Of a DNA stretch of 64,000 nt, positions 1 through 64,000 are shown piece by piece. Position 1 is the stretch's first letter. Every line of letters starts with the position of its first letter. The notes beneath the pieces are model-generated. The model was given only the letters and a program-made list of their open reading frames with translations, was not told the origin of the DNA and did no database searches. A program made the translations under genes and the position numbers. Where the stretch lies: positions 62,001 to 126,000 of the forward strand of contig NIVC01000671.1 in NCBI GenBank assembly GCA_002269645.1, written 5' to 3'. This DNA comes from Macrostomum lignano (Eukaryota).

Positions 1-266
1 CCTCAGGGCAGGAGAACCGCCTCATAACGAGAGAAGATCGCCTCAGGGCAGAGAAAGAGCATAAGCTGTGACCCTCTGATCCAGGGAACGCCCAGGACTG
101 AGAGAATAATATTAGGGGAAGCATAGGAATAGAATAGACAGTGCTATTAGACCGCTCAGGCTAGAAAGTACAATAGAAGTACATACGCTACCGATAGAAG
201 TACATGCGCTACCAGTAGAAAGACAATTAATAACCAGTAGAATTATTAAGGAGAAATAGCTTTATT

Positions 267-444
267 ACAACTTTGGGTGGCATTTAGGATTCTCAGTGTA
301 CAGGGAAGAGCACTGTGACAACTTGGTTACAGCGGTAGGATTTTGTATCGTACGGGAAACCCCTAGCACAACTTGGTGGCATAACGGTGGAATTCTTATA
401 GAGAGCCAAAAGGCCTGTAACAACTTTGGTGGCAGCTAGTAAGG
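267..444 (+). repeat. Array of four LTR-end/PBS-like modules (ACAAC-TTGGTGGCAGCGGT-like), ~51-bp period, dissimilar spacers
   Basis: Units start at 267, 318, 368 and 420 (ACAACTTTGGGTGGCATTTAGGATTC; ACAACTTGGTTACAGCGGTAGGATT; ACAACTTGGTGGCATAACGGTGGAATTC; ACAACTTTGGTGGCAGCTAGTAAGG). They resemble the complement of the tRNA-Leu 3' end (TGGTGGCAGCGGTGGGATTC). Confidence 0.65.
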
Positions 445-1050
445 CTAGCAAAAGGAATAATTAAGAGCCCTACGACAAATATATTGCTCAAAATAGTGCG
501 CATTCTCTAATGCAAGCCATGACCATCGGCATCTGTATGCCAGCTATATATAAACTATACATTCTTCGTAGCATGCAAAATTTAAACAAAATATTGACAT
601 TGACACCATCAGGCTCTATGATATGATGCTACATGCTTCTTATAGATTGAAATGTTTTTTTGAACATTTAATTTTTATCTTGAATCTCAACATTTTTTCG
701 AGATCGTGAAGTCTCGAAGTTGTTCTCCCTACTCTATAGTAGGCTAAACTGGTGGAAATACAAAAACACAATTTATTATATATTGTTTTTCTTGGTATAA
801 AGCTATTTTTAATAAGCATATTGGTTTCTTTACCTTAGACAAAAGCAGTTGCTCTAAGAAAGGAATGTATTCTATTAGTCTGCAGTTTTTAGATAGCTCA
901 ATAGTAGGCCATAGTAGTGGAAATGAAGTGATTCCAACTATAAACTAACTAAATAGAGACTAGGCCCCTATAATAAGAAAGAATATATTTCTCAGCTATT
1001 TATTTATAATTGTACTTGTATTTATAATATCTCTTTGATCATGTGCATAT

Positions 1051-4000
1051 CAGTGGCGTATCCAAGGGGGGGATAGGGGGGATACATCCCCCCCCAAAGG
1101 GCTGAAGAAAAAAAATTTAGGTAATGAATTTTTTACACTTTTGCTTATTTTATCAGTGACTGGAGTGACGGGAGCCTGCCTGCCAAGTGCCACTGCCAGT
1201 AAATGTATGAGCAGATTACAGAATAGTGAGAATACAGATGGCATAATGAGATTTGAAAAGACCCTTGCCCTTCATTTAGAGTTAAGTTCCTCAACTCTAA
1301 GTTCCTTGCCGGGGGGAAGGGGCAAGGGGGACGGGCGGGGGGAGGGTTGAAGGAAGGAAGCTAGCTATTTTTCAATTCCTACCCTGTCTTATAGATTATA
1401 TGTACTATCATACTATGTATGTACATTAACATTTCCTTCCAATCTGTGGGCTAGCTTAGCTGTGGTTAACATGTTTTAAAGGCCCTGCCCCAGCCCAGGC
1501 CTAGCACAAACCATGAATTAAAAAGCTAACCAATATGGCTCCACCTCCAAGCAAACAACTGAAGCTTGATCAGTTCTTTAGAGCTTGTACTCCTCCGGCT
1601 CCTATGCAGCAACAACAATTACAAAACGAGGACCAACATGAATCAGCTCCTGTTCCTGAAGAGATTATTCTCAATGACACAATGACAGTGACTGCCATCC
1701 TAATAGTGACACTGACAGTACTAATAGAAGTTCTACTTCTGCGACTGCAACTGCAGAACCTCAATGCCAAGACCTACCAGCACAACCACCAGCAGCAGCA
1801 GCTATAGAGCCTACAGCTACAGGATTAGCTGGAATTGCCTCTCGTGATATTGATGATGCTGTACAACTGCGCATCCAAGGCAAGCTGACTGCCGAAATTC
1901 GATGGCTCTTCATGAAAGAAACATTAAAGGTTTCTGTGGAATACGAGCTACCTTTCACAGAGGGAGCAAAGCAGAAATTTAGACTGAATCACCATCACCT
2001 TAATGGGGCAAACAGCTGCTTCTACTTTTCGCCAAGGAAACAAGGTGTTTACTGCCTGCCGTGTGTTCTTTTTGCACCATCGACTGGCGCAGGCCAGAAG
2101 AACAATCAAGAGTTAGGCAGACTGTCACTATTCTAGTTACTAACTTTAAGATGATCACTGACTTCTACTCTAAGCATCGAGACTGCCAGTACCATGCGCA
2201 AGCATGTGACGCATTCCAAAAAGTTCTGCAGCAAGAAGAATCTGGTGATATATCGGCACAGCTAAAGACAACTGCCCATGCAGCTCTTCAGGACAACAGG
2301 TACATCTTCAAGGCTGTTCTACATGCTATTGAGTACCTTGGTCGCACAAACCAGGGTCTTCGTAGCCATCGAGAAGATGTTGGGCGGCTTAGGCTTCCAG
2401 ACGCACCCGAACTTGTTGATTACACACAAGGTAATCTACATGCCCTTTTGCAGAGAGATGCTCTAAAGGATAGCAAGCTGGCTACACTGCTCCAAAATAG
2501 GCCTTTAAACTCTACTGGTCTGTCACCTGTTGTACAGAACAGGATGATTGAGTGTATTGAAGCTGTAGTTATTCATGACGTAGTTAAGCCAATCAAGTCA
2601 TTCTACGCCATAATTGCTGATGGAACTAGCGATATATCCCGTAAGGAGCAGCTGTCGATTAACATACGCTATGTTGACAAAAGTGGAAATGTCCAAGAAC
2701 GCTTTATTGGTTTCGTTGAACTCAAGAAGCAAGATTCAGTGGCAATTGTCGATGCCATTAACCAGAAGCTCGATATTCTTCAGCTTGACAAAGATCGGCT
2801 TGTTGCCCAAGGCTATGATGGTGCCTCTGTCATGAGTGCTGAAGGAGGAGTTCAGGGCTGGATACGAAGAACTTGTCCAAATGCAGTCTATGTACATTGC
2901 TTCAGTCACTGCCTGAACCTGTGCATTAAGGCTGCAGTGGATGGCCGGCACGGCATTCGAGAACTCAAGGCTGCATTTGCAACAATTGATGCTGCATCAA
3001 ATCACTTCTCACATTCTTCCGTAAGAACGCAGAAATTTTCTGAAGTTGTGGCAAGAAGTCAGAATAACTCAACAAACAAAACACGACTAAAGCGGTTCTG
3101 TCCCACGCGCTTCATTGATGGCCTGGATAGTGTGTTTAACTTTCTCGAACTCTTTGATGCAGCAGTAGAGTACTTCAATGATGCTGACCAGTCAGTGTAC
3201 AATAACATTGTCAATCCGGTGACAATTGTGGCACTGCACGTTCTTCAGGCCTTGCTTGGTGCAATACGCGGTCTTGCAGTTGTGCTTCAGGTAAGAGGCA
3301 CCTACAACAAATGCAATAAAAATATAATTTTACAGATAAAATACATGTATGTGCTATGTGTATCAATAACAATATCAAATATAAAGTACTGGTTTCCTCA
3401 CCTATCAATATCTAGCTTATATAATACCAGTATGTATGGTGTATATTTTACATGAGTGTTGATTACGTAGTAGCAGTACATAACATGTACATATTTGAGG
3501 TACTTACAATGGTATATTCAAGGTACAGCAAACAAGCAAATACTAAATTATATATGCTTTGTCTATGCATCTTTATTTCAGGGAAAGGCAATGGATCTTA
3601 TTGCTGCCAGTGAGGAGGCCGATCGCATTCTCCGTCTCTTGAAGGCTTGGCGTAGTGACTGTGAAGTTGCCAAATTCAAGGAAGTCTTTGCCGCAGCTGA
3701 GGAACTTCACAAGAAGCACCACGGAGATCAGCCAATTCCAGATAAGTATCGGGCATCAGCATCCCATCGCAGCCAACATCGTAGCAATGCCCAAGGCGCT
3801 AGTGTTTCTGATACATTCAAGCTGAACATCTGGTATCCAGCCCTTGATCTAATAATTATTGAACTCAGCGAGTGCTTTTCTAAGTCGGCCAAGGTTGCCA
3901 TGCAAATGGCAAAGCTGCTACCGGCTTTTTGTGCAGGCCCTGACTCAGCTGAGTCTACTCTAGCAGCAGCCAAAGCATTCGAGGAGTATGCGGCATTTTT

Positions 4001-4903
4001 AGATATGCCTGCAGTTTGCCTGGCAGAATTTGAACGCTGGCAAGCATTCTGTTGCGATTTGCCAGAAACTGAGCGAAATGATATGACCATCTCACAAGCA
4101 ATCAAGCGGTGCAATCCTAGCTTGTGGCCAAATGTTTGCAAACTGCTGACAATCTTCCTTACGACTCTAGTCACAACATGCACTGCTGAAAGGTCATTCA
4201 GCACCTTGCGCCTTCTGAAGACGTATACCCGATCAACCATGGGCGAATGCCGGCTTAATGGACTTGCCCTACTGGCTGCTCACAAAGATATCCTGCTTGA
4301 CTACAATCGAGTAGTCGAGGAGTACTCACGGAGGTTTGACCCGCGGCTCCGTCTACTTTAAGCCATGGACTCAATGACTCATAATCATGCAAAAGTAATG
4401 TAATATTGTAATTTGAATTTAAATTTTACTAAAAATTTTCTAACTTGCCATCTTGTATCAATCATATTTCTATTTTTTAATTTCTATGGCCTATTGTACT
4501 ACTTGTTATTTCTGATTTACATGTACATGTAAATATAAAATTGTAGTGGTGAATGTCTGGTGAATTATTCATACTCATAGTTTAATACTTAATAGTTTAT
4601 CCAAATTATTATCCTACTTATCCAAGTTTGAATTTGCTTATCTGATTAGCTAATTAACTGGAATAGAATGCATAGCTGGTTGACTTTTTACACGCTCAAT
4701 AAAATAAACAATGATTGATGTTGATGTCTCATCCTTAGTAGCAACATTTAGGCCTAATTGAGTTAAACTTGGAGAGGTCCGGTCCTCATCAATTTTGTTT
4801 TATACGAGTACAATAAGGATAAAAGAAAAACGAAAATAGAGTGCAATCGTTTTCAAAAGTACTTTTGCATCCCCCCCGAAACAAAATCCTGGTTACGCGC
4901 CTG
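1051..4903 (+). mobile_element. Full-length hAT DNA transposon
   Basis: 8-bp TSD GTGCATAT at 1043-1050 and 4904-4911. Imperfect TIRs: CAGTGGCGTATCCAAG on the left, CAGGCGCGTAACCAGG on the right (reverse complement). Internal transposase. Confidence 0.95.
1535..4361 (+). CDS. hAT transposase (ZMYM1/THAP12-like, N-terminal TTF-type zinc finger), one intron, two apparent frameshifts
   Basis: Motifs YCLPCVLFA...KHRDCQYH, IIADGTSDISRKEQLS, QGYDGASVM, HCFSHCLNL, CPTRF and the hATC motif TTCTAERSFSTLRLLKTY. GT-AG intron 3291-3581 joins VLQ|GKAMDL in frame. Frame changes near 1680 and 2125. Confidence 0.9.
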
Positions 4904-6829
4904 GTGCATATAAAAACATAATGGATGAATCAGGATGATAAAATAAGAAATCAAATATTTATTAAATACAAGTTTATAATGTAATGAGATAGGCCTAGTT
5001 AATTAGTTTGTTTTTTTAATTGCTTTCAAGAAACATAATTTGAAACTTCAAGGTTTAGTCCTATTGATATTGTTTATACCATAAAAATTATATGCACAAA
5101 AGATGACTAACATATATATATATATATAGAATTGTAACAACAATATAAGCCTAAAAATGTATATATACTGATAAGCCATACTACTCCAATTTCGTTTAGT
5201 TTTACATTCAATTTTGCAACTTAAAACTTATTAAATTTTTAGGCGGTTTCATGCAATGATGCATATTGATTGCCCTTAGGCCTACACTATGCTAGGAGTA
5301 TAATATATCTTTGTAGTGTACCGTGACAATAAGTTCAAAGTTATTCTCACGGTACCGTGGGAATAATTTGGCCACTATACTTACGGTACTGTGACAATAA
5401 GCACTGCCTTTTAATAACGATTCCAGGAATTACAATTCCAGGAAATTGTCTCAACCGTACAATTGGTTTCGTGGAAATATCTTATTTAAGCCTTCACTCA
5501 GACGGAATTTAAGCTGGGCTTGAACATTTAAGTTGTAGTTGCTATATTTTAGCACAATAATTAAAGAATTTAAGGAATTTTAGTTAAAAAACAGGACCTA
5601 AAACTAATTGGTAAGTGCCACTTCCGGTCCCGGAACTCGAACGTTTCTACGCATGCGGTTGTAAAAATGAGACAAAACAATCTGGACGTCCTCGTTGTTA
5701 AAGAAAAACAAAGCCTACTAAAAATATACTAAATCCTTATCTTTTGTTTTTTTAAATTTAGTAAGCAGGAATTTTTAAAGTATAATTAATAGCGTTAAGT
5801 GCATATTAACTTAGATAAAAAATGTTAGCATCATAATTTTGTACGAAATTTGCCTTTTAAATTATTTTGAAATTTATTACTAAAATGTTTGAATTCACGA
5901 TTGAGCTCGATAGGACAGCCGACGAACTTTCATTTACTCATAGTCATTGTGTGTCAAATTATGCATGAAAAACATGCTCCTTTATTAAACCGTTTAACAC
6001 TAAAATCACCGTTTAACATAGCCGTCAGTAATTTTGCTCTGCAATTTCAGTTTTACCGTGTTTTTTTGTTGAAAGAAGTTTTAAATGATATTTTAATAAT
6101 ATAATTATCGAAGAAGTCGATTTTTTATTTAATTTAGAAACTTCATAGGCCCCTTTTATTTATAATTCTAGTAACAAATCCAAAATTTAATTTGATATAA
6201 TGTTTCTTCTGCTTTTTGTTGAACTCAGATTTTTTATAATGTATTCTATTATTGTAAATTAATTTTTAAACAGTAAATTGTTGTCACATAATTTGCCTAG
6301 AATTTACTCTTTCTATCCTAGACGAAAGGAGTTTTATTGTTTATTAAAGTACCTCTAAGAAAACCTAGTTTTATCATTGTTTTATTTATATGAATTGGTT
6401 AAATACATTTTTGTATATTATAAATGCATTTACAATTTTTTCATGCTTTAAAAATCAGCAATGACATCACAACTTGTTGTTAAAACAAACTTCAGCCAGG
6501 CTACTGATGATACAAATTTGGTAAATGTTATTATTGTTATTTATTAGAAATATTCTATTATATATTATGTAAGTTTTACTTTTACTTTTGAAGAAAATTA
6601 GATAGAGTATTTATATGTAAGTTATAGCCTCTTTCTTAATTACATTGGTTTTGACCTCTATATTTATATTTGACTGCCAATTATAATTGTCCCACCTTGC
6701 AAAAAATATAAATCAGATTGCTATATTGACATTATCTATTTACTTGACCTACCTAATTGTCCCAATCAAATTGCAAATGACTTGAGATACCTACTATTTA
6801 TAAGTGATCTGACCCACTTAACACCAACC

Positions 6830-7715
6830 AGTGTCCCAACCCACTCAACCAATCATAGGCATCCTAACCTACTTAACCAATCATAGGCATCCTAACCTAT
6901 CTATCCAATCACATGCATCTCAACTTATCTAACGAATCCTAGGCATCCCAACCCACCCAAATAATCATAGGTACCCCAACCCATCCAACCAATCATAGGC
7001 ACCCTACTAACCCACCCAACCAATCACAGGCACCCCAACCTACCCAACCAATCATAGGCACCCCAACCTATCCAACCAATCATAGGTACCCAAACCTACC
7101 CAACCAATCATAGGCACCCCAACTCACCTAACCAATCACAGGTGCCCCAACCCACCCAATCAATCACAGGTGCCCAGACTCACCCAACCAATCACATGTG
7201 CCCTAACCCACCCAACCACAGGCACCCCAACCCATCCAATCATAGATGCCTCAAACCACCTAATCAATCACAGATGCCCCAACCCACCCAACCAATCACA
7301 AGTGCCCCAACCCACCCAACCAATCACAGGTGCCCCAACCTACCCAACCAATCATGGGCACCCCAACTCACCTAACCAATCACAGGCACCCCAACCCACC
7401 CACCCAATCACAGGTGCCTCAAACCACCTAATCAATCACAGATGCCCCAACCCACCCAACCAATCACAAGTGCCCCAACCCACCCAACCAATCACAGGTG
7501 CCTTAACCTACCCAACCAATCATGGGCACCCCAACTCACCTAACCAATCACAGGTACCCCAACCCACCCACTCAATTACAGGCCCCCCAACCCACCCGAC
7601 CAATCACAGGTGTCCCGACCTAACCAATCAGAGGTGCCCCAAACCCGACCAATCACAGGCGCCCCAACCCAACCCAACCAGTCACAAGCAACCTGACCCA
7701 CCCAACCAATCGCAG
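6830..7715 (+). repeat. ~24-bp minisatellite (CCCAACCCACCCAACCAATCACAGGTG-like) running into a splice acceptor
   Basis: Dozens of degenerate copies; the last (CCAATCGCAG|GTG) is the predicted acceptor at 7715. Confidence 0.9.
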
Positions 7716-10700
7716 GTGATCAGACGCATCCATGAGAAGTGCCGAGCAGTGCTGGCCACCATTGCCTACCTGCGGCGCATCTTCCTCCGCAAGGAGGCTC
7801 TGTCGCAGCTGGAGGCGCTGCAGTTTCTGCTGCTGGGTCAGCACCAGGAGATCATCCACGCTGTAAATGCCGTGTGCCACGAGCTCCTGCAGAAGTAAGT
7901 CCTCGAGATCGAATTGTCCTGTAAACTTGGCAGAATGCCATGTTTGAGCTAGTCCAAGAGAGCACGAAGTGGCTAAAGCTAAGCGAGATGTAACGCTAGC
8001 GAATGTACAATGAGCATGACACGCCGAAGTGCTCGCGACAGCGAAGCTGATGCCATTCACAGTGTTACAGTACTAGTTGTCATCAGTAGTACGTAACGAT
8101 TGCCGCACTTTCCCGCAGGCAGCGCCAGGAGTTCAACAGCCTGATGTCAGCGGCCAACGGCACTCTGGCGGTGCTCTGTTGCTGGCTGGACAACGCGCTG
8201 CTGTCCTCTGACGCCTTCAACCACATCGCCGGCAACGGCTTGATCAGCGGCTACCAGGGAAAGATTGAGGTGGGCTATGGTGTACTCAGGGACTGGAGAC
8301 CGCTGAGGGACAGAGGGGCTGGGGACTGCTGAGGGACAGAGGGGGCTGGGGACTGCTGAGGGACAGAGGGGGCTGGGGACTGCTGAGGGATAGAGGGGGC
8401 TGGGGACTGCTGATCAAAGTCCAATTTGGTATTGATTGCGAAATCAATGCGTTGGATTAGTAACTATTTCAGTCATTAAATTATTAGTTTTTGTTAATAT
8501 TCAATATTTGTGGCAAAATGTATTAAGTTAAATGCATGCGCTTTGCTGGCTTATCACGTGACCCGCTACCCACCCCCAAGCCCTTCCCCCGCCGCCGGGC
8601 TTTCCGCACGGAGACCTGCAGGCGCTTCACTCCTGCCCTGCTGCAGTGAGAACTGGCGGGCTCTCCTGCGCCCCCACCCCTCCTGGCACAGCGGGGGGCC
8701 GCCTGCCTGTGCAAACAGCGCCAACCAAAGCGTGCTGCGTTTATTGTTTTAAACTGGTTGCCCCCCCCACTGAGGCCCCCAGTCCGAGGGTGAGGTAAGG
8801 AGAGTGCCCGTGCAGCACCCAGCCTGGGCACTGCCGGCCTATTTAAGGCACAAGCGAAAGCAGAAATTCTCAGCGCATTCCCGAATCGGAAATCGGATTC
8901 TCGGCTTTGAGCCGCTCCAACTTGTGCTGACATTGTTTAACTGGGTGACTCAGGTCTGTTTAATTTTGATCATCTGAGCCCATCTAACTTGTCTGTGTTT
9001 GCGTGGGCGGGGCGCCGAGCGGTCGTATTTTAAAACCTGCGCTGCTGTTATCTCCGGGCTCTGACGCAACTCTTGGCCCGCGGTTTCCGCGCACTGCAGC
9101 TTTCAATTGGCGATTGTCGGCCATGGCGCAGAAGGTAAAGCCTTTAAGCTGGTTTCTAGTTGTGGCATTAATCCAATCAAACTTGACAGTACGAGATTGA
9201 TCAGAAACTTATCAATATTGATTCTCAGATTCAGCTCAGCATAATTTTACCCGATTGACTTTTTGCCTGATCTTTTCTGAATTATTAACCAAGATTGGCC
9301 TACTTATAGTAGCGCAATATGTGCAAACAGTCAAATAATTCTGCACTTTAATGTCATAAATAATTCTGGCAGTGAGTGAGAATTCTTTCTCATCTTGCCA
9401 ATCCCGCTCTGTATCTCACCAATCCCGCTCTGTATCTCACCAATCCCGCTCTGTATCTCACCAATCCCGCTCTGTATCTTACCAATCCCGCTCTGTATCT
9501 CACCAATCCCGCTCTGTATCTCACCAATCCCGCTCTGTATCTCACCAATCCCGCTCTGTATCTCACCAATCCTGCTCTGTATCTCACCAATCCCGCTCTG
9601 TATCTCACCAATCCCACTCTGCATGTATCTCACCAATCCCGCTCTGTATCTCACGAATCCCGCTCTGTATCTTGCCAATCCCACTCTGCATGTATCTCAC
9701 CAATCCCGCTCTGTATCTCACCAATCCCGCTCTGTATCTCACAAATCCCGCTCTGTATCTCACCAATCCCGCTCTGTATCTTACTAATCCCGTTTTGTAT
9801 CTTACCAATCCCGCTCTGTATCTCACCAATCCCGCTCTGTATCTCACCAATCCCGCTCTGTATCTCACCAATCCCGCTCTGTATCTCACCAATCCCGCTC
9901 TGTATCTCACCAATCCCGCTCTGTATCTCACCAATCCCGCTCTGTATCTTACCAATCCCGCTCTGTATCTCACCAATCCCGCTCTGTATCTCACCAATCC
10001 CGCTCTGTATCTCACCAATCCCGCTCTGTATCTCACCAATCCCGCTCTGTATCTCACCAATCCCGCTCTGCATCTCAACAATCCCGCTCTGTATCTCACC
10101 AATCCCGCTCTGTATCTCACCAATCCCGCTCTGTATCTCACCAATCCCGCTCTGTATCTTGCCAATACTGCTCTGTGTGCCAATCAGTCCAATATACCAT
10201 TACAAATTGATTCGATTTTGAATTCTGCCATTCCGCGCCCAGTACAGATTGCTTAGATGTCCAGGCAGCTGGCATGCACGCCCACCCAGCTCGGCAGCCT
10301 TATGGGATCTCCCTCGGTGCAAATTCCAAAATTGGATTCGGCCGCTATCACAGCCCATCCTGGGTGGCGAGAAAATGAGAAGGGTTGGGAGCAGAAGCGT
10401 CCGGGAGCTGGGGTCTGTCGGCGAGGGCAGGCAGAGCTGTGTGAGACAAGTGAACTGAAGGCGCAGTCAGTGTGAAAACCCCAGGCTTTCGGTTTATCCT
10501 GAAGTCATGCGTCATCATAAAAACTGAGCCAGTTCGCACGGCCAAGCGTGAAGCGCAGTGCAGAGCATTTCCGAATAACAAACATATCATAACGCTTTAT
10601 AAACAAGTTCAGACGATTGTAAAACCTGTTGCTTTGGTTTTTGCTGCAGATTTTGCCGGTTGGTGGCTGCCCGCCCCCCCCCGCGCCCAGCCAACCAGGC

Positions 10701-13700
10701 GAAAGCGAAAGTTGCATTTAACTGCCTGCCGTCTCTCAGGCACAGCCGTCTTGCCCTGCCCCAACTGTTTCAGGCTCTGATTGCGACCTGCCAAGGACTG
10801 CCAATGGACTCGCTGGATTGGTGAGTATCGATGTCTTTCTTTTCTTTTTTGTATTTTTTTTGCATCTCGATTCTGTCTTCCTTTCAAGGCAATTCTGGGT
10901 TCGCTACTCCTCCTCCCGGGGCACCGCAAACCCAAGTAGCGATCGGCTGCAATTCCCCAGCTGTTCCACTCCCAGCCTTTTAGCCCGGTTTCTTGCCGGC
11001 CCACCTGTGCCGCCCTTCAACTCTGCGCTGGCCGCCCGGCCCCAGGGGTGACGGAGGCTCCGGCTGCACTTTTGGGTCACCGACTGGTGCCCGCTGGGCT
11101 GGCTGAAGCTGGTGGAAGCGGGGGGGGTCCGGGAAAACCAGCTTTTTCCATCCCGCTCTTGGCAAGCACTCGAAACCCGAAACCGCCGTCTCGCCCACCG
11201 CAGCGCCAGCGCCCCGGCCAGGAACTCGCTGCCCACCGCCTCCGAGCTGGACCGCTGCCTGGATGATGAGAAAATGATGCAGAGCATCCTCACCGTCTCC
11301 CAGCGGCTCAAATCCCTGCAGGGCCCCTCCGCTGACGACCCGGCGGCCGGCGCCTCCGCCTCCTTCCTGGCCGCTGGCACCGACAATGGCAGCAGCGTCG
11401 GCTCGACCGACAGCATCGGCTCCTCGGTGGAGTCGGGCGGCTCCGAGGACTCCACGCAGAGCGAGGAGGAGTTCACCGAGGACCTCGTCAGCGTCAACGG
11501 CGTGCTGTACAAGCGGAAGGTTCGCAAGCGGCGCCGGCAGAAGGTGGTGCGCACGCGGACTGTCGTGATGTCCTCTGGGCCGCCGCTGGCCCTCACCGCC
11601 ACCGACTGTTTGGCGCTCGGTCCGGCGCAGCCGCAGCTTCCACTGCCGCCGCATCTCCAGGAGCAGCAGCAGCAGCAGCTGGCCGCCTCCTCAGAGGCTG
11701 GCCGGGACGCCAGCTTTCGGTCGGATGCGACGTCCGGCTACCACTCCATCATGTCCGGCCCCAGCGACTTTCCGCCGCCGCCGCCTCCCCCGCCTCCGCA
11801 GCAGCAGAAGCAGCAGCCGTCACCGGCATCGCAGCCCGATGGGTCGCCACCGCCAAAGCCGCCGCCGCCCGGCAGCGTGTCCGACCCGATGTCCGAGTCA
11901 GTCGTGTCGCTGCGAAAGCCGGAGGAACCTTCGCAACGTCTGGGTGAGTCCCGCTAGGGTTCAGAGAGTCAAAGATTCAGAGTCAGAGGTTCAGAGTCAG
12001 AGATTCAGAGCCAGAGATTCAGAGTCAGAGGTTCAGAGCCAGAGATTCAGTCAGAGATTCAGAGCCAGAGATTCAGAGTCAGAGGTTCAGAGCCAGAGAT
12101 TCAGTCAGAGATTCAGAGTCAGAGGTTCAGAGCCAGAGATTCAGTCAGAGATTCAGAGCCAGAGATTCAGTCAGAGATTCAGAGCCAGAGATTCAGTCAG
12201 AGATTCAGAGTCAGAGATTCAGAGTCAGATTCAGTCAAAGATTCAGAGTCAGAGATTCAGGGTCAGAGATTCAGAGTCAGAGATTCAGAGTCAGATTCAG
12301 TCAGAGATTCAGAGTCAGAGATTCAGAGCCAGAGATTCAGAGTCAGAGATTCATTCAGAGATTCAGAGTCAGAGATTCAGAGTCAGAGATTCAGAGTTAG
12401 AGATTCAGAGTCAGAGATTCAGAGTCAGAGATTCAGAGTCAGATTCAGTCAAAGATTCAGAGTCAGAGATTCAGAGTCAGAGATTCAGAGTCAGATTCAG
12501 TCAGAGATTCAGAGTCAGAGATTCAGAGTCAGAGATTCAGTCAGAGATTCAGAGCCAGAGATTCAGAGCCAGAGATTCAGAGTCAGAGATTCAGAGTCAG
12601 AGATTCAGAGTCAGAGATTCAGAGCCAGAGATTCAGAGTCAGAGATTCAGAGTCAGATTCAGTCAGAGATTCAGAGTCAGAGATTCAGAGCCAGAGATTC
12701 AGAGTCAGGCAGTGTCCGAAGGCGAAATTGAGTCAGTCAGCGAGCCAGATCTCCATAGCAACGGGCAGGAGAGCAGACGCAAGGTTTTCACCGCTGACAA
12801 ATTAATCTCAGCTGGCAGTTCAGAGCCGCTAAACAACTGGCTGTCAATAATAAGATTGTAAAGATGGGCTGAGCTGAGCTGATGAAGCTGCCAGCTGATT
12901 GACTGCGGCGTTGAGGGAGTTGTGCCGCCCGCAGGTGGGGATTCGGGAGGCTGCCGCCCTCCCCCCTGAAAATTGAAGTCCCACGCCAATTATCCCGGTG
13001 AATGGGAAGCCCGGGGCATCCGCATCCCGGTCGCCCAAGCTGCTCCGTCTTATTCTCCTATTTTGTCTTCATCAGCGGCCCGCTCCGCTCAGCATCCGCC
13101 TGCCCCCCCTTCGGGCTCCGTCTCTCATTTTTCTCAGCCTGCGGCCTCGGGCGGCCAGCGTTCGCCGGAAGCGGCGTTTAATTAGAGATGAAGCAAAGGA
13201 GGCTGGGACTGGCGGCCGCAGACTCGCCGCAGACTCGCCCCGGCCCCGGCAGTGGCGTGCGCTGCCGAGGAGGCTCCGCTCGGATTGCCGGCAGAAAAGT
13301 CTCGCGCGGCTTCCGCACGAGCGGCTGAGGGGCGGGCGGGGCGTCACGCGATTGTCGTAAACAAAATTCCGGGAGAGGCCGGGGCGGCGCGCAGTTGCCG
13401 AGGGTCAATCGCTAAGTTGCTGGAGTGTCTCGGACGCAAAAGATCCTCAAGGGGATCGGAGGGGAATCGAGCGGCAAATGCGCAGAAGCAGCGGCTTGTC
13501 TTTCTTCCCAATCCCCCCCACCGATTCGTCATCTCCGTATCGCTGGCCCGGCGGGATCTGAAAGCCGCGATGGGGGCGGCAGCTGCGCCGCCATGCATGC
13601 AGGGGGCGGAGGATTCCAAGGACAGCCCCGCGGCTGGCTGAGTCAGCGGAGCCGCCGCAGCTCTCAGGCGACTCGCTGCAGCCGAAGCAGTTTAAAGCGA

Positions 13701-16700
13701 GGCCTGTCAGAGAATCGGGCCAGGGCCGCTCGGGGCGCAGCCGGCTTTGGAATCGGAAAGTGTTGAGCTCGGGGGGGGGGCTGGGAGTGTGCAACCCGAG
13801 CCTCCCTGCGGCTGCGTGCCCCGCGGCGCCGGCGGAGCGATAAGCGAAGAGGGCAGCGAGGCGGCAACTCCCGCTTAGCCCTGCTGTGCCTGGCCAGGCC
13901 TATTAGCGGCTGCTTTGTAACCAGCCTGGACTGCACAGGGAACTTGGCTGGCTGACTGGCTCTTATTCTGCGCAGCGACCGCGTGAACACTTTTCCACTC
14001 TCCATTTGTTTCTACTCGGCTTTTCCTTATTTTTCTCTGTTGTTGCTATGGCGACCCAGTTTTTTTCTTTCTTTGAGCATGCAAATTAGGGGAAACTGGG
14101 TCATCAGCAATGAAACTGTCACTGGTTCACTCATTATCGCACTCACTGGTTCACTCATTATCACACTCACTGGTTCACTCATTATCACACTCACTGGTTC
14201 ACTCAGTGCTTCAATCACTGGTTCACTCAGTGCCTCACTCACTGGTTCACTCATTATCACACTCACTGGTTCACTCAGTGCTTCAATCACTGGTTCACTC
14301 AGTGCCTCACTCACTGGTTCACTCATTATCACACTCACTGGTTCACTCACATTCCACACTCACTGGTTCACTCACATTCCACACTCACTGGTTCACTCAC
14401 ATTCCACACTCACTGGTTCACTCAGTGCCACACTTACTGGTGAACCAGTTCACCCATTGTCACTCATTGCAGTGAACCAGTTTACCCATTGTCACTCATT
14501 GCAGTGAACCAGTTTACCCATTGTCACTCATTGCAGTGAACCAGTTCATCCATTGTCACTCATTGCAGTGAACCAGTACATGCAGATGCTGGCTGGCTAC
14601 GACCGCGAGCTGACGGACTTCAGCAGGCACTCCATGGACTCCTTCAACATGTTCCATTCGCGCTGGCACAAGCTGGTCTCCAGCGACGCGCCGCACGAGC
14701 GCAGCAAGACGATCTCGCTGGTGACGCACGAGTGCCGGCAGCCGAGGGCGGGACTCATCGTGCACCGCAACACCACCATCAGCCACACCGCTCGGGTCCG
14801 CCACGTGCCCGCCGCCTCGGCCGCCCAGCAGCCGCCGATCCCCATGGCTGACGACCTCGGCAGCGACGAGGACGCCGGAGCAGCACCGGCGGCGGCGGCG
14901 GCGCCCTCAGCGATGCCAGGCGGCGAGGACTCGCTGTACGAGCAGCTGCCGCCAACCCCGCCGACCACGAAGCCGCTGTTGTCGGCGACTTCCGAGACGG
15001 CGGCAGCGGCGGCGGCTGATGCCTCGTCGGAGGAGCCGCTGGAGGCGTACTTCTACGACCAGCTGGAGGAGTTCCTGGTGTGGGACCCGGCCACTGACCC
15101 GGCCGTGGCGGAGGCCGAGGACCGAATCCGGGTGCGGGCGGGGCCGCTGGACGCCCTGCTGGTGCACGCCTGCTGCCCCGCCACCGAGGGCGCCAGGCAG
15201 CACCTGCTGTTCTGCGAGAGCCTGGCGGCCACCTACCGCTGCTTCGCCAGCTCGCACGAGCTGGTCGGCCGCATCGTGTCGCGGGCGATCTTCTTCCTGG
15301 CGGCCGGCCGCGACCTGCTGTGGAAGCCGGCCTTCGCCTTCCTGGTCCGCGTGCTGGACGAGGTGCGGCTTGGGGCGCTGGCGGGGGTGGGGACTGCCCG
15401 GATCGCGAATCTCAATTGAGCAGATCTCCATTGAGCAAATCTCCATTGAGCAAATCTCCATTGAGCATATCTCCATTAAGCAGATCTCCATTAAGCAGAT
15501 CTCCATTAAGCTGATCTCCATTAAGCAGATCTCCATTAAGCAGATCTCCATTGAGCAGATCTCCATTGAGCAAATCTCCTCTGGCAGTAGGCAGACCAGC
15601 TCTTTCTTTTCATCCCCATCAGGTCAGCTCCGAATGCGACCAGGAGATGCTGGACGACCTCGGCCTGCTTAAGCAGCGCCTTGTCGGCGAGGGCCGCCTG
15701 CCGGAGGCGCAGATCCTCGCCACCGCGCTCGCCGGCGTGCGGCAGCGCCAGGCCGAGGCCGCCCAGCCCGACCCCGCTGCGGCAGCCGCCGCCTCCGCCT
15801 TGGCGGCACAACGGCGTAGCATCACCGACTTCACGCCGCGTCAGCTGGCCGAGCAGATCACCCTCATGGACTCGCGCCTGTACAGGCGGATCGAGATTCA
15901 GGTTCGCATCTTTTACATTGTCCCAGCTTTTGAACATTATCCCAGCTTCATGAACATTACCTTCCTATATACTAAAAATGAAAATCTTGCTTGCTTGTAC
16001 GCAAAAATCAACATCCTAAACATTATCTTCCCGAAAATTATTCCTGCTTATTAAGCACACCCACATCCATTTGAACACTCCCATATCCTGAGCACTCCCA
16101 TATCCTGAGCACTCCCATGTCCTGAGGACTCCCATGTCCTGAGCACTCCCATGTCCTGAGCACTCCCATGTCCTGAGCACTCCCATGTCCTGAGCACTCC
16201 CATGTCCTGAGCACTCCCATGTCCTGAGCACTCCCATGTCCTGAGCACTCCCATGTCCTGAGCACTCCCATGTCCTGAGCACTCCCATGTCCTGAGCACT
16301 CCCACATCCTCCTGAACACTCTGACATCCTCCTGAACACTTCCACATCCTCCTGAACACTCTCACATCCTCCTGAACACTTTCACATCCTCCTGAACACT
16401 TCCACATCCTCCTGAACACTCTCACATCCTCCTGAACACTCCCTACCCCAGGAGTACCTGGCCTTCGTGCGCGGCCGCAGCCGGGAGCAGTTCGCCAACC
16501 TGCAGGCCTTCATCAACTCCTTCAACCGGCTGGGCTTCTGGGTGAAGACCCTGGTGCTGGGCTCAAAGACCACCAAAATGAAGGAGCGGCAGCGGCTGCT
16601 CAGCTATTTCCTGAAGGTGGCGGACGAGCTCAAGCGGCTGCACAACTTCAACTCGCACCTGGCCATCGTGTTCAGCCTCATCAGTCTGGACCAGCTGCCC

Positions 16701-17357
16701 TGGCCCGGCCGCTCCGTGCGCCAGCGGCTGCGTGCCCTCACCAGCTGCCTTGGCGACCAGGCCGCCTTTGCCAGGGACTACTTCCGCAACATGGGCTCCA
16801 CCGAGCCGCCGCTGGTGCCGCACGTAGGCGAGGTGCTCAAGTATCTCACGCGCATCCACGAGGGCGCTGTCGGCGGCGATGAGGTGTCCAGCCTCCCACC
16901 CGACTATCCGGTCAGCCGGGCCAAGCAGCTGGGCCTCATGCCCGTCATCAACTACTGGAAGTACTGGGTGTCCTTTAATTGCCTGGACTTCTGCATTCGG
17001 TTCAAGCGGTACTCGGCTAAGGCTATGTGAGTGGGCTTGACCACGCAGGGCTTGGCTACTCCGCCTTTAGGGCCATAGACAGGGCCATTGACAGTGGTAT
17101 AGACAGGGTCATAGACAGAGCCATGGACAGTGCCATAGACGGTGCCACAGATAGGGCCATGGACAGTGCCATAGTGCCACAGATAGGGCCATAGACAGTG
17201 CTTGGCCACTCAGCGCTGACTGCTCCCCGCCCGCAGGCACTACCCTTTCGCGCTGAACCCGGAGCTGCTGGCCTGCCTGAACAACTTCAACGACGCCCTG
17301 CCGGAGCCGGCTCTGAACGACCTGCTGGACCAGGTGCGGCAGAAGTACATGAAGTGA
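7716..17357 (+). CDS. RAPGEF1: C3G/RAPGEF1-like Rap guanine nucleotide exchange factor (multi-exon; 5' end unresolved)
   Basis: Predicted exons: 7716-7894 and 8120-8269 (C3G N-terminal-like, LAVLCCWLDNALL); ~11204-11943 (Pro-rich, PPPKPP); possibly 12713-12783; ~14569/14577-15362 (YMQML; REM VRAGPLDALLVHA...FCESLAATYRCF...FLVRVLDE); 15623-15901 (DFTPRQLAEQITLMD); 16452-17008/17026 (CDC25-H, LHNFNSHLAI, EPPLVPHVG); 17237-17357. Phases are consistent for the REM-CDC25 exons; the connection from 8269 to 11204 is unresolved. Confidence 0.88.
8303..8413 (+). repeat. ~27-bp intronic tandem repeat (CTGAGGGACAGAGGGGGCTGGGGACTG), ~4 copies
   Basis: Direct inspection; lies just after the donor at 8270. 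Confidence 0.85.
9399..10165 (+). repeat. 21-bp minisatellite (AATCCCGCTCTGTATCTCACC)
   Basis: About 35 near-identical copies; source of the LYLTNPA-repeat ORFs. Confidence 0.97.
11960..12708 (+). repeat. ~14-bp minisatellite (AGAGTCAGAGATTC)
   Basis: Long degenerate tandem array following the donor at 11944. Confidence 0.95.
14120..14577 (+). repeat. 24-bp minisatellite followed by a 32-bp repeat spanning the splice acceptor
   Basis: CACTGGTTCACTCATTATCACACT units to ~14435, then GTGAACCAGTTYACCCATTGTCACTCATTGCA-type units starting at 14440, 14472, 14504, 14536 and (partial) 14568. Confidence 0.92.
15416..15578 (+). repeat. 15-bp intronic minisatellite (GAGCAGATCTCCATT)
   Basis: About 11 copies inside intron 15363-15622. 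Confidence 0.95.
16075..16445 (+). repeat. 17-bp (CACTCCCATGTCCTGAG) then 20-bp (CACTCTCACATCCTCCTGAA) minisatellites ending at acceptor 16451
   Basis: Direct inspection. Confidence 0.95.
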
Positions 17358-18134
17358 TGGAGAGCGACAGCTCAATGTAATTGACGTTCTGCAAGCCCTT
17401 CGATCTGCCTCAGAACTGAAGATCTCGCAATGTAAATTTCTGTCTTTTTTGGCTTTCTTGTTCATTGTTAAACAGCCCTCGTAACAAAGTTTTTCGCATC
17501 ACCCTGCTGGCTGCTGTTGAAGCACCAATGCACTCTGAATTCACAGACAAAAAATTATCTCACGCTTGTCACATCTGTTTGTCTTTTGTTTTGTTGAATC
17601 TTAATTTTAATGTCAATCGAATATTACTCATAGTAGCTGTCCGATTTATAAAGAATTTTCATGCCGCATACGCATATTCTAAGCATTGATCAGCAGCTTA
17701 TACCTAAAGCTATTTATTATATAGTATTTACAAGTCTTGAGCAATACCTTATGAGCATATTTTTGATTCTAAGCAATTCCAGTGTTTTCAATATTTATTT
17801 TCCTAGCAGTGAGGCTCACTGCAGCATGTGTTAATTATTAATCACTGTTTCACCGTACTGCTGCTCGCCACCTGTGGATCTCCTGCCCTCTACAGCCCCC
17901 CCCCCCACCGGCGAGTTGAACTGCCTGGCACTGCGGACTCTGAGCAATAAATGAATTGTGCAGCTACCTGGCGCGGCCTGGCCGCTCAAATCTCCAAGTT
18001 TGATTTCTTGAGTGAACCCGACTGCTCAGCCAATGCGCTGGCAAAGAAACAGGGAGTTGCTTGATTGGTCTTATTTATTGACTGTGAGTTTAGCAGGTCT
18101 TTGCTTCAATTTGGCGTCAGTCATACAGGCCTTT

Positions 18135-18480
18135 GTCTGTGTCTGCCTGCCTGCCCTGCCCTGCCTGTCTGTCTGTCTGTCTGCCTGCATGTCTGTCTGT
18201 CTATCTGTCTGCCTGCCTGTCTGTCTGGCGGTCTGTCTGTCAGTCTGTCTGCCTACCTGTCTATCAGCTCTGGCTGTCTATCTGTCTGCCTGTCTGTCTG
18301 TTCGTCTGCCTGTCTGTCTGTCTGTCTGTCTGTTCGTCTGCCTACCTGTCTTTCTGCCTGTGTCTGTCTGTCTGCCTGTCTGTCAGTCTGTCTGCCTGCC
18401 TGTCAGCTCTGGCTGTCAGTCCGTCTGTCTGCCTGCCAGCCTGTCTGTCTGCCTGCCTGCCTGCCAGCCTGTCTGTCTGC
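18135..18480 (+). repeat. TCTG/TGCC microsatellite tract
   Basis: Low-complexity (GTCT)n/(GCCT)n mix. Confidence 0.95.
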
Positions 18481-18917
18481 GCCTGTTTTATGCCAGCCTT
18501 GAACTACATAAGTTACTTAAGTCCTTCAAGATTGCTCCCAACTCGTACAGTATTGCGACAAAAGTTTTACAGCTTAATAAAAGCAAATGAGGCTTGGCAA
18601 ATCAAATGCGTCACTGCAAATCCTCAGCCAAAACAGGCTGGTGCGGAAACCAGAGAAAAGACATAATTGTCACCCGAATCGCTCTGCTTTATCAGAGATA
18701 AACAGTGTGTAAACAAGCATGCTCAGGGTCAGTCACATGACCGACTCACCTGGCTGAGGAGGCGTGGCCAGTACTTGGGGTGGCGGCTGGTCACATGGGT
18801 GGCAGCGATAAAAGCAGCGGCATAAATAGAGCCGCCCCGCGGCCGGAGCCACGCCAACCTCTGCCCAGAATCCATCAAAGCATTCATCAGCTTGCAGAGC
18901 CAGCCTCGTAATCAGCA

Positions 18918-19116
18918 ATGGACGGTGAGTGCTGAGTTGCCAGGTGCTGCCATTTTCAATCAAGTCGCAGCGCCTTGCTCCCAGGCTTTAACTGCTGCCC
19001 CCTCCTGACCCGCAGGTAAGTGCAGCAGCCCGCAGTGCCAGGACTGCAAGTGCGGCGCCGACTGCAACCCAGGCGGAGAATGCTGCAAGCAGAACGGCTG
19101 CTGCGGGAGCAAGTGA
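18918..19116 (+). CDS. Metallothionein-like 35-aa peptide, two exons
   Basis: ATGGACG|GTGAGT (18918-18924) joined to CGCAG|GTAAGTGC... (19016-19116) gives MDGKCSSPQCQDCKCGADCNPGGECCKQNGCCGSK (9 Cys; CxxC, CxC and CC motifs). CATAAATAG near 18821; AATAAA near 19199-19215. Confidence 0.8.
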
Positions 19117-19559
19117 AGGATCTGCTTGTCCTCGGATGCTCAAACTCTGCGCCATAGCCGTAACTGTATGAAATCAGCTTTGCCAATGCCAGCGCCCGAA
19201 TAAATTCAACAATAAACTGCCATCTCAGAGTTGATTTGCACCTCGGTGCTGACAAACTGCTTGAACCCATCGTTTATTGTTCATTCAAAAGTCCTGTATG
19301 TACTTGAATAGGTACAAGAGAAGATAGCGGCTGTACAAATATATCAGTAAATAAATATTAGCCTTGCAACTCAAGTCGACAATAGCGGTAGCTTTGGATG
19401 CCTGCATCGTGCAGTAAAATAGCGATATTTATCTGTGCTAGGAAACCTGGACTTGTAAAAGTGCAGAAAAAGACTGCTGGCTGTCCGGCTGTCATGGCTT
19501 GGAGATGCAGCGGTGCGGAGAGGGCACTGCAGGCACAGCCTGTCATGGCACGGCGGCGG

Positions 19560-20248
19560 TCACACAATCAGCAGCCACAGGCCGAATACGGCGGCGATCC
19601 ACAGGAAGAGGCGGCTGGCCAGCGGCCCGAGCAGGTGGGCCACCTCCAGCTCCTCCAGGGACTCCTGCAGCTCCAGCGCCAGGTCTGGCGGATCAGCGGG
19701 GGATGGGCTGCGTTTTATTGAACAGGCAGGCACTAAGACAGACAGACAGACAGACAGAACAGAACAGACAGACAGAACAGAACAGACAGACAGAACAGAT
19801 CAGACAGACAGAACAGACAGACAGAACAGACAGACAGACAGACAGGCAGACAGACACAAAACAGACTGACAGACACACCTGTCAGGGACAGTCCAAGGCC
19901 GCCGTTGTCCGACGCCGTGTCGATTCCGACGGAAATGCGCAGGCCGCCCAGCAGGAGGTGCCGCTGGCCGCTCTGCTCTCTCAGCCGGTGGCCGCTGGGC
20001 CTCGGCGGCACGGGCGGCCCGAGCTCGGGGCCGGATCGGCCGGAACGACCGTACACGGGGACCAGCGCGTCCTCGCTGATGGGGCCCTTGCACACCGGGC
20101 AGCTGGGCGCCTGCGGCCTGGCAGTGAGCCAGCGGTGCACGCAGGGCCAGCAGAACAGGTGGCCGCACAGGCTGACCACCGGCTCCGTCACCGGCTCCAG
20201 ACAGATGTTGCATTCGAACTCGTGACCTCCGTGAGCTGCTTCAGCCAT
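19560..20248 (-). CDS. RNF5: RNF5/RNF185-like ER membrane RING E3 ligase, two exons (20248-19879, 19732-19560)
   Basis: FECNICLEPVTEPVVSLCGHLFCWPCVHRW...CPVCK...LVPVYGR and C-terminal TM SRLFLWIAAVFGLWLLIV*. The 543-nt spliced CDS is in frame; the intron is GACA microsatellite. Confidence 0.9.
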
Positions 20249-20299
20249 CCTCGGGCATCCGGGGCCCGGGGGCTGCAAGCTGCGGCAGGTTCAGCATGA

Positions 20300-20760
20300 G
20301 GATGGGATGTTGGGATATTCAGAATGGATGTTGGGACATTCAGAATGGGATGTTGGGATATTGAGAATGGGATGTTGGGATATTGAGAATGGGATGTTGG
20401 GACATTCAGAATGGGATGTTAGGATATTCAGAATGGGATGTTGGGACATTCAGAATGGGATGTTGGGATATTCAGAATGGGATGTTGGGACATTCAGAAT
20501 GGGATGTTGGGATATTCAGAATGGGATGTTGGGATATTCAGAATGGATGTTGGGACATTCAGAATGGGATGTTGGGACATTCAGAATGGATGTTGGGACA
20601 TTCAGAATGGGGTGTTGGGACATTCAGAATGGGGTGTTGGGACATTCAGAATGGATGTTGGGATATTCAGAATGGGTGTTGGGATATTCAGAATGTGTTG
20701 GGATATTCAGAATGGATGTTAGGACATCCACAATGGGATGTTGGGATATTCAGAAAGGAC
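20300..20760 (+). repeat. 22-bp minisatellite (GGGATGTTGGGACATTCAGAAT)
   Basis: About 20 copies just upstream of the RNF5 acceptor. Confidence 0.95.
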
Positions 20761-21059
20761 TCAATTAACGCACCAGGAGGTCACGGTGACCCCACAGAAG
20801 AGCAATAGCAGAGTTATGTATTTAAATAAAAACAGCTTTGTCTCAATAAGTGTACGAATCTTCATTAGTTTAACAACAGGCGTCTGCCCAAAACACAGCA
20901 AGGAAAGCGAAGAAATCTGCAGCAGAAGCAGTACTGTCAGTAGTGCATAACATTTATACGTCGAATAAACTGTGCAAAAAATCAAAAAAATATTCGCAAG
21001 CGAGGAGCCCTCTGAGATCCAGCGGAATTTGCATGGCTGCTAAGCGAAGAGGAGAAGGG

Positions 21060-21180
21060 AGAGGGAGGAGAAGCAGACGGGAAGGGAGAGGGGAAGGCAG
21101 AGGGGAAGGGAGAGGGGAAGGCAGAGGGGAAGGCAGAGGGGAAGGGAGAGGGGAAGGCAGAGGGGAAGGGAGAGGGAGCA
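21060..21180 (+). repeat. 12-bp purine-rich repeat (GGGGAAGGGAGA / GGGGAAGGCAGA)
   Basis: Direct inspection. Confidence 0.9.
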
Positions 21181-21419
21181 AGAGCTGAAAACCAGCTAGC
21201 CAGAGAAATTGAATATGAACAGCTGAAAAACTGTGAATAAACAAACGATTGCCACAAAGCATCAACCAAACTCATAAATAAGGGGGTCCGCTATGAACTT
21301 CCCTACCGCATAAAGTAAATACAAAAAAATGTATTAAACATAATATTTGAATATTTGAATGTACAGAAATTGTACACACGCAGACGCAGCTGAGGAAGTG
21401 CCAAAATGACGCAAACATG

Positions 21420-21770
21420 AGTGAGTGCTCAGACTCACAGATGAGTGAGTGCTCAGACTCGCAGATGAGTGAGTGCTCAGGCTCACAGATGAGTGAGTGC
21501 TCAGACTCGCAGATGAGTGAGTGCTCAGGCTCACAGATGAGTGAGTGCTCAGACTCACACAGATGAGTGAGTGCTCAGGCTCACAGATGAGTGAGTGCTC
21601 AGACTCACAGATGAGTGAGTGCTCAGACTCACAGATGAGTGAGTGCTCAGACTCACACAGATGAGTGAGTGCTCAGACTCACACAGATGAGTGAGTGCTC
21701 AGACTCACACAGATGAGTGAGTGCTCAGACTCACACAGATGAGTGAGTGCTCAGACTCGCAGATGAGTGA
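21420..21770 (+). repeat. 24-26-bp minisatellite (GATGAGTGAGTGCTCAGACTCACA)
   Basis: About 14 copies downstream of the DCAF7 stop codon. Confidence 0.95.
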
Positions 21771-21803
21771 AGGGGATGCAGCAACGGAGCCAACAGCAGC
21801 AGC

Positions 21804-24532
21804 TCAGACCCGCAGGATCTCCAGGCAGTTGCCGTAGCAGATGCCAATCCAGCCGTTGTGCGCGCTGCTCCACTGGATCTGGTTGATCTCGCCGGCCGCA
21901 GTGTAGGCCAGGATCGGGTCCTCCACTGCCCGCGGCATTTGCTGCAGGTCCCAGATCAGCGCCTGGAAGTCGTCCGCTGCGGGGCCAAGCAGAGCATGCG
22001 AATTTCTAATTGGCTTTGAATCGCTAGACTCGAGTCTGGCTCACCAATTTCAATTTCTAAATTATAATTCACCAATTGATTGATCCGAGCTCGCCATTCA
22101 CAGTCCACTGTTCACCAATCACCCATTCACAGACCTCAGTTCACCAATCACCCATTCATAGAACAAAAGTTCACCAATCACCCATTCACAGAACAAAAGT
22201 TCACCAATCACCCATTCACAGAACAAAAGTTCACCAATCACCCATTCACAGAACAAAAGTTCACCAATCACCCATTCACAGAACAAAAGTTCACCAATCA
22301 CCCATTCACAGAACAAAAGTTCACCAATCACCCATTCACAGAACAAAAGTTCACCAATCACCCATTCACAGACCTCAGTTCACCAAAATTCGCAGCCTTA
22401 CCTGCAGTGCAGATGTGACAGGCGGAGTGTGGCGCCCAGGCCAGCCCGTTAACGCAGGCTCGGTGGTTGGTGAGGCGCGCCACGGGGGTGCAGGGCACGC
22501 GGGTGTCAAGGACGATCACCTCGGAGGCGTCCATGGCGAAGGTGGCCAGGTAGTTGGGGTCCTGCCGGTTCCAGGCGAGCCGCAGCAGCGGGCTGTGGCC
22601 GGGGTCCTCGTAGATGATGGTGGAGTGCTCCAGGTGACGCAGGTCGAACATCCGCACGGAGCCGTCGGCGCCGACGCTAGCGAACATGTCGCGACCGCCG
22701 CCCTGTCGGCTGAAGGCGATGTCGTAAACTTCTTTGTCGTGCGCAATCAGCTGGGTCTTCACGTGGCCGCTGACCACGCGCCCCACCACCTGGCCAGTCT
22801 GTAGGCGCGGAATGTGGCAGAGTTCGAGTTCAGAGGGTCGTCGCACAGAATAACGGAGAAGAGCTTTGGGTCAACTTGAGAGCGGATTGCCAGTCTGTAA
22901 GAGCAACTATCGTTAATTGGATAGGTTGGGTCAATGCTGGTCAGTCTGGTGGGTCAAGGCTGGTCAGTCTGGTGGGTCAATGCTGGGTCAGTCTGGTGGG
23001 TCAATGCTGGTCAGTCTGGTGGGTCAATGCTGGGTCAGTCTGGTGGGTCAAGGCTGGTCAGTCTGGTGGGTCAAGGCTGGTCAATCTGGTGGGTCAAGGC
23101 TGGTCAGTCTGGTGGGTCAAGGCTGGTCAGTCTGGTGGGTCAATGCTGGGTCAGTCTAGTGGGTCAAGGCTGGTCAGTCTGGTGGGTCAATGCTGGGTCA
23201 GTCTGGTGGGTCAATGCTGGTCAGTCTGGTGGGTCAAGGCTGGTCAGTCTGGTGGGTCAATGTTGGTCAGTCTGGTGGGTCAATGCTGGGTCAGTCTGGT
23301 GGGTCAAGGCTGGTCAGTCTGGTGGGTCAATGCTGGTCAGTCTGGTGGGTCAAGGCTGGTCAGTCTGGTGGGTCAAGGCTGGTCAGTCTGGTGGGTCAAG
23401 GCTGGTCAGTCTGGTGGGTCAAGGCTAGTCAGTCTGGTGGGTCAAGGCTGGTCAGTCTGGTGGGTCAATGCTGGGTCAGTCTGGTGGGTCAAGGCTGGTC
23501 AGTCTGGTGGGTCAAGGCTGGTCAGTCTGGTGGGTCAAGGCTGGTCAGTCTGGTGGGTGAAGGCTGGGTCAGTCCGATCTGTCAAGACTGAGTCAGTTGT
23601 CGGCTCGCACCTCGAGTCCCCAGATGGTGCAGGTGGTGTCGATGCTGGAGGTGCCGAGTATGTTCGGGTCGACTTCGTTCCAATCGAAGGAGGTGAGCGG
23701 AGCGCAGAAGTCGGAGTTCTTGTTGTTGTTAAGCAGGCACTCCAGCTTGGTCTCGGTGTCGGAGACGACCCGCCAGACCCGCAGGTAGTCGCCGCTGGTG
23801 GCCAGCAGGTCGGCCGAGCCGGCGGAGCCCTTGCTGTCGGGCATCCACATAATGCGCGTGGTCGGGTACGGGTGGTCGAAGGTGCTGCGGCAGGTCAGCT
23901 CTCCACGCTCGTCGTCCAGTGCGACGATCTGCGGCGGGTGTGGGATTTTGATGTTCTTTAATGTCCCTTTAATATACTTTACTGTACTTTGGAACTCGCT
24001 CTCGCCAGCTTCTGTGCCAGGTCTGTCCGATTCCCGGACACTCACTGATTCACACATTCTGACCGATTCCCGGACACTCACTGGTTCACACATTCTGTCC
24101 GATTCCCGGACACTCACTGATTCACACATTCTGACCGATTCCCGGACACTCACTGATTCACACATTCTGTCCGATTCCCGGGCACTCACTGATTCACACA
24201 TTCTGTCCGATTCCCGGGCACTCACTGATTGATGTCCCGGTTACTCACTGGTTCACACACACTCCGTCCCGGTCACTCACTGTTTCACACACACTCCGCC
24301 CCGGTCACTCACTCAGTCCATACTCAGTCAAACTCAGCAGTCAGCAGAGACCCACCTGCAACTTGTTATTGTACTCCTCAACAAAGGAGCCGAGCGCCAG
24401 CCGAAAGCCTTTGTCCGGCCGCACGGACCAGTTCATGCTGTACACCGGCCAGGGCGCCTCGTACTTGTAAATCTCCTTCTTCTTGTGACCGCCTCCGCCA
24501 CCGGCCTGCCCAGAGAGATGGTGGCCTTGCAT
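21804..24532 (-). CDS. DCAF7: DCAF7/WDR68/HAN11 WD40 protein, four exons (24532-24356, 23928-23611, 22798-22402, 21976-21804)
   Basis: Closely matches known DCAF7: [82 protein letters not shown]. 1065 nt in frame with GT-AG introns. Confidence 0.97.
22105..22385 (+). repeat. 30-bp minisatellite in DCAF7 intron 3
   Basis: TCACCAATCACCCATTCACAGAACAAAAGT, ~9 copies. Confidence 0.95.
22925..23575 (+). repeat. 23-bp minisatellite in DCAF7 intron 2
   Basis: GGTCAGTCTGGTGGGTCAAGGCT, ~28 copies. Confidence 0.95.
24022..24230 (+). repeat. 36-bp minisatellite in DCAF7 intron 1
   Basis: GATTCCCGGACACTCACTGATTCACACATTCTGTCC, ~6 copies. Confidence 0.95.
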
Positions 24533-24659
24533 AGCTGCTGCTTCTGCTCCTGCTGCCGAGATGGCGCGGGCGGTTAGCGCCGCAGTGAATGGCGAAGGAT
24601 TCATGTTGCGTTGATTCAAATAGATGGCATGAGATGAGACATGTGGGTTATGTGAGGAC

Positions 24660-25345
24660 ACAGGGTGAGATATGGTTATCTGAGGACACGGGATGAGATA
24701 TGGTTTTCTGGGAACACGGGATGAGATATAGGGTTATCTGAGGACACTGAATGAGATATGGTTTTCTGGGAACACGGGATGAGATATAGGGTTATCTGAG
24801 GACACTGAATGAGATATGGTTTTCTGGGAACACGGGATGAGATATAGGGTTATCTGAGGACACTGAATGAGATATGGTTTTCTGGGAACACTGGATGAGA
24901 TATAGGGTTATCTGAGGACACTGGATGAGATATGGTTTTTTGGGAACACTGGATGAGATATAGGGTTATCTGAGGACACTGGATGAGATATGGGGTTATC
25001 TCAGGACATTGAATGAGATATGGGGTTATCCGGGGACATGAGATGAGATATGGGGTTTCTGAGGACACTGGATGAGATATAGGGTTATCTGAGGACACTG
25101 GATGAGATATAGGGTTATCTGAGGACACTGGATGAGATATGGGGTTATCTGAGGACACTGGATGAGATATAGGGTTATCTGAGGACACTGGATGAGATAT
25201 GGGGTTATCTGAGGACACTGGATGAGATATGGGGTTATCTGAGGACACTGGATGAGATATGGGGTTATCTGAGGACACTGGATGAGATATGGGGTTATCT
25301 GAGGACACTGGATGAGATATGGGGTTATCTGAGGACACTGGATGA
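24660..25345 (+). repeat. 30-bp minisatellite upstream of the DCAF7 start codon
   Basis: GAGATATGGGGTTATCTGAGGACACTGGAT, ~23 copies; part alternates as a ~60-bp dimer. Confidence 0.95.
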
Positions 25346-25639
25346 GAATCCCAAGTACGACTGAAAGGCATACAGTTAAAGTAATTTTACTCATAATACA
25401 AGCAGCACTCAAGCTTCAACTAGATAGGTTATATTTATATTAAGAAACTGTTGCAAAGGTAAAATATCAACTTTCTCACAGAACAGAACGCTAATCCCTC
25501 GAATTAGTGGAGAAATCTGCGCATTTTTCAATTCAATACAAAAACTAGCTAATCGAGAATTTCGCGCCACATGCAGTCGACAGAGACAAGAGTAGAAGGA
25601 AGCTGATTGCTGATGTACTTGCTAGATTATTAGCTTAAT

Positions 25640-26265
25640 AGGTCAACGGGAACAGGTGGGTCAACGGGAACAGGTGGGTCAACAGGGAGCAGGTGGGTCA
25701 ACAGGGAGCAGGTGGGTCAACAGGGAGCAGGTGGGTCAACGGGAGCAGGTGGGTCAACAGGAAACAGGTGGGTCAACAGGGAACTGGTGGGTCAACAGGG
25801 AGCAGGTGGGTCAACAGGGAGCAGGTGGGTCAACGGGAGCAGGTGGGTCAACAGGGAGCAGGTGGGTCAACGGGAGCAGGTGGGTCAACAGGGAGCAGGT
25901 GGGTCAACAGGAAACAGGTGGGTCAACAGGGAACTGGTGGGTCAACAGGGAGCAGGTGGGTCAACAGGGAACTGGTGGGTCAACAGGGAGCAGGTGGGTC
26001 AACAGGGAACTGGTGGGTCAACAGGGAGCAGGTGGGTCAACAGGGAACTGGTGGGTCAACAGGGAGCAGGTGGGTCAACAGGGAACTGGTGGGTCAACAG
26101 GGAACAGGTGGGTCAACAGGGAACTGGTGGGTCAACAGAAAACAGGTGGGTCAACAGGGAGCAGGTGGGTCAAGCAGGAACAGGTGGGTCATCAGGGAAC
26201 AGGTGGGTCAGCAGGGAGCAGGTGGGTCAACAGGGAGAAGGTGGGTCAACAGGGAGCAGGTGTGT
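25640..26265 (+). repeat. 19-bp minisatellite (AACAGGGAGCAGGTGGGTC)
   Basis: About 33 copies between the SPG21 3' end and the DCAF7 5' end. Confidence 0.95.
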
Positions 26266-26800
26266 CAACCTAATCCGTAAGCCTCTACAACAGAAGCGGA
26301 AAGCGCGCTGAACAGGATCAATAGCGATGTGAGGCTGGAATCGAAGATGCAGAGACAGTAGTCTGGAATAAGCATACAAAAATGAAAGAAACAGGAGCAG
26401 AGAAAAGACGGCCGGTCAATTAATTCATCCATAGCCAGTAAAAACGGAATAGAAAATCAATGCGATGAAGTGCAGATGAAGGCAGGCAGGATCAATCAAA
26501 TCGATAGCAATAGAGGCCTCAGTGGAAGCCCTAGCGACTACATGGGACTTATTGCAGATCGCGCTGATAGAAATTATGTTTTTAATTAATCACAGTTATA
26601 AAAAAAGTCACGCGAATCCGCTACTATGACTCATAGTAGTGAGTGAAGCCACAGGTTTGGCAGTCAATGGCAGATCGATGGGTCGCATACTCGTATCTGA
26701 GTGTAAAAATCAATACAGAATCTGAATAACAACAGGACTGCCAAGGGTGATCAGAGAGCCGTCATAACTTTAACGTTCACAAATCCCATCACTGCCGGGC

Positions 26801-26980
26801 TCAGTGCGCAGAGGCGGCCGTCGCTGCCGCGGAGGTGACGGGCGTCTCGACACAGGCGCAGGCGGTCGGATTGACCGAGTCGTCGGCGGGGGACAGCGGG
26901 GAGTTCAGGAACGGCTGCAGGTGGATCTGCGAGTGCGGGGGACAGGGGCGACGCATTTAACTGAGTGACACTGAATGAGT

Positions 26981-27025
<45 letters not shown>

Positions 27026-27045
27026 TGAACTGACACTGAATGAGT

Positions 27046-27082
<37 letters not shown>

Positions 27083-27102
27083 TGAACTGACACTGAATGA
27101 GT

Positions 27103-27143
<41 letters not shown>

Positions 27144-27163
27144 TGAACTGACACTGAATGAGT

Positions 27164-27206
<43 letters not shown>

Positions 27207-27296
27207 TGAACTGACACTGAATGAGTGACACACACACACGATGAACTGACACTGAATGAGTGACACACACACACGATGAACTGACACTGAATGAGT

Positions 27297-27337
<41 letters not shown>

Positions 27338-27357
27338 TGAACTGACACTGAATGAGT

Positions 27358-27394
<37 letters not shown>

Positions 27395-27414
27395 TGAACT
27401 GACACTGAATGAGT

Positions 27415-27449
<35 letters not shown>

Positions 27450-27539
27450 TGAACTGACACTGAATGAGTGACACACACACACGATGAACTGACACTGAAT
27501 GAGTGACACACACACACGATGAACTGACACTGAATGAGT

Positions 27540-27576
<37 letters not shown>

Positions 27577-29911
27577 TGAACTGACACTGAATGAGTGACA
27601 CACACACACGATGAACTGACACTGAATGAGTGACACACACACACGATGAACTGACGCTGAATGAGTGACACACACACACACACGATGAACTGACACTGAA
27701 TGAGTGACACACACACACACGATGAACTGACACTGAATGAGTGACGCACTGTACCCACCTGTAGGTGCAGGTTAACCTCGCTAGCCCGGCTAAGGTAGGG
27801 AAAATTCCCCCACTCTTGAGATGGGCCCGCTTGGCATCCGGGTAGCACTTGTAGGTCTCCTCGCGTACCCGGGATGTCAGCGCGTTGTCGTCGAACACCT
27901 AGCAAAGCAAACGACATTTTGATGCTCAGATGTGCACAAGTCATGCTACTAATAAACTTGTTAGTAGTAAGCAAAGAATAAGCCCGCCCTGTCTCTCACA
28001 TCAATCAGAGTCACGGGCAAGCCCTGCAGCTTGTGCGGCTCAACATAGTCATCCTGGCAGTTGAGGGTGAGCCGGCTGGCCAGCTGCTGCTGGCTCAGGC
28101 TGTGCAGCGAGTGGTTCAGGAACAGCATGGAGTCCGCGATCTCCCGGTCCCGAGAGCTGATGCTGTCAAGGTTGTGCATCACCGTTGAGCGGAGCACTAC
28201 AGCTGGCAGCAGCCAGAAGCTGTGGGATTGGGGATAACAACAGAAGGCTTACTGCCTCCGCAGTACTGTGGAGCAGCTGATTCCCCTCCCCAGCAGCAGC
28301 AGCACTGTGGAGCAGCTGATTCCCCCCCAGCAGCAGCAGCACTGTGGAGCAGCTGATTCCCCCCAGCAGCAGCAGCACTGTGGAGCAGCTGATTCCCCCT
28401 CCCCAGCAGCAGCAGCACTGTGGAGCAGCTGATTCCCCCCCCCAGCAGCAGCAGCACTGTGGAGCAGCTGATTCCCCCCCCCCAGCAGCAGCAGCACTGT
28501 GGAGCAGCTGATTCCCCCCCCCAGCAGCAGCAGCACTGTGGAGCAGCTGATTCCCCCCCAGCAGCAGCAGCACTGTGGAGCAGCTGATTCCCCCCCCAGC
28601 AGCAGCAGCACTGTGGAGCAGCTGATTCCCCCCCCAGCAGCAGCAGCACTGTGGAGCAGCTGATTCCCCCCCCAGCAGCAGCAGCACTGTGGAGCAGCTG
28701 ATTCCCCCCCCCAGCAGCAGCAGCACTGTGGAGCAGCTGATTCCCCCCAGCAGCGCTGTAGAGCCTACTCAACCCTACTCACGACTTAACGGAATTAGTC
28801 TGCTGAAAGATGGACGTCTCCACGAAGGAGTTGCAGAGCACCAGGGAGGCAACCCGCCTGGCCCGGCCGTGCTCCTGTTCGGCGAACTTCTGCGCCAGGA
28901 AGCCGCCCAGGCTGGCGCCGAAGATGTGGACTCGCGCCAGGCTCAGGTGGTCCAGCAGCCGCTGGAAGCTGAGACACCAGTCCCCGAGGCTCCACACCAC
29001 CGGGTAGTCCAGGGCGATGACGCGAAAGCCAAAACTAGTGAGGTAAAGCACCTGGCGAAAGAAGACCTGCGGCGGAACGAGGATGAGTTCATGTTGAGCT
29101 GGGATGGGTAGCAACTGCAGGGCAGCCTCCGATGCAGGCCTAGTTTTGAGCGTCAAACTTCATCTCTCAAACACTTCAGCAGTACGAGTAAATATCACAG
29201 CTGTCTGGGGCGATTCTCACAGCTGTCTAGGGGCGATTTTCACAGCTGTCTAGAGGCGATTCTCACAGCTGTTAAGGGGCGATTCTCACAGCTGTCTGGG
29301 GCGATTCTCACAGCTGTCTGGGGCGATTCTCACAGCTGTCTAGGGGCGATTCTCACAGCTGTCTAGGGGCGATTCTCACAGCTGTCTAGGGGCGATTCTC
29401 ACAGCTGTCTAGGGGCGATTCTCACAGCTGTCTAGGGGCGATTCTCACAGCTGTCTAGGGGCGATTCTCACAGCTGTCTAGGGGCGATTCTCACAGCTGT
29501 CTAGGGGCGATTCTCACAGCTGTCTAGGGGCGATTCTCACAGCTGTCTAGGGGCGATCTCACAGCTGGTTAGGGCAATTCAGACCAGCTTTTCAAGTAGG
29601 ATTTTAAGCTGCAATTATTAGGGTTAGGGTTAGGGTTTATTGCAATTTCGGGAGGCTCACGAGAGACCTAAGAGACCATGAGGTACCTCGGCGGTGCCGG
29701 AGCAGGGCGGCAGGCACACCAGCGGGCAGCGCACGTGCCGCGGCCCGGCATCGTACATGCTCCACTCCAGCGAGTCGTCATCGTCCACCACCACGCGGCG
29801 GTGAGCGACGGCGCTGCGGAAGCCCAGGTACTCCTCGGAGCGGAGGATGCCGCACGAGGCAGCAGCCGCCGCAGCAGCCGAAGCGGTAGATGCCGAGTTG
29901 GCGGAAGACAT
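26801..29911 (-). CDS. SPG21: Maspardin (alpha/beta-hydrolase fold), five exons (29911-29687, 29066-28783, 28219-28000, 27898-27759, 26926-26801)
   Basis: [79 protein letters not shown]. Exon 4 needs one extra G in the G-run at 27807-27811 to stay in frame. Confidence 0.95.
26965..27745 (+). repeat. Compound repeat: variable (CA)n plus constant CGATGAACTGACACTGAATGAGTGA, filling SPG21 intron 4
   Basis: About 20 units with varying CA tract length. Confidence 0.97.
28265..28752 (+). repeat. ~38-bp minisatellite in SPG21 intron 2
   Basis: CTGTGGAGCAGCTGATT(C)nCAGCAGCAGCAGCA, ~13 copies. Confidence 0.95.
29208..29570 (+). repeat. 23-bp minisatellite in SPG21 intron 1
   Basis: GGGCGATTCTCACAGCTGTCTAG, ~16 copies; (TTAGGG)3 follows at 29618-29635. 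Confidence 0.95.
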
Positions 29912-30453
29912 GCTGGAATGAAAAAGCAGCAGTTATAACTCAATATCAGCATTCAGATATCTGCGGGAGATCCCCGAGCCTCCCAGTCCCCCCTCCAATG
30001 GGTTCGTCGTGATTGAAAATAAACAAGACCAGACCGCTTAGATAGCACACTACGTAATTGTTAATTTTTTCACTGAATAGCCTACTGCAAGTAGCAACGA
30101 TGGCATTTTCATATTACAAATGAGTACAGCAGATAGGCTAGGAAACCGTGGGAAATGTACAAGTGCAGGAAAGTGAGTGCAAAAGTAACAACCTGGCCCA
30201 AAAATATTAAAAGGCCAACTACCGGTACTTAGCATGATATAAGTTGCTTAACAGCTCACCAAAAATATTGAATAATACTACATTTTAATATTCATGACAT
30301 TTCAGAAATAAGCATAACAAAATGTTCGACTAATTGGAGCAGGTGAGACCGTTCCAAATTGACTAGTGGACGAGTTTCCCCGAAACACCACAACACCTTC
30401 AAGTGTTACCTGTGAATCAGTTTAACGGAGATAAATCGCATAGTAAACATGCT

Positions 30454-30660
30454 ACTTCCGGTAATCATAATGGAAAACTATGTTGGGAATCAACTGACTA
30501 CTTCCGGTATCTCACTACAGACTTGAGAACCACTGACTACTTCCGGTATCTTCACTACAGACTGGGAAATACACTACTTCCAGTATCTTACTACACAGAC
30601 TAAGCTGGATACTTCCGGTATCTCACTACACAGGTCAGAAAATTCACAGGCACTTCCGGT
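30454..30660. promoter_or_regulatory. Cluster of six ETS-type ACTTCCGG motifs upstream of SPG21
   Basis: ACTTCCGG at 30454, 30500, 30539, 30611 and 30652, ACTTCCAG at 30576, within a degenerate ~38-bp repeat 540-750 bp upstream of the SPG21 ATG. Confidence 0.5.
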
Positions 30661-30774
30661 CAACAAAAAAAGCTTGAATGCATCACGAGCTCTCCAGCTA
30701 GCTTGAGCGGCTGTCCAAGGCGGCCAGACCGGCGGCAGCGCTCAGCCAATTAGCGATCAGCAGCGCTCAGCCAA

Positions 30775-31443
30775 TCAGCGGCCAGCAGGGCTCAGCCAAT
30801 CAGCGGCCAGCAGGGTCAGCACGTAGGCGGCGCCCAGGCAGACCACAAAGCACAGGCAGCCAAGCATGCGGGCCAGCAGTACAGCGTAGGGCCGGAGATC
30901 CGGGCGCAGCCAGGCCAGGAAGTACAGCACCTGGCTGAGCAGGCCGGGGCAGAAGCACTCCAGCGAGGCCAGGTGGCAGGTCATGGTGACGGCGATGTGC
31001 AGCAGGTTCACGGCTAGGAAGGCCGGCCACAGCGAGTCGGCCAGCGGCGTCACGCCCACGTAGCGCTTATCAGCCCACAGCAACAGCCCGGCAACCAGCG
31101 TGACCACAGTGAAGCCCACGTGGACGCGGCGCGGCGAGGCCGAGAAGCTGGCGACTAGCGACATCGACGGCGCAGTCGAAGACGCCAAAGACGATAGTGG
31201 CGGCGGCGGCGGCTGCGCTGACGGTGGCGACTGTTCCGAGTGTTCGGTTAAGCTCGGCAGGTCGGAGGGGTCGCCGCGCTTGGCCTCAACGCCTTCGATG
31301 CGGCGCAAGCGGCTCTCAGCGCCGGACAGGATGCGCTCGGCCCGCCTGCGCCGGCGCAGCTCGGCCTCTGATTGGTCGGCTGCCTCCGCCGCTGCCTGAT
31401 CAGCTGCTGATTGGCTGCTCACTGGTTGACTAGTAGCACTCAT
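30775..31443 (-). CDS. GET2/CAML-like tail-anchored-protein insertase subunit, single coding exon
   Basis: Basic motif AELRRRRRAERILSGAESRLRRIEG resembles the Get2/CAML Get3-binding helix; about three C-terminal hydrophobic helices. ATG at 31443 follows CCCCAG|CTGTA. Confidence 0.65.
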   Translation of the reverse strand: MSATSQPVSSQSAADQAAAEAADQSEAELRRRRRAERILSGAESRLRRIEGVEAKRGDPSDLPSLTEHSEQSPPSAQPPPPPLSSLASSTAPSMSLVASFSASPRRVHVGFTVVTLVAGLLLWADKRYVGVTPLADSLWPAFLAVNLLHIAVTMTCHLASLECFCPGLLSQVLYFLAWLRPDLRPYAVLLARMLGCLCFVVCLGAAYVLTLLAADWLSPAGR

Positions 31444-31549
31444 TACAGCTGGGGCGGTGAGGATATCGGAAAAATTATAATTCCAATATACAAACTTAAC
31501 GTCAGCGCCAACCCCAATGGCAACCAAAGTGGAAAGCCTAAACTCAAAT

Positions 31550-32170
31550 GGCAACTCAATGGCAAGCCCAATGACTCGATGGCAACCCCAAACCCAAATG
31601 GCAACTCAATGGCAAGCCCAATGACTCGATGGCAACCCCAAACCCAAATGGCAACTCAATGGCAACCCCAATGACTCGATGGCAACCCCAATGACTCGAT
31701 GGCTACCCCAATGACTCGATGGCTACCCCAATGACTCGATGGCAACCCCAATGACTCGATGGCAACCCCAATGACTCGATGGCAACCCCAATGACTCGAT
31801 GGCAACCCCAATGACTCGATGGCTACCCCAATGACTCGATGGCTACCCCAATGACTCGATGGCAACCCCAATGACTCGATGGCAACCCCAATGACTCGAT
31901 GGCAACCCCAATGACTCGATGGCAACCCCAATGACTCGATGGCAACCCCAATGACTCGATGGCAACCCCAATGACTCGATGGCAACCCCAATGACTCGAT
32001 GGCAACCCCAATGACTCGATGGCTACCCCAATGACTCGATGGCAACCCCAATGACTCGATGGCTACCCCAATGACTCGATGGCAACCCCAATGACTCGAT
32101 GGCTACCCCAATGACTCGATGGCAACCCCAATGACTCGATGGCAACCCCAATGACTCGATGGCAAGCCCA
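31550..32170 (+). repeat. 20-bp minisatellite (GGCAACCCCAATGACTCGAT)
   Basis: About 28 copies. Confidence 0.97.
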
Positions 32171-33409
32171 ATTGGAGGCATGAAGAAGCACGCACAGTTG
32201 TGGCACAAGAGTCAAGAGTGCATGTCCAGGGCTGAGAGTAGCCCTTAGCAGTTGAAAACTTGTGCAAATCTTGGTTAAAATGGGATCAGTTAGAGCAAAA
32301 AATGCACTAAGCCTATAAAATTCTGGAAACCAGGAACAAATAGCATCTGACTCTAAAATAATAACTATTTATGTTAAATTTTATAGATAACCAGAAGAAT
32401 ATCAAGCTACCAATTAAAGGTGTGAACCATTTCAACAATCAACAAGCAAAAGACATGTTACCACATTGGCTTATCCTTTCTGGCCCATGCCATTTATACT
32501 CATTACTCAAGATCAACCTTGGGTATACCAATGACTGTTTAGGCCACCTCAGCACTTTCTTTGAGATCCTGCAAATTGCCTAACATGCTCTAGACTAGTT
32601 GTCAATTGAATTTGTTTTTTAATGATATTAGGATACATTGAAATACATTTGACAAATTATATGCTATTAGCAATTGTGGTAAATATAAAAATATACATTT
32701 TCCAACTCAATGCTCTAAGTCAACCAATATCTAGAATTTAGTGCATGTTTATAGGTTTCCAAAAAATACTTTAATAAGATCTGGTCATTTTTCCCATATA
32801 CTAGAAATAAAACAGCAAAATGCTTCATATATACTATTTAAAAAAGTAAGTTATATGAATAATATAGGCATTAATGAAATATATATCAATTGCTATTTTG
32901 GGGTTTTTTAAATAATCAATTTAAAACACTTATGGAACAAACTTTAAAAGCTATAAATATTCTTGCTAGGCATCTAGAGAAATGGCACAAGTGCAGTGCT
33001 GGGCAAGTTAATCAATTTTTTTAACTCGTTAAAAGTTAAAAAGTTAATTTAATTGCTCCAAAAAAATTAACTGTAACTAGTTAATTATTTAACTTTTGCC
33101 CAAAATTTAACTTCCGAAAAGTTAAAAGTTAAAGTTAATAATTCTCTAACGGAAAAAGTGACATTTTCCCAGACATGCGTCCGGCGCGTTTTTTAAATTT
33201 CAGGTCGGCGCGGCGCGGCTGTGGCCAGGTCGCGGTGCGGCGCGGCGCGCGGTGGCGCGACGCAGCGCAGAAGGTCGTGAGGCGGCGCGGGAAGTCGCGC
33301 GGCGGCGCAACATGGCGCAGTATGGTGCAACGCGACAAGGAAATATCTATGCAGCGCGACGCGGAGCAGCGCAGCAGGGAAGGCAGAATTACAACTACAT
33401 GTATACAAC

Positions 33410-34490
33410 TAGGGATGTCGACCCCGGGGAGGGCTCCCCGGGGCCCCGGGGAGCTTGTCGGGGAATACTCCCCGGGGAATTAGACCGGGGACCTCGGGGA
33501 GAAAAAAGCATTTTTAACTAAATTTTTGCCATTTAAATAAGAAAATCATTCACAGAAAGCTGATTGAAACTCTGTCTATGCTTTTTTTACCGCAAAACTG
33601 CTTATTCCTATGTATTATTTCAAACACAACACACGTTTGAATGGGGGGGGGGGGTTCATAAGACCGAAATTTCACAACGCCGAAACACCACACTTCACAA
33701 GACCGAAACTTCATAAGATCGAAATTTCACATCGTAGAAAACCTTACAATAAGGATTGTATTGCATGCAGAATTTTCGGCGTTGTGAAATTTCGGTCTTA
33801 TGAAGTTTCGGTCTTGTGAAGGGTAGTGCTTTTCGGCGTTGTGAAATTTCGGTCTTATGAAAGCGACCCGTTTGAATGTTTTTTTCACTATGAGTCTTTC
33901 AATCAAGCAAATTGAACGTACAAGCGTAGAAACCCGTCAGGAAAAAGAAGCCTTACTGACTATTGTGTTGGTCTGCGTTGATGGCTTGACGCATTTGACG
34001 CAGGCACAGCGCTATATCCTGCATCAGTCACTGACGCATAGGGGGTGTCATACAATAACAAAATACTCCCTATTAGACAGGACAAAATTGTGATTTACAT
34101 GTATCTGCAAGAAATTAAAATTCCTATTATAAAAACAGTCTCATTCATTAATTATCCTCCCTCGAGTGCAGCTGCTGAGTATGCATTTTCCGCCTCCGGA
34201 GTCTGGACCCTTTCTGATAAAGGTGCGCGCACGATTTGGTGATGCCACGTTGTCAAATACAGTTTTAAACAAACATTGCCTTAAGTTTTTACCCTTGCGC
34301 CTTGAACATGTAGTCCATCCAAAGCTTTAATCAAAGTTTAAGAAATGCCACTTAGTGACTTAAGATCTAAGTTATCCGCCGTTTTTTACTTATTTTTTCC
34401 CCGGAGTCCCCGGGGTCCCCGGGGAATGACAGTAAATTACCCGGGTCCCCGATAAGAAAATTCCCCGGGGAATCGACATCCGAATCGACT
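33410..34490 (+). mobile_element. Nested hAT-like deletion derivative with CCCCGGGG subterminal repeats
   Basis: Left end TAGGGATGTCGA, right end TCGACATCCG, CCCCGGGG clusters at both ends, and a remnant hATC motif PPSSAAAEYAFSASG near 34155-34200. No clear TSD. Confidence 0.6.
33643..33869. mobile_element. MITE (Mutator-like or other superfamily), ~227 bp, internally repeated TIRs
   Basis: Perfect 31-bp inverted repeat TTCATAAGACCGAAATTTCACAACGCCGAAA; flanking direct repeat GTTTGAAT(G) at 33635 and 33870 (8-9-bp TSD). Confidence 0.85.
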
Positions 34491-37400
34491 TCTAGTAGTC
34501 CTTGGGTAGAATATCAATAGATAATAGTTGAAGATTCCAGAATCTTCCGGAATATTCTATACATGATAACGTGTAACTGAAATAATATACATGTAATAGT
34601 TTGTGACGCGTTAAATAATGCTTAGAAAGGCGAAGTTATTTATGTATGTATTAATTTTACTTTTTAATGGCATACAAGCTGTTGAAACCCGCGGATTTTG
34701 AACCCGGGGAACTCTATTTCCCGGAGATATTAACTTTTGTCATTTAACTTTAACTTACAGAAAAAAATTAATGATTTTTGTTAACTAGTTAATACATAAA
34801 AAATTTAACGAAAATTTAACGATTTTTAAAAAAATTTAACTAGTTAATTAACTAGTTAAACAATTAACTAGTTAACGCCCAGCACTGCACAAGTGTATAG
34901 GCCTAAAGACAAGGCAAATATCAAGAAAAATATTGGATTATTAAAAAAGAATTATGAAATAGAAACAAAGTAAGAAAATATATCACTTTGATAAGCTTTT
35001 ATTGATTTGCCAGTGCCTATATAAGAGCAAATAAAAAAAGATGTGGAAACCTTATTAAATAGGCCTATACAATAGTATAAGAAAACTTGGATCCTAGGTG
35101 CATAGCTATAAAATTAGGGCTAGTCCTAAAGAAATATATTTTTATAATTATCTTAACTTTTAAACTTTTATAACTCTGAAAAAAGTAAACATAGGCCTAA
35201 GCTTTTATGCAATTTTAATTCAATTGTTTTATAGTGAACTACTAAATTAGTTTTAGTTATTAGATCTACTACTCTCCCAGTTAGCAAATTCTTTTGCCTT
35301 TGCTTTTAAGTTTGACTTACTATTTGCCACTAGGTATAGCTCCTTTTATTATATGCCTGTCTTATATGGCACTTATGTGTAGCCTAGCCTTCTTGTCACC
35401 ATGTTGTTTACTCTTTTGCCTAGGCCTATCTTGTCTATTTTTTTACTTATAACTATTGGTCATCTTTGCTTATACTTGTTTTTTCTTGGTACTTGCCTTT
35501 TGTCTAGTGGCCACTAGCTATTGAGAGTTTAAGTTTTTTTATTAATAGCTCAATTTTTTGTTTATCATATGAATATGATCTTGTCATGGCTCATTTTTGA
35601 ATGGAAAAAGTCATACTTTCATGCCATGGCCCATTGCCTTAAGACATAACAATAGCTAAAAATAGATATTATATTATTAATATATAATTTATATATTAGG
35701 CCTAGTTTCTTATTTTATATCTTGCTTTACATTGGCTTTTTGCTTTTTAGCTATAGAATAAATAAACCTATTGCCTCGTAGTATAAGTATAACTAGTAAT
35801 AACTAATAACTATACCTATACTCTATAGCTATTGTTGGCAAATAAAATCATTTAACATTTTGTTTAGTTTAACCATTTTATTCTCATTTATTATATCTCT
35901 TATCATATCTTTTATTTACTATTTTATATATTTATTGTTTATTCATAAGCTTGTGCTTAGGCACATAGAGTTGGTTCTCATGGCACCAGAGGCGCAACCA
36001 AAAAATCGGTGAGGCCAAAGGCTTAAAGAAACCTATATACTAAATCAAGACATTTGGCTTTGGGTAAGGGGCTTGGGGGTCTGATTAACATTTTTTCATG
36101 TTTACCGAGTCTCCTCCTTGGTTGTACCAATGATCAATACTGCTTATGACTGTCTTCTGACAGTCTAGTTGAAATCAAGTTGGGTATAATATAACGACAT
36201 GTTGGATTAAATCTCAGTTGGCTGAAGTCGACCGACAAATTTCTTAGAAAATAAACTGGTCGAAATCAACTTAAAAATCACGGGTAGAACAAAAGCCACG
36301 CTTTTAAAATATGTTATTCACAACTAATTTTTTAAAGATATAGCTTATATTAGTTCCCATTATTTATGTGCATCAAATCAGTATAAACAGTAAATTTTGT
36401 CATTAATTTTGGCACAATATGTCCTGAAGACCCTTTGCGCCGATGAGCAGTGGCAAGTGTAGAATTGAGCAATGAATGAGTTGGGAAAGGTTTCAATCGA
36501 ATGAATTCGTACAACTCAGTACAAGTATAGTAAAGTGAGTTAGCCAGACAAAAACTGATACCACCTTAACATTTACAAACTAACCTAATTCTTGACAGCA
36601 GTGGAAGACAGTGATCTAAGAGACAGTGCCTTATGAACGCATTTAAGGTATATGAACAAATTTCGTGCACAAAACATATGCATGGTCTCGGTGGAGCATT
36701 TCTGGCTTTAGAATGAGACCATAATTTAATGAAAGTTATATATACTCCCAAAATACATTTAAACTACTTTAAGGGCCGCTAAAGAACAGTTAAACTCTCC
36801 ACGGAAATGAATTTGAGAGTCGAAAACTTATATCTACAGAAATTCGCTGACTGTCAAGCAACGGAACTATAAGGCGATGCCAGCTGTTCGTTCTACCTCG
36901 GTGGTAGGGCTGGCCGACGTCTGCCAGGACCCGCTGCATCGCCGCAGGCTTGCTCGGGATGTAATTTCGCTCTGTGAGAGCGAGCCCTAGCTGCAGTCCA
37001 AAGCCCAAACAGCAAGTTGAGGCGGTGTGGTGCATGGCCTGGTCCGAATGCCGATGGTGTTGCTGGCAGGCCACATCATTCGCGCCGAGTCGTCGCTCTG
37101 TCCGCAGCCGATGCAAGAGACTGCTGCAACCGTCGTGGTCAGTCGCGCAATCGGCGTTTCGTCCACTGACACGGGCGACCAGGATTTAGTTGGCGACGCG
37201 GCCTATGTTCCTGCTGAGCCTTGACGCGTCCCTTTGAGGGGCCTTGAGGCAAAACGCTGATGATTGTATCAACTGACAGCGTATTTTGTTGTAGTTCTAT
37301 CGCTTAATAGAGACCTAGATGTATTTAAATGAAAAATTATCTTTCCATTTCAAGGGGGATCAGTTGAACCTTGGAGAAATCCTGGATCCTCCTCTGAACT

Positions 37401-37848
37401 ACGTCAGCAAGCCAGTCTGCAAGCTGGTCAGATGGTCAGTGATCATTATAAACACCAAAATACTCTGTATCTTCATATCTTCATATCTTCATGGCATGAA
37501 CACTAAATTAAAAATACTCTCAGTGTAAAAATAACAGTTTGCTAAATCATGCCAGCTTAAGCGCATGAATCAGTCACCGAAAAGCGAGTTCAGCACTTTT
37601 CAAAGTTGGCTGCACCCATTTCTCTCACAGAGACCGAATTCTACGAGCCTTACACAATTGCAGCAGATCCAAAACTTCGTAAAAAGCACGATCGCTATTC
37701 AAAGCAATTTTCCGCAGCAAAAGCGTATTCGCGTGCAGATAAGCGTCACCACATGCCGATCTTCCCATCCAGCATGACGATTTTGACTGCATAAATTCGT
37801 GAGCACTGAGGAAGACGAAACAAGCCTAAGTGAAGACCAGCACAAACC

Positions 37849-38645
37849 ATGCTGAAGCTGCTCATTGTCGCCTGCGCCCTCGGCCTGGCCTCGGCCATGC
37901 CCGACCCGTACGTCCTGTACGGTAGGACTGCCAGTCAGGGCCAGTTCCCGTTCGCCGCGTGGCTCGGTTCCTGCTCCGCCTCCATCCTGGACAGCCGCAC
38001 CGTCCTCACCGCCGGTCACTGCGTGTGCCGCTCCAAGCCGACCTCCGTTCTGTTCGGCGCCGTTCAGGGCAACAACCCGGAGTCCGGCTCCCGGAGGTAC
38101 AGCCTGTCTACCAGCCGGCAGGTCATCCACCCGGGCTACACCAGGTGTGGCACCATTGGCAAGTGAGTATTCCACAAAGACGCTGTTTTGCTGGTTAGTT
38201 CTGCCGCTTTAGGTGTTATTGTTTGAACCAGATTCATTGGAAAAATACCGATCTGACCCACAGGGACGACATCGCCATCCTGAAGACCACCTCGGCGATC
38301 TCCTTCACCTCCGTCATCAAGCCCATCACTCTGCACACCTCCGCCACCTCTGTCGGCCAGAGCATCACCATCGCTGGCTACGGCCAAGACGAGAACAGGC
38401 GGTCCGGCGTGCTGAAGTACGCCACTAACACCGTGGCTGCCTGCAGGCGCTTCACTGGTGCCGTCTGCCAGTCGATGAGCCCGAACAGCCCGTACTACGG
38501 TGACAGCGGTGGCCCGCTGTTCATCTCCGTGAGCGGCCAGCCCCGCCAAGTCGGTGTCGTATCCGGCGGTGACTTCACCAACAACCAGGCCATCTACGGC
38601 AACGTATACGGCAGCCTGAGCTTCATCCGCGGGAACATGGGCTGA
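37849..38645 (+). CDS. Secreted S1 serine protease resembling schistosome cercarial elastase, two exons (37849-38162, 38264-38645)
   Basis: Signal peptide MLKLLIVACALGLASA; triad LTAGHCVC / DDIAIL / GDSGGPL; 696 nt in frame across a GTGAGT...CACAG intron. Confidence 0.92.
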
Positions 38646-39599
38646 GCCTATGGTGGAATGTAGTGCAAGTTTTGCTCTAATAAATAGACACGAGTATGAG
38701 TTAGCAGCTCTAAACGCTGCAGGTGCGATCGTATGTGCCGATATTTCCTTATGATTTCTTTTCGAGCATCGGGTCGCATGGTAATAGATGCGGTCGAGTG
38801 TCTGCATGTGCATTTTACATTTAGTATGCATGCGGAATGCTTGGGTTGACAAAAACTTCATAGCCTGGCTCTCAGCTGTCAGCCGCATTCACTGGAATTC
38901 TGCTACCCGCATGCGCATAGGTTTGCCTCTAAGTGTTAGAAGTGAGCTTTCGTTAAATGTCAGGGCAGTGCTGGAGACCGAAAAGCTGGAAAAACCGGAA
39001 CTCGACCGGAACCTTGTTTTGAGCCTGATGATTAGTGCGGATCCAGCCAAGTCACAGTGGTGGCAGCAATAAACAGAACTGAAATGGCTAATCTTCATAT
39101 TGAATGACGGGCTCATCAAACTGTGTATGCAACTTCCGACAGCAGGTGTTCGAATTTACGAATGAATACTTAGTGTTCGGCCATAATTGGGGTCCAGGTT
39201 CGTAGGCAAACTTGTACAACGTAGTCAAAAGTTTTGCTTCCTTCCAATTATCGCATTTTGCAGCCATAAATACCTGTATACTTTTAGCTAAAACCTCAGA
39301 GATTATTTGAAAACAATCTTGAACGGAAGAAACGGCCACTAAACAATGGTAAATAATGTTGCAAATTTTTAAACTATGAAAGTGTCTATCTAAATTTCCA
39401 TCTGCAACATTGAATTTTATTAATTGAGTGATCAATCTATTGATAGCACTGCTAAAACATAGAAGGCGTCATATGGCTACACTCCTCCTTTTTTAGTTTT
39501 ACTGTCCAGCGGCAGGATAATGATTAATAAAAAGGAATGCTGTTTTCAGACAGCAATTTTGTCACAATAACCACTTATTGAGTAATAACACTTTCACAT

Positions 39600-42500
39600 C
39601 ACATAGGTTGTCCCAGTTGATCGTATTTCAGTCTGTCAGGCGGTTGTCTATGGCGTTTGGGATACTGGTTATTGGTGACTGGCCGCGATGCTGCCATCGA
39701 CTCAGTCTCACTGGTCTCCTTGGCATCTTGCAGTTCAGTAGCCGGCTGCGCTATTTGATGATGTGTCTCGCCGGTTTCTGGGATCCTGGGTTTCGTCTGT
39801 CCAATGTGCTTTCTTAACACTTTTCCATCTTCTTCGACGTTGACAATGACTTTTCCTTCAGATCCGATAATCACGCCAGGGGCCCATTCTTGCTGTGATC
39901 GTTGTAGACTCTGGCCCACACAGGTTGTCTCGCTAGTTGAATGATCGGGCAGCGCAGTAGATGTCCTCTCATGAGTTCAGCTGGCGCTTGACCTGTTGTG
40001 GAGTGCTTTGCGTTTCGATACTGCAGCAAAAACCTGTCGATACTGGCTTGCATGTCGCTCGAATCTTGTGCTGCACGAAGATGGTTTTTAAGGTCCCGAA
40101 CGAATCTCTCGGCGATCCCATTTGAGCGAGGATGATATGGAGGTGTCAGGAGATGTTTGCAACCGATCCCTCGGAGCCAGCTTTCCATCTCCTTTGAGAC
40201 TAGCTGGGGTCCGTTATCCGAAACGAGGACAGGTGGCACACCCTCTTGTGCGAAAGTGCGCCGGAGTTGACGGATTGTGTCCTCCGTAGTGATTGAGTTC
40301 ATCAGGTGGACTTCGGCCCACTTGCTGTAGGCGTCGATCATGATGAGACAGAACTTCCCATTCTTGAAGGGGCCGGCAAAGTCTATGTGAACCCGGCTCC
40401 ACTTCTCTGTCTCCTGAGGCCAGGAGGTCCACCCGCCTACTGAATAATCCTTTTGCGTCTGACAGTTTTTACACGTCTTTGCCTGGAGTTCGATTTCCTT
40501 ATCGATTGAAGGCCACCACACACACTGTCGGGCGATAGATTTCATCTTATCAGCACCCAGGTGTCCATAATTGTGCAGGGTCCTCAGTACGTAGCTCCGT
40601 AGCGTATCTGGTACCACAATTCGAAGTCCTCTGAACAGGATTCCGCTCTCGATAGACAGTTCCTCTTGTATCCTGGAATACTCCCGTACCATAGCTCTAC
40701 CAATTCTAGTCCATCCATACTTCACCTGTGCGAAAACTTTCCGCATCAGTGGATCTTTCAGAGACTCCTGTCAAACCTTTTCTTTGTCAATTGGGAAATC
40801 CAAAATGGTGTCTTGAACAGAACTCACGTCAAATTGTTCTGATTCAGTGTGCGTTGACTTCAGCCTTGATAGAGCGTCGGCGACCGGGATCTCTTCCGAG
40901 CGGCGGCACTCGACTTTATAGTTGTACTGCATGAGAGCAATAGCCCATCGCTGAATCCGGGTTGAAGCCAAACTGGTGATGCTTTTTGACGGATCGAATA
41001 TGAATTTCAACGGATGATGGTCTGTCACCAGTGTGAACTTGCGTCCGTACAGGTATTTGTGGAGGCGCTTAACGGCCCAGATGATAGCTAAGGCCTCCCG
41101 TAGTTTCTCTCAGTCTTGCTCAGAGTTTTTGAGATGAAGAGTACAGGTCCATTAGATTGCTCAAGCACAGCCCCGATTCCATATGGGGATGCGTCGGTGG
41201 TAAGCCTGGTCACCGGGTCACAAGGGTCGAACGGCTTTATTACTTTCGATTTAAGGATATTATTCTTGATTTTGTTCAAGGCAGATTGCTCTTGCACGTC
41301 CCAATGCCACTTCTCGTCCTGTCGGATTAACTTTGCCAACGGTTCCTTTATGGTAGCGAGGCTCTGGATGAACCTGCAGTAGAACTCGGAAGTCCCAGGA
41401 AAGATCGAAGTTCCTTTGGAGACGTTGGTTCTTTTAGTCCTCTAATGACGTCCATCTTGTCAATGGCTGGGCATATTCCCTCTTCGGTGATATCCAAACC
41501 CGGGAATTTCACTCGCTTACTCTTGATAAAACTTTTCTGGTAGTTGACCTCTACGTTGTTCTCTTTCAGGATGCTTTTTACAGTCTCCAGCTGGTCGTCG
41601 TGCTCGCGCTCTTTTCGGCCAAAAATCAGGATGTCGTCCTGGTAGCTAACGGCATTTTTCTGCGACGCTAGCAACTTGTCCATATAGTTTTGGAATATGG
41701 CCGGTGCCTGTTTGACCCCCTAAGACAACGACTGGGGCTTGTGAGTCCAAATGGCGTGCTCAGTGTTAGAACACTCGCCGATGCCTTGTCCACAGGAAGC
41801 TGCAGATAAGCATTCGTTAGATCCAGGACAGAAAAGGTCTTGGCTCCTCCAAGTTGGCTCAACACGTTCTCGATGCTCGGTGTAGTGGAGATCATGTCGC
41901 ACAACGATCTGTTAACCGTAACTTTATAATCACCACACAGCCTGATCTTACCATTCTGCTTTCTGACAACGACGATAGGTGTAGCCCAGTCACTCTGATT
42001 CACCTTCCGCAGGACTCCATCATTCACGAGCTTATCCAGTTCTTCCTTCACACTGTCTCGAAGACCGTACGGTCTGGGCTTGAGGAACACGGGTATTGTT
42101 CCCTCCCTCAAAGTTAGATGAGCTTGGTTTTGCTTCACCCGATAGATTTTCAGACCAGGTTTCAAAAAAGCATGCATCCACTGCAGTCCATAGATGTTGG
42201 GAGCATCTGACTTGTCCACAATATATACTGGTAGTTTCTTAGAGTTGCCATCGTATTTCACAGTGACCATTGCCTCGCCTAGAATTGGAACAGCATGACC
42301 TTGGAACTCATTGGGTCTCTTGTTCGTCGGCAATACTTCGGGGATGACTGACAGGCACTCGAATGTTAGTTTTCGATATGAGAGAGACATCCGCTCCCGT
42401 GTCGAACACCATATCAACTGTAGTTCCGTTTATGCAGACTTCACGGGCGATCCTTTGCCGGGATGATAGCGAAAAAATCTGACCGTGCTGTTCTCCATCC

Positions 42501-42600
42501 TCTGCTTCACCATCGAGTAAAGGATCTTGCTGCAGGAGTCGAACTCTTGATGTTGCTCGGCGTCCACTTGTTTGGGACTTTGCGGCTTTACACACCGCTT
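39600..42600 (-). CDS. pol: Pol (protease, RT, RNase H, integrase) broken by several frameshifts
   Basis: FDTGADVS (protease); WATPIVVVRKQNGKIRLCGDYK and YQDDILIFG (RT); LTTDASPYGIGAVL (RNase H); RVHIDFAGPF, VSDNGPQL and HPRSNGIAERFVR (integrase). Confidence 0.88.
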
Positions 42601-43323
42601 TCAGATGACCTGCTTTGCCACAGCTGTCGCATGTGAGCGCTTTGTGTCGACACTCAGTTTTGGTGTGTCCAGGTTTTCCGCAGCAGAAGCATGTGCCTTA
42701 CCCTGGTTTCGTTCGGCCGGCGCCTTTGCGTAGCGCTTCCACGACTCTCTCGTGTGCTGAGGTCGGCTGCTTTTTTGTCGCATGTGCAGAACATTTGAGC
42801 CGCTCATGTCCATCTCTCCTCTTTGGACAGCCTCGCACGCTGCGGCGACAGCAGTGACATTCTCCCAGGTGAGATCCTTTAACTTCTCGGAGAGTAGTTT
42901 TCTTAGGATTTCCTTGCTCTTTAGGCCGAATATGAACTGGTCACGGAGTCGGTCCGAGTTATCGGCGAACTCGCAGTCCTCTGCTAGCTGCTTTAGCCTG
43001 CGACTGTAGGTCAGGATGTCTTCGCTGCTTTCTTGCTTCGCCTTGTGAAACTCGTATCTGCAGGCGATTACTGATTTCTCGCCTTTCACTTCTTTTTTAA
43101 TTAGCAGCACCAAATCATCAAATGATTTTGTTTCCACTGTAGCAGGTAGTGTTGCATCTGCAAGAAGGTTGAACATCCTCTTGCCGATTAGAGCCAGGAA
43201 GGCGTCTCGTTTATTGTCGTCCTTCCAGCCGTTAAGTTTGGCACTGATCTCGAAGCGCTGGATCGATCTATTTGGGTCCTCGCCGTCTTCCAGTGGTTCG
43301 ATGGTTGGTAGCCTCGTCGCCAT
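42601..43323 (-). CDS. gag: Gag protein of the Mag-like element
   Basis: MATRLPTIEP...RYEFHKAKQESSEDILTYSRRLKQLAEDCEF...RLRDQFIFGL; a CCHC knuckle follows in a shifted frame. Confidence 0.85.
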   Translation of the reverse strand: MATRLPTIEPLEDGEDPNRSIQRFEISAKLNGWKDDNKRDAFLALIGKRMFNLLADATLPATVETKSFDDLVLLIKKEVKGEKSVIACRYEFHKAKQESSEDILTYSRRLKQLAEDCEFADNSDRLRDQFIFGLKSKEILRKLLSEKLKDLTWENVTAVAAACEAVQRGEMDMSGSNVLHMRQKSSRPQHTRESWKRYAKAPAERNQGKAHASAAENLDTPKLSVDTKRSHATAVAKQVI

Positions 43324-43741
43324 TGTTAGTCTTCTTATCCAATTGGGTAACTTAGGAAACCAAATGCTGCTTTGGGGATTTGAGATTTCAGCTCTCTCTA
43401 TAGAGCGTGCAACCAAATTCTTACGAGCGTATATTATCTGCGGCTCTCTTTAGTCATTGCAGTTTAAAACATAACAATTACAGGATTGTGTTTCCATAGA
43501 CAGCATCAATCTATTGATAGCACTGCTAAAACATAGAAGGCTTCATATGGCTACAGGAATGAAATAGGACCAAGCATATGAAGAGGTAACCGAGCTATTG
43601 CCAAGAAACATATTGCAATATTTGGGCGTTAAAACAAGGATGATGAAAATGTTCACTCAACCATGCCTGCGAACAGCATGAAAAAACCAGAATCCGGCAA
43701 TATTTAATAGCAATATTAGTTGTGAAATCAGCAGTCAGACA

Positions 43742-44075
43742 GCAGGATGCGACAAGGATGTTGTCTGCAGCGGGATGCGACAAGGATGTTTCCTGCAGTG
43801 GGATGCGACAAGGATGTTGTCTGCAGCGGGATGCGACAAGGATGTTTCCTGCAGTCGGATGCGACAAGGATGTTGTCTGCAGCGGGATGCGACAAGGATG
43901 TTTCCTGCAGTCGGATGCGACAAGGATGTTGTCTGCAGTGGGATTCGACAAGGATGTTTCCTGCAGTGGGATGCGACAAGGATGTTGTCTGCAGCGGGAT
44001 GCGACAAGGATGTTTCCTGCAGTGGGATGCGACAAGGATGTTGTCTGCAGCGGGATGCGACAAGGATGTTATCTG
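43742..44075 (+). repeat. 28-bp satellite with alternating A/B variants (56-bp higher-order repeat)
   Basis: GCGACAAGGATGTTGTCTGCAG... alternates with GCGACAAGGATGTTTCCTGCAG... over ~12 units. Confidence 0.93.
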
Positions 44076-44791
44076 CAGAGGACCAGCTAGCCTGCATGCA
44101 AACACAGTACAGCACGGCACAAGACGGCACAAAGAACACAAAACCCCCAAAAGCAGCGCAACAGCACCAACAGACATCAGACAGACAATACTCTAACCGT
44201 TCCCCTTACCAATCCCCCCTAGCAGCGGCTCTCGGTGCGTCTCTTCTGAGCGCACAGATTGAAGATGGCAGAAAGAAACTTGCATGGCTGGCTTGCAAAT
44301 AACTCGAAACGAACCTAGTGGTCACGGTCAGTACAGCCACCGCTTTAGAGGACTGAGACTGGGAGCCCCCCCCCCCAACTGTCTTCTAACAGGTCCAGTT
44401 TGATGTCAGCAAGTTCCTCACTTGGCGACTGACCTGGCTGCGAGTGGTCCAAATCGGTACTCCAGACCTGCTGCTTGAACTCGACCTCCTCACTGTCTTG
44501 CCACAGCTCTCGTCGACTTCTGAGACTGACTGACCGAACTCGAAACCCTCCCTAGAGGGGGGCGTAGCCAAGTGGTCTAGCACGACGCTCTTACCGGTAT
44601 GTGCTAGCAGCATACGTTCGCTTTGGGTCTGTTCGTGCAATTAACACCCTTGAAGGCCAACCCTCAAGGCAGAGTGAAGTGCACATGCCTGACGATAAAT
44701 AAAGTTAGGGCCGCTGTACGTGCTGTGTGTGTCTGTGCGAATAACTGCGTACGTATCCGCGCCCTTGTGTGCCTGCTCAGGGGAGCCGGCG

Positions 44792-44946
44792 AGTAGTAGA
44801 GGATAACACAACTCTGCCGCAGGGAAAGCCACGGAAATTCCGTGGGCCCGGATCAGAAGGGCGCCTATGTGTTTGCATAGCTCAACTCTGCCGCAGGCAA
44901 AGCCATGGGAATTCCTTAGACTCCTAATGAGAGTACATAGGCACCT
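44792..44946 (+). repeat. Left TIR of the Polinton
   Basis: Reverse complement of 60629-60783; contains an internal duplication CAACTCTGCCGCAGG(G/C)AAAGCCA near 44810 and 44883. Confidence 0.97.
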
Positions 44947-45087
44947 GTGTCCCATAGGGGTAATGTGAATACATAGCCGCATGTGTTTACATAGGAGATA
45001 TTTGTATATAAACCAGAAAATTTGTTTTCACAAATAATAAAAAAATTTGAAATTCTCGCTCCGTTACATCGTAATAACTAATTAATA

Positions 45088-45831
45088 ATGGTCGATATTG
45101 GAGAAGGCTACAAACTTCAAGTACAAGAGTATGAAGGAGTACAGTTTATTGCGATTCGGAAATTTTATCGACATGGCAGCACAGCAAGTTTAAAACCCGG
45201 CGTTCCCGGATTTAACCTCAACATCCGACAATGGGAGAAGTTGAAAGAACTGAAGCGAACTCTCGTGAAGGCGGCCCTAGGCGGGCAACAGAGGATCATC
45301 AAACTCGGTTTTGATAAGTTTGTTGAGGTTAAGAACGGCATCATCTGGCTAAGACGGCTTCCAGAAGATTGCTGCGAAGAATTTTTGAAGCGAAACACTG
45401 TGGCCTTGGCACCAGCTCTGTGGCGAAAACTGTGGGAGCAGGCTGCATGGATCGACGAGCAGCTGTCTGCCCCACGCCAAATTTCTGATGTGTATGAGCT
45501 GGAGTCGGGATCTTCGAGCGAGAGAAACGGTGATGATGATGACAACAGCAACAAGGACGACACCATGCGGCTTGCGAAGACTGAGGATGAGGGCGTCCAA
45601 TCAAGCACTCTACGCATCGACGATGAAGTGGTCACATCAACGCCTCTACCGGTGACAAGTGCTGCAGCTGGCTTTATCCCAAAGCAGGATTCGGATTTGC
45701 TGCAGGACCCAGTCTGGTATCGCTTCCGGGCTGAAGCAGCTGCGGTCGAGAACATCAGGAAGCGCAAGCAACCATATCCGCTGCGCAGGCAGAATGCCAT
45801 GAGACTGCGCCTCAATGAGGATGAGGAGTGA
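45088..45831 (+). CDS. Tandem PC4/SUB1-like ssDNA-binding protein with acidic tail
   Basis: Repeat 1 VQEYEGVQFIAIRKFY...LKPGVPGFNLNIRQWEKLKE and repeat 2 IKLGFDKFVEV...VALAPALWRKLWEQAAWIDEQL both follow the PC4 pattern (...[25 protein letters not shown]). Confidence 0.75.
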   Translation: MVDIGEGYKLQVQEYEGVQFIAIRKFYRHGSTASLKPGVPGFNLNIRQWEKLKELKRTLVKAALGGQQRIIKLGFDKFVEVKNGIIWLRRLPEDCCEEFLKRNTVALAPALWRKLWEQAAWIDEQLSAPRQISDVYELESGSSSERNGDDDDNSNKDDTMRLAKTEDEGVQSSTLRIDDEVVTSTPLPVTSAAAGFIPKQDSDLLQDPVWYRFRAEAAAVENIRKRKQPYPLRRQNAMRLRLNEDEE

Positions 45832-46277
45832 AGAAGAAGAATAAGAAGTGCTTTGAAGAACTTTGGTGACTGGTGACATACTTAAATTGGCTCATTTAAC
45901 AATTTCTATAATTAACATTGCTCATTTATCCAGAAAACTTAATTAAGTCTCTCCATTTAAGAAAATCATGCAACTTATTGTTTCTTATCCGCTAAAAAAT
46001 ATAAAAGCTTCTTTTCATAAAAAAATTGTTTTCCTTTGTTCTTGTGCTTAAGAAAAAATTAGACTGTTGACTTTTGTTTCTTGAGAAAATGGAAAAAATT
46101 TACTTTGCTCCTGGCCAACCAGCTAGTGTTTCAATTTGCTCAAAGCTGCTGCATCAAGTTGGAGAAGAGGGTGGGCATAAAAATTGAAAGAGCATTGAAC
46201 AGTGGCTCAATGAGCAAACCGCGAAAAGAACTTAAAAAAAATTGTTTTGCAGGCTTTCATTCAGCTTGATTTTGATA

Positions 46278-47348
46278 ATGGAAAAGATCTACTACAACCC
46301 TGCTCAGCCTGCCAGTTTCTCGGGTGTCTCAAAGCTTCTGCACGAGCTCAAGAAAACACAGGATAATCGTGAATCTAAAAAGAGCATCGGACAATGGCTG
46401 ACTGAGCAGCCTGTGTACACACTGCACAAGCAAGCTAGGAGACGCTATCCTATGGCACCAATCATTGTTAGGGCTATTGATGATCAGTGGGAACTTGACC
46501 TGGTTGAGATGATACCATTTGCAAAATACAATAACGGCTACAAGTATATTCTCACATGTATAGATGTCCTCTCTAAATCTGGTTGGGCCAGGCCTCTAAA
46601 AAACAAATCAGCTGCGGAAGTCAAGTTCGCATTCGAGAGTATCCTGAGGTGCTCAAAGCGCCAGCCACGCACAGTCCGCACGGATCAAGGAAAAGAGTTC
46701 ATCAATACAAATTTTCGGGAGCTCTGTATAAGCAAGGGAATTTTGGCATTCCCCACTAATAGTGAGCAAAAAGCAGCCATCATAGAGAGGTGGAATAGAA
46801 CTTTGAAAAACAAAATGTGGCGATATTTCACCCACAAGAGCACTTTGCATTGGGTTGATGTGTTGCCAAAGCTGGTCAAGTCGTACAACAACACTTACCA
46901 CAGAAGCATCAAAATGGCACCGACTAGCGTATGCAAAGAGAATGAGACTGAGGTCTGGATGAACCTTTACAATGGAAGAGCCATTGAGACTGTAAATAAG
47001 CCAAAGAAGCCCAAATTCAGTGAAAAGCAGTCAGTGAGAATTTCCAATGCACCCAGGCTATTCCACAAAGGATACAAGGCCAACTGGAGTGAGGAGGTGT
47101 ACACTGTAGTATGTAGGGCACCGAAGCACTATCCGTACATGTACAAGATTAGGGACATAAAGGGTGAGGAGATCCGGGGTCTCTTTCATGAGCATGAGCT
47201 GCAGGCGGTGCCGGACTCACAGCGACTGTATGTGATTGAGAAGATTCTGAAAACGGAGAAGCGGAAGGGAAAAATTCGCTATCTGGTGAAGTGGGCCGGC
47301 TACGACTCGACAGGCTGGGTGGATGAAAAAGACTTAAGAAAGGTTTAG
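46278..47348 (+). CDS. Retroviral-like integrase with C-terminal chromodomain
   Basis: YYNPAQPASFSG, WELDLVEM, LTCIDVLSK, VRTDQGKEF, AAIIERWNRTLK; chromodomain YVIEKIL...YLVKWAGY...WV. ORF intact. Confidence 0.96.
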   Translation: MEKIYYNPAQPASFSGVSKLLHELKKTQDNRESKKSIGQWLTEQPVYTLHKQARRRYPMAPIIVRAIDDQWELDLVEMIPFAKYNNGYKYILTCIDVLSKSGWARPLKNKSAAEVKFAFESILRCSKRQPRTVRTDQGKEFINTNFRELCISKGILAFPTNSEQKAAIIERWNRTLKNKMWRYFTHKSTLHWVDVLPKLVKSYNNTYHRSIKMAPTSVCKENETEVWMNLYNGRAIETVNKPKKPKFSEKQSVRISNAPRLFHKGYKANWSEEVYTVVCRAPKHYPYMYKIRDIKGEEIRGLFHEHELQAVPDSQRLYVIEKILKTEKRKGKIRYLVKWAGYDSTGWVDEKDLRKV

Positions 47349-47385
47349 CTTTTGCGCATCTCTTCTCATGAGGTTTAACATTATA

Positions 47386-48194
47386 ATGCGAACTATTTTG
47401 ATTAACAGTGAGCATGCTGAAGGTACTCCTAGTGACTTTAATTTTTACCTGTCTTCACCTATTTACTTGGATCGAAATGTGGACTATGAGGCAGGTCTGG
47501 CTGAAATCCATCTGCCTGCTGCATGGTTCAATGTTGACGAGCCTTACTGCTTCACTGTCTCAGATGGAAGAGAGCATGAGGCCCTGGTTCTTCAACCCGG
47601 ACGCTTTGCTAGAGTGGAGGAGCTGGTGGAGCGTTTGAATCAGCTGCTGGCCAACTCTGATTCGCTATTCTTTGATGCAATGAGTGACAGGGAGTCTGAG
47701 ATGGAGGCTGATGAGTCCGGCCTGATGGGGCGTAGTGGCAACAGGGAATTCGGTATGAAGTTCGAAATCCGCAACTCACGAACTGTGGTGCACAACAACA
47801 CTGCGAGAGCAGAGATGTTTCTCCATCCAGCAAAATTCTGCATTGGCTGGGATTTGGAAACCAGGCTGTGAAAATCCAGCCAGGGAGCCGCGTGTCCGAG
47901 CACTGCATTGGCTGCCCGCGCACCAGCTTAATCAATGTGCACTGCAGTATCGTTGAGTCAACTAATTGCAACTTGGGCTCCCTGTTGAGAACAGTTGGAA
48001 TGAAAGCCGGCATTGAATGGGGCAACTATCAAACAAAAATATTTAAGAAAACAATATTCTTCCCGATTCAACGAATCAGTCTTCTTCACAGCATTCGAGT
48101 TCAGCTGCGTGACATCTATGGTTGCCCACTGATTGCCCAGACACTCAGCCCTGTTCTGCTCACAGTTCAGATTCGGGAGAAACGCATACAATGA
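47386..48194 (+). CDS. Minor capsid protein (penton, single jelly roll); one frameshift near 47829
   Basis: TPSDFNFYLSSPIYL...YEAGLAEIHLPAAWFNV and C-terminal INVHCSIVES...LLRTV...IRVQLRDIYG. One added base restores LHWLGF. Confidence 0.85.
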
Positions 48195-48579
48195 ACTACC
48201 AGCAGCTGATCCAGCAATATTCGGGGTGAGGACAGGACACGAAAAGCCTGCACTCTATGGCTGTGGGAGCTTTCCGGGGATCATGACATACCAGCCTCCG
48301 CCAGCGGCTACATCATCATTCTCAACGCATAGCAATGTCAGGCGCAAAAGAAATACTGAAGCAAGTCCGAAACGATTGAAGAAGAAGAAGTACACCCGAA
48401 AGGCAACTGGTAGAGATCGCACCAATAAGAGGTGCAATGAAAGAAATCCGAGCAAGGCTAGTAGGAAAAAGCTTAAGAATAGGAAGACGAAAGCAAAGAA
48501 GAATGCAGCAGGCGGAGGAAAGCGAAAGCGAAAAGTCAGCAAGAAAACTGTGAAACGCGTGCTCGACTCTCTGTCATAG
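48191..48579 (+). CDS. Small Lys/Arg-rich core-like protein; one frameshift near 48225
   Basis: ATG overlaps the penton stop (ATGA). Reconstructed MNYQQLIQQYSGVRTGHEKPALYGCGS... followed by a very basic tail; lies between the two capsid genes. Confidence 0.6.
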
Positions 48580-48581
48580 AC

Positions 48582-49865
48582 ATGGCTTACGGATTCAATC
48601 CCAGACTTGATTTATTTAAGACGCCTGTTCTACAAACCTGCATTGAAAAAGCTACTTATGTTGATATTCACCCAGTAAATTCCATTACTGCAAACTCCCC
48701 CATTGAATTTGACTGCCACCAATCTGCCGATGAATACACTGATTTGCTTAATTCTTTTCTTTATATTCGCTGCCGCCTTGTGAGACTGGATGGGGGTTTG
48801 CTGAGGGAGGATGTTCGAGATGGAGATGGCATCATCACCGAGCGCAGAGACAGTGACGTGCACCCAGAAAACTTTGTTTTGTCTACAGCCTTCTCAGATG
48901 TAATTGTGAGCATTAACCAGCGAGTGGTATCTGGTGGAGACCAGCTCTATCCCTACCATGCGTACTTCAAAGCACTAATGAGCTCATCTGATGCCCAGCA
49001 ACTAAAACTTTACCCTGCTGGCTTCCTGGAGCCGAACTCGGCAGCTGAAAAGCACACGGAGAGCCACAGGGAATCCCGATGGATGGAGTATGCGGGACCG
49101 CTCTTCAGCGATGTTTTCCAATGCCCAGTGTTTCTGCTAAACAATCTGCACTTGCACATCAAACTGGTGCCCAGCGATGGGGCCTTTGCCATCAGAAGCC
49201 CGAATGCAAACAACGCGGCATACCGCATGGAAATCTCTCACTGCATTTTGCATCTTCGCCGAGTCAAAGTGGTGCCCCACATCAGCCTGGCCCACGAGCA
49301 GGGGTTGACAAACCAAAATGCACTGTATCCCATCGAGCGAACTGAAATGCAGAACTTCATCCTACCCCAGGGCATTCAATCTAAAAACATTGAAGGATTC
49401 ACTCATGGAAAATTGCCGAAGTTCATCATGCTGGCCTTCGTGAGCCACCGTGCATTCAACGGTCATCATCACGCGAGCCCGTTCCAGTTCCAGAGCTTCA
49501 ACCTTAGCCAGTTGGCTCTAAAGAAAGGTGGGGAAACCGTGTGTCACGGTGCCTTCACACCTGAAAACAATTCCTTTGTAAGAGAATACTTACACTACCT
49601 GAAAAGCTGTCAATCTGCAAGCCACACGAACTCGGTTCCGTGGATCCCTTACCAGCTCTTCTCCAACAACAGCACGGTGTTTGCATTCGATCTCACACCA
49701 GAGGGAGCGGCTCTGTGGTACGGACAGAAGGAGGGCAACCTGCGGTTGGAGATTCGCTTCCGACAGGCTCTGGACGAAACGGTGTCCCTGATCGCTCTGT
49801 GCCTGTATGACTCGCTGATTGAGGTCACCAAGCACCGGGAGCTTTTGCTGGACTATTCCTCTTAA
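48582..49865 (+). CDS. Major capsid protein (double jelly roll, PY)
   Basis: LDLFKTPVLQTCIE...PIEFD...EYTDLLNSFLYIR, LPKFIMLAFV...FNG...PFQFQSFN, FAFDLTP, GNLRLEIRFRQAL. Intact 427 aa. Confidence 0.95.
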   Translation: MAYGFNPRLDLFKTPVLQTCIEKATYVDIHPVNSITANSPIEFDCHQSADEYTDLLNSFLYIRCRLVRLDGGLLREDVRDGDGIITERRDSDVHPENFVLSTAFSDVIVSINQRVVSGGDQLYPYHAYFKALMSSSDAQQLKLYPAGFLEPNSAAEKHTESHRESRWMEYAGPLFSDVFQCPVFLLNNLHLHIKLVPSDGAFAIRSPNANNAAYRMEISHCILHLRRVKVVPHISLAHEQGLTNQNALYPIERTEMQNFILPQGIQSKNIEGFTHGKLPKFIMLAFVSHRAFNGHHHASPFQFQSFNLSQLALKKGGETVCHGAFTPENNSFVREYLHYLKSCQSASHTNSVPWIPYQLFSNNSTVFAFDLTPEGAALWYGQKEGNLRLEIRFRQALDETVSLIALCLYDSLIEVTKHRELLLDYSS

Positions 49866-49870
49866 CTGGC

Positions 49871-50379
49871 ATGGAAGCAATTCAACTACTCCATCTCGCC
49901 AGAAAATTTTTGTCTTGCCGAAAATTCTTCATCATTACTTTACATTCACGCTATAAAAATGTATTGTCTTTGAGTCTAAAAAGAAAATATCGATCAATTC
50001 CCTTTGAAAACAAGTTTGTGTTTATCCTACTACAGCACAATGGCTCATTTGGTCATTGGGTGGTGTGCTATGCTGGGCAAGGAAATTGCATTGAGCTGTT
50101 CAACTCCCTCGGCTGGGAACCTGAAATTTTATCTGTGGTTTATAATTTGTTTCGAGAGATTAAAACAACTGGCTTTTATCTCCGAAGCAATATAAACAGA
50201 TTTCAATGTGCTAACTCTAATAAATGCGGAGTGTTTTGCATCTATTTTGCTTATCAAAAGTTGCTGATCAATCGTCATTTGAGGGTATTTTAAAGAGTTT
50301 GCACTCTAATGAAAAAAATCATTTGAATGATAGAATCTTACAGAGGTTTGAAGCCAACTTAAGAAAAAGATGTCCGTGA
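49871..50379 (+). CDS. Adenain-like cysteine protease; probable frameshift near 50280
   Basis: GHWVV...IELFNSLG...FQCANSNKCGVFCIYF; the shifted frame continues EGILKSL...LNDRILQRF to a stop at 50379. Confidence 0.88.
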
Positions 50380-50408
50380 TTTTCTAGAACTATATTTATG
50401 CATTAGAC

Positions 50409-51055
50409 ATGGGAGAAAAGCGAGTTTGCTACGATATCCGCCTCAGGCAGGGAAGCTGCATGATTGTCTGCGGGCCCACCAATGCAGGAAAAACAACCTT
50501 TGTCAAACACCTGATCCAGTACAGAGACGTCATGTTTGATGTGAAGCCTGGCAGAGTTCTGTGGTACTATGGGATCTCACAGGCAGGCCATGCAGAACTG
50601 AGCAGCCTAGGTGTGCAGCTGCGCCAGGGATTCCCCACCAACATCGAGGCAGCACTTAGGCCCAATGACCTGGTTGTTTTCGATGACTTAATAGAGGAAA
50701 CTTCAAATTCTGCTTCAATGCGAAATTTTTTCACAGGAATCGCACATCACTTGCCGTGCTTTTTGGTGATGCTGACTCAGAATATATTTTTCAAGGGAAA
50801 AGAGTCGCGAACAATGAGCTTGAATGTAATGTACTTAGCTATCTTGAAAAACCCCCGAGACCAGCTGCAGATTGCAGCACTGGCAGGCAGTGCTTTACAG
50901 AGAAGCCCGGCTTTCTGCTGTCAGTGTTCAAGCACGTGACCGCGCAGAACAGGGGAGCCTACCTGTTCCTAGACTTTCACCCATCAACTCCCGATGAGCT
51001 GCGAGTGCGGGCCAGAATTTTGCCCAACCAGCGACCCCATCTTGTATTTGCTTAA
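50409..51055 (+). CDS. A32/FtsK-like genome-packaging ATPase; one frameshift near 50883
   Basis: Walker A GPTNAGKTT, Walker B LVVFDDL, IAHH...LTQNIF, SLNVMY...KNPRD, then YLFLDFHP...LRVR. Confidence 0.93.
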
Positions 51056-51107
51056 GAAAGTGAAGCTTGTTTTTTATCGCTATTGTTTTCATCGCTATGG
51101 AAGTGCT

Positions 51108-51434
51108 TGATTCACATGCAAGTCTTTTTGCGGTTCTTGCGTCACCTAAATATACCGTGCGCTTCAAGCAGCTGTTGATAAAAAATTGTCCAAAGAAGTG
51201 CGTTATTTTCTTGTTGAGGCCTGTCATAATCTCTTACAAAACAATTTATCGTTTTCGATCGATGAAAAAGCTGTTCTTGCAAAGTCAAAAGAGATAATTC
51301 GAAAAATTACTCAGCAGAGAAGAAAGATAGACTTGTTAAAGGCTGGCTTCATCAAAATACTCCCGATTCTGCTTAAGCTGGTCAAGAAAAAGAAGCAAAA
51401 TGAACAAATTTTCAGAAATGGTTCTGATTTCTAA
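51108..51434 (+). CDS. Conserved small Polinton protein; one frameshift near 51188
   Basis: Reconstructed LLIKNCSKEVRYFLVEACHNLLQNNLSF...LAKSKEIIRKI matches the E-C-x-N-x-L pattern recalled from Maverick proteins. Confidence 0.65.
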
Positions 51435-52052
51435 AGCAGAGTATGAGATGTTAGTGCAGAATTTGAAGCCAAATGAGACTAGCACTGACGCTGACTTGAA
51501 GCAGGCTCAGAAGAAATGCGATGATATCTTGTATGCCGAGGATTATCCAGAAGATGTGAAAACCGCCATGTATCAAAGTGCAATGCAAAGTTTGCTGGCC
51601 AAGCGCAAGCACGCTGGAAAAGAAGGATCACGAAATACTGAAGCCAAGTTGATGAAAATAGAGACACCCAGATGAACACCTGGGAAGAGAAGATCAGCAA
51701 GTCGGTGCCACAGAAATTCAAAAACCAGGGCTCGCAGTCTATGGACGATCCTGTCCACCAATCCAGAGCTGATTGGAGTTTGTGAAAACGGAGAGGTGGA
51801 AATCGCAGGCACGTCAATCCCTTCCTCAAACATACTGGACTTGATTCAGCACGCAGTGAGGGATTCGTCATGTGAGCGTGAACAGTTGGGTGGAACGAGT
51901 TCATCGATTTGCTGCAGCAGAAAAAGCTTAATGTTCCGCTTTCCGCTATTGGTAAATCAGTTAAGAAGAAAATGGCAACCAGCAGAGGGGGTGAACTGGA
52001 GAAAGAACAGGAGAGTCTAGTCAAGGGTACGGGAGCAACACAGCCTGGCTGA
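51400..52052 (+). CDS. Conserved Polinton protein (PZ-like); about three frameshifts
   Basis: MVLISKAEY, then GEVEIAGTSIPSSNILDLI and (E)PVGWNEFIDLL...NVPLSAIG, as recalled from Mavericks. Confidence 0.7.
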
Positions 52053-52118
52053 AACTGCCTGGCAGAAAAGTATATAAGAAGGTGGACTGACTCCGAAATT
52101 TCGAGGGAAAGCTGCATC

Positions 52119-52600
52119 ATGAACTACATTGACTTCCAAGGATTCCCGTGCAACAGCACAAGCAAAAACTTTGTTGTGAAGGAGTTGGCAGTTGTTCAAG
52201 TCAGAGCGGGAAGCTACCGAATTGCTCACCATGTGTACGCACCTCCGTATCCATGGGAGAGAGTCTCACCTGACATGCGAGTTTGCTACAGACAGCTATC
52301 AAAGAGTCTGCACCAGTTTAAGTGGAATGATGGAACCCGTCCGTACATGGAACTGGCGGAAGACATTCTGAGGATTGCCAGTGGTCCGATCTGGACAAAT
52401 GGGGAAAGGAAGTCTATTTTCCTGACTGAGCTGCTTGGTAGACAGGTTTATAACCTAGAAGATTTGGGAGCACCCTCGACTGAAGATTCAGATACTGGCT
52501 GTGCAGTGAGAAATTCGTTGCTGCACTACAGTTGGCTTAAGCCAAAGTTCTGCATCAACTTAAGAAGCGAGCAGTGTCCGTGGCACACGAGCAGTAAAGT
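52119..52600 (+). CDS. DnaQ/DEDD-like exonuclease-fold protein; reading frame stays open to 52817
   Basis: IDFQGF...FVVKELA...PPYPW...KWNDG...NGERK...YNLEDLGAP...CAVRN...W pattern recalled from invertebrate Mavericks. Confidence 0.6.
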
Positions 52601-52638
52601 TGGCAGAAGCAGATTTGGTGAAGAAGTTGACGATCGAA

Positions 52639-53227
52639 ATGAGCCCACCAGCTACAGCCCTAAGAGTGAGCAATCTGGTTGGCGGAGTAGATCTGAGGCT
52701 GGATGGTGGCAGGGGCGCTCAGCTACCTCTACGGGAACTGGCTCTCAGCATGGCTCATGTGATCTACCGGCCCGTCTGGCCCCGGTGCTCATCAAGCGGA
52801 TGCGAAGTCCAGAGTGACTCTGCTACTCTACCCTACTGGGCAACTGAGCATCTGCGGTGCCAAGACCCACGCAGACGCCAAAAGGGCTGCCCGTCGCTTC
52901 GTGGCTATGCTGCATCGGAGAGTGCCAGCTCAACTGCTGCCTCCTCAAGCCATTTGTGTTCGGATTAAAACTATTACTGCTCATGGTAAATTTAACTTCT
53001 GCAATGCTTTGTCCCTCACAAATCTTGCTGCCTCTGGCATACTGTCTTACGCTGAGTATGAGCCCGAGTCGTTCTCTGCTCTAATTTATACATTACGTTA
53101 TTGTAAATGCTTGTTATTTCATACTGGTTCTTTTGTTCTTAGTGGAGCAAAATCTATGAGCATGTTGCGCTTCGACCTTTCTACGTTACATAGTTTAATC
53201 AGCCAGTTTATCACCTATCAAAAATAA
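52639..53227 (+). CDS. TATA-binding protein (TBP)-like factor; two 1-bp frameshifts near 52771 and 52812
   Basis: Both TBP core repeats: VSNLVGGVDL...LPLRELAL...IYRP.RLAPVLIKRMRSPRVTLLLYPTGQLSICGAK...AKRAARRF and ...YEPESFSALIY...CLLFHTGSFVLSGAKS. About 196 aa after correction. Confidence 0.88.
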
Positions 53228-53957
53228 ACAAAAAGTGTGTTCCGTTTGTTCTTGAATGTTTGCGTAAATTCATTACGGAAAACCGCATCTTTAAATTATT
53301 TATTTTTATTTTTAAAAAATAAGTTTTAACTAAAAAATTAAAGGTGAAATGAGCATAGAATAATTGAAAACTGGGAGCTAAAACGCGTAATCAGATCTCT
53401 CCCCTCACAAAAACAGAAAAAGGGCATAGAACCCATTCCAAAAAGGTTCTGCCAAAAGCGAAATTGCTTAGATTGATACACGTGAATGAAGAAATTAATT
53501 AATCAAACTCGACTGACACTCATACATGTAACTGGACCGCAAAATTACAAGATAGAGCAAGAAATTTCAACAAAAGCAATGCAAAGAAATGTTTTAGCAT
53601 CATGTTAAAAAATTAATAAATGAACATAAAACTCAGCAATAAAAATTTCAATACATTAAATTTACTGACTTTGCAATTTAATATTACGAGTAGAAATCGT
53701 GCAGTTACAAGGTACTGAAATAAAATTACTAATAAATTAATAGCTAGCATTAAGACTTCAGACAAAAAGTTCAAAAAGACACTAAAATTACGGTGAAACA
53801 GGGGAGGCAAATTGCTGCAACTTCTTCTATCTGAGATAGCAAAATTGAGACAGCATATAATTTAAACGGATAAAGGCGAGTATATGTTTGAAGAAACCAA
53901 AGACTAAATATTCAGAATAAAATGTGTAGAGGCCGTGTGATAAAAAGTTATACTCAG

Positions 53958-56900
53958 TCACTTATTAAATTCGTAGTCTTCTTCCCGTCGCCGCTTTCGG
54001 GAGGCTGTAGCATTCACGTGCTGTTGCAGCTGCGACGACTCCGGATGAAGAAGTTGAAAATGGCCAAACGGGAGACTGTAGTTCGGTGCCAGCCAAGCGC
54101 GCTTGTCCTCCCAAATGCTTAAGGCACACTTTCGCTGCTGCAGCGTGAATAGCCTGTGTTGGATGCTAGCGATCCTGTGGATGATGACGGACATGCTACT
54201 CAGATCATTGAAGACTCTCAAGTAATCACTATGCGCAATCTCCTTCTTGACAACACATCCTTGAATGCCTTTGGCTTTTTTCTTTTCAGCAGTTGCAGTG
54301 CTAGCGAGAAAGGAATACAGCTTTGGTCTCAAAAGCAACCACTCGAGATAGCGAGCTCCAGCTCCTTCGTCCTTGATGCAACCGAGGCGAGCTTTCAATT
54401 CATTTGAGAACAGCGGGTGCTCAGGTGAATAGTTGGAAGTGTCAAGGAGTTTCTTTGCTTTTAGCAGTGGAAGAACTTCCGACTGCACATCCATATTCTG
54501 AATGCAAAGAAAGAGCGAGTCGGTGTCTCCACCACAGAGCCGAACACGGGCACCCTCTTGCTCAAGCCAAGGCTTCAATTTGTCGTAGAATAACTCGTAC
54601 ATGATTAGCTTCGAATAGTCAAGAACACACTGGCCAATAAAAATCGGACGATCAAGCTTGACCTTAGTCTTCTGGAATTCAATTATGCTCAGTGAGTCGG
54701 TAATTATGATAAAGTTCTTAATGGATGGTTTTGAAGCCAGCACCTTTGCTTTTGCAGTGTTGGTGCAAATCCGAATGTCACGTCGCTTACGCACGTTTTC
54801 CATTGTTTTTCCGAAGAGCGCATTGTTTTTTAGTTTGTAGTAGTCTTTCTCGAAGCTGTTTGTCGCAGCAGCTCTTTTCACGCTGTTCATGTTAACATAG
54901 TCAGCAAATATCGGCTCCTGTTTGTACTCAATCATTCGATTAATTCGTTTGATTTTCATTCCATGGCTCAAGTAGAATGCCAAGATAGCCGAATGAAGCA
55001 CATAACTCTGCTTGTCATGGCAGGTGAGCAGAAGTTTTTCTGCCGAACGATAGGCTGCTTTGTCTCCAGTAATCTGCCTCCAAAGCTGTTGCATGTAGGC
55101 AGGAAATTCTTTGAATTTTGGTGCTTCTTTTTCTGGTGCAAAAGGCAAATCTTCAGTGGTGGAATGTATCTCTGCTGGATATAGAAGATCGACATCGAGC
55201 AGATAAGCAATTGGATCTGAGATTTTGAGCCCTCGGATACGATCCTCGGTCCACAGCTGTAGCTCATCTTCGGAAAGCCAGCGAAATCCATTTGCAGGTA
55301 AGTTCATGGTAAGAGCTTGACCGTAAAGGTTGTTAGCATCTACTGCTAGAAGCTCGGTAGGAACAGCTTGATCAGCGCCCTCGTCGTGACAGTCATCATC
55401 ATCATCATCATTGTCATTGCAGATAGTCTGATTGTCAGCTGCTTCCAAATTTTTTCTAATATCTGGAGAGTTGGCTGACACTCTGTGTATGTTCACAAAT
55501 GACATGCCACCGCGAATACCGCGCTCGAATGTTGCATACATTTGCGAATCCGTAATCAGCTCGATTCTGGATTTGAGAGACTTCAGTGCTGAAGCAAAAG
55601 ATAATCCCGGGGTTGAAACGAAATGCACCGGATCAAGGCCATCATCACGAAGGCTGAGCTTGCGAAAATTTTCAAAGACATCGGCGAGCTGCCGAATGTC
55701 AAGCTCAAGGTAGCATAGCATGTACTCTTTCAGCGTTTTAACTTGGAATTCATGCCATGCTTTCTGTGCATGCCTGTAATCCTCATCACTGCAGTGGCTT
55801 TTAGTCAGAACGTTGTAGAATTGTTCTTTACTTGGCAGCTCGGTATCCTCAAGGACATTTGAATTAGTTAAGTAGTCGTACGGAAAAGTGCATTTTCTGA
55901 ATAAAACTTCTGGAGACAACAGTGGAAACTTACTTTTTAGCAGGCTAGTGATGGTGCACTCTTCTTCTGGCAGGTTCTTGATCAGCTGAGCCAAGCTGGC
56001 GTTGAGAAATTGGTTAGAATCAATGAATTGAATGGTAAAGAACAATGGCTTAGTCTTTCCTCCCCTCTCGTACTCATCGATTTTGAAGTCAACTTTCATT
56101 GAAACAAACTGCTCAGGATTCTGTGGAATAACCGAAATCCTCCATCCATCCATGAGATCCAAAGCCGTTGACATAATGAGATGAAGGTCATAGCCTTTTA
56201 GATTGTGGAAAACCACAGGAAGAAAGCGCCTTTTTAGACGAGCCTGCATGTTGCACTGAGCACAGGCTGCACCTCGGAATTCGCCACTGAGGTGATCATG
56301 ATCCCAGTGCTTTCCGCTTTCACTATCAAAGCCGCTTCCGCAGTAGTGACACGATATAGCATCGCGGAAGCGTTGCTTTGCAGCCTCCGTTCTAATAGCC
56401 GTCTGATGACTGAACTCCGTGTTCCAGCCATAAACCTCTCGAGCTAGCTGTTCAAGGGACTGCAAGAAGTCAGAAACACACTTTTTCGGATTTTCACTCA
56501 CAAATATGTTAACATCATTGTCGACTCCTATAGGTGATAACCCTGTGAGGCCTGCTCGGTGCACCACCAAGTAACCAGCAGCAACGGCAACATGCTCTGT
56601 CAGCTTTACAGTGCTCGAACCAGCTTCAGTCTGCTGCCCTGTGTGAGGTGCATTCAATGCCTCGAAGTCGGCGTACACAATGAATGGTGGGCTGATTGTC
56701 TTTTCCCACGCCGTAAACCGAAGTACATTGTGATCTTCATCCGGAAGTTCTTCCTGAACAAAAATCCCACCAGGCTCACAGACATCTTCACAGTGCTCAT
56801 CGAACGCCTTGCTAGTGTGAAATGACAGCAGACATCGCTCACACCACTTTCGCTGGTACAGGTGGGCTTTACTGTTCAACAATCTGTTGATGTTCGAGAC

Positions 56901-58300
56901 AGCACACCAATGACCACCAGCTGAGTTCTCGTTCGTGGATGGTGGAGAAACATCAGCAGGACAACTGTTCGTCCTCTCATGGTAGCTGCGCTTGGCTGTC
57001 GGAGGACTTCAGCAGCTTCATTCTCCCAGGTGAAAACAGTGAAGCAAAGGGTTGGATTTAATTCCTCGACAGCAGACAGATCGTACAAATTGATCGGCAG
57101 ACTCAGTCCCGTAATGTTAATCTCATCTAGCCATTCGGTGTACGAGGATTCTCGTTGAGCTGACTTCTTAATACGGCAGTGATCTTTGTGAAGAAAGGCA
57201 AGGCACGCGTAAACAAAGCAATTTTCACCGCTGCTAGGAGGAGAAATGACGGCCTTCTTTTGAAAAAGCGCAGTCGGCAAACTAAACCCAGCCGCATGCC
57301 CCGAATAGTAGGGAGTTCGAACAGCGAGGGCAGAGCAAAGGTCGAAGAAATTTATTTTGTCAATGGCCCATCCACTGCCATTAGCGTTGTACACGTCTAC
57401 TCTCTGCTCTAACTCTGCAAATTGCTGCCTCCACCAGTCATCAAATTCCTGCACATCAACCAGCATACAAAGATTTGTACTCATCCATTTGTTTTCAACA
57501 TTGACTGCTTCTGCTGCCTGCACCCGAATCATGCGCACGTTTAGCTTAATTTGTGCTCTTAGCGAACAGTTGTCAAAGGAGTCAAGACGAACTTCGAGAT
57601 ACTGCAGAACCGCATGTTTGACCAGGTCTAGAAACTCGAATGGATCAATGTCAGCTGTTGGGGCGAAGCGATGAATCTGCAGTACATCATCGTGGGCACT
57701 GTTCACCAAGGAGATAACACATGAAGACCCTAAAAATAAAATCGAGAGATAAGATAGTGAAAATCGAGAAACATAAACTGAGAGTCTCATGATTGCTTAT
57801 AAATCCAGCTCAATTAGCTATTCATAATAATCGATGTCTGTATTCAGAATCGAGGAGGGTGTTTTTGGATGTATACAATCGATATAGGTGTGCAGAGGTG
57901 TGCGAAGTCGAGGTGGGGTGTCCAGAGTCGAGGTGTGGTGTCCAGAGTCGAGGTGGGGTGTCCGGAGTCGAAGAAGGGATGTGCAGAGTCGAGGAGGGGG
58001 TGTGCGGAGTCGAGGAGGGGTGTGCGGAGTCGAGGAGGGGGTGTGAAGAGTCGAGGAGGGGGTGTGCAGAGTCGAGGACGGGGATGTGCAGAGTCAGGGT
58101 TGGTGTACGGACTCGGGGTGGGCGGGTTTATTACGCATTAATTAAAACTGAATTAGTTACACATTTCGAGTTGAAGGTTTAAAATTTTTCCACTTCAAAT
58201 ATTGGTAAGAAAATAATTGATTTTTTACATTAACAGAGTGGCAAAACTCACCTGCTCCTTCACCTGCTCTTCGCCTAGAACATGTTGTAGGATCCTGCAT
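53958..58300 (-). CDS. Protein-primed family B DNA polymerase with endonuclease VII-like insertion; predicted 5' intron; one frameshift near 56930
   Basis: YADFE, FHNLKGYD, DANNLYG, KLKNNALFGK, GDTDS, RPKLY; CHYC...HWDHDHLSGEFRGAACAQCN. N-terminal part is ORF 56876-57790; candidate first exon 58300-58252. Confidence 0.93.
57890..58100 (+). repeat. ~21-bp minisatellite (GTGCAGAGTCGAGGAGGGGT-like) inside the Polinton
   Basis: About 10 degenerate copies within the predicted pPolB intron. Confidence 0.9.
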
Positions 58301-59071
58301 GTTGCGACTGCCGGCTGCCAGGCAATGCTGATGCAGATTTGTCTGCTTCCAGCTTCGAATTGATCAATTTTAAGGCCAATGGCAATGCTTAGCTTAAAAA
58401 GGAATAATTAAGAAAAATGCAAAGTAGAGATCGAATCTAGTTAAGATGCTCTTATTCTATTCGCGATATTGAGACTTAGCAACGAGCACCAAGCTATAGA
58501 AAAGCAGCCCGCGGATAGTAAAAACCTCAAAATCAAAACTAATAGTCGAGTAATGCGAATAGGTTGCCATGATGCGATAGCTTTTAGCATCAAATCCACC
58601 GATACGAGTTGATTTGCTATTTTACTGTCTAGTTTGCGTTTTTTTAAAAATAATTCAATGTTTATTATGAGAAAAAAACAATGCAAAAACAACGTGTATT
58701 TGGTATAAACGGCTTTGTAGCAAGAAAATAATTTAGAAGAAGAAACTTTTATTTAGCATTAAATTACAAACTTTCTGCATAGAAAGCAGTATAATTCATT
58801 ATAAGCTACCATGTACATTCTTGCTCTCCTAATAACTAAATATTGGTATCAAAGAGCCTCCAGCTTGATAAACTGCTTAGCCCAGCCCAACGAGATAAAT
58901 CACAGGTAACATGCACTGAAAAGATTAATTTAATTTAAGCAGTTTTTAACTTCTTTTAGAGCTCCTCCCCTTATCAAAAGTCCACTCATTTTTGTAGAAC
59001 TTTTTTTGCGTGCTAAAAATTCGTTTCCCTTGCCAACAAAATACTCCAGGCTAAAGCAAATTAAGAGTTAC

Positions 59072-60088
59072 TCAAGCGAATACGGATCCCCCCTCCAAAG
59101 TCAATTGAGTACTCGCCCACAACGCTACTCGGTAGGACGAATTGAAGGCAAACTGACGGTGCAGCCATCGGTTCAGCGGCTTGGACTCCTGCTGATTGTT
59201 GAACCACCGGTGGGTAGCATGAGGTTCGACTCCTGCTGATTGTTGAACCACCGGTGGGGTAGCATGAGGTTCGACTCCTGCTGATTGTGGAAACTCTGGT
59301 ACCACCGGTGGGGTAGCATGAGGTTCGAAATCTCGTAGGAGATCAGACAGGCTGGCATCCGCCATCATTCCAGCCATATTTTTTCCAGCGACTGGAACAG
59401 CCCTGTGCGGTGGCTGCTGCTCGACCGTGGCTTTTTCGTTCGTCTCCTCCGGCTCCAACTCGTGCTCCTCAAAGAAAGCCGTGTCCAATTCTGGCGGAGC
59501 AACAAAATCAGCGGCAGCAGCATCATCGTCATGGCGATTTACCGGTGTCTGAAGACTGAGAGCACCAGCCGCTGGAACGTCAACGCTGGCAGCTTGATGG
59601 TCGATGCCAGCAGGTCCAGGAGCAGCAGCTGGATGGTCGACGCTGGCAGGTCCAGGAAGGCTGGCAACATCAGCTGGATGCTGATCTGCAGCAGCAAGTG
59701 CAACGGAAATCAAATCAAAAGTACATGTAGTTGAAATTATTGCAGATTGATTTCGCACACCTTGAATCGTCTGGCTCAGGGTGCTGACCGGGGCTCGATG
59801 ACGCTCGATCATGTTGAGTTGCTCCTGGCGGTGGGCGGCCTCCAGTACAGTAAAGCGGGCTCGTTCGATGCTATCAGGCGAGCTCCAATTAATGATGGTG
59901 TGATTTTTATGGGCCCGAACTTGGCGGCGCACATTGAACAGCTCAGTTGTCTGGCACTCGTGGCAAAGCAACCAGCGACTTATAATGCAGCTGTCTTTTT
60001 TGTTATGGAGCTTTAACCCACCGAGCTCACATGAATTGCAGCTGATGCACACCTCGTGCACGTAGGATGGACACCGAGATTTATTCAT
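59072..60088 (-). CDS. Unknown terminal ORF: Cys/His-rich N-terminus with LxCxE, acidic Ala/Pro-rich tail
   Basis: 338-codon ORF; HEVCISCNSC...WLLCHEC; ~39-nt internal repeat x3 at 59205-59330; TATATAA at 60165-60171 upstream. Confidence 0.7.
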   Translation of the reverse strand: MNKSRCPSYVHEVCISCNSCELGGLKLHNKKDSCIISRWLLCHECQTTELFNVRRQVRAHKNHTIINWSSPDSIERARFTVLEAAHRQEQLNMIERHRAPVSTLSQTIQGVRNQSAIISTTCTFDLISVALAAADQHPADVASLPGPASVDHPAAAPGPAGIDHQAASVDVPAAGALSLQTPVNRHDDDAAAADFVAPPELDTAFFEEHELEPEETNEKATVEQQPPHRAVPVAGKNMAGMMADASLSDLLRDFEPHATPPVVPEFPQSAGVEPHATPPVVQQSAGVEPHATHRWFNNQQESKPLNRWLHRQFAFNSSYRVALWASTQLTLEGGSVFA

Positions 60089-60628
60089 TATTTAAAAATC
60101 TATGAGAAATTTAGTTTAAAATAAAATTTAAATTTAAACTTCTCATATGCACATATTTAGCCTCTTATATACCCACTTCAACCAAATCTGTGTTAATAAA
60201 AACATAGCCGCTATGTTTTCAGCTTTGCTATGTTTACAGTCAGCCACCCAATGTCCAATGATTTCATCAGCGCATCCAGGTATTGAGCCCTTGTTAAATT
60301 CCCGCACGCCCCGCTAAATTCTTTTGAATACGCCGCCAACTTTACCCCACCCAGTCGAGGGTGGCAATAAAACTACTGATAACTGAGCACTCTCTCCTTT
60401 CAGCAACAAAGCCGCCGCCGCCGCCAGCTCCCAGACAGCGGGAGAGAGAGAGGCTTGGCTACCACTATTTTTGTTTACAGAAGTTTGTTATTACCGATAA
60501 AATTATATAATAAAGTATTAGTATAATACTGAATACAATAAAATACCGCTGATATTTGCCAATCGTTCAACACAATTTCTAGAGATTCCCCTAGCTCGCC
60601 TCTGTGCATACTTGCGGATTCCCCCATG

Positions 60629-60783
60629 AGGTGCCTATGTACTCTCATTAGGAGTCTACGGAATTCCCATGGCTTTGCCTGCGGCAGAGTTGAGCTATGC
60701 AAACACATAGGCGCCCTTCTGATCCGGGCCCACGGAATTTCCGTGGCTTTCCCTGCGGCAGAGTTGTGTTATCCTCTACTACT
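60629..60783 (-). repeat. Right TIR of the Polinton
   Basis: 154/155 identical to the left TIR; ends ...CTACTACT. Confidence 0.97.
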
Positions 60784-61956
60784 CCGAGGGTCGCCTGTTG
60801 TTTTCAGTTGGTCCGCAGTTCACTAGCAGGTGAGCGGTAACTGTGACTTAGCTGTGCTCATTCCACTGATTAATGTCAGGAGGCAGACAGGTTGAACTCG
60901 TAAGACGAAGCAGTCCAAGGCCCGTATATTTCAAGCAGCTGTGTATTCAAATTAGCGAATAATAATTACTAGCTATTAGCAAAAGCAAATTAAAACAAAA
61001 GGTACAGAGAACGCAATCTCTTGTGTACCTTGGATGCGTACGCAGGCGCACACACTCACAGGGTGCACTGTGCACTCTGGCAAGATTTGTCTCATCGTCC
61101 TCAAAGAGGGTGCAGTTGGGAATCTCGGGCAGCGTTCTAGCATGCCTTTGCCCCGCCATGACAACGCAGCGCATTCGTTCGATGAGGCGTTTTGCCACCA
61201 TGCAATACCGTCTCCAGAATGGTCCGCGCAGATGTTACTAATTGTAAAAGTGTAAACTTTCCCATAACACAAGGCTTCAAAATTTCGCCCTGTTCTGTCA
61301 ATTGGCAATCAAATCGTCGGTGTAGGCGTTGTTATCGGCGTCGACACCATCCTACGCGTCGTATTGGACTGCGAGACGCTGCTTCAATGGAGTTGAGGAT
61401 CCACTTTCGTTAGTTGAGTACGACAGCTGTGACTGTCCCTGCCGGTGCAGCAAAATACACAAATCAATGTCAGGCTCATCCTCGTCTTCTGATTTAGTGC
61501 TTCGTTTAACATCCTTCGAAAACTGACCCTAGGATGAGGATTGAAAAGCAGCGCCTTATTTAGGGTTGTCCCCAAACTGATCATAAAACTGATCAAAACG
61601 CTATATTGCCTGGGCCAATACTGAATAAGATTTGACACTGCAAAGGTTGTATCAAGGCACACCTGCTTACCTACTCTAGAGCCTATCATAGATAATAGAG
61701 TTACTTTAAAAACAAACAGTATATAAAACAGTCTATCACGCGATCGGAACTACTGTTTAGTTGATATGGATTCTTGTGAAGATTCATGCACTACTACTGC
61801 TCAGTAGTCAGTCATTCACTAGTAAATGTGGGCTTTTGAAAAGGCGTGGTAGAATTCCGCTGTTTGCTTGCCCAGGTCGGCAATCAATTTCAGGTCAAAT
61901 AATTATTCATATATTGCTTCAGTTTCGCAAGTGGACCCGGCCCTCTGCTTTTTCAG

Positions 61957-62476
61957 CTTGTCGCTGTCAAAGCCATCAGACGCCATCAGCACTGGCGAGC
62001 TGCTGGCGATCTGCTCGCCTGACAGGGGCCTCTTCCTGGTGTCCCTGGCGCAGCCCAGTCAGTGGAGAACCAGCCTCAAGAAGGAGAACCACAATCTGAG
62101 CCGGCCGGTCCGCCTGGCCTGGAGCGGCTCCCGCCAGCTGCTCATCGTGCTTGACGAAGTCTTCATCGACAGATTCTGCGTGAGCACCTTCGAGATCGTC
62201 ACCATGCAGAGCGGCGCGTTTCTGTTTCGCCAGGCCACCCTGGGCGACCCCGTTCGCTCCCTGGCCGTCCCCAGCGTGCTGAGCAGCAGCGGCGGCTTCC
62301 TGCTGTCTGCGCTCACCGAGGAGGGGCCTCGGCTGCTGAGCGTGGCCGACGACTGCTCGGCTGTCAGCACCGTCGCGGACTGCCAGCTGCCTGCGGATGG
62401 CGGCGCCGTCACCGACATGAGCTGGGCGGGGCGGCAGCTCTGGCTGTGCTGCGGTGGCAAGTTGATTGCGGCCTAA
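61957..62476 (+). CDS. Terminal exon of an unidentified host gene (possibly beta-propeller)
   Basis: TTTTTCAG| acceptor, GC3-rich open frame with beta-strand-like segments (LAWSGSRQLLIVLD, VTDMSWAGRQLWLC) and a stop at 62476. Upstream exons not identified. Confidence 0.55.
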
Positions 62477-64000
62477 GGCGCGTTCGGTTAGCTAAGCTCT
62501 GCTGCTCTAACATCCTTGGTTAACCAATCAATCAGAGCGTCCGTATTTGGTTTGTGACTCAGATACCAGAGTAACTAGATAAGCCACTTAGCACATTTGC
62601 GTGTAAGCTACTTTCAGTTCAGTAGTAAATTTAACAGAAGAATTTTATTGTATTTTTAAAGCCAAGGCTCATTTATTGGGTCTTAACAAACCACCCTAGC
62701 TGAAAGCACCCAACCGCGTCTTTCCACACTGCCTCCGCCCCGCCCCGCTTCGCCCCGCCCCAAATTTTATTGCCTTTCTCAGAATTCCAGCCTAAAGCTG
62801 CCATGCACATTTCAGTAGACTGGCTAATGTACATTATTGCTAACCAAGCCTGCACGCTTGGGCTTCTAAACTTACTAAGTCATTTCAGCTGCCTTTATTC
62901 TTATAAAATAGCTTATGTGTTCTTATTTGCTACTGAACTGAAAGTAGAAAGCTGTTTCCTAAGTATATATGCCTGAGTGGCCTATCTATTTATCTTATTA
63001 TCTGTGGTTTGGGAGAATTAAATAGTGATACAAAAGATAGTGAAACATTTAAAATATCTTGCTATCTGAGACTATGATTTCTGTTACCAGTAAATCACTG
63101 AGGCGGCTGATTCAACTGAATTTTCGTTAATAATGCAAAAATAACTTACGGTCCGATGTATTTGATGTTTTCAATCACAGTAGTACTGTCTTACAGAATA
63201 AAGTGTAATATATGGGGAGAACTCTACTATATTTAGCTATTTAATTTAACTACTTCCTGTTCAGTAGTTTAAGCGTAAAAAGCAACATTTATTTAACTAG
63301 CTCCACTACTAGTGAATTTTGATCCTCTTTTTAAGCTTGGTCATAGAAAAAACTTTTTTTCAGTCTTTTGCATTGGGAGATGCTTTCATAGTACACACAA
63401 AATGCGTCCTACTGACTGAAACTGGGATCGTAGCCTCCGCTTTTGCTTGTTTGAGCATTTTCATTGGTTGCTAATTCAAGTCTGGATAGAAAATACCGTT
63501 TTACTTCAATGATGCAGCTAAAAGCGCAGAAGTGCAGTCGAAAAATGATCAATAATTATTCCTTACTAATGACTTGGGGGCACTGACATGCGTTTTGTAG
63601 TCTTCTTTCTTACTGCTTTTTCAATTTTGGACGCACTACCGTAATAGTTTACAATTTTCTATTTTTTATTGCCAAATGATCTTAAAAATAATATAGATAA
63701 TTTCTTTACTACCCTACTGCCAGTAGAAATGCAGGAGTAATAAACGCGCAATTCAGTAAAACGAATATTTTTTTATATCTACAAGCTACATGTATTTAAT
63801 ATTGAGTCGTTCAATACCTCCCACTGCTTTAAGAAGCTTAATATTTATTTTTCAATTTATAGTAAAGTGCCTATGCGGACTATTAATATCGATTTCTTCT
63901 ATTAAAATTTCTCCTGTAATTTGTTTAGCGTTTTGGACAAGTAAAATTGCATTTTCTTTAGTTGGTGCTTTTCTAAAATCTGTAAGCAATCTCGCAATTC

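What the first reader, a model, noticed from the sequence alone, without database searches (positions are those of the whole stretch)
52639..53227. A Polinton that encodes its own divergent TATA-binding protein
Seen: both TBP core repeats align along their length with canonical TBP (QNIVSTVNL...[36 protein letters not shown]...AARKYA / YEPELFPGLIY...LLIFVSGKVVLTGAK). Of the four DNA-intercalating Phe, the second-repeat pair is kept (ESFSAL, LLFHTG) and the first-repeat pair is replaced (RL, LLY). The first Asn is kept (SNLV) and the second is lost. The gene is intronless and inside the TIRs. Known: TBP homologues occur in large nucleocytoplasmic DNA viruses that carry their own RNA polymerase, and host TRF2/TBPL1 lost Phe residues and TATA binding. 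I do not recall TBP among described Polinton genes. Inference: an element with no RNA polymerase that redirects host polymerase through a private TBP, possibly with its tandem PC4, to drive late capsid promoters, or that uses it as a decoy. This is the best candidate for an undescribed system in the window.
Basis: partly seen in the sequence, partly recalled or inferred. Interest (0 to 1): 0.92.

Follow-up and report, generated by a model that had tools for sequence, protein, structure and literature searches.

The report
Polinton's own re-tuned TATA-binding protein
A virus-like transposon of a flatworm carries its own conserved, altered TATA-binding protein, and many of its genes sit behind a matching non-standard TATA-like box, which suggests it redirects the host's polymerase to its own promoters as some herpesviruses do.

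Summary
The TBP gene is real, but the window copy is broken by two frame shifts that look like assembly errors; 25 of 29 sibling loci read open. It is not a decaying retrocopy. It occupies a fixed slot in over 100 copies of one Polinton family and at least 24 of a second family (33% identical), with dN/dS 0.16-0.40 between subfamilies and a TBP fold (TM about 0.8). Nine diverse members keep the TFIIB-binding Glu-Pro-Glu stirrup but share fixed, mostly polar changes on the DNA-binding face. A TAAGA(A) box lies 35-110 nt before 6 of 10 genes here, 6 of 9 in a sister subfamily and 5 of 8 in the second family. Best reading (0.55): an element-specific initiation factor that recruits host TFIIB and Pol II, working like herpesvirus ORF24/BcRF1 without belonging to that family. 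Binding, timing and expression are untested. A 2021 figure legend already lists a TBP in a related element, and this scan noted Polinton TBPs in two other genomes, one with a promoter box; that note prompted my motif search.

The parts
52639..53227 (+). TBP-fold gene (two repeats, no N-terminal tail). The window copy shifts frame near 52785 and 52810; siblings read 187-196 aa
52559..52566 (+). CTTAAGAA box 80 nt before the TBP start, inside the upstream ORF; kept in all family-A lineages seen
52119..52968 (+). Upstream nuclease-like ORF (Maelstrom look-alike at 0.88, a lead only). In open siblings its frame runs about 110 codons into TBP repeat 1; end here is approximate because the window copy is broken
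52071..52080 (+). TATATAAGAA: canonical TATA overlapping the TAAGAA box, before the nuclease-like ORF
53223..53228 (+). AATAAA, possible poly(A) signal overlapping the TBP stop
   Evidence: consensus match only
44792..44946 (+). left terminal inverted repeat, begins AGTAGT
60629..60783 (-). right terminal inverted repeat
45005..45012 (+). canonical TATA box before the PC4-like gene
   Evidence: also present in the sister subfamily
45088..45831 (+). PC4-like gene (one Pfam PC4 domain; a second copy not confirmed)
46278..47348 (+). retroviral-type integrase with chromodomain
47333..47340 (+). CTTAAGAA box 35 nt before ORF 47368, inside the integrase coding end
47368..48194 (+). conserved ORF, broken here; possibly minor capsid (not tested)
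48191..48579 (+). small basic, core-like ORF, broken here
48472..48479 (+). CTTAAGAA box 110 nt before the capsid gene; a related box lies at -104 and -107 in the other two lineages
48582..49865 (+). major capsid protein, double jelly-roll type (Atlas score 0.98 to a cluster with PF21738 on 24% of members; no Pfam hit)
49871..50293 (+). adenovirus-like cysteine protease (below Pfam cut-off, E 0.003); no box upstream
50358..50365 (+). CTTAAGAA box 51 nt before the ATPase
50409..51056 (+). packaging ATPase (Walker A visible; broken here)
51051..51058 (+). CTTAAGAA box 46 nt before ORF 51097; it includes the ATPase stop codon
53958..57790 (-). [quoted passage not shown]
   Evidence: polymerase motifs seen; sibling loci match PF03175
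59072..60088 (-). unknown ORF with a canonical TATA box about 83 nt upstream (60171)

Best explanation
The gene encodes an element-specific transcription initiation factor. SHOWN: a minimal two-repeat TBP under purifying selection in two Polinton families, with the acidic stirrup intact and a DNA-binding face fixed in new, more polar states; and a TAAGA(A) box 35-110 nt before most integration, packaging and capsid genes. INFERRED: host TBP first drives the genes near the termini that have canonical TATA boxes (PC4-like, ORF 59072, the nuclease-like ORF). The element's TBP then binds the variant box (YTAAGAA in family A, YATAAGA in family B), which host TBP should bind poorly. It recruits host TFIIB through the stirrup, and so Pol II, raising output of the virion and integration genes. 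In family A the box before the TBP gene would give positive feedback; in family B the TBP gene has a canonical TATAAAA and could be early.
For: Open in 25 of 29 sibling loci. 75 of 98 listed capsid places have a TBP downstream on the same strand (both lists capped). The second family has 24 stop-free places at 81-100% identity to each other and the same gene order. dN/dS is 0.16-0.40 in 17 of 17 informative pairs. Model pLDDT 90.5, TM about 0.8 to solved TBPs. In 9 of 9 members N69, V71, T112, L114, E186-P187-E188, F190 and F207 are kept (yeast numbers), while T73G, F116Y, V122S/T, T124C, Q158K, N159T, V161T/S, V203K and V208H are fixed. V122, T124, V161 and T215 are also replaced in herpesvirus ORF24 (PMC12529657 Table 1). 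TAAGA(A) is in the top 6-mer of all three upstream sets: 6 of 10, 6 of 9 and 5 of 8 against backgrounds of 0.06, with 9 sense versus 1 antisense copies in the gene block. Only 2 of 22 Leu-Arg pairs in the element's ORFs are coded TTA-AGA; both are box sites and both are kept in divergent subfamilies.
Against: No binding, start-site or timing data. The box was first chosen on the window, and the three sets are homologous, so they are not fully independent. One site includes a stop codon and one lies in lysine-rich coding sequence. The protease, core-like and ORF 51400 genes lack the box in every lineage where they were examined. The box also precedes the TBP gene and integrase, so the early/late split is not clean. 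Two other Polinton families in the genome had 0 of 10 TAAGA but 6 of 10 TAAG, three as TATAAG[C/T], and their lack of TBP was checked only over 7 kb each, so a TAAG-type box may be general and read by host TBP. The first Phe and the second Asn are lost, which could weaken DNA bending. The overlap with the upstream ORF constrains repeat 1 for other reasons.
Confidence: 0.55

Rival explanations
1. Deregulated general TBP. It has no real change of specificity; it replaces host TBP on weak TATA-like element promoters and escapes host inhibitors (TAF1 TAND, NC2, Mot1) or chromatin silencing.
For: The boxes are near-TATA, and family B grades into TATAAGA and TATAAAA. TAAG-type boxes also occur in other Polinton families. 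For EBV BcRF1, in vitro binding does not separate TATA from TATT (PMC4893493 passage).
Against: Nine fixed changes, most at DNA-contact positions, shared across 33% identity. The box differs between families A (YTAAGAA: 5 of 10 and 6 of 9, versus 0 of 8 in B) and B (YATAAGA: 5 of 8, versus 1 of 10 and 0 of 9 in A).
Confidence: 0.17
2. Decoy or host shut-off factor. It binds TFIIB or Brf1 through the stirrup but not DNA productively, damping host (for example defence or piRNA-pathway) transcription.
For: The stirrup is invariant while the first Phe and second Asn are lost. It is paired with a Maelstrom-like ORF (lead only). TRF2 lost a Phe and TATA binding (PMC10005294 passage).
Against: The DNA face is not free to drift: new residues are invariant, three of four intercalating aromatics remain, and basic residues were gained. 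A decoy does not explain the shared box.
Confidence: 0.14
3. DNA-architecture role outside transcription: it bends DNA at the termini or internal sites for protein-primed replication, integration or packaging.
For: The C-terminal half tracks with the polymerase side in mosaic elements. A PC4-like ssDNA-binding gene is present in both families.
Against: The TFIIB stirrup would not be needed. The boxes lie before start codons, not at the termini.
Confidence: 0.09
4. A captured host TBP or TRF2 retrocopy carried passively and decaying.
For: The window copy is frameshifted. Host TBP is also intronless over its core.
Against: Open in most siblings, dN/dS well below 1, about 28% identity to host TBP, and a separate clade shared by two Polinton families and seven database proteins.
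Confidence: 0.02

Closest known systems
Beta/gamma-herpesvirus TBP mimic (KSHV ORF24, EBV BcRF1, HCMV UL87) and its TATT late promoters
   Same: Nuclear DNA virus without its own RNA polymerase; TBP-like protein; non-canonical TATA-like box before structural genes; polar changes at V122, T124, V161 and T215 (PMC12529657 abstract and sections 15-16; PMC4893493 passages; PMC7498053 abstract).
   Different: ORF24 is a 752-aa multidomain protein in a six-protein complex. It keeps all four Phe and both Asn, lacks the stirrup glutamates and binds the Pol II CTD directly. This protein is a bare 190-aa core that keeps the stirrup, loses Phe99 and Asn159, and has no obvious viral complex.
Cellular TBP (PF00352)
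   Same: Fold, two repeats, stirrup, repeat-2 Phe pair.
   Different: About 25-28% identity, no N-terminal tail, fixed changes on the concave face, encoded by a mobile element.
TRF2/TBPL1
   Same: Loss of intercalating Phe (PMC10005294 passage).
   Different: The host's own TRF2-like gene is separate and falls elsewhere in the tree; different Phe positions are kept.
Giant-virus and mirusvirus TBP-like factors
   Same: Virus-encoded TBP fold (BFVD hits); sporadic TBP genes in mirusvirus-like elements of Cymbomonas (PMC10675990 passage).
   Different: At most 22% identity in the listed hits. Nucleocytoviricota use them with their own polymerase (recalled); this 16-kb element encodes none.
Polintons/Mavericks/adintoviruses (MELD viruses)
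   Same: Integrase, protein-primed polymerase, ATPase, protease, capsid, terminal repeats starting AGTAGT. [quoted passage not shown] 5 legend of PMC8502044.
   Different: That legend sits in the section on non-animal datasets; the figure is not held, so the element is unknown to me. The passages read give no function, conservation or promoter box.

Membership tests
TBP superfamily (PF00352) | Two TBP repeats above the curated cut-off | tested here: met
   90.8 bits against a cut-off of 22.9, 2 stretches
TBP superfamily (PF00352) | Saddle fold | tested here: met
   pLDDT 90.5; TM about 0.8 to solved TBPs
Canonical eukaryotic TBP | Four intercalating Phe and two central Asn | tested here: not met
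   F99 absent, F116 is Tyr and N159 is Thr in 9 of 9
Canonical eukaryotic TBP | Acidic C-terminal stirrup for TFIIB | tested here: met
   Glu-Pro-Glu in 9 of 9; sequence only
Canonical eukaryotic TBP | Binds TATAWAWR and supports Pol I, II and III initiation | not testable with these tools
   needs biochemistry
TRF2/TBPL1 | Groups with the TRF2 clade | tested here: not met
   host TRF2-like row lies elsewhere; quick tree with long branches
Herpesvirus vTBP (ORF24/BcRF1/UL87) | Large protein with a Pol II-binding N-terminal domain and a C-terminal domain | tested here: not met
   187-198 aa core only
Herpesvirus vTBP (ORF24/BcRF1/UL87) | Lacks the TFIIB stirrup glutamates | tested here: not met
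   retained
Herpesvirus vTBP (ORF24/BcRF1/UL87) | Non-canonical TATA-like box before structural genes | tested here: met
   TAAGA(A), not TATT; supports 'works like', not membership
Herpesvirus vTBP (ORF24/BcRF1/UL87) | Needed for late, replication-dependent transcription | not testable with these tools
   no expression data obtained
Polinton/Maverick | Integrase, protein-primed polymerase, ATPase, protease and capsid within terminal inverted repeats | tested here: met
Polinton/Maverick | 6-bp target-site duplication (recalled) | tested here: inconclusive
   flanks agree at 4 of 6 positions

The most novel reading that the evidence does not exclude
Polintons in several animal lineages run their own gene-expression cascade with the smallest possible tool: a bare TBP core whose DNA specificity has shifted with a family-specific promoter box while still docking host TFIIB. 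This would be an independent, one-protein solution to what herpesviruses do with six proteins, converging on some of the same residues, and a natural altered-specificity TBP.
Probability: 0.4. Interest if true: 0.85.

Novelty: new variant of a known kind. Interest (0 to 1): 0.7.

Why it matters
How Polintons, which have no RNA polymerase, switch on their capsid and packaging genes is not addressed in the Polinton papers I searched. A dedicated TBP with a defined box makes this testable with one small protein and an 8-bp motif. It would add functional support to the view that these elements are regulated viruses. It also offers natural variants for asking which TBP residues set TATA specificity.

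Tried and rejected
Genomic context outside this genome: five viral-contig scans and two metagenome scans found no relative, so the seven database proteins in the clade (P0002-4, P0006, P0044, P0159, P0160) have no known neighbours and are not shown to be Polinton genes. Expression: no RNA holder listed; no reads were laid, so expression and start sites stay open. TBP with TFIIB co-fold: no verdict. The CTTAAG before ORF 51400 is not kept in sister subfamilies and is rejected as a box. A second PC4 domain was not confirmed. The careful tree did not finish; the quick tree was used. The control of TBP-less families is incomplete (7 kb each). Literature: nine full-text searches. TBP/TATA terms were absent from the main texts of PMC10748475, PMC8097293 and PMC11071308 (PMC12220804: only an author name) and from held supplements of PMC8502044, PMC10120064, PMC10748475 and PMC8097293. 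Figures, bioRxiv supplements, Repbase entries and subscription papers were not seen and may hold more.

Full report
Observation. The stretch 52639-53227 encodes both TBP repeats, but the window copy shifts frame twice, near 52785 and 52810. Its largest in-frame piece matches PF00352 at E 1e-19. A genome search listed 40 close copies, of which 30 loci were fetched; 25 of the 29 siblings carry an open 190-196-aa frame. Against one sibling the window copy has 0 substitutions and 12 gaps in 4 kb, and other genes of the copy are also split, so assembly error is more likely than decay. All residue statements below rest on natural open siblings.

The element. Terminal inverted repeats bound 44792-60783; the flanks agree at only 4 of 6 positions. 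On the plus strand lie a PC4-like gene, an integrase with chromodomain, two small ORFs, the capsid, a protease, an ATPase, two more ORFs, a nuclease-like ORF and TBP. The polymerase and an unknown ORF face them. The labels PX/PY/PZ/PW in my notebook are working labels, not the literature's names. The host is probably a Macrostomum flatworm: the closest named protein is from M. lignano, and the genome's TFIIB is 99% identical to that species' entry.

Not a retrocopy. A family search scored 150 of 330 candidates and found host TBP and a TRF2-like gene at three loci each; the rest were divergent copies. I compiled 117 family-A places; 75 of 98 listed capsid places have one downstream on the same strand within 12 kb (both lists capped, misses not inspected). 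The slot is kept while the neighbouring polymerase falls to 53% identity. A second family (TBP 33%, capsid about 40-45% identical) has 24 stop-free places and the same capsid-to-TBP order. dN/dS is 0.16-0.40 in 17 of 19 pairs printed; one near-identical pair (0.47) and one saturated pair were set aside (simple counting method, affected by recombination and the gene overlap). In a quick tree of 87 rows (72 of 147 other TBP-like hits used) the two families and seven database proteins form one group (SH-aLRT 97), apart from host TBP and TRF2. The branch is long, but shared derived residues agree with it. The donor is not resolved.

The protein. AlphaFold2 on a 13-row alignment gives pLDDT 90.5, and Foldseek returns solved TBPs at TM about 0.8; viral hits are at most 22% identical. 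In yeast numbering (contact list from PMC12529657 Table 1), 9 of 9 members keep N69, V71, T112, L114, F190, F207 and the stirrup E186-P187-E188. All 9 lose F99 and carry T73G, F116Y, V122S/T, T124C, Q158K, N159T, V161T/S, V203K and V208H. That the stirrup binds TFIIB rests on PMC10005294 (passage) and PMC12529657 (section 16, which writes E184 and E188; E186 is my recalled number). Fixed new states argue for a re-tuned rather than dead DNA-binding face. That smaller polar residues admit a G:C pair in the minor groove is recalled reasoning, not tested.

The box. TATAAAC is not the shared box here. CTTAAG occurs 9 times in the 16-kb element, mostly before start codons, against 6 times in the other 48 kb. 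In windows 20-130 nt upstream, TAAGAA occurs in 6 of 10 genes here and 6 of 9 in a sister subfamily, and TAAGA in 5 of 8 in family B, against about 0.06 in random windows. Family A has YTAAGAA and family B YATAAGA. Distances of 35-110 nt fit a TATA-type position with short leaders (inference). Codon choice at two sites inside coding sequence supports a DNA-level constraint. Canonical TATA boxes precede the PC4-like gene, ORF 59072 and the nuclease-like ORF. Against: three genes lack the box, one site includes a stop codon, one lies in lysine-rich sequence, and the sets are homologous. Two other Polinton families showed 0 of 10 TAAGA but 6 of 10 TAAG, with TBP absence checked only over 7 kb each.

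Mechanism. Most likely (0.55) the protein reads the variant box and hands over to host TFIIB and Pol II, boosting virion and integration genes after host TBP has started the terminal genes. In family A its own box suggests feedback; in family B its gene has TATAAAA. Rivals are a deregulated general TBP (0.17), a decoy (0.14), a DNA-bending role in replication or packaging (0.09) and passive decay (0.02). Binding, start sites, timing and partners are all inferred.

Comparison and novelty. It works like the herpesvirus TBP mimic with its TATT box (PMC7498053 abstract; PMC4893493 passages; PMC12529657 abstract and two sections) but fails membership on size, domains and the stirrup. It is a TBP-superfamily member and not a canonical TBP or TRF2. 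PMC8502044 (section 10 read; preprint 10.1101/697771 passages) lists TBP in a figure legend for related elements, with no function given in what I read. PMC10675990 (passages) notes sporadic TBP genes in mirusvirus-like elements. PMC10132985 (passages) added nothing on Polintons. Nine searches and the text and supplement look-ups listed under Tried and rejected found no account of a conserved Polinton TBP with a promoter box; figures and closed sources were not seen. This scan noted Polinton TBPs in two other genomes (unchecked AI notes), and a look-up by sequence found no look-alike there. Verdict: real, functional by conservation, a new variant of a known viral strategy; interest 0.7.

Noticed in passing
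window 52639-52968; L004, L047, L061, L062, L025, L064, L065, L067, L068, L069, L070: The upstream ORF's frame stays free of stops for 107-111 codons into TBP repeat 1 in 8 of 8 family-A loci and for 90-129 codons in 3 of 3 family-B loci. About 3-5 stops were expected (P about 0.01-0.03 per family), while repeat 2 has the expected number. The overprinted tail is Ser/Gly-rich.
   Followed up: partly
window about 52930-53150 and sibling loci: Mosaicism: between some subfamilies the TBP N-half is nearly identical (dS 0.03-0.15) while the C-half is far apart (dS 0.9-1.9) and the polymerase is 53-74% identical. Elements appear to recombine inside the TBP gene, at the junction of the capsid and polymerase modules.
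   Followed up: partly
L074 and L071 (family B): Both copies seen keep only part of the integrase and little polymerase but keep capsid or ATPase genes, TBP and PC4-like genes nearby; possibly a non-autonomous derivative in over 20 copies.
   Followed up: partly
L077, L078; G000 pPolB matches: At least two further Polinton families (capsid 28-29% identical) with a different gene order; some upstream regions carry TATAAG[C/T].
   Followed up: partly
window 57869-58141: Short tandem array (AGTCGAGG-rich units) just upstream of the polymerase gene.
   Followed up: no
window 2151-4361 and 38136-43323: hAT transposase pieces and a Gypsy-type retrotransposon (gag, RT, integrase) outside the element.
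   Followed up: no
L031-L042: Host TBP and a TRF2-like gene each appear at three near-identical loci, with intronless cores.
   Followed up: no
P0011, P0016, P0022, P0029, P0066: Short, core-only divergent TBPs from metagenome or Logan contigs that fall outside this clade; they may belong to other mobile elements.
   Followed up: no
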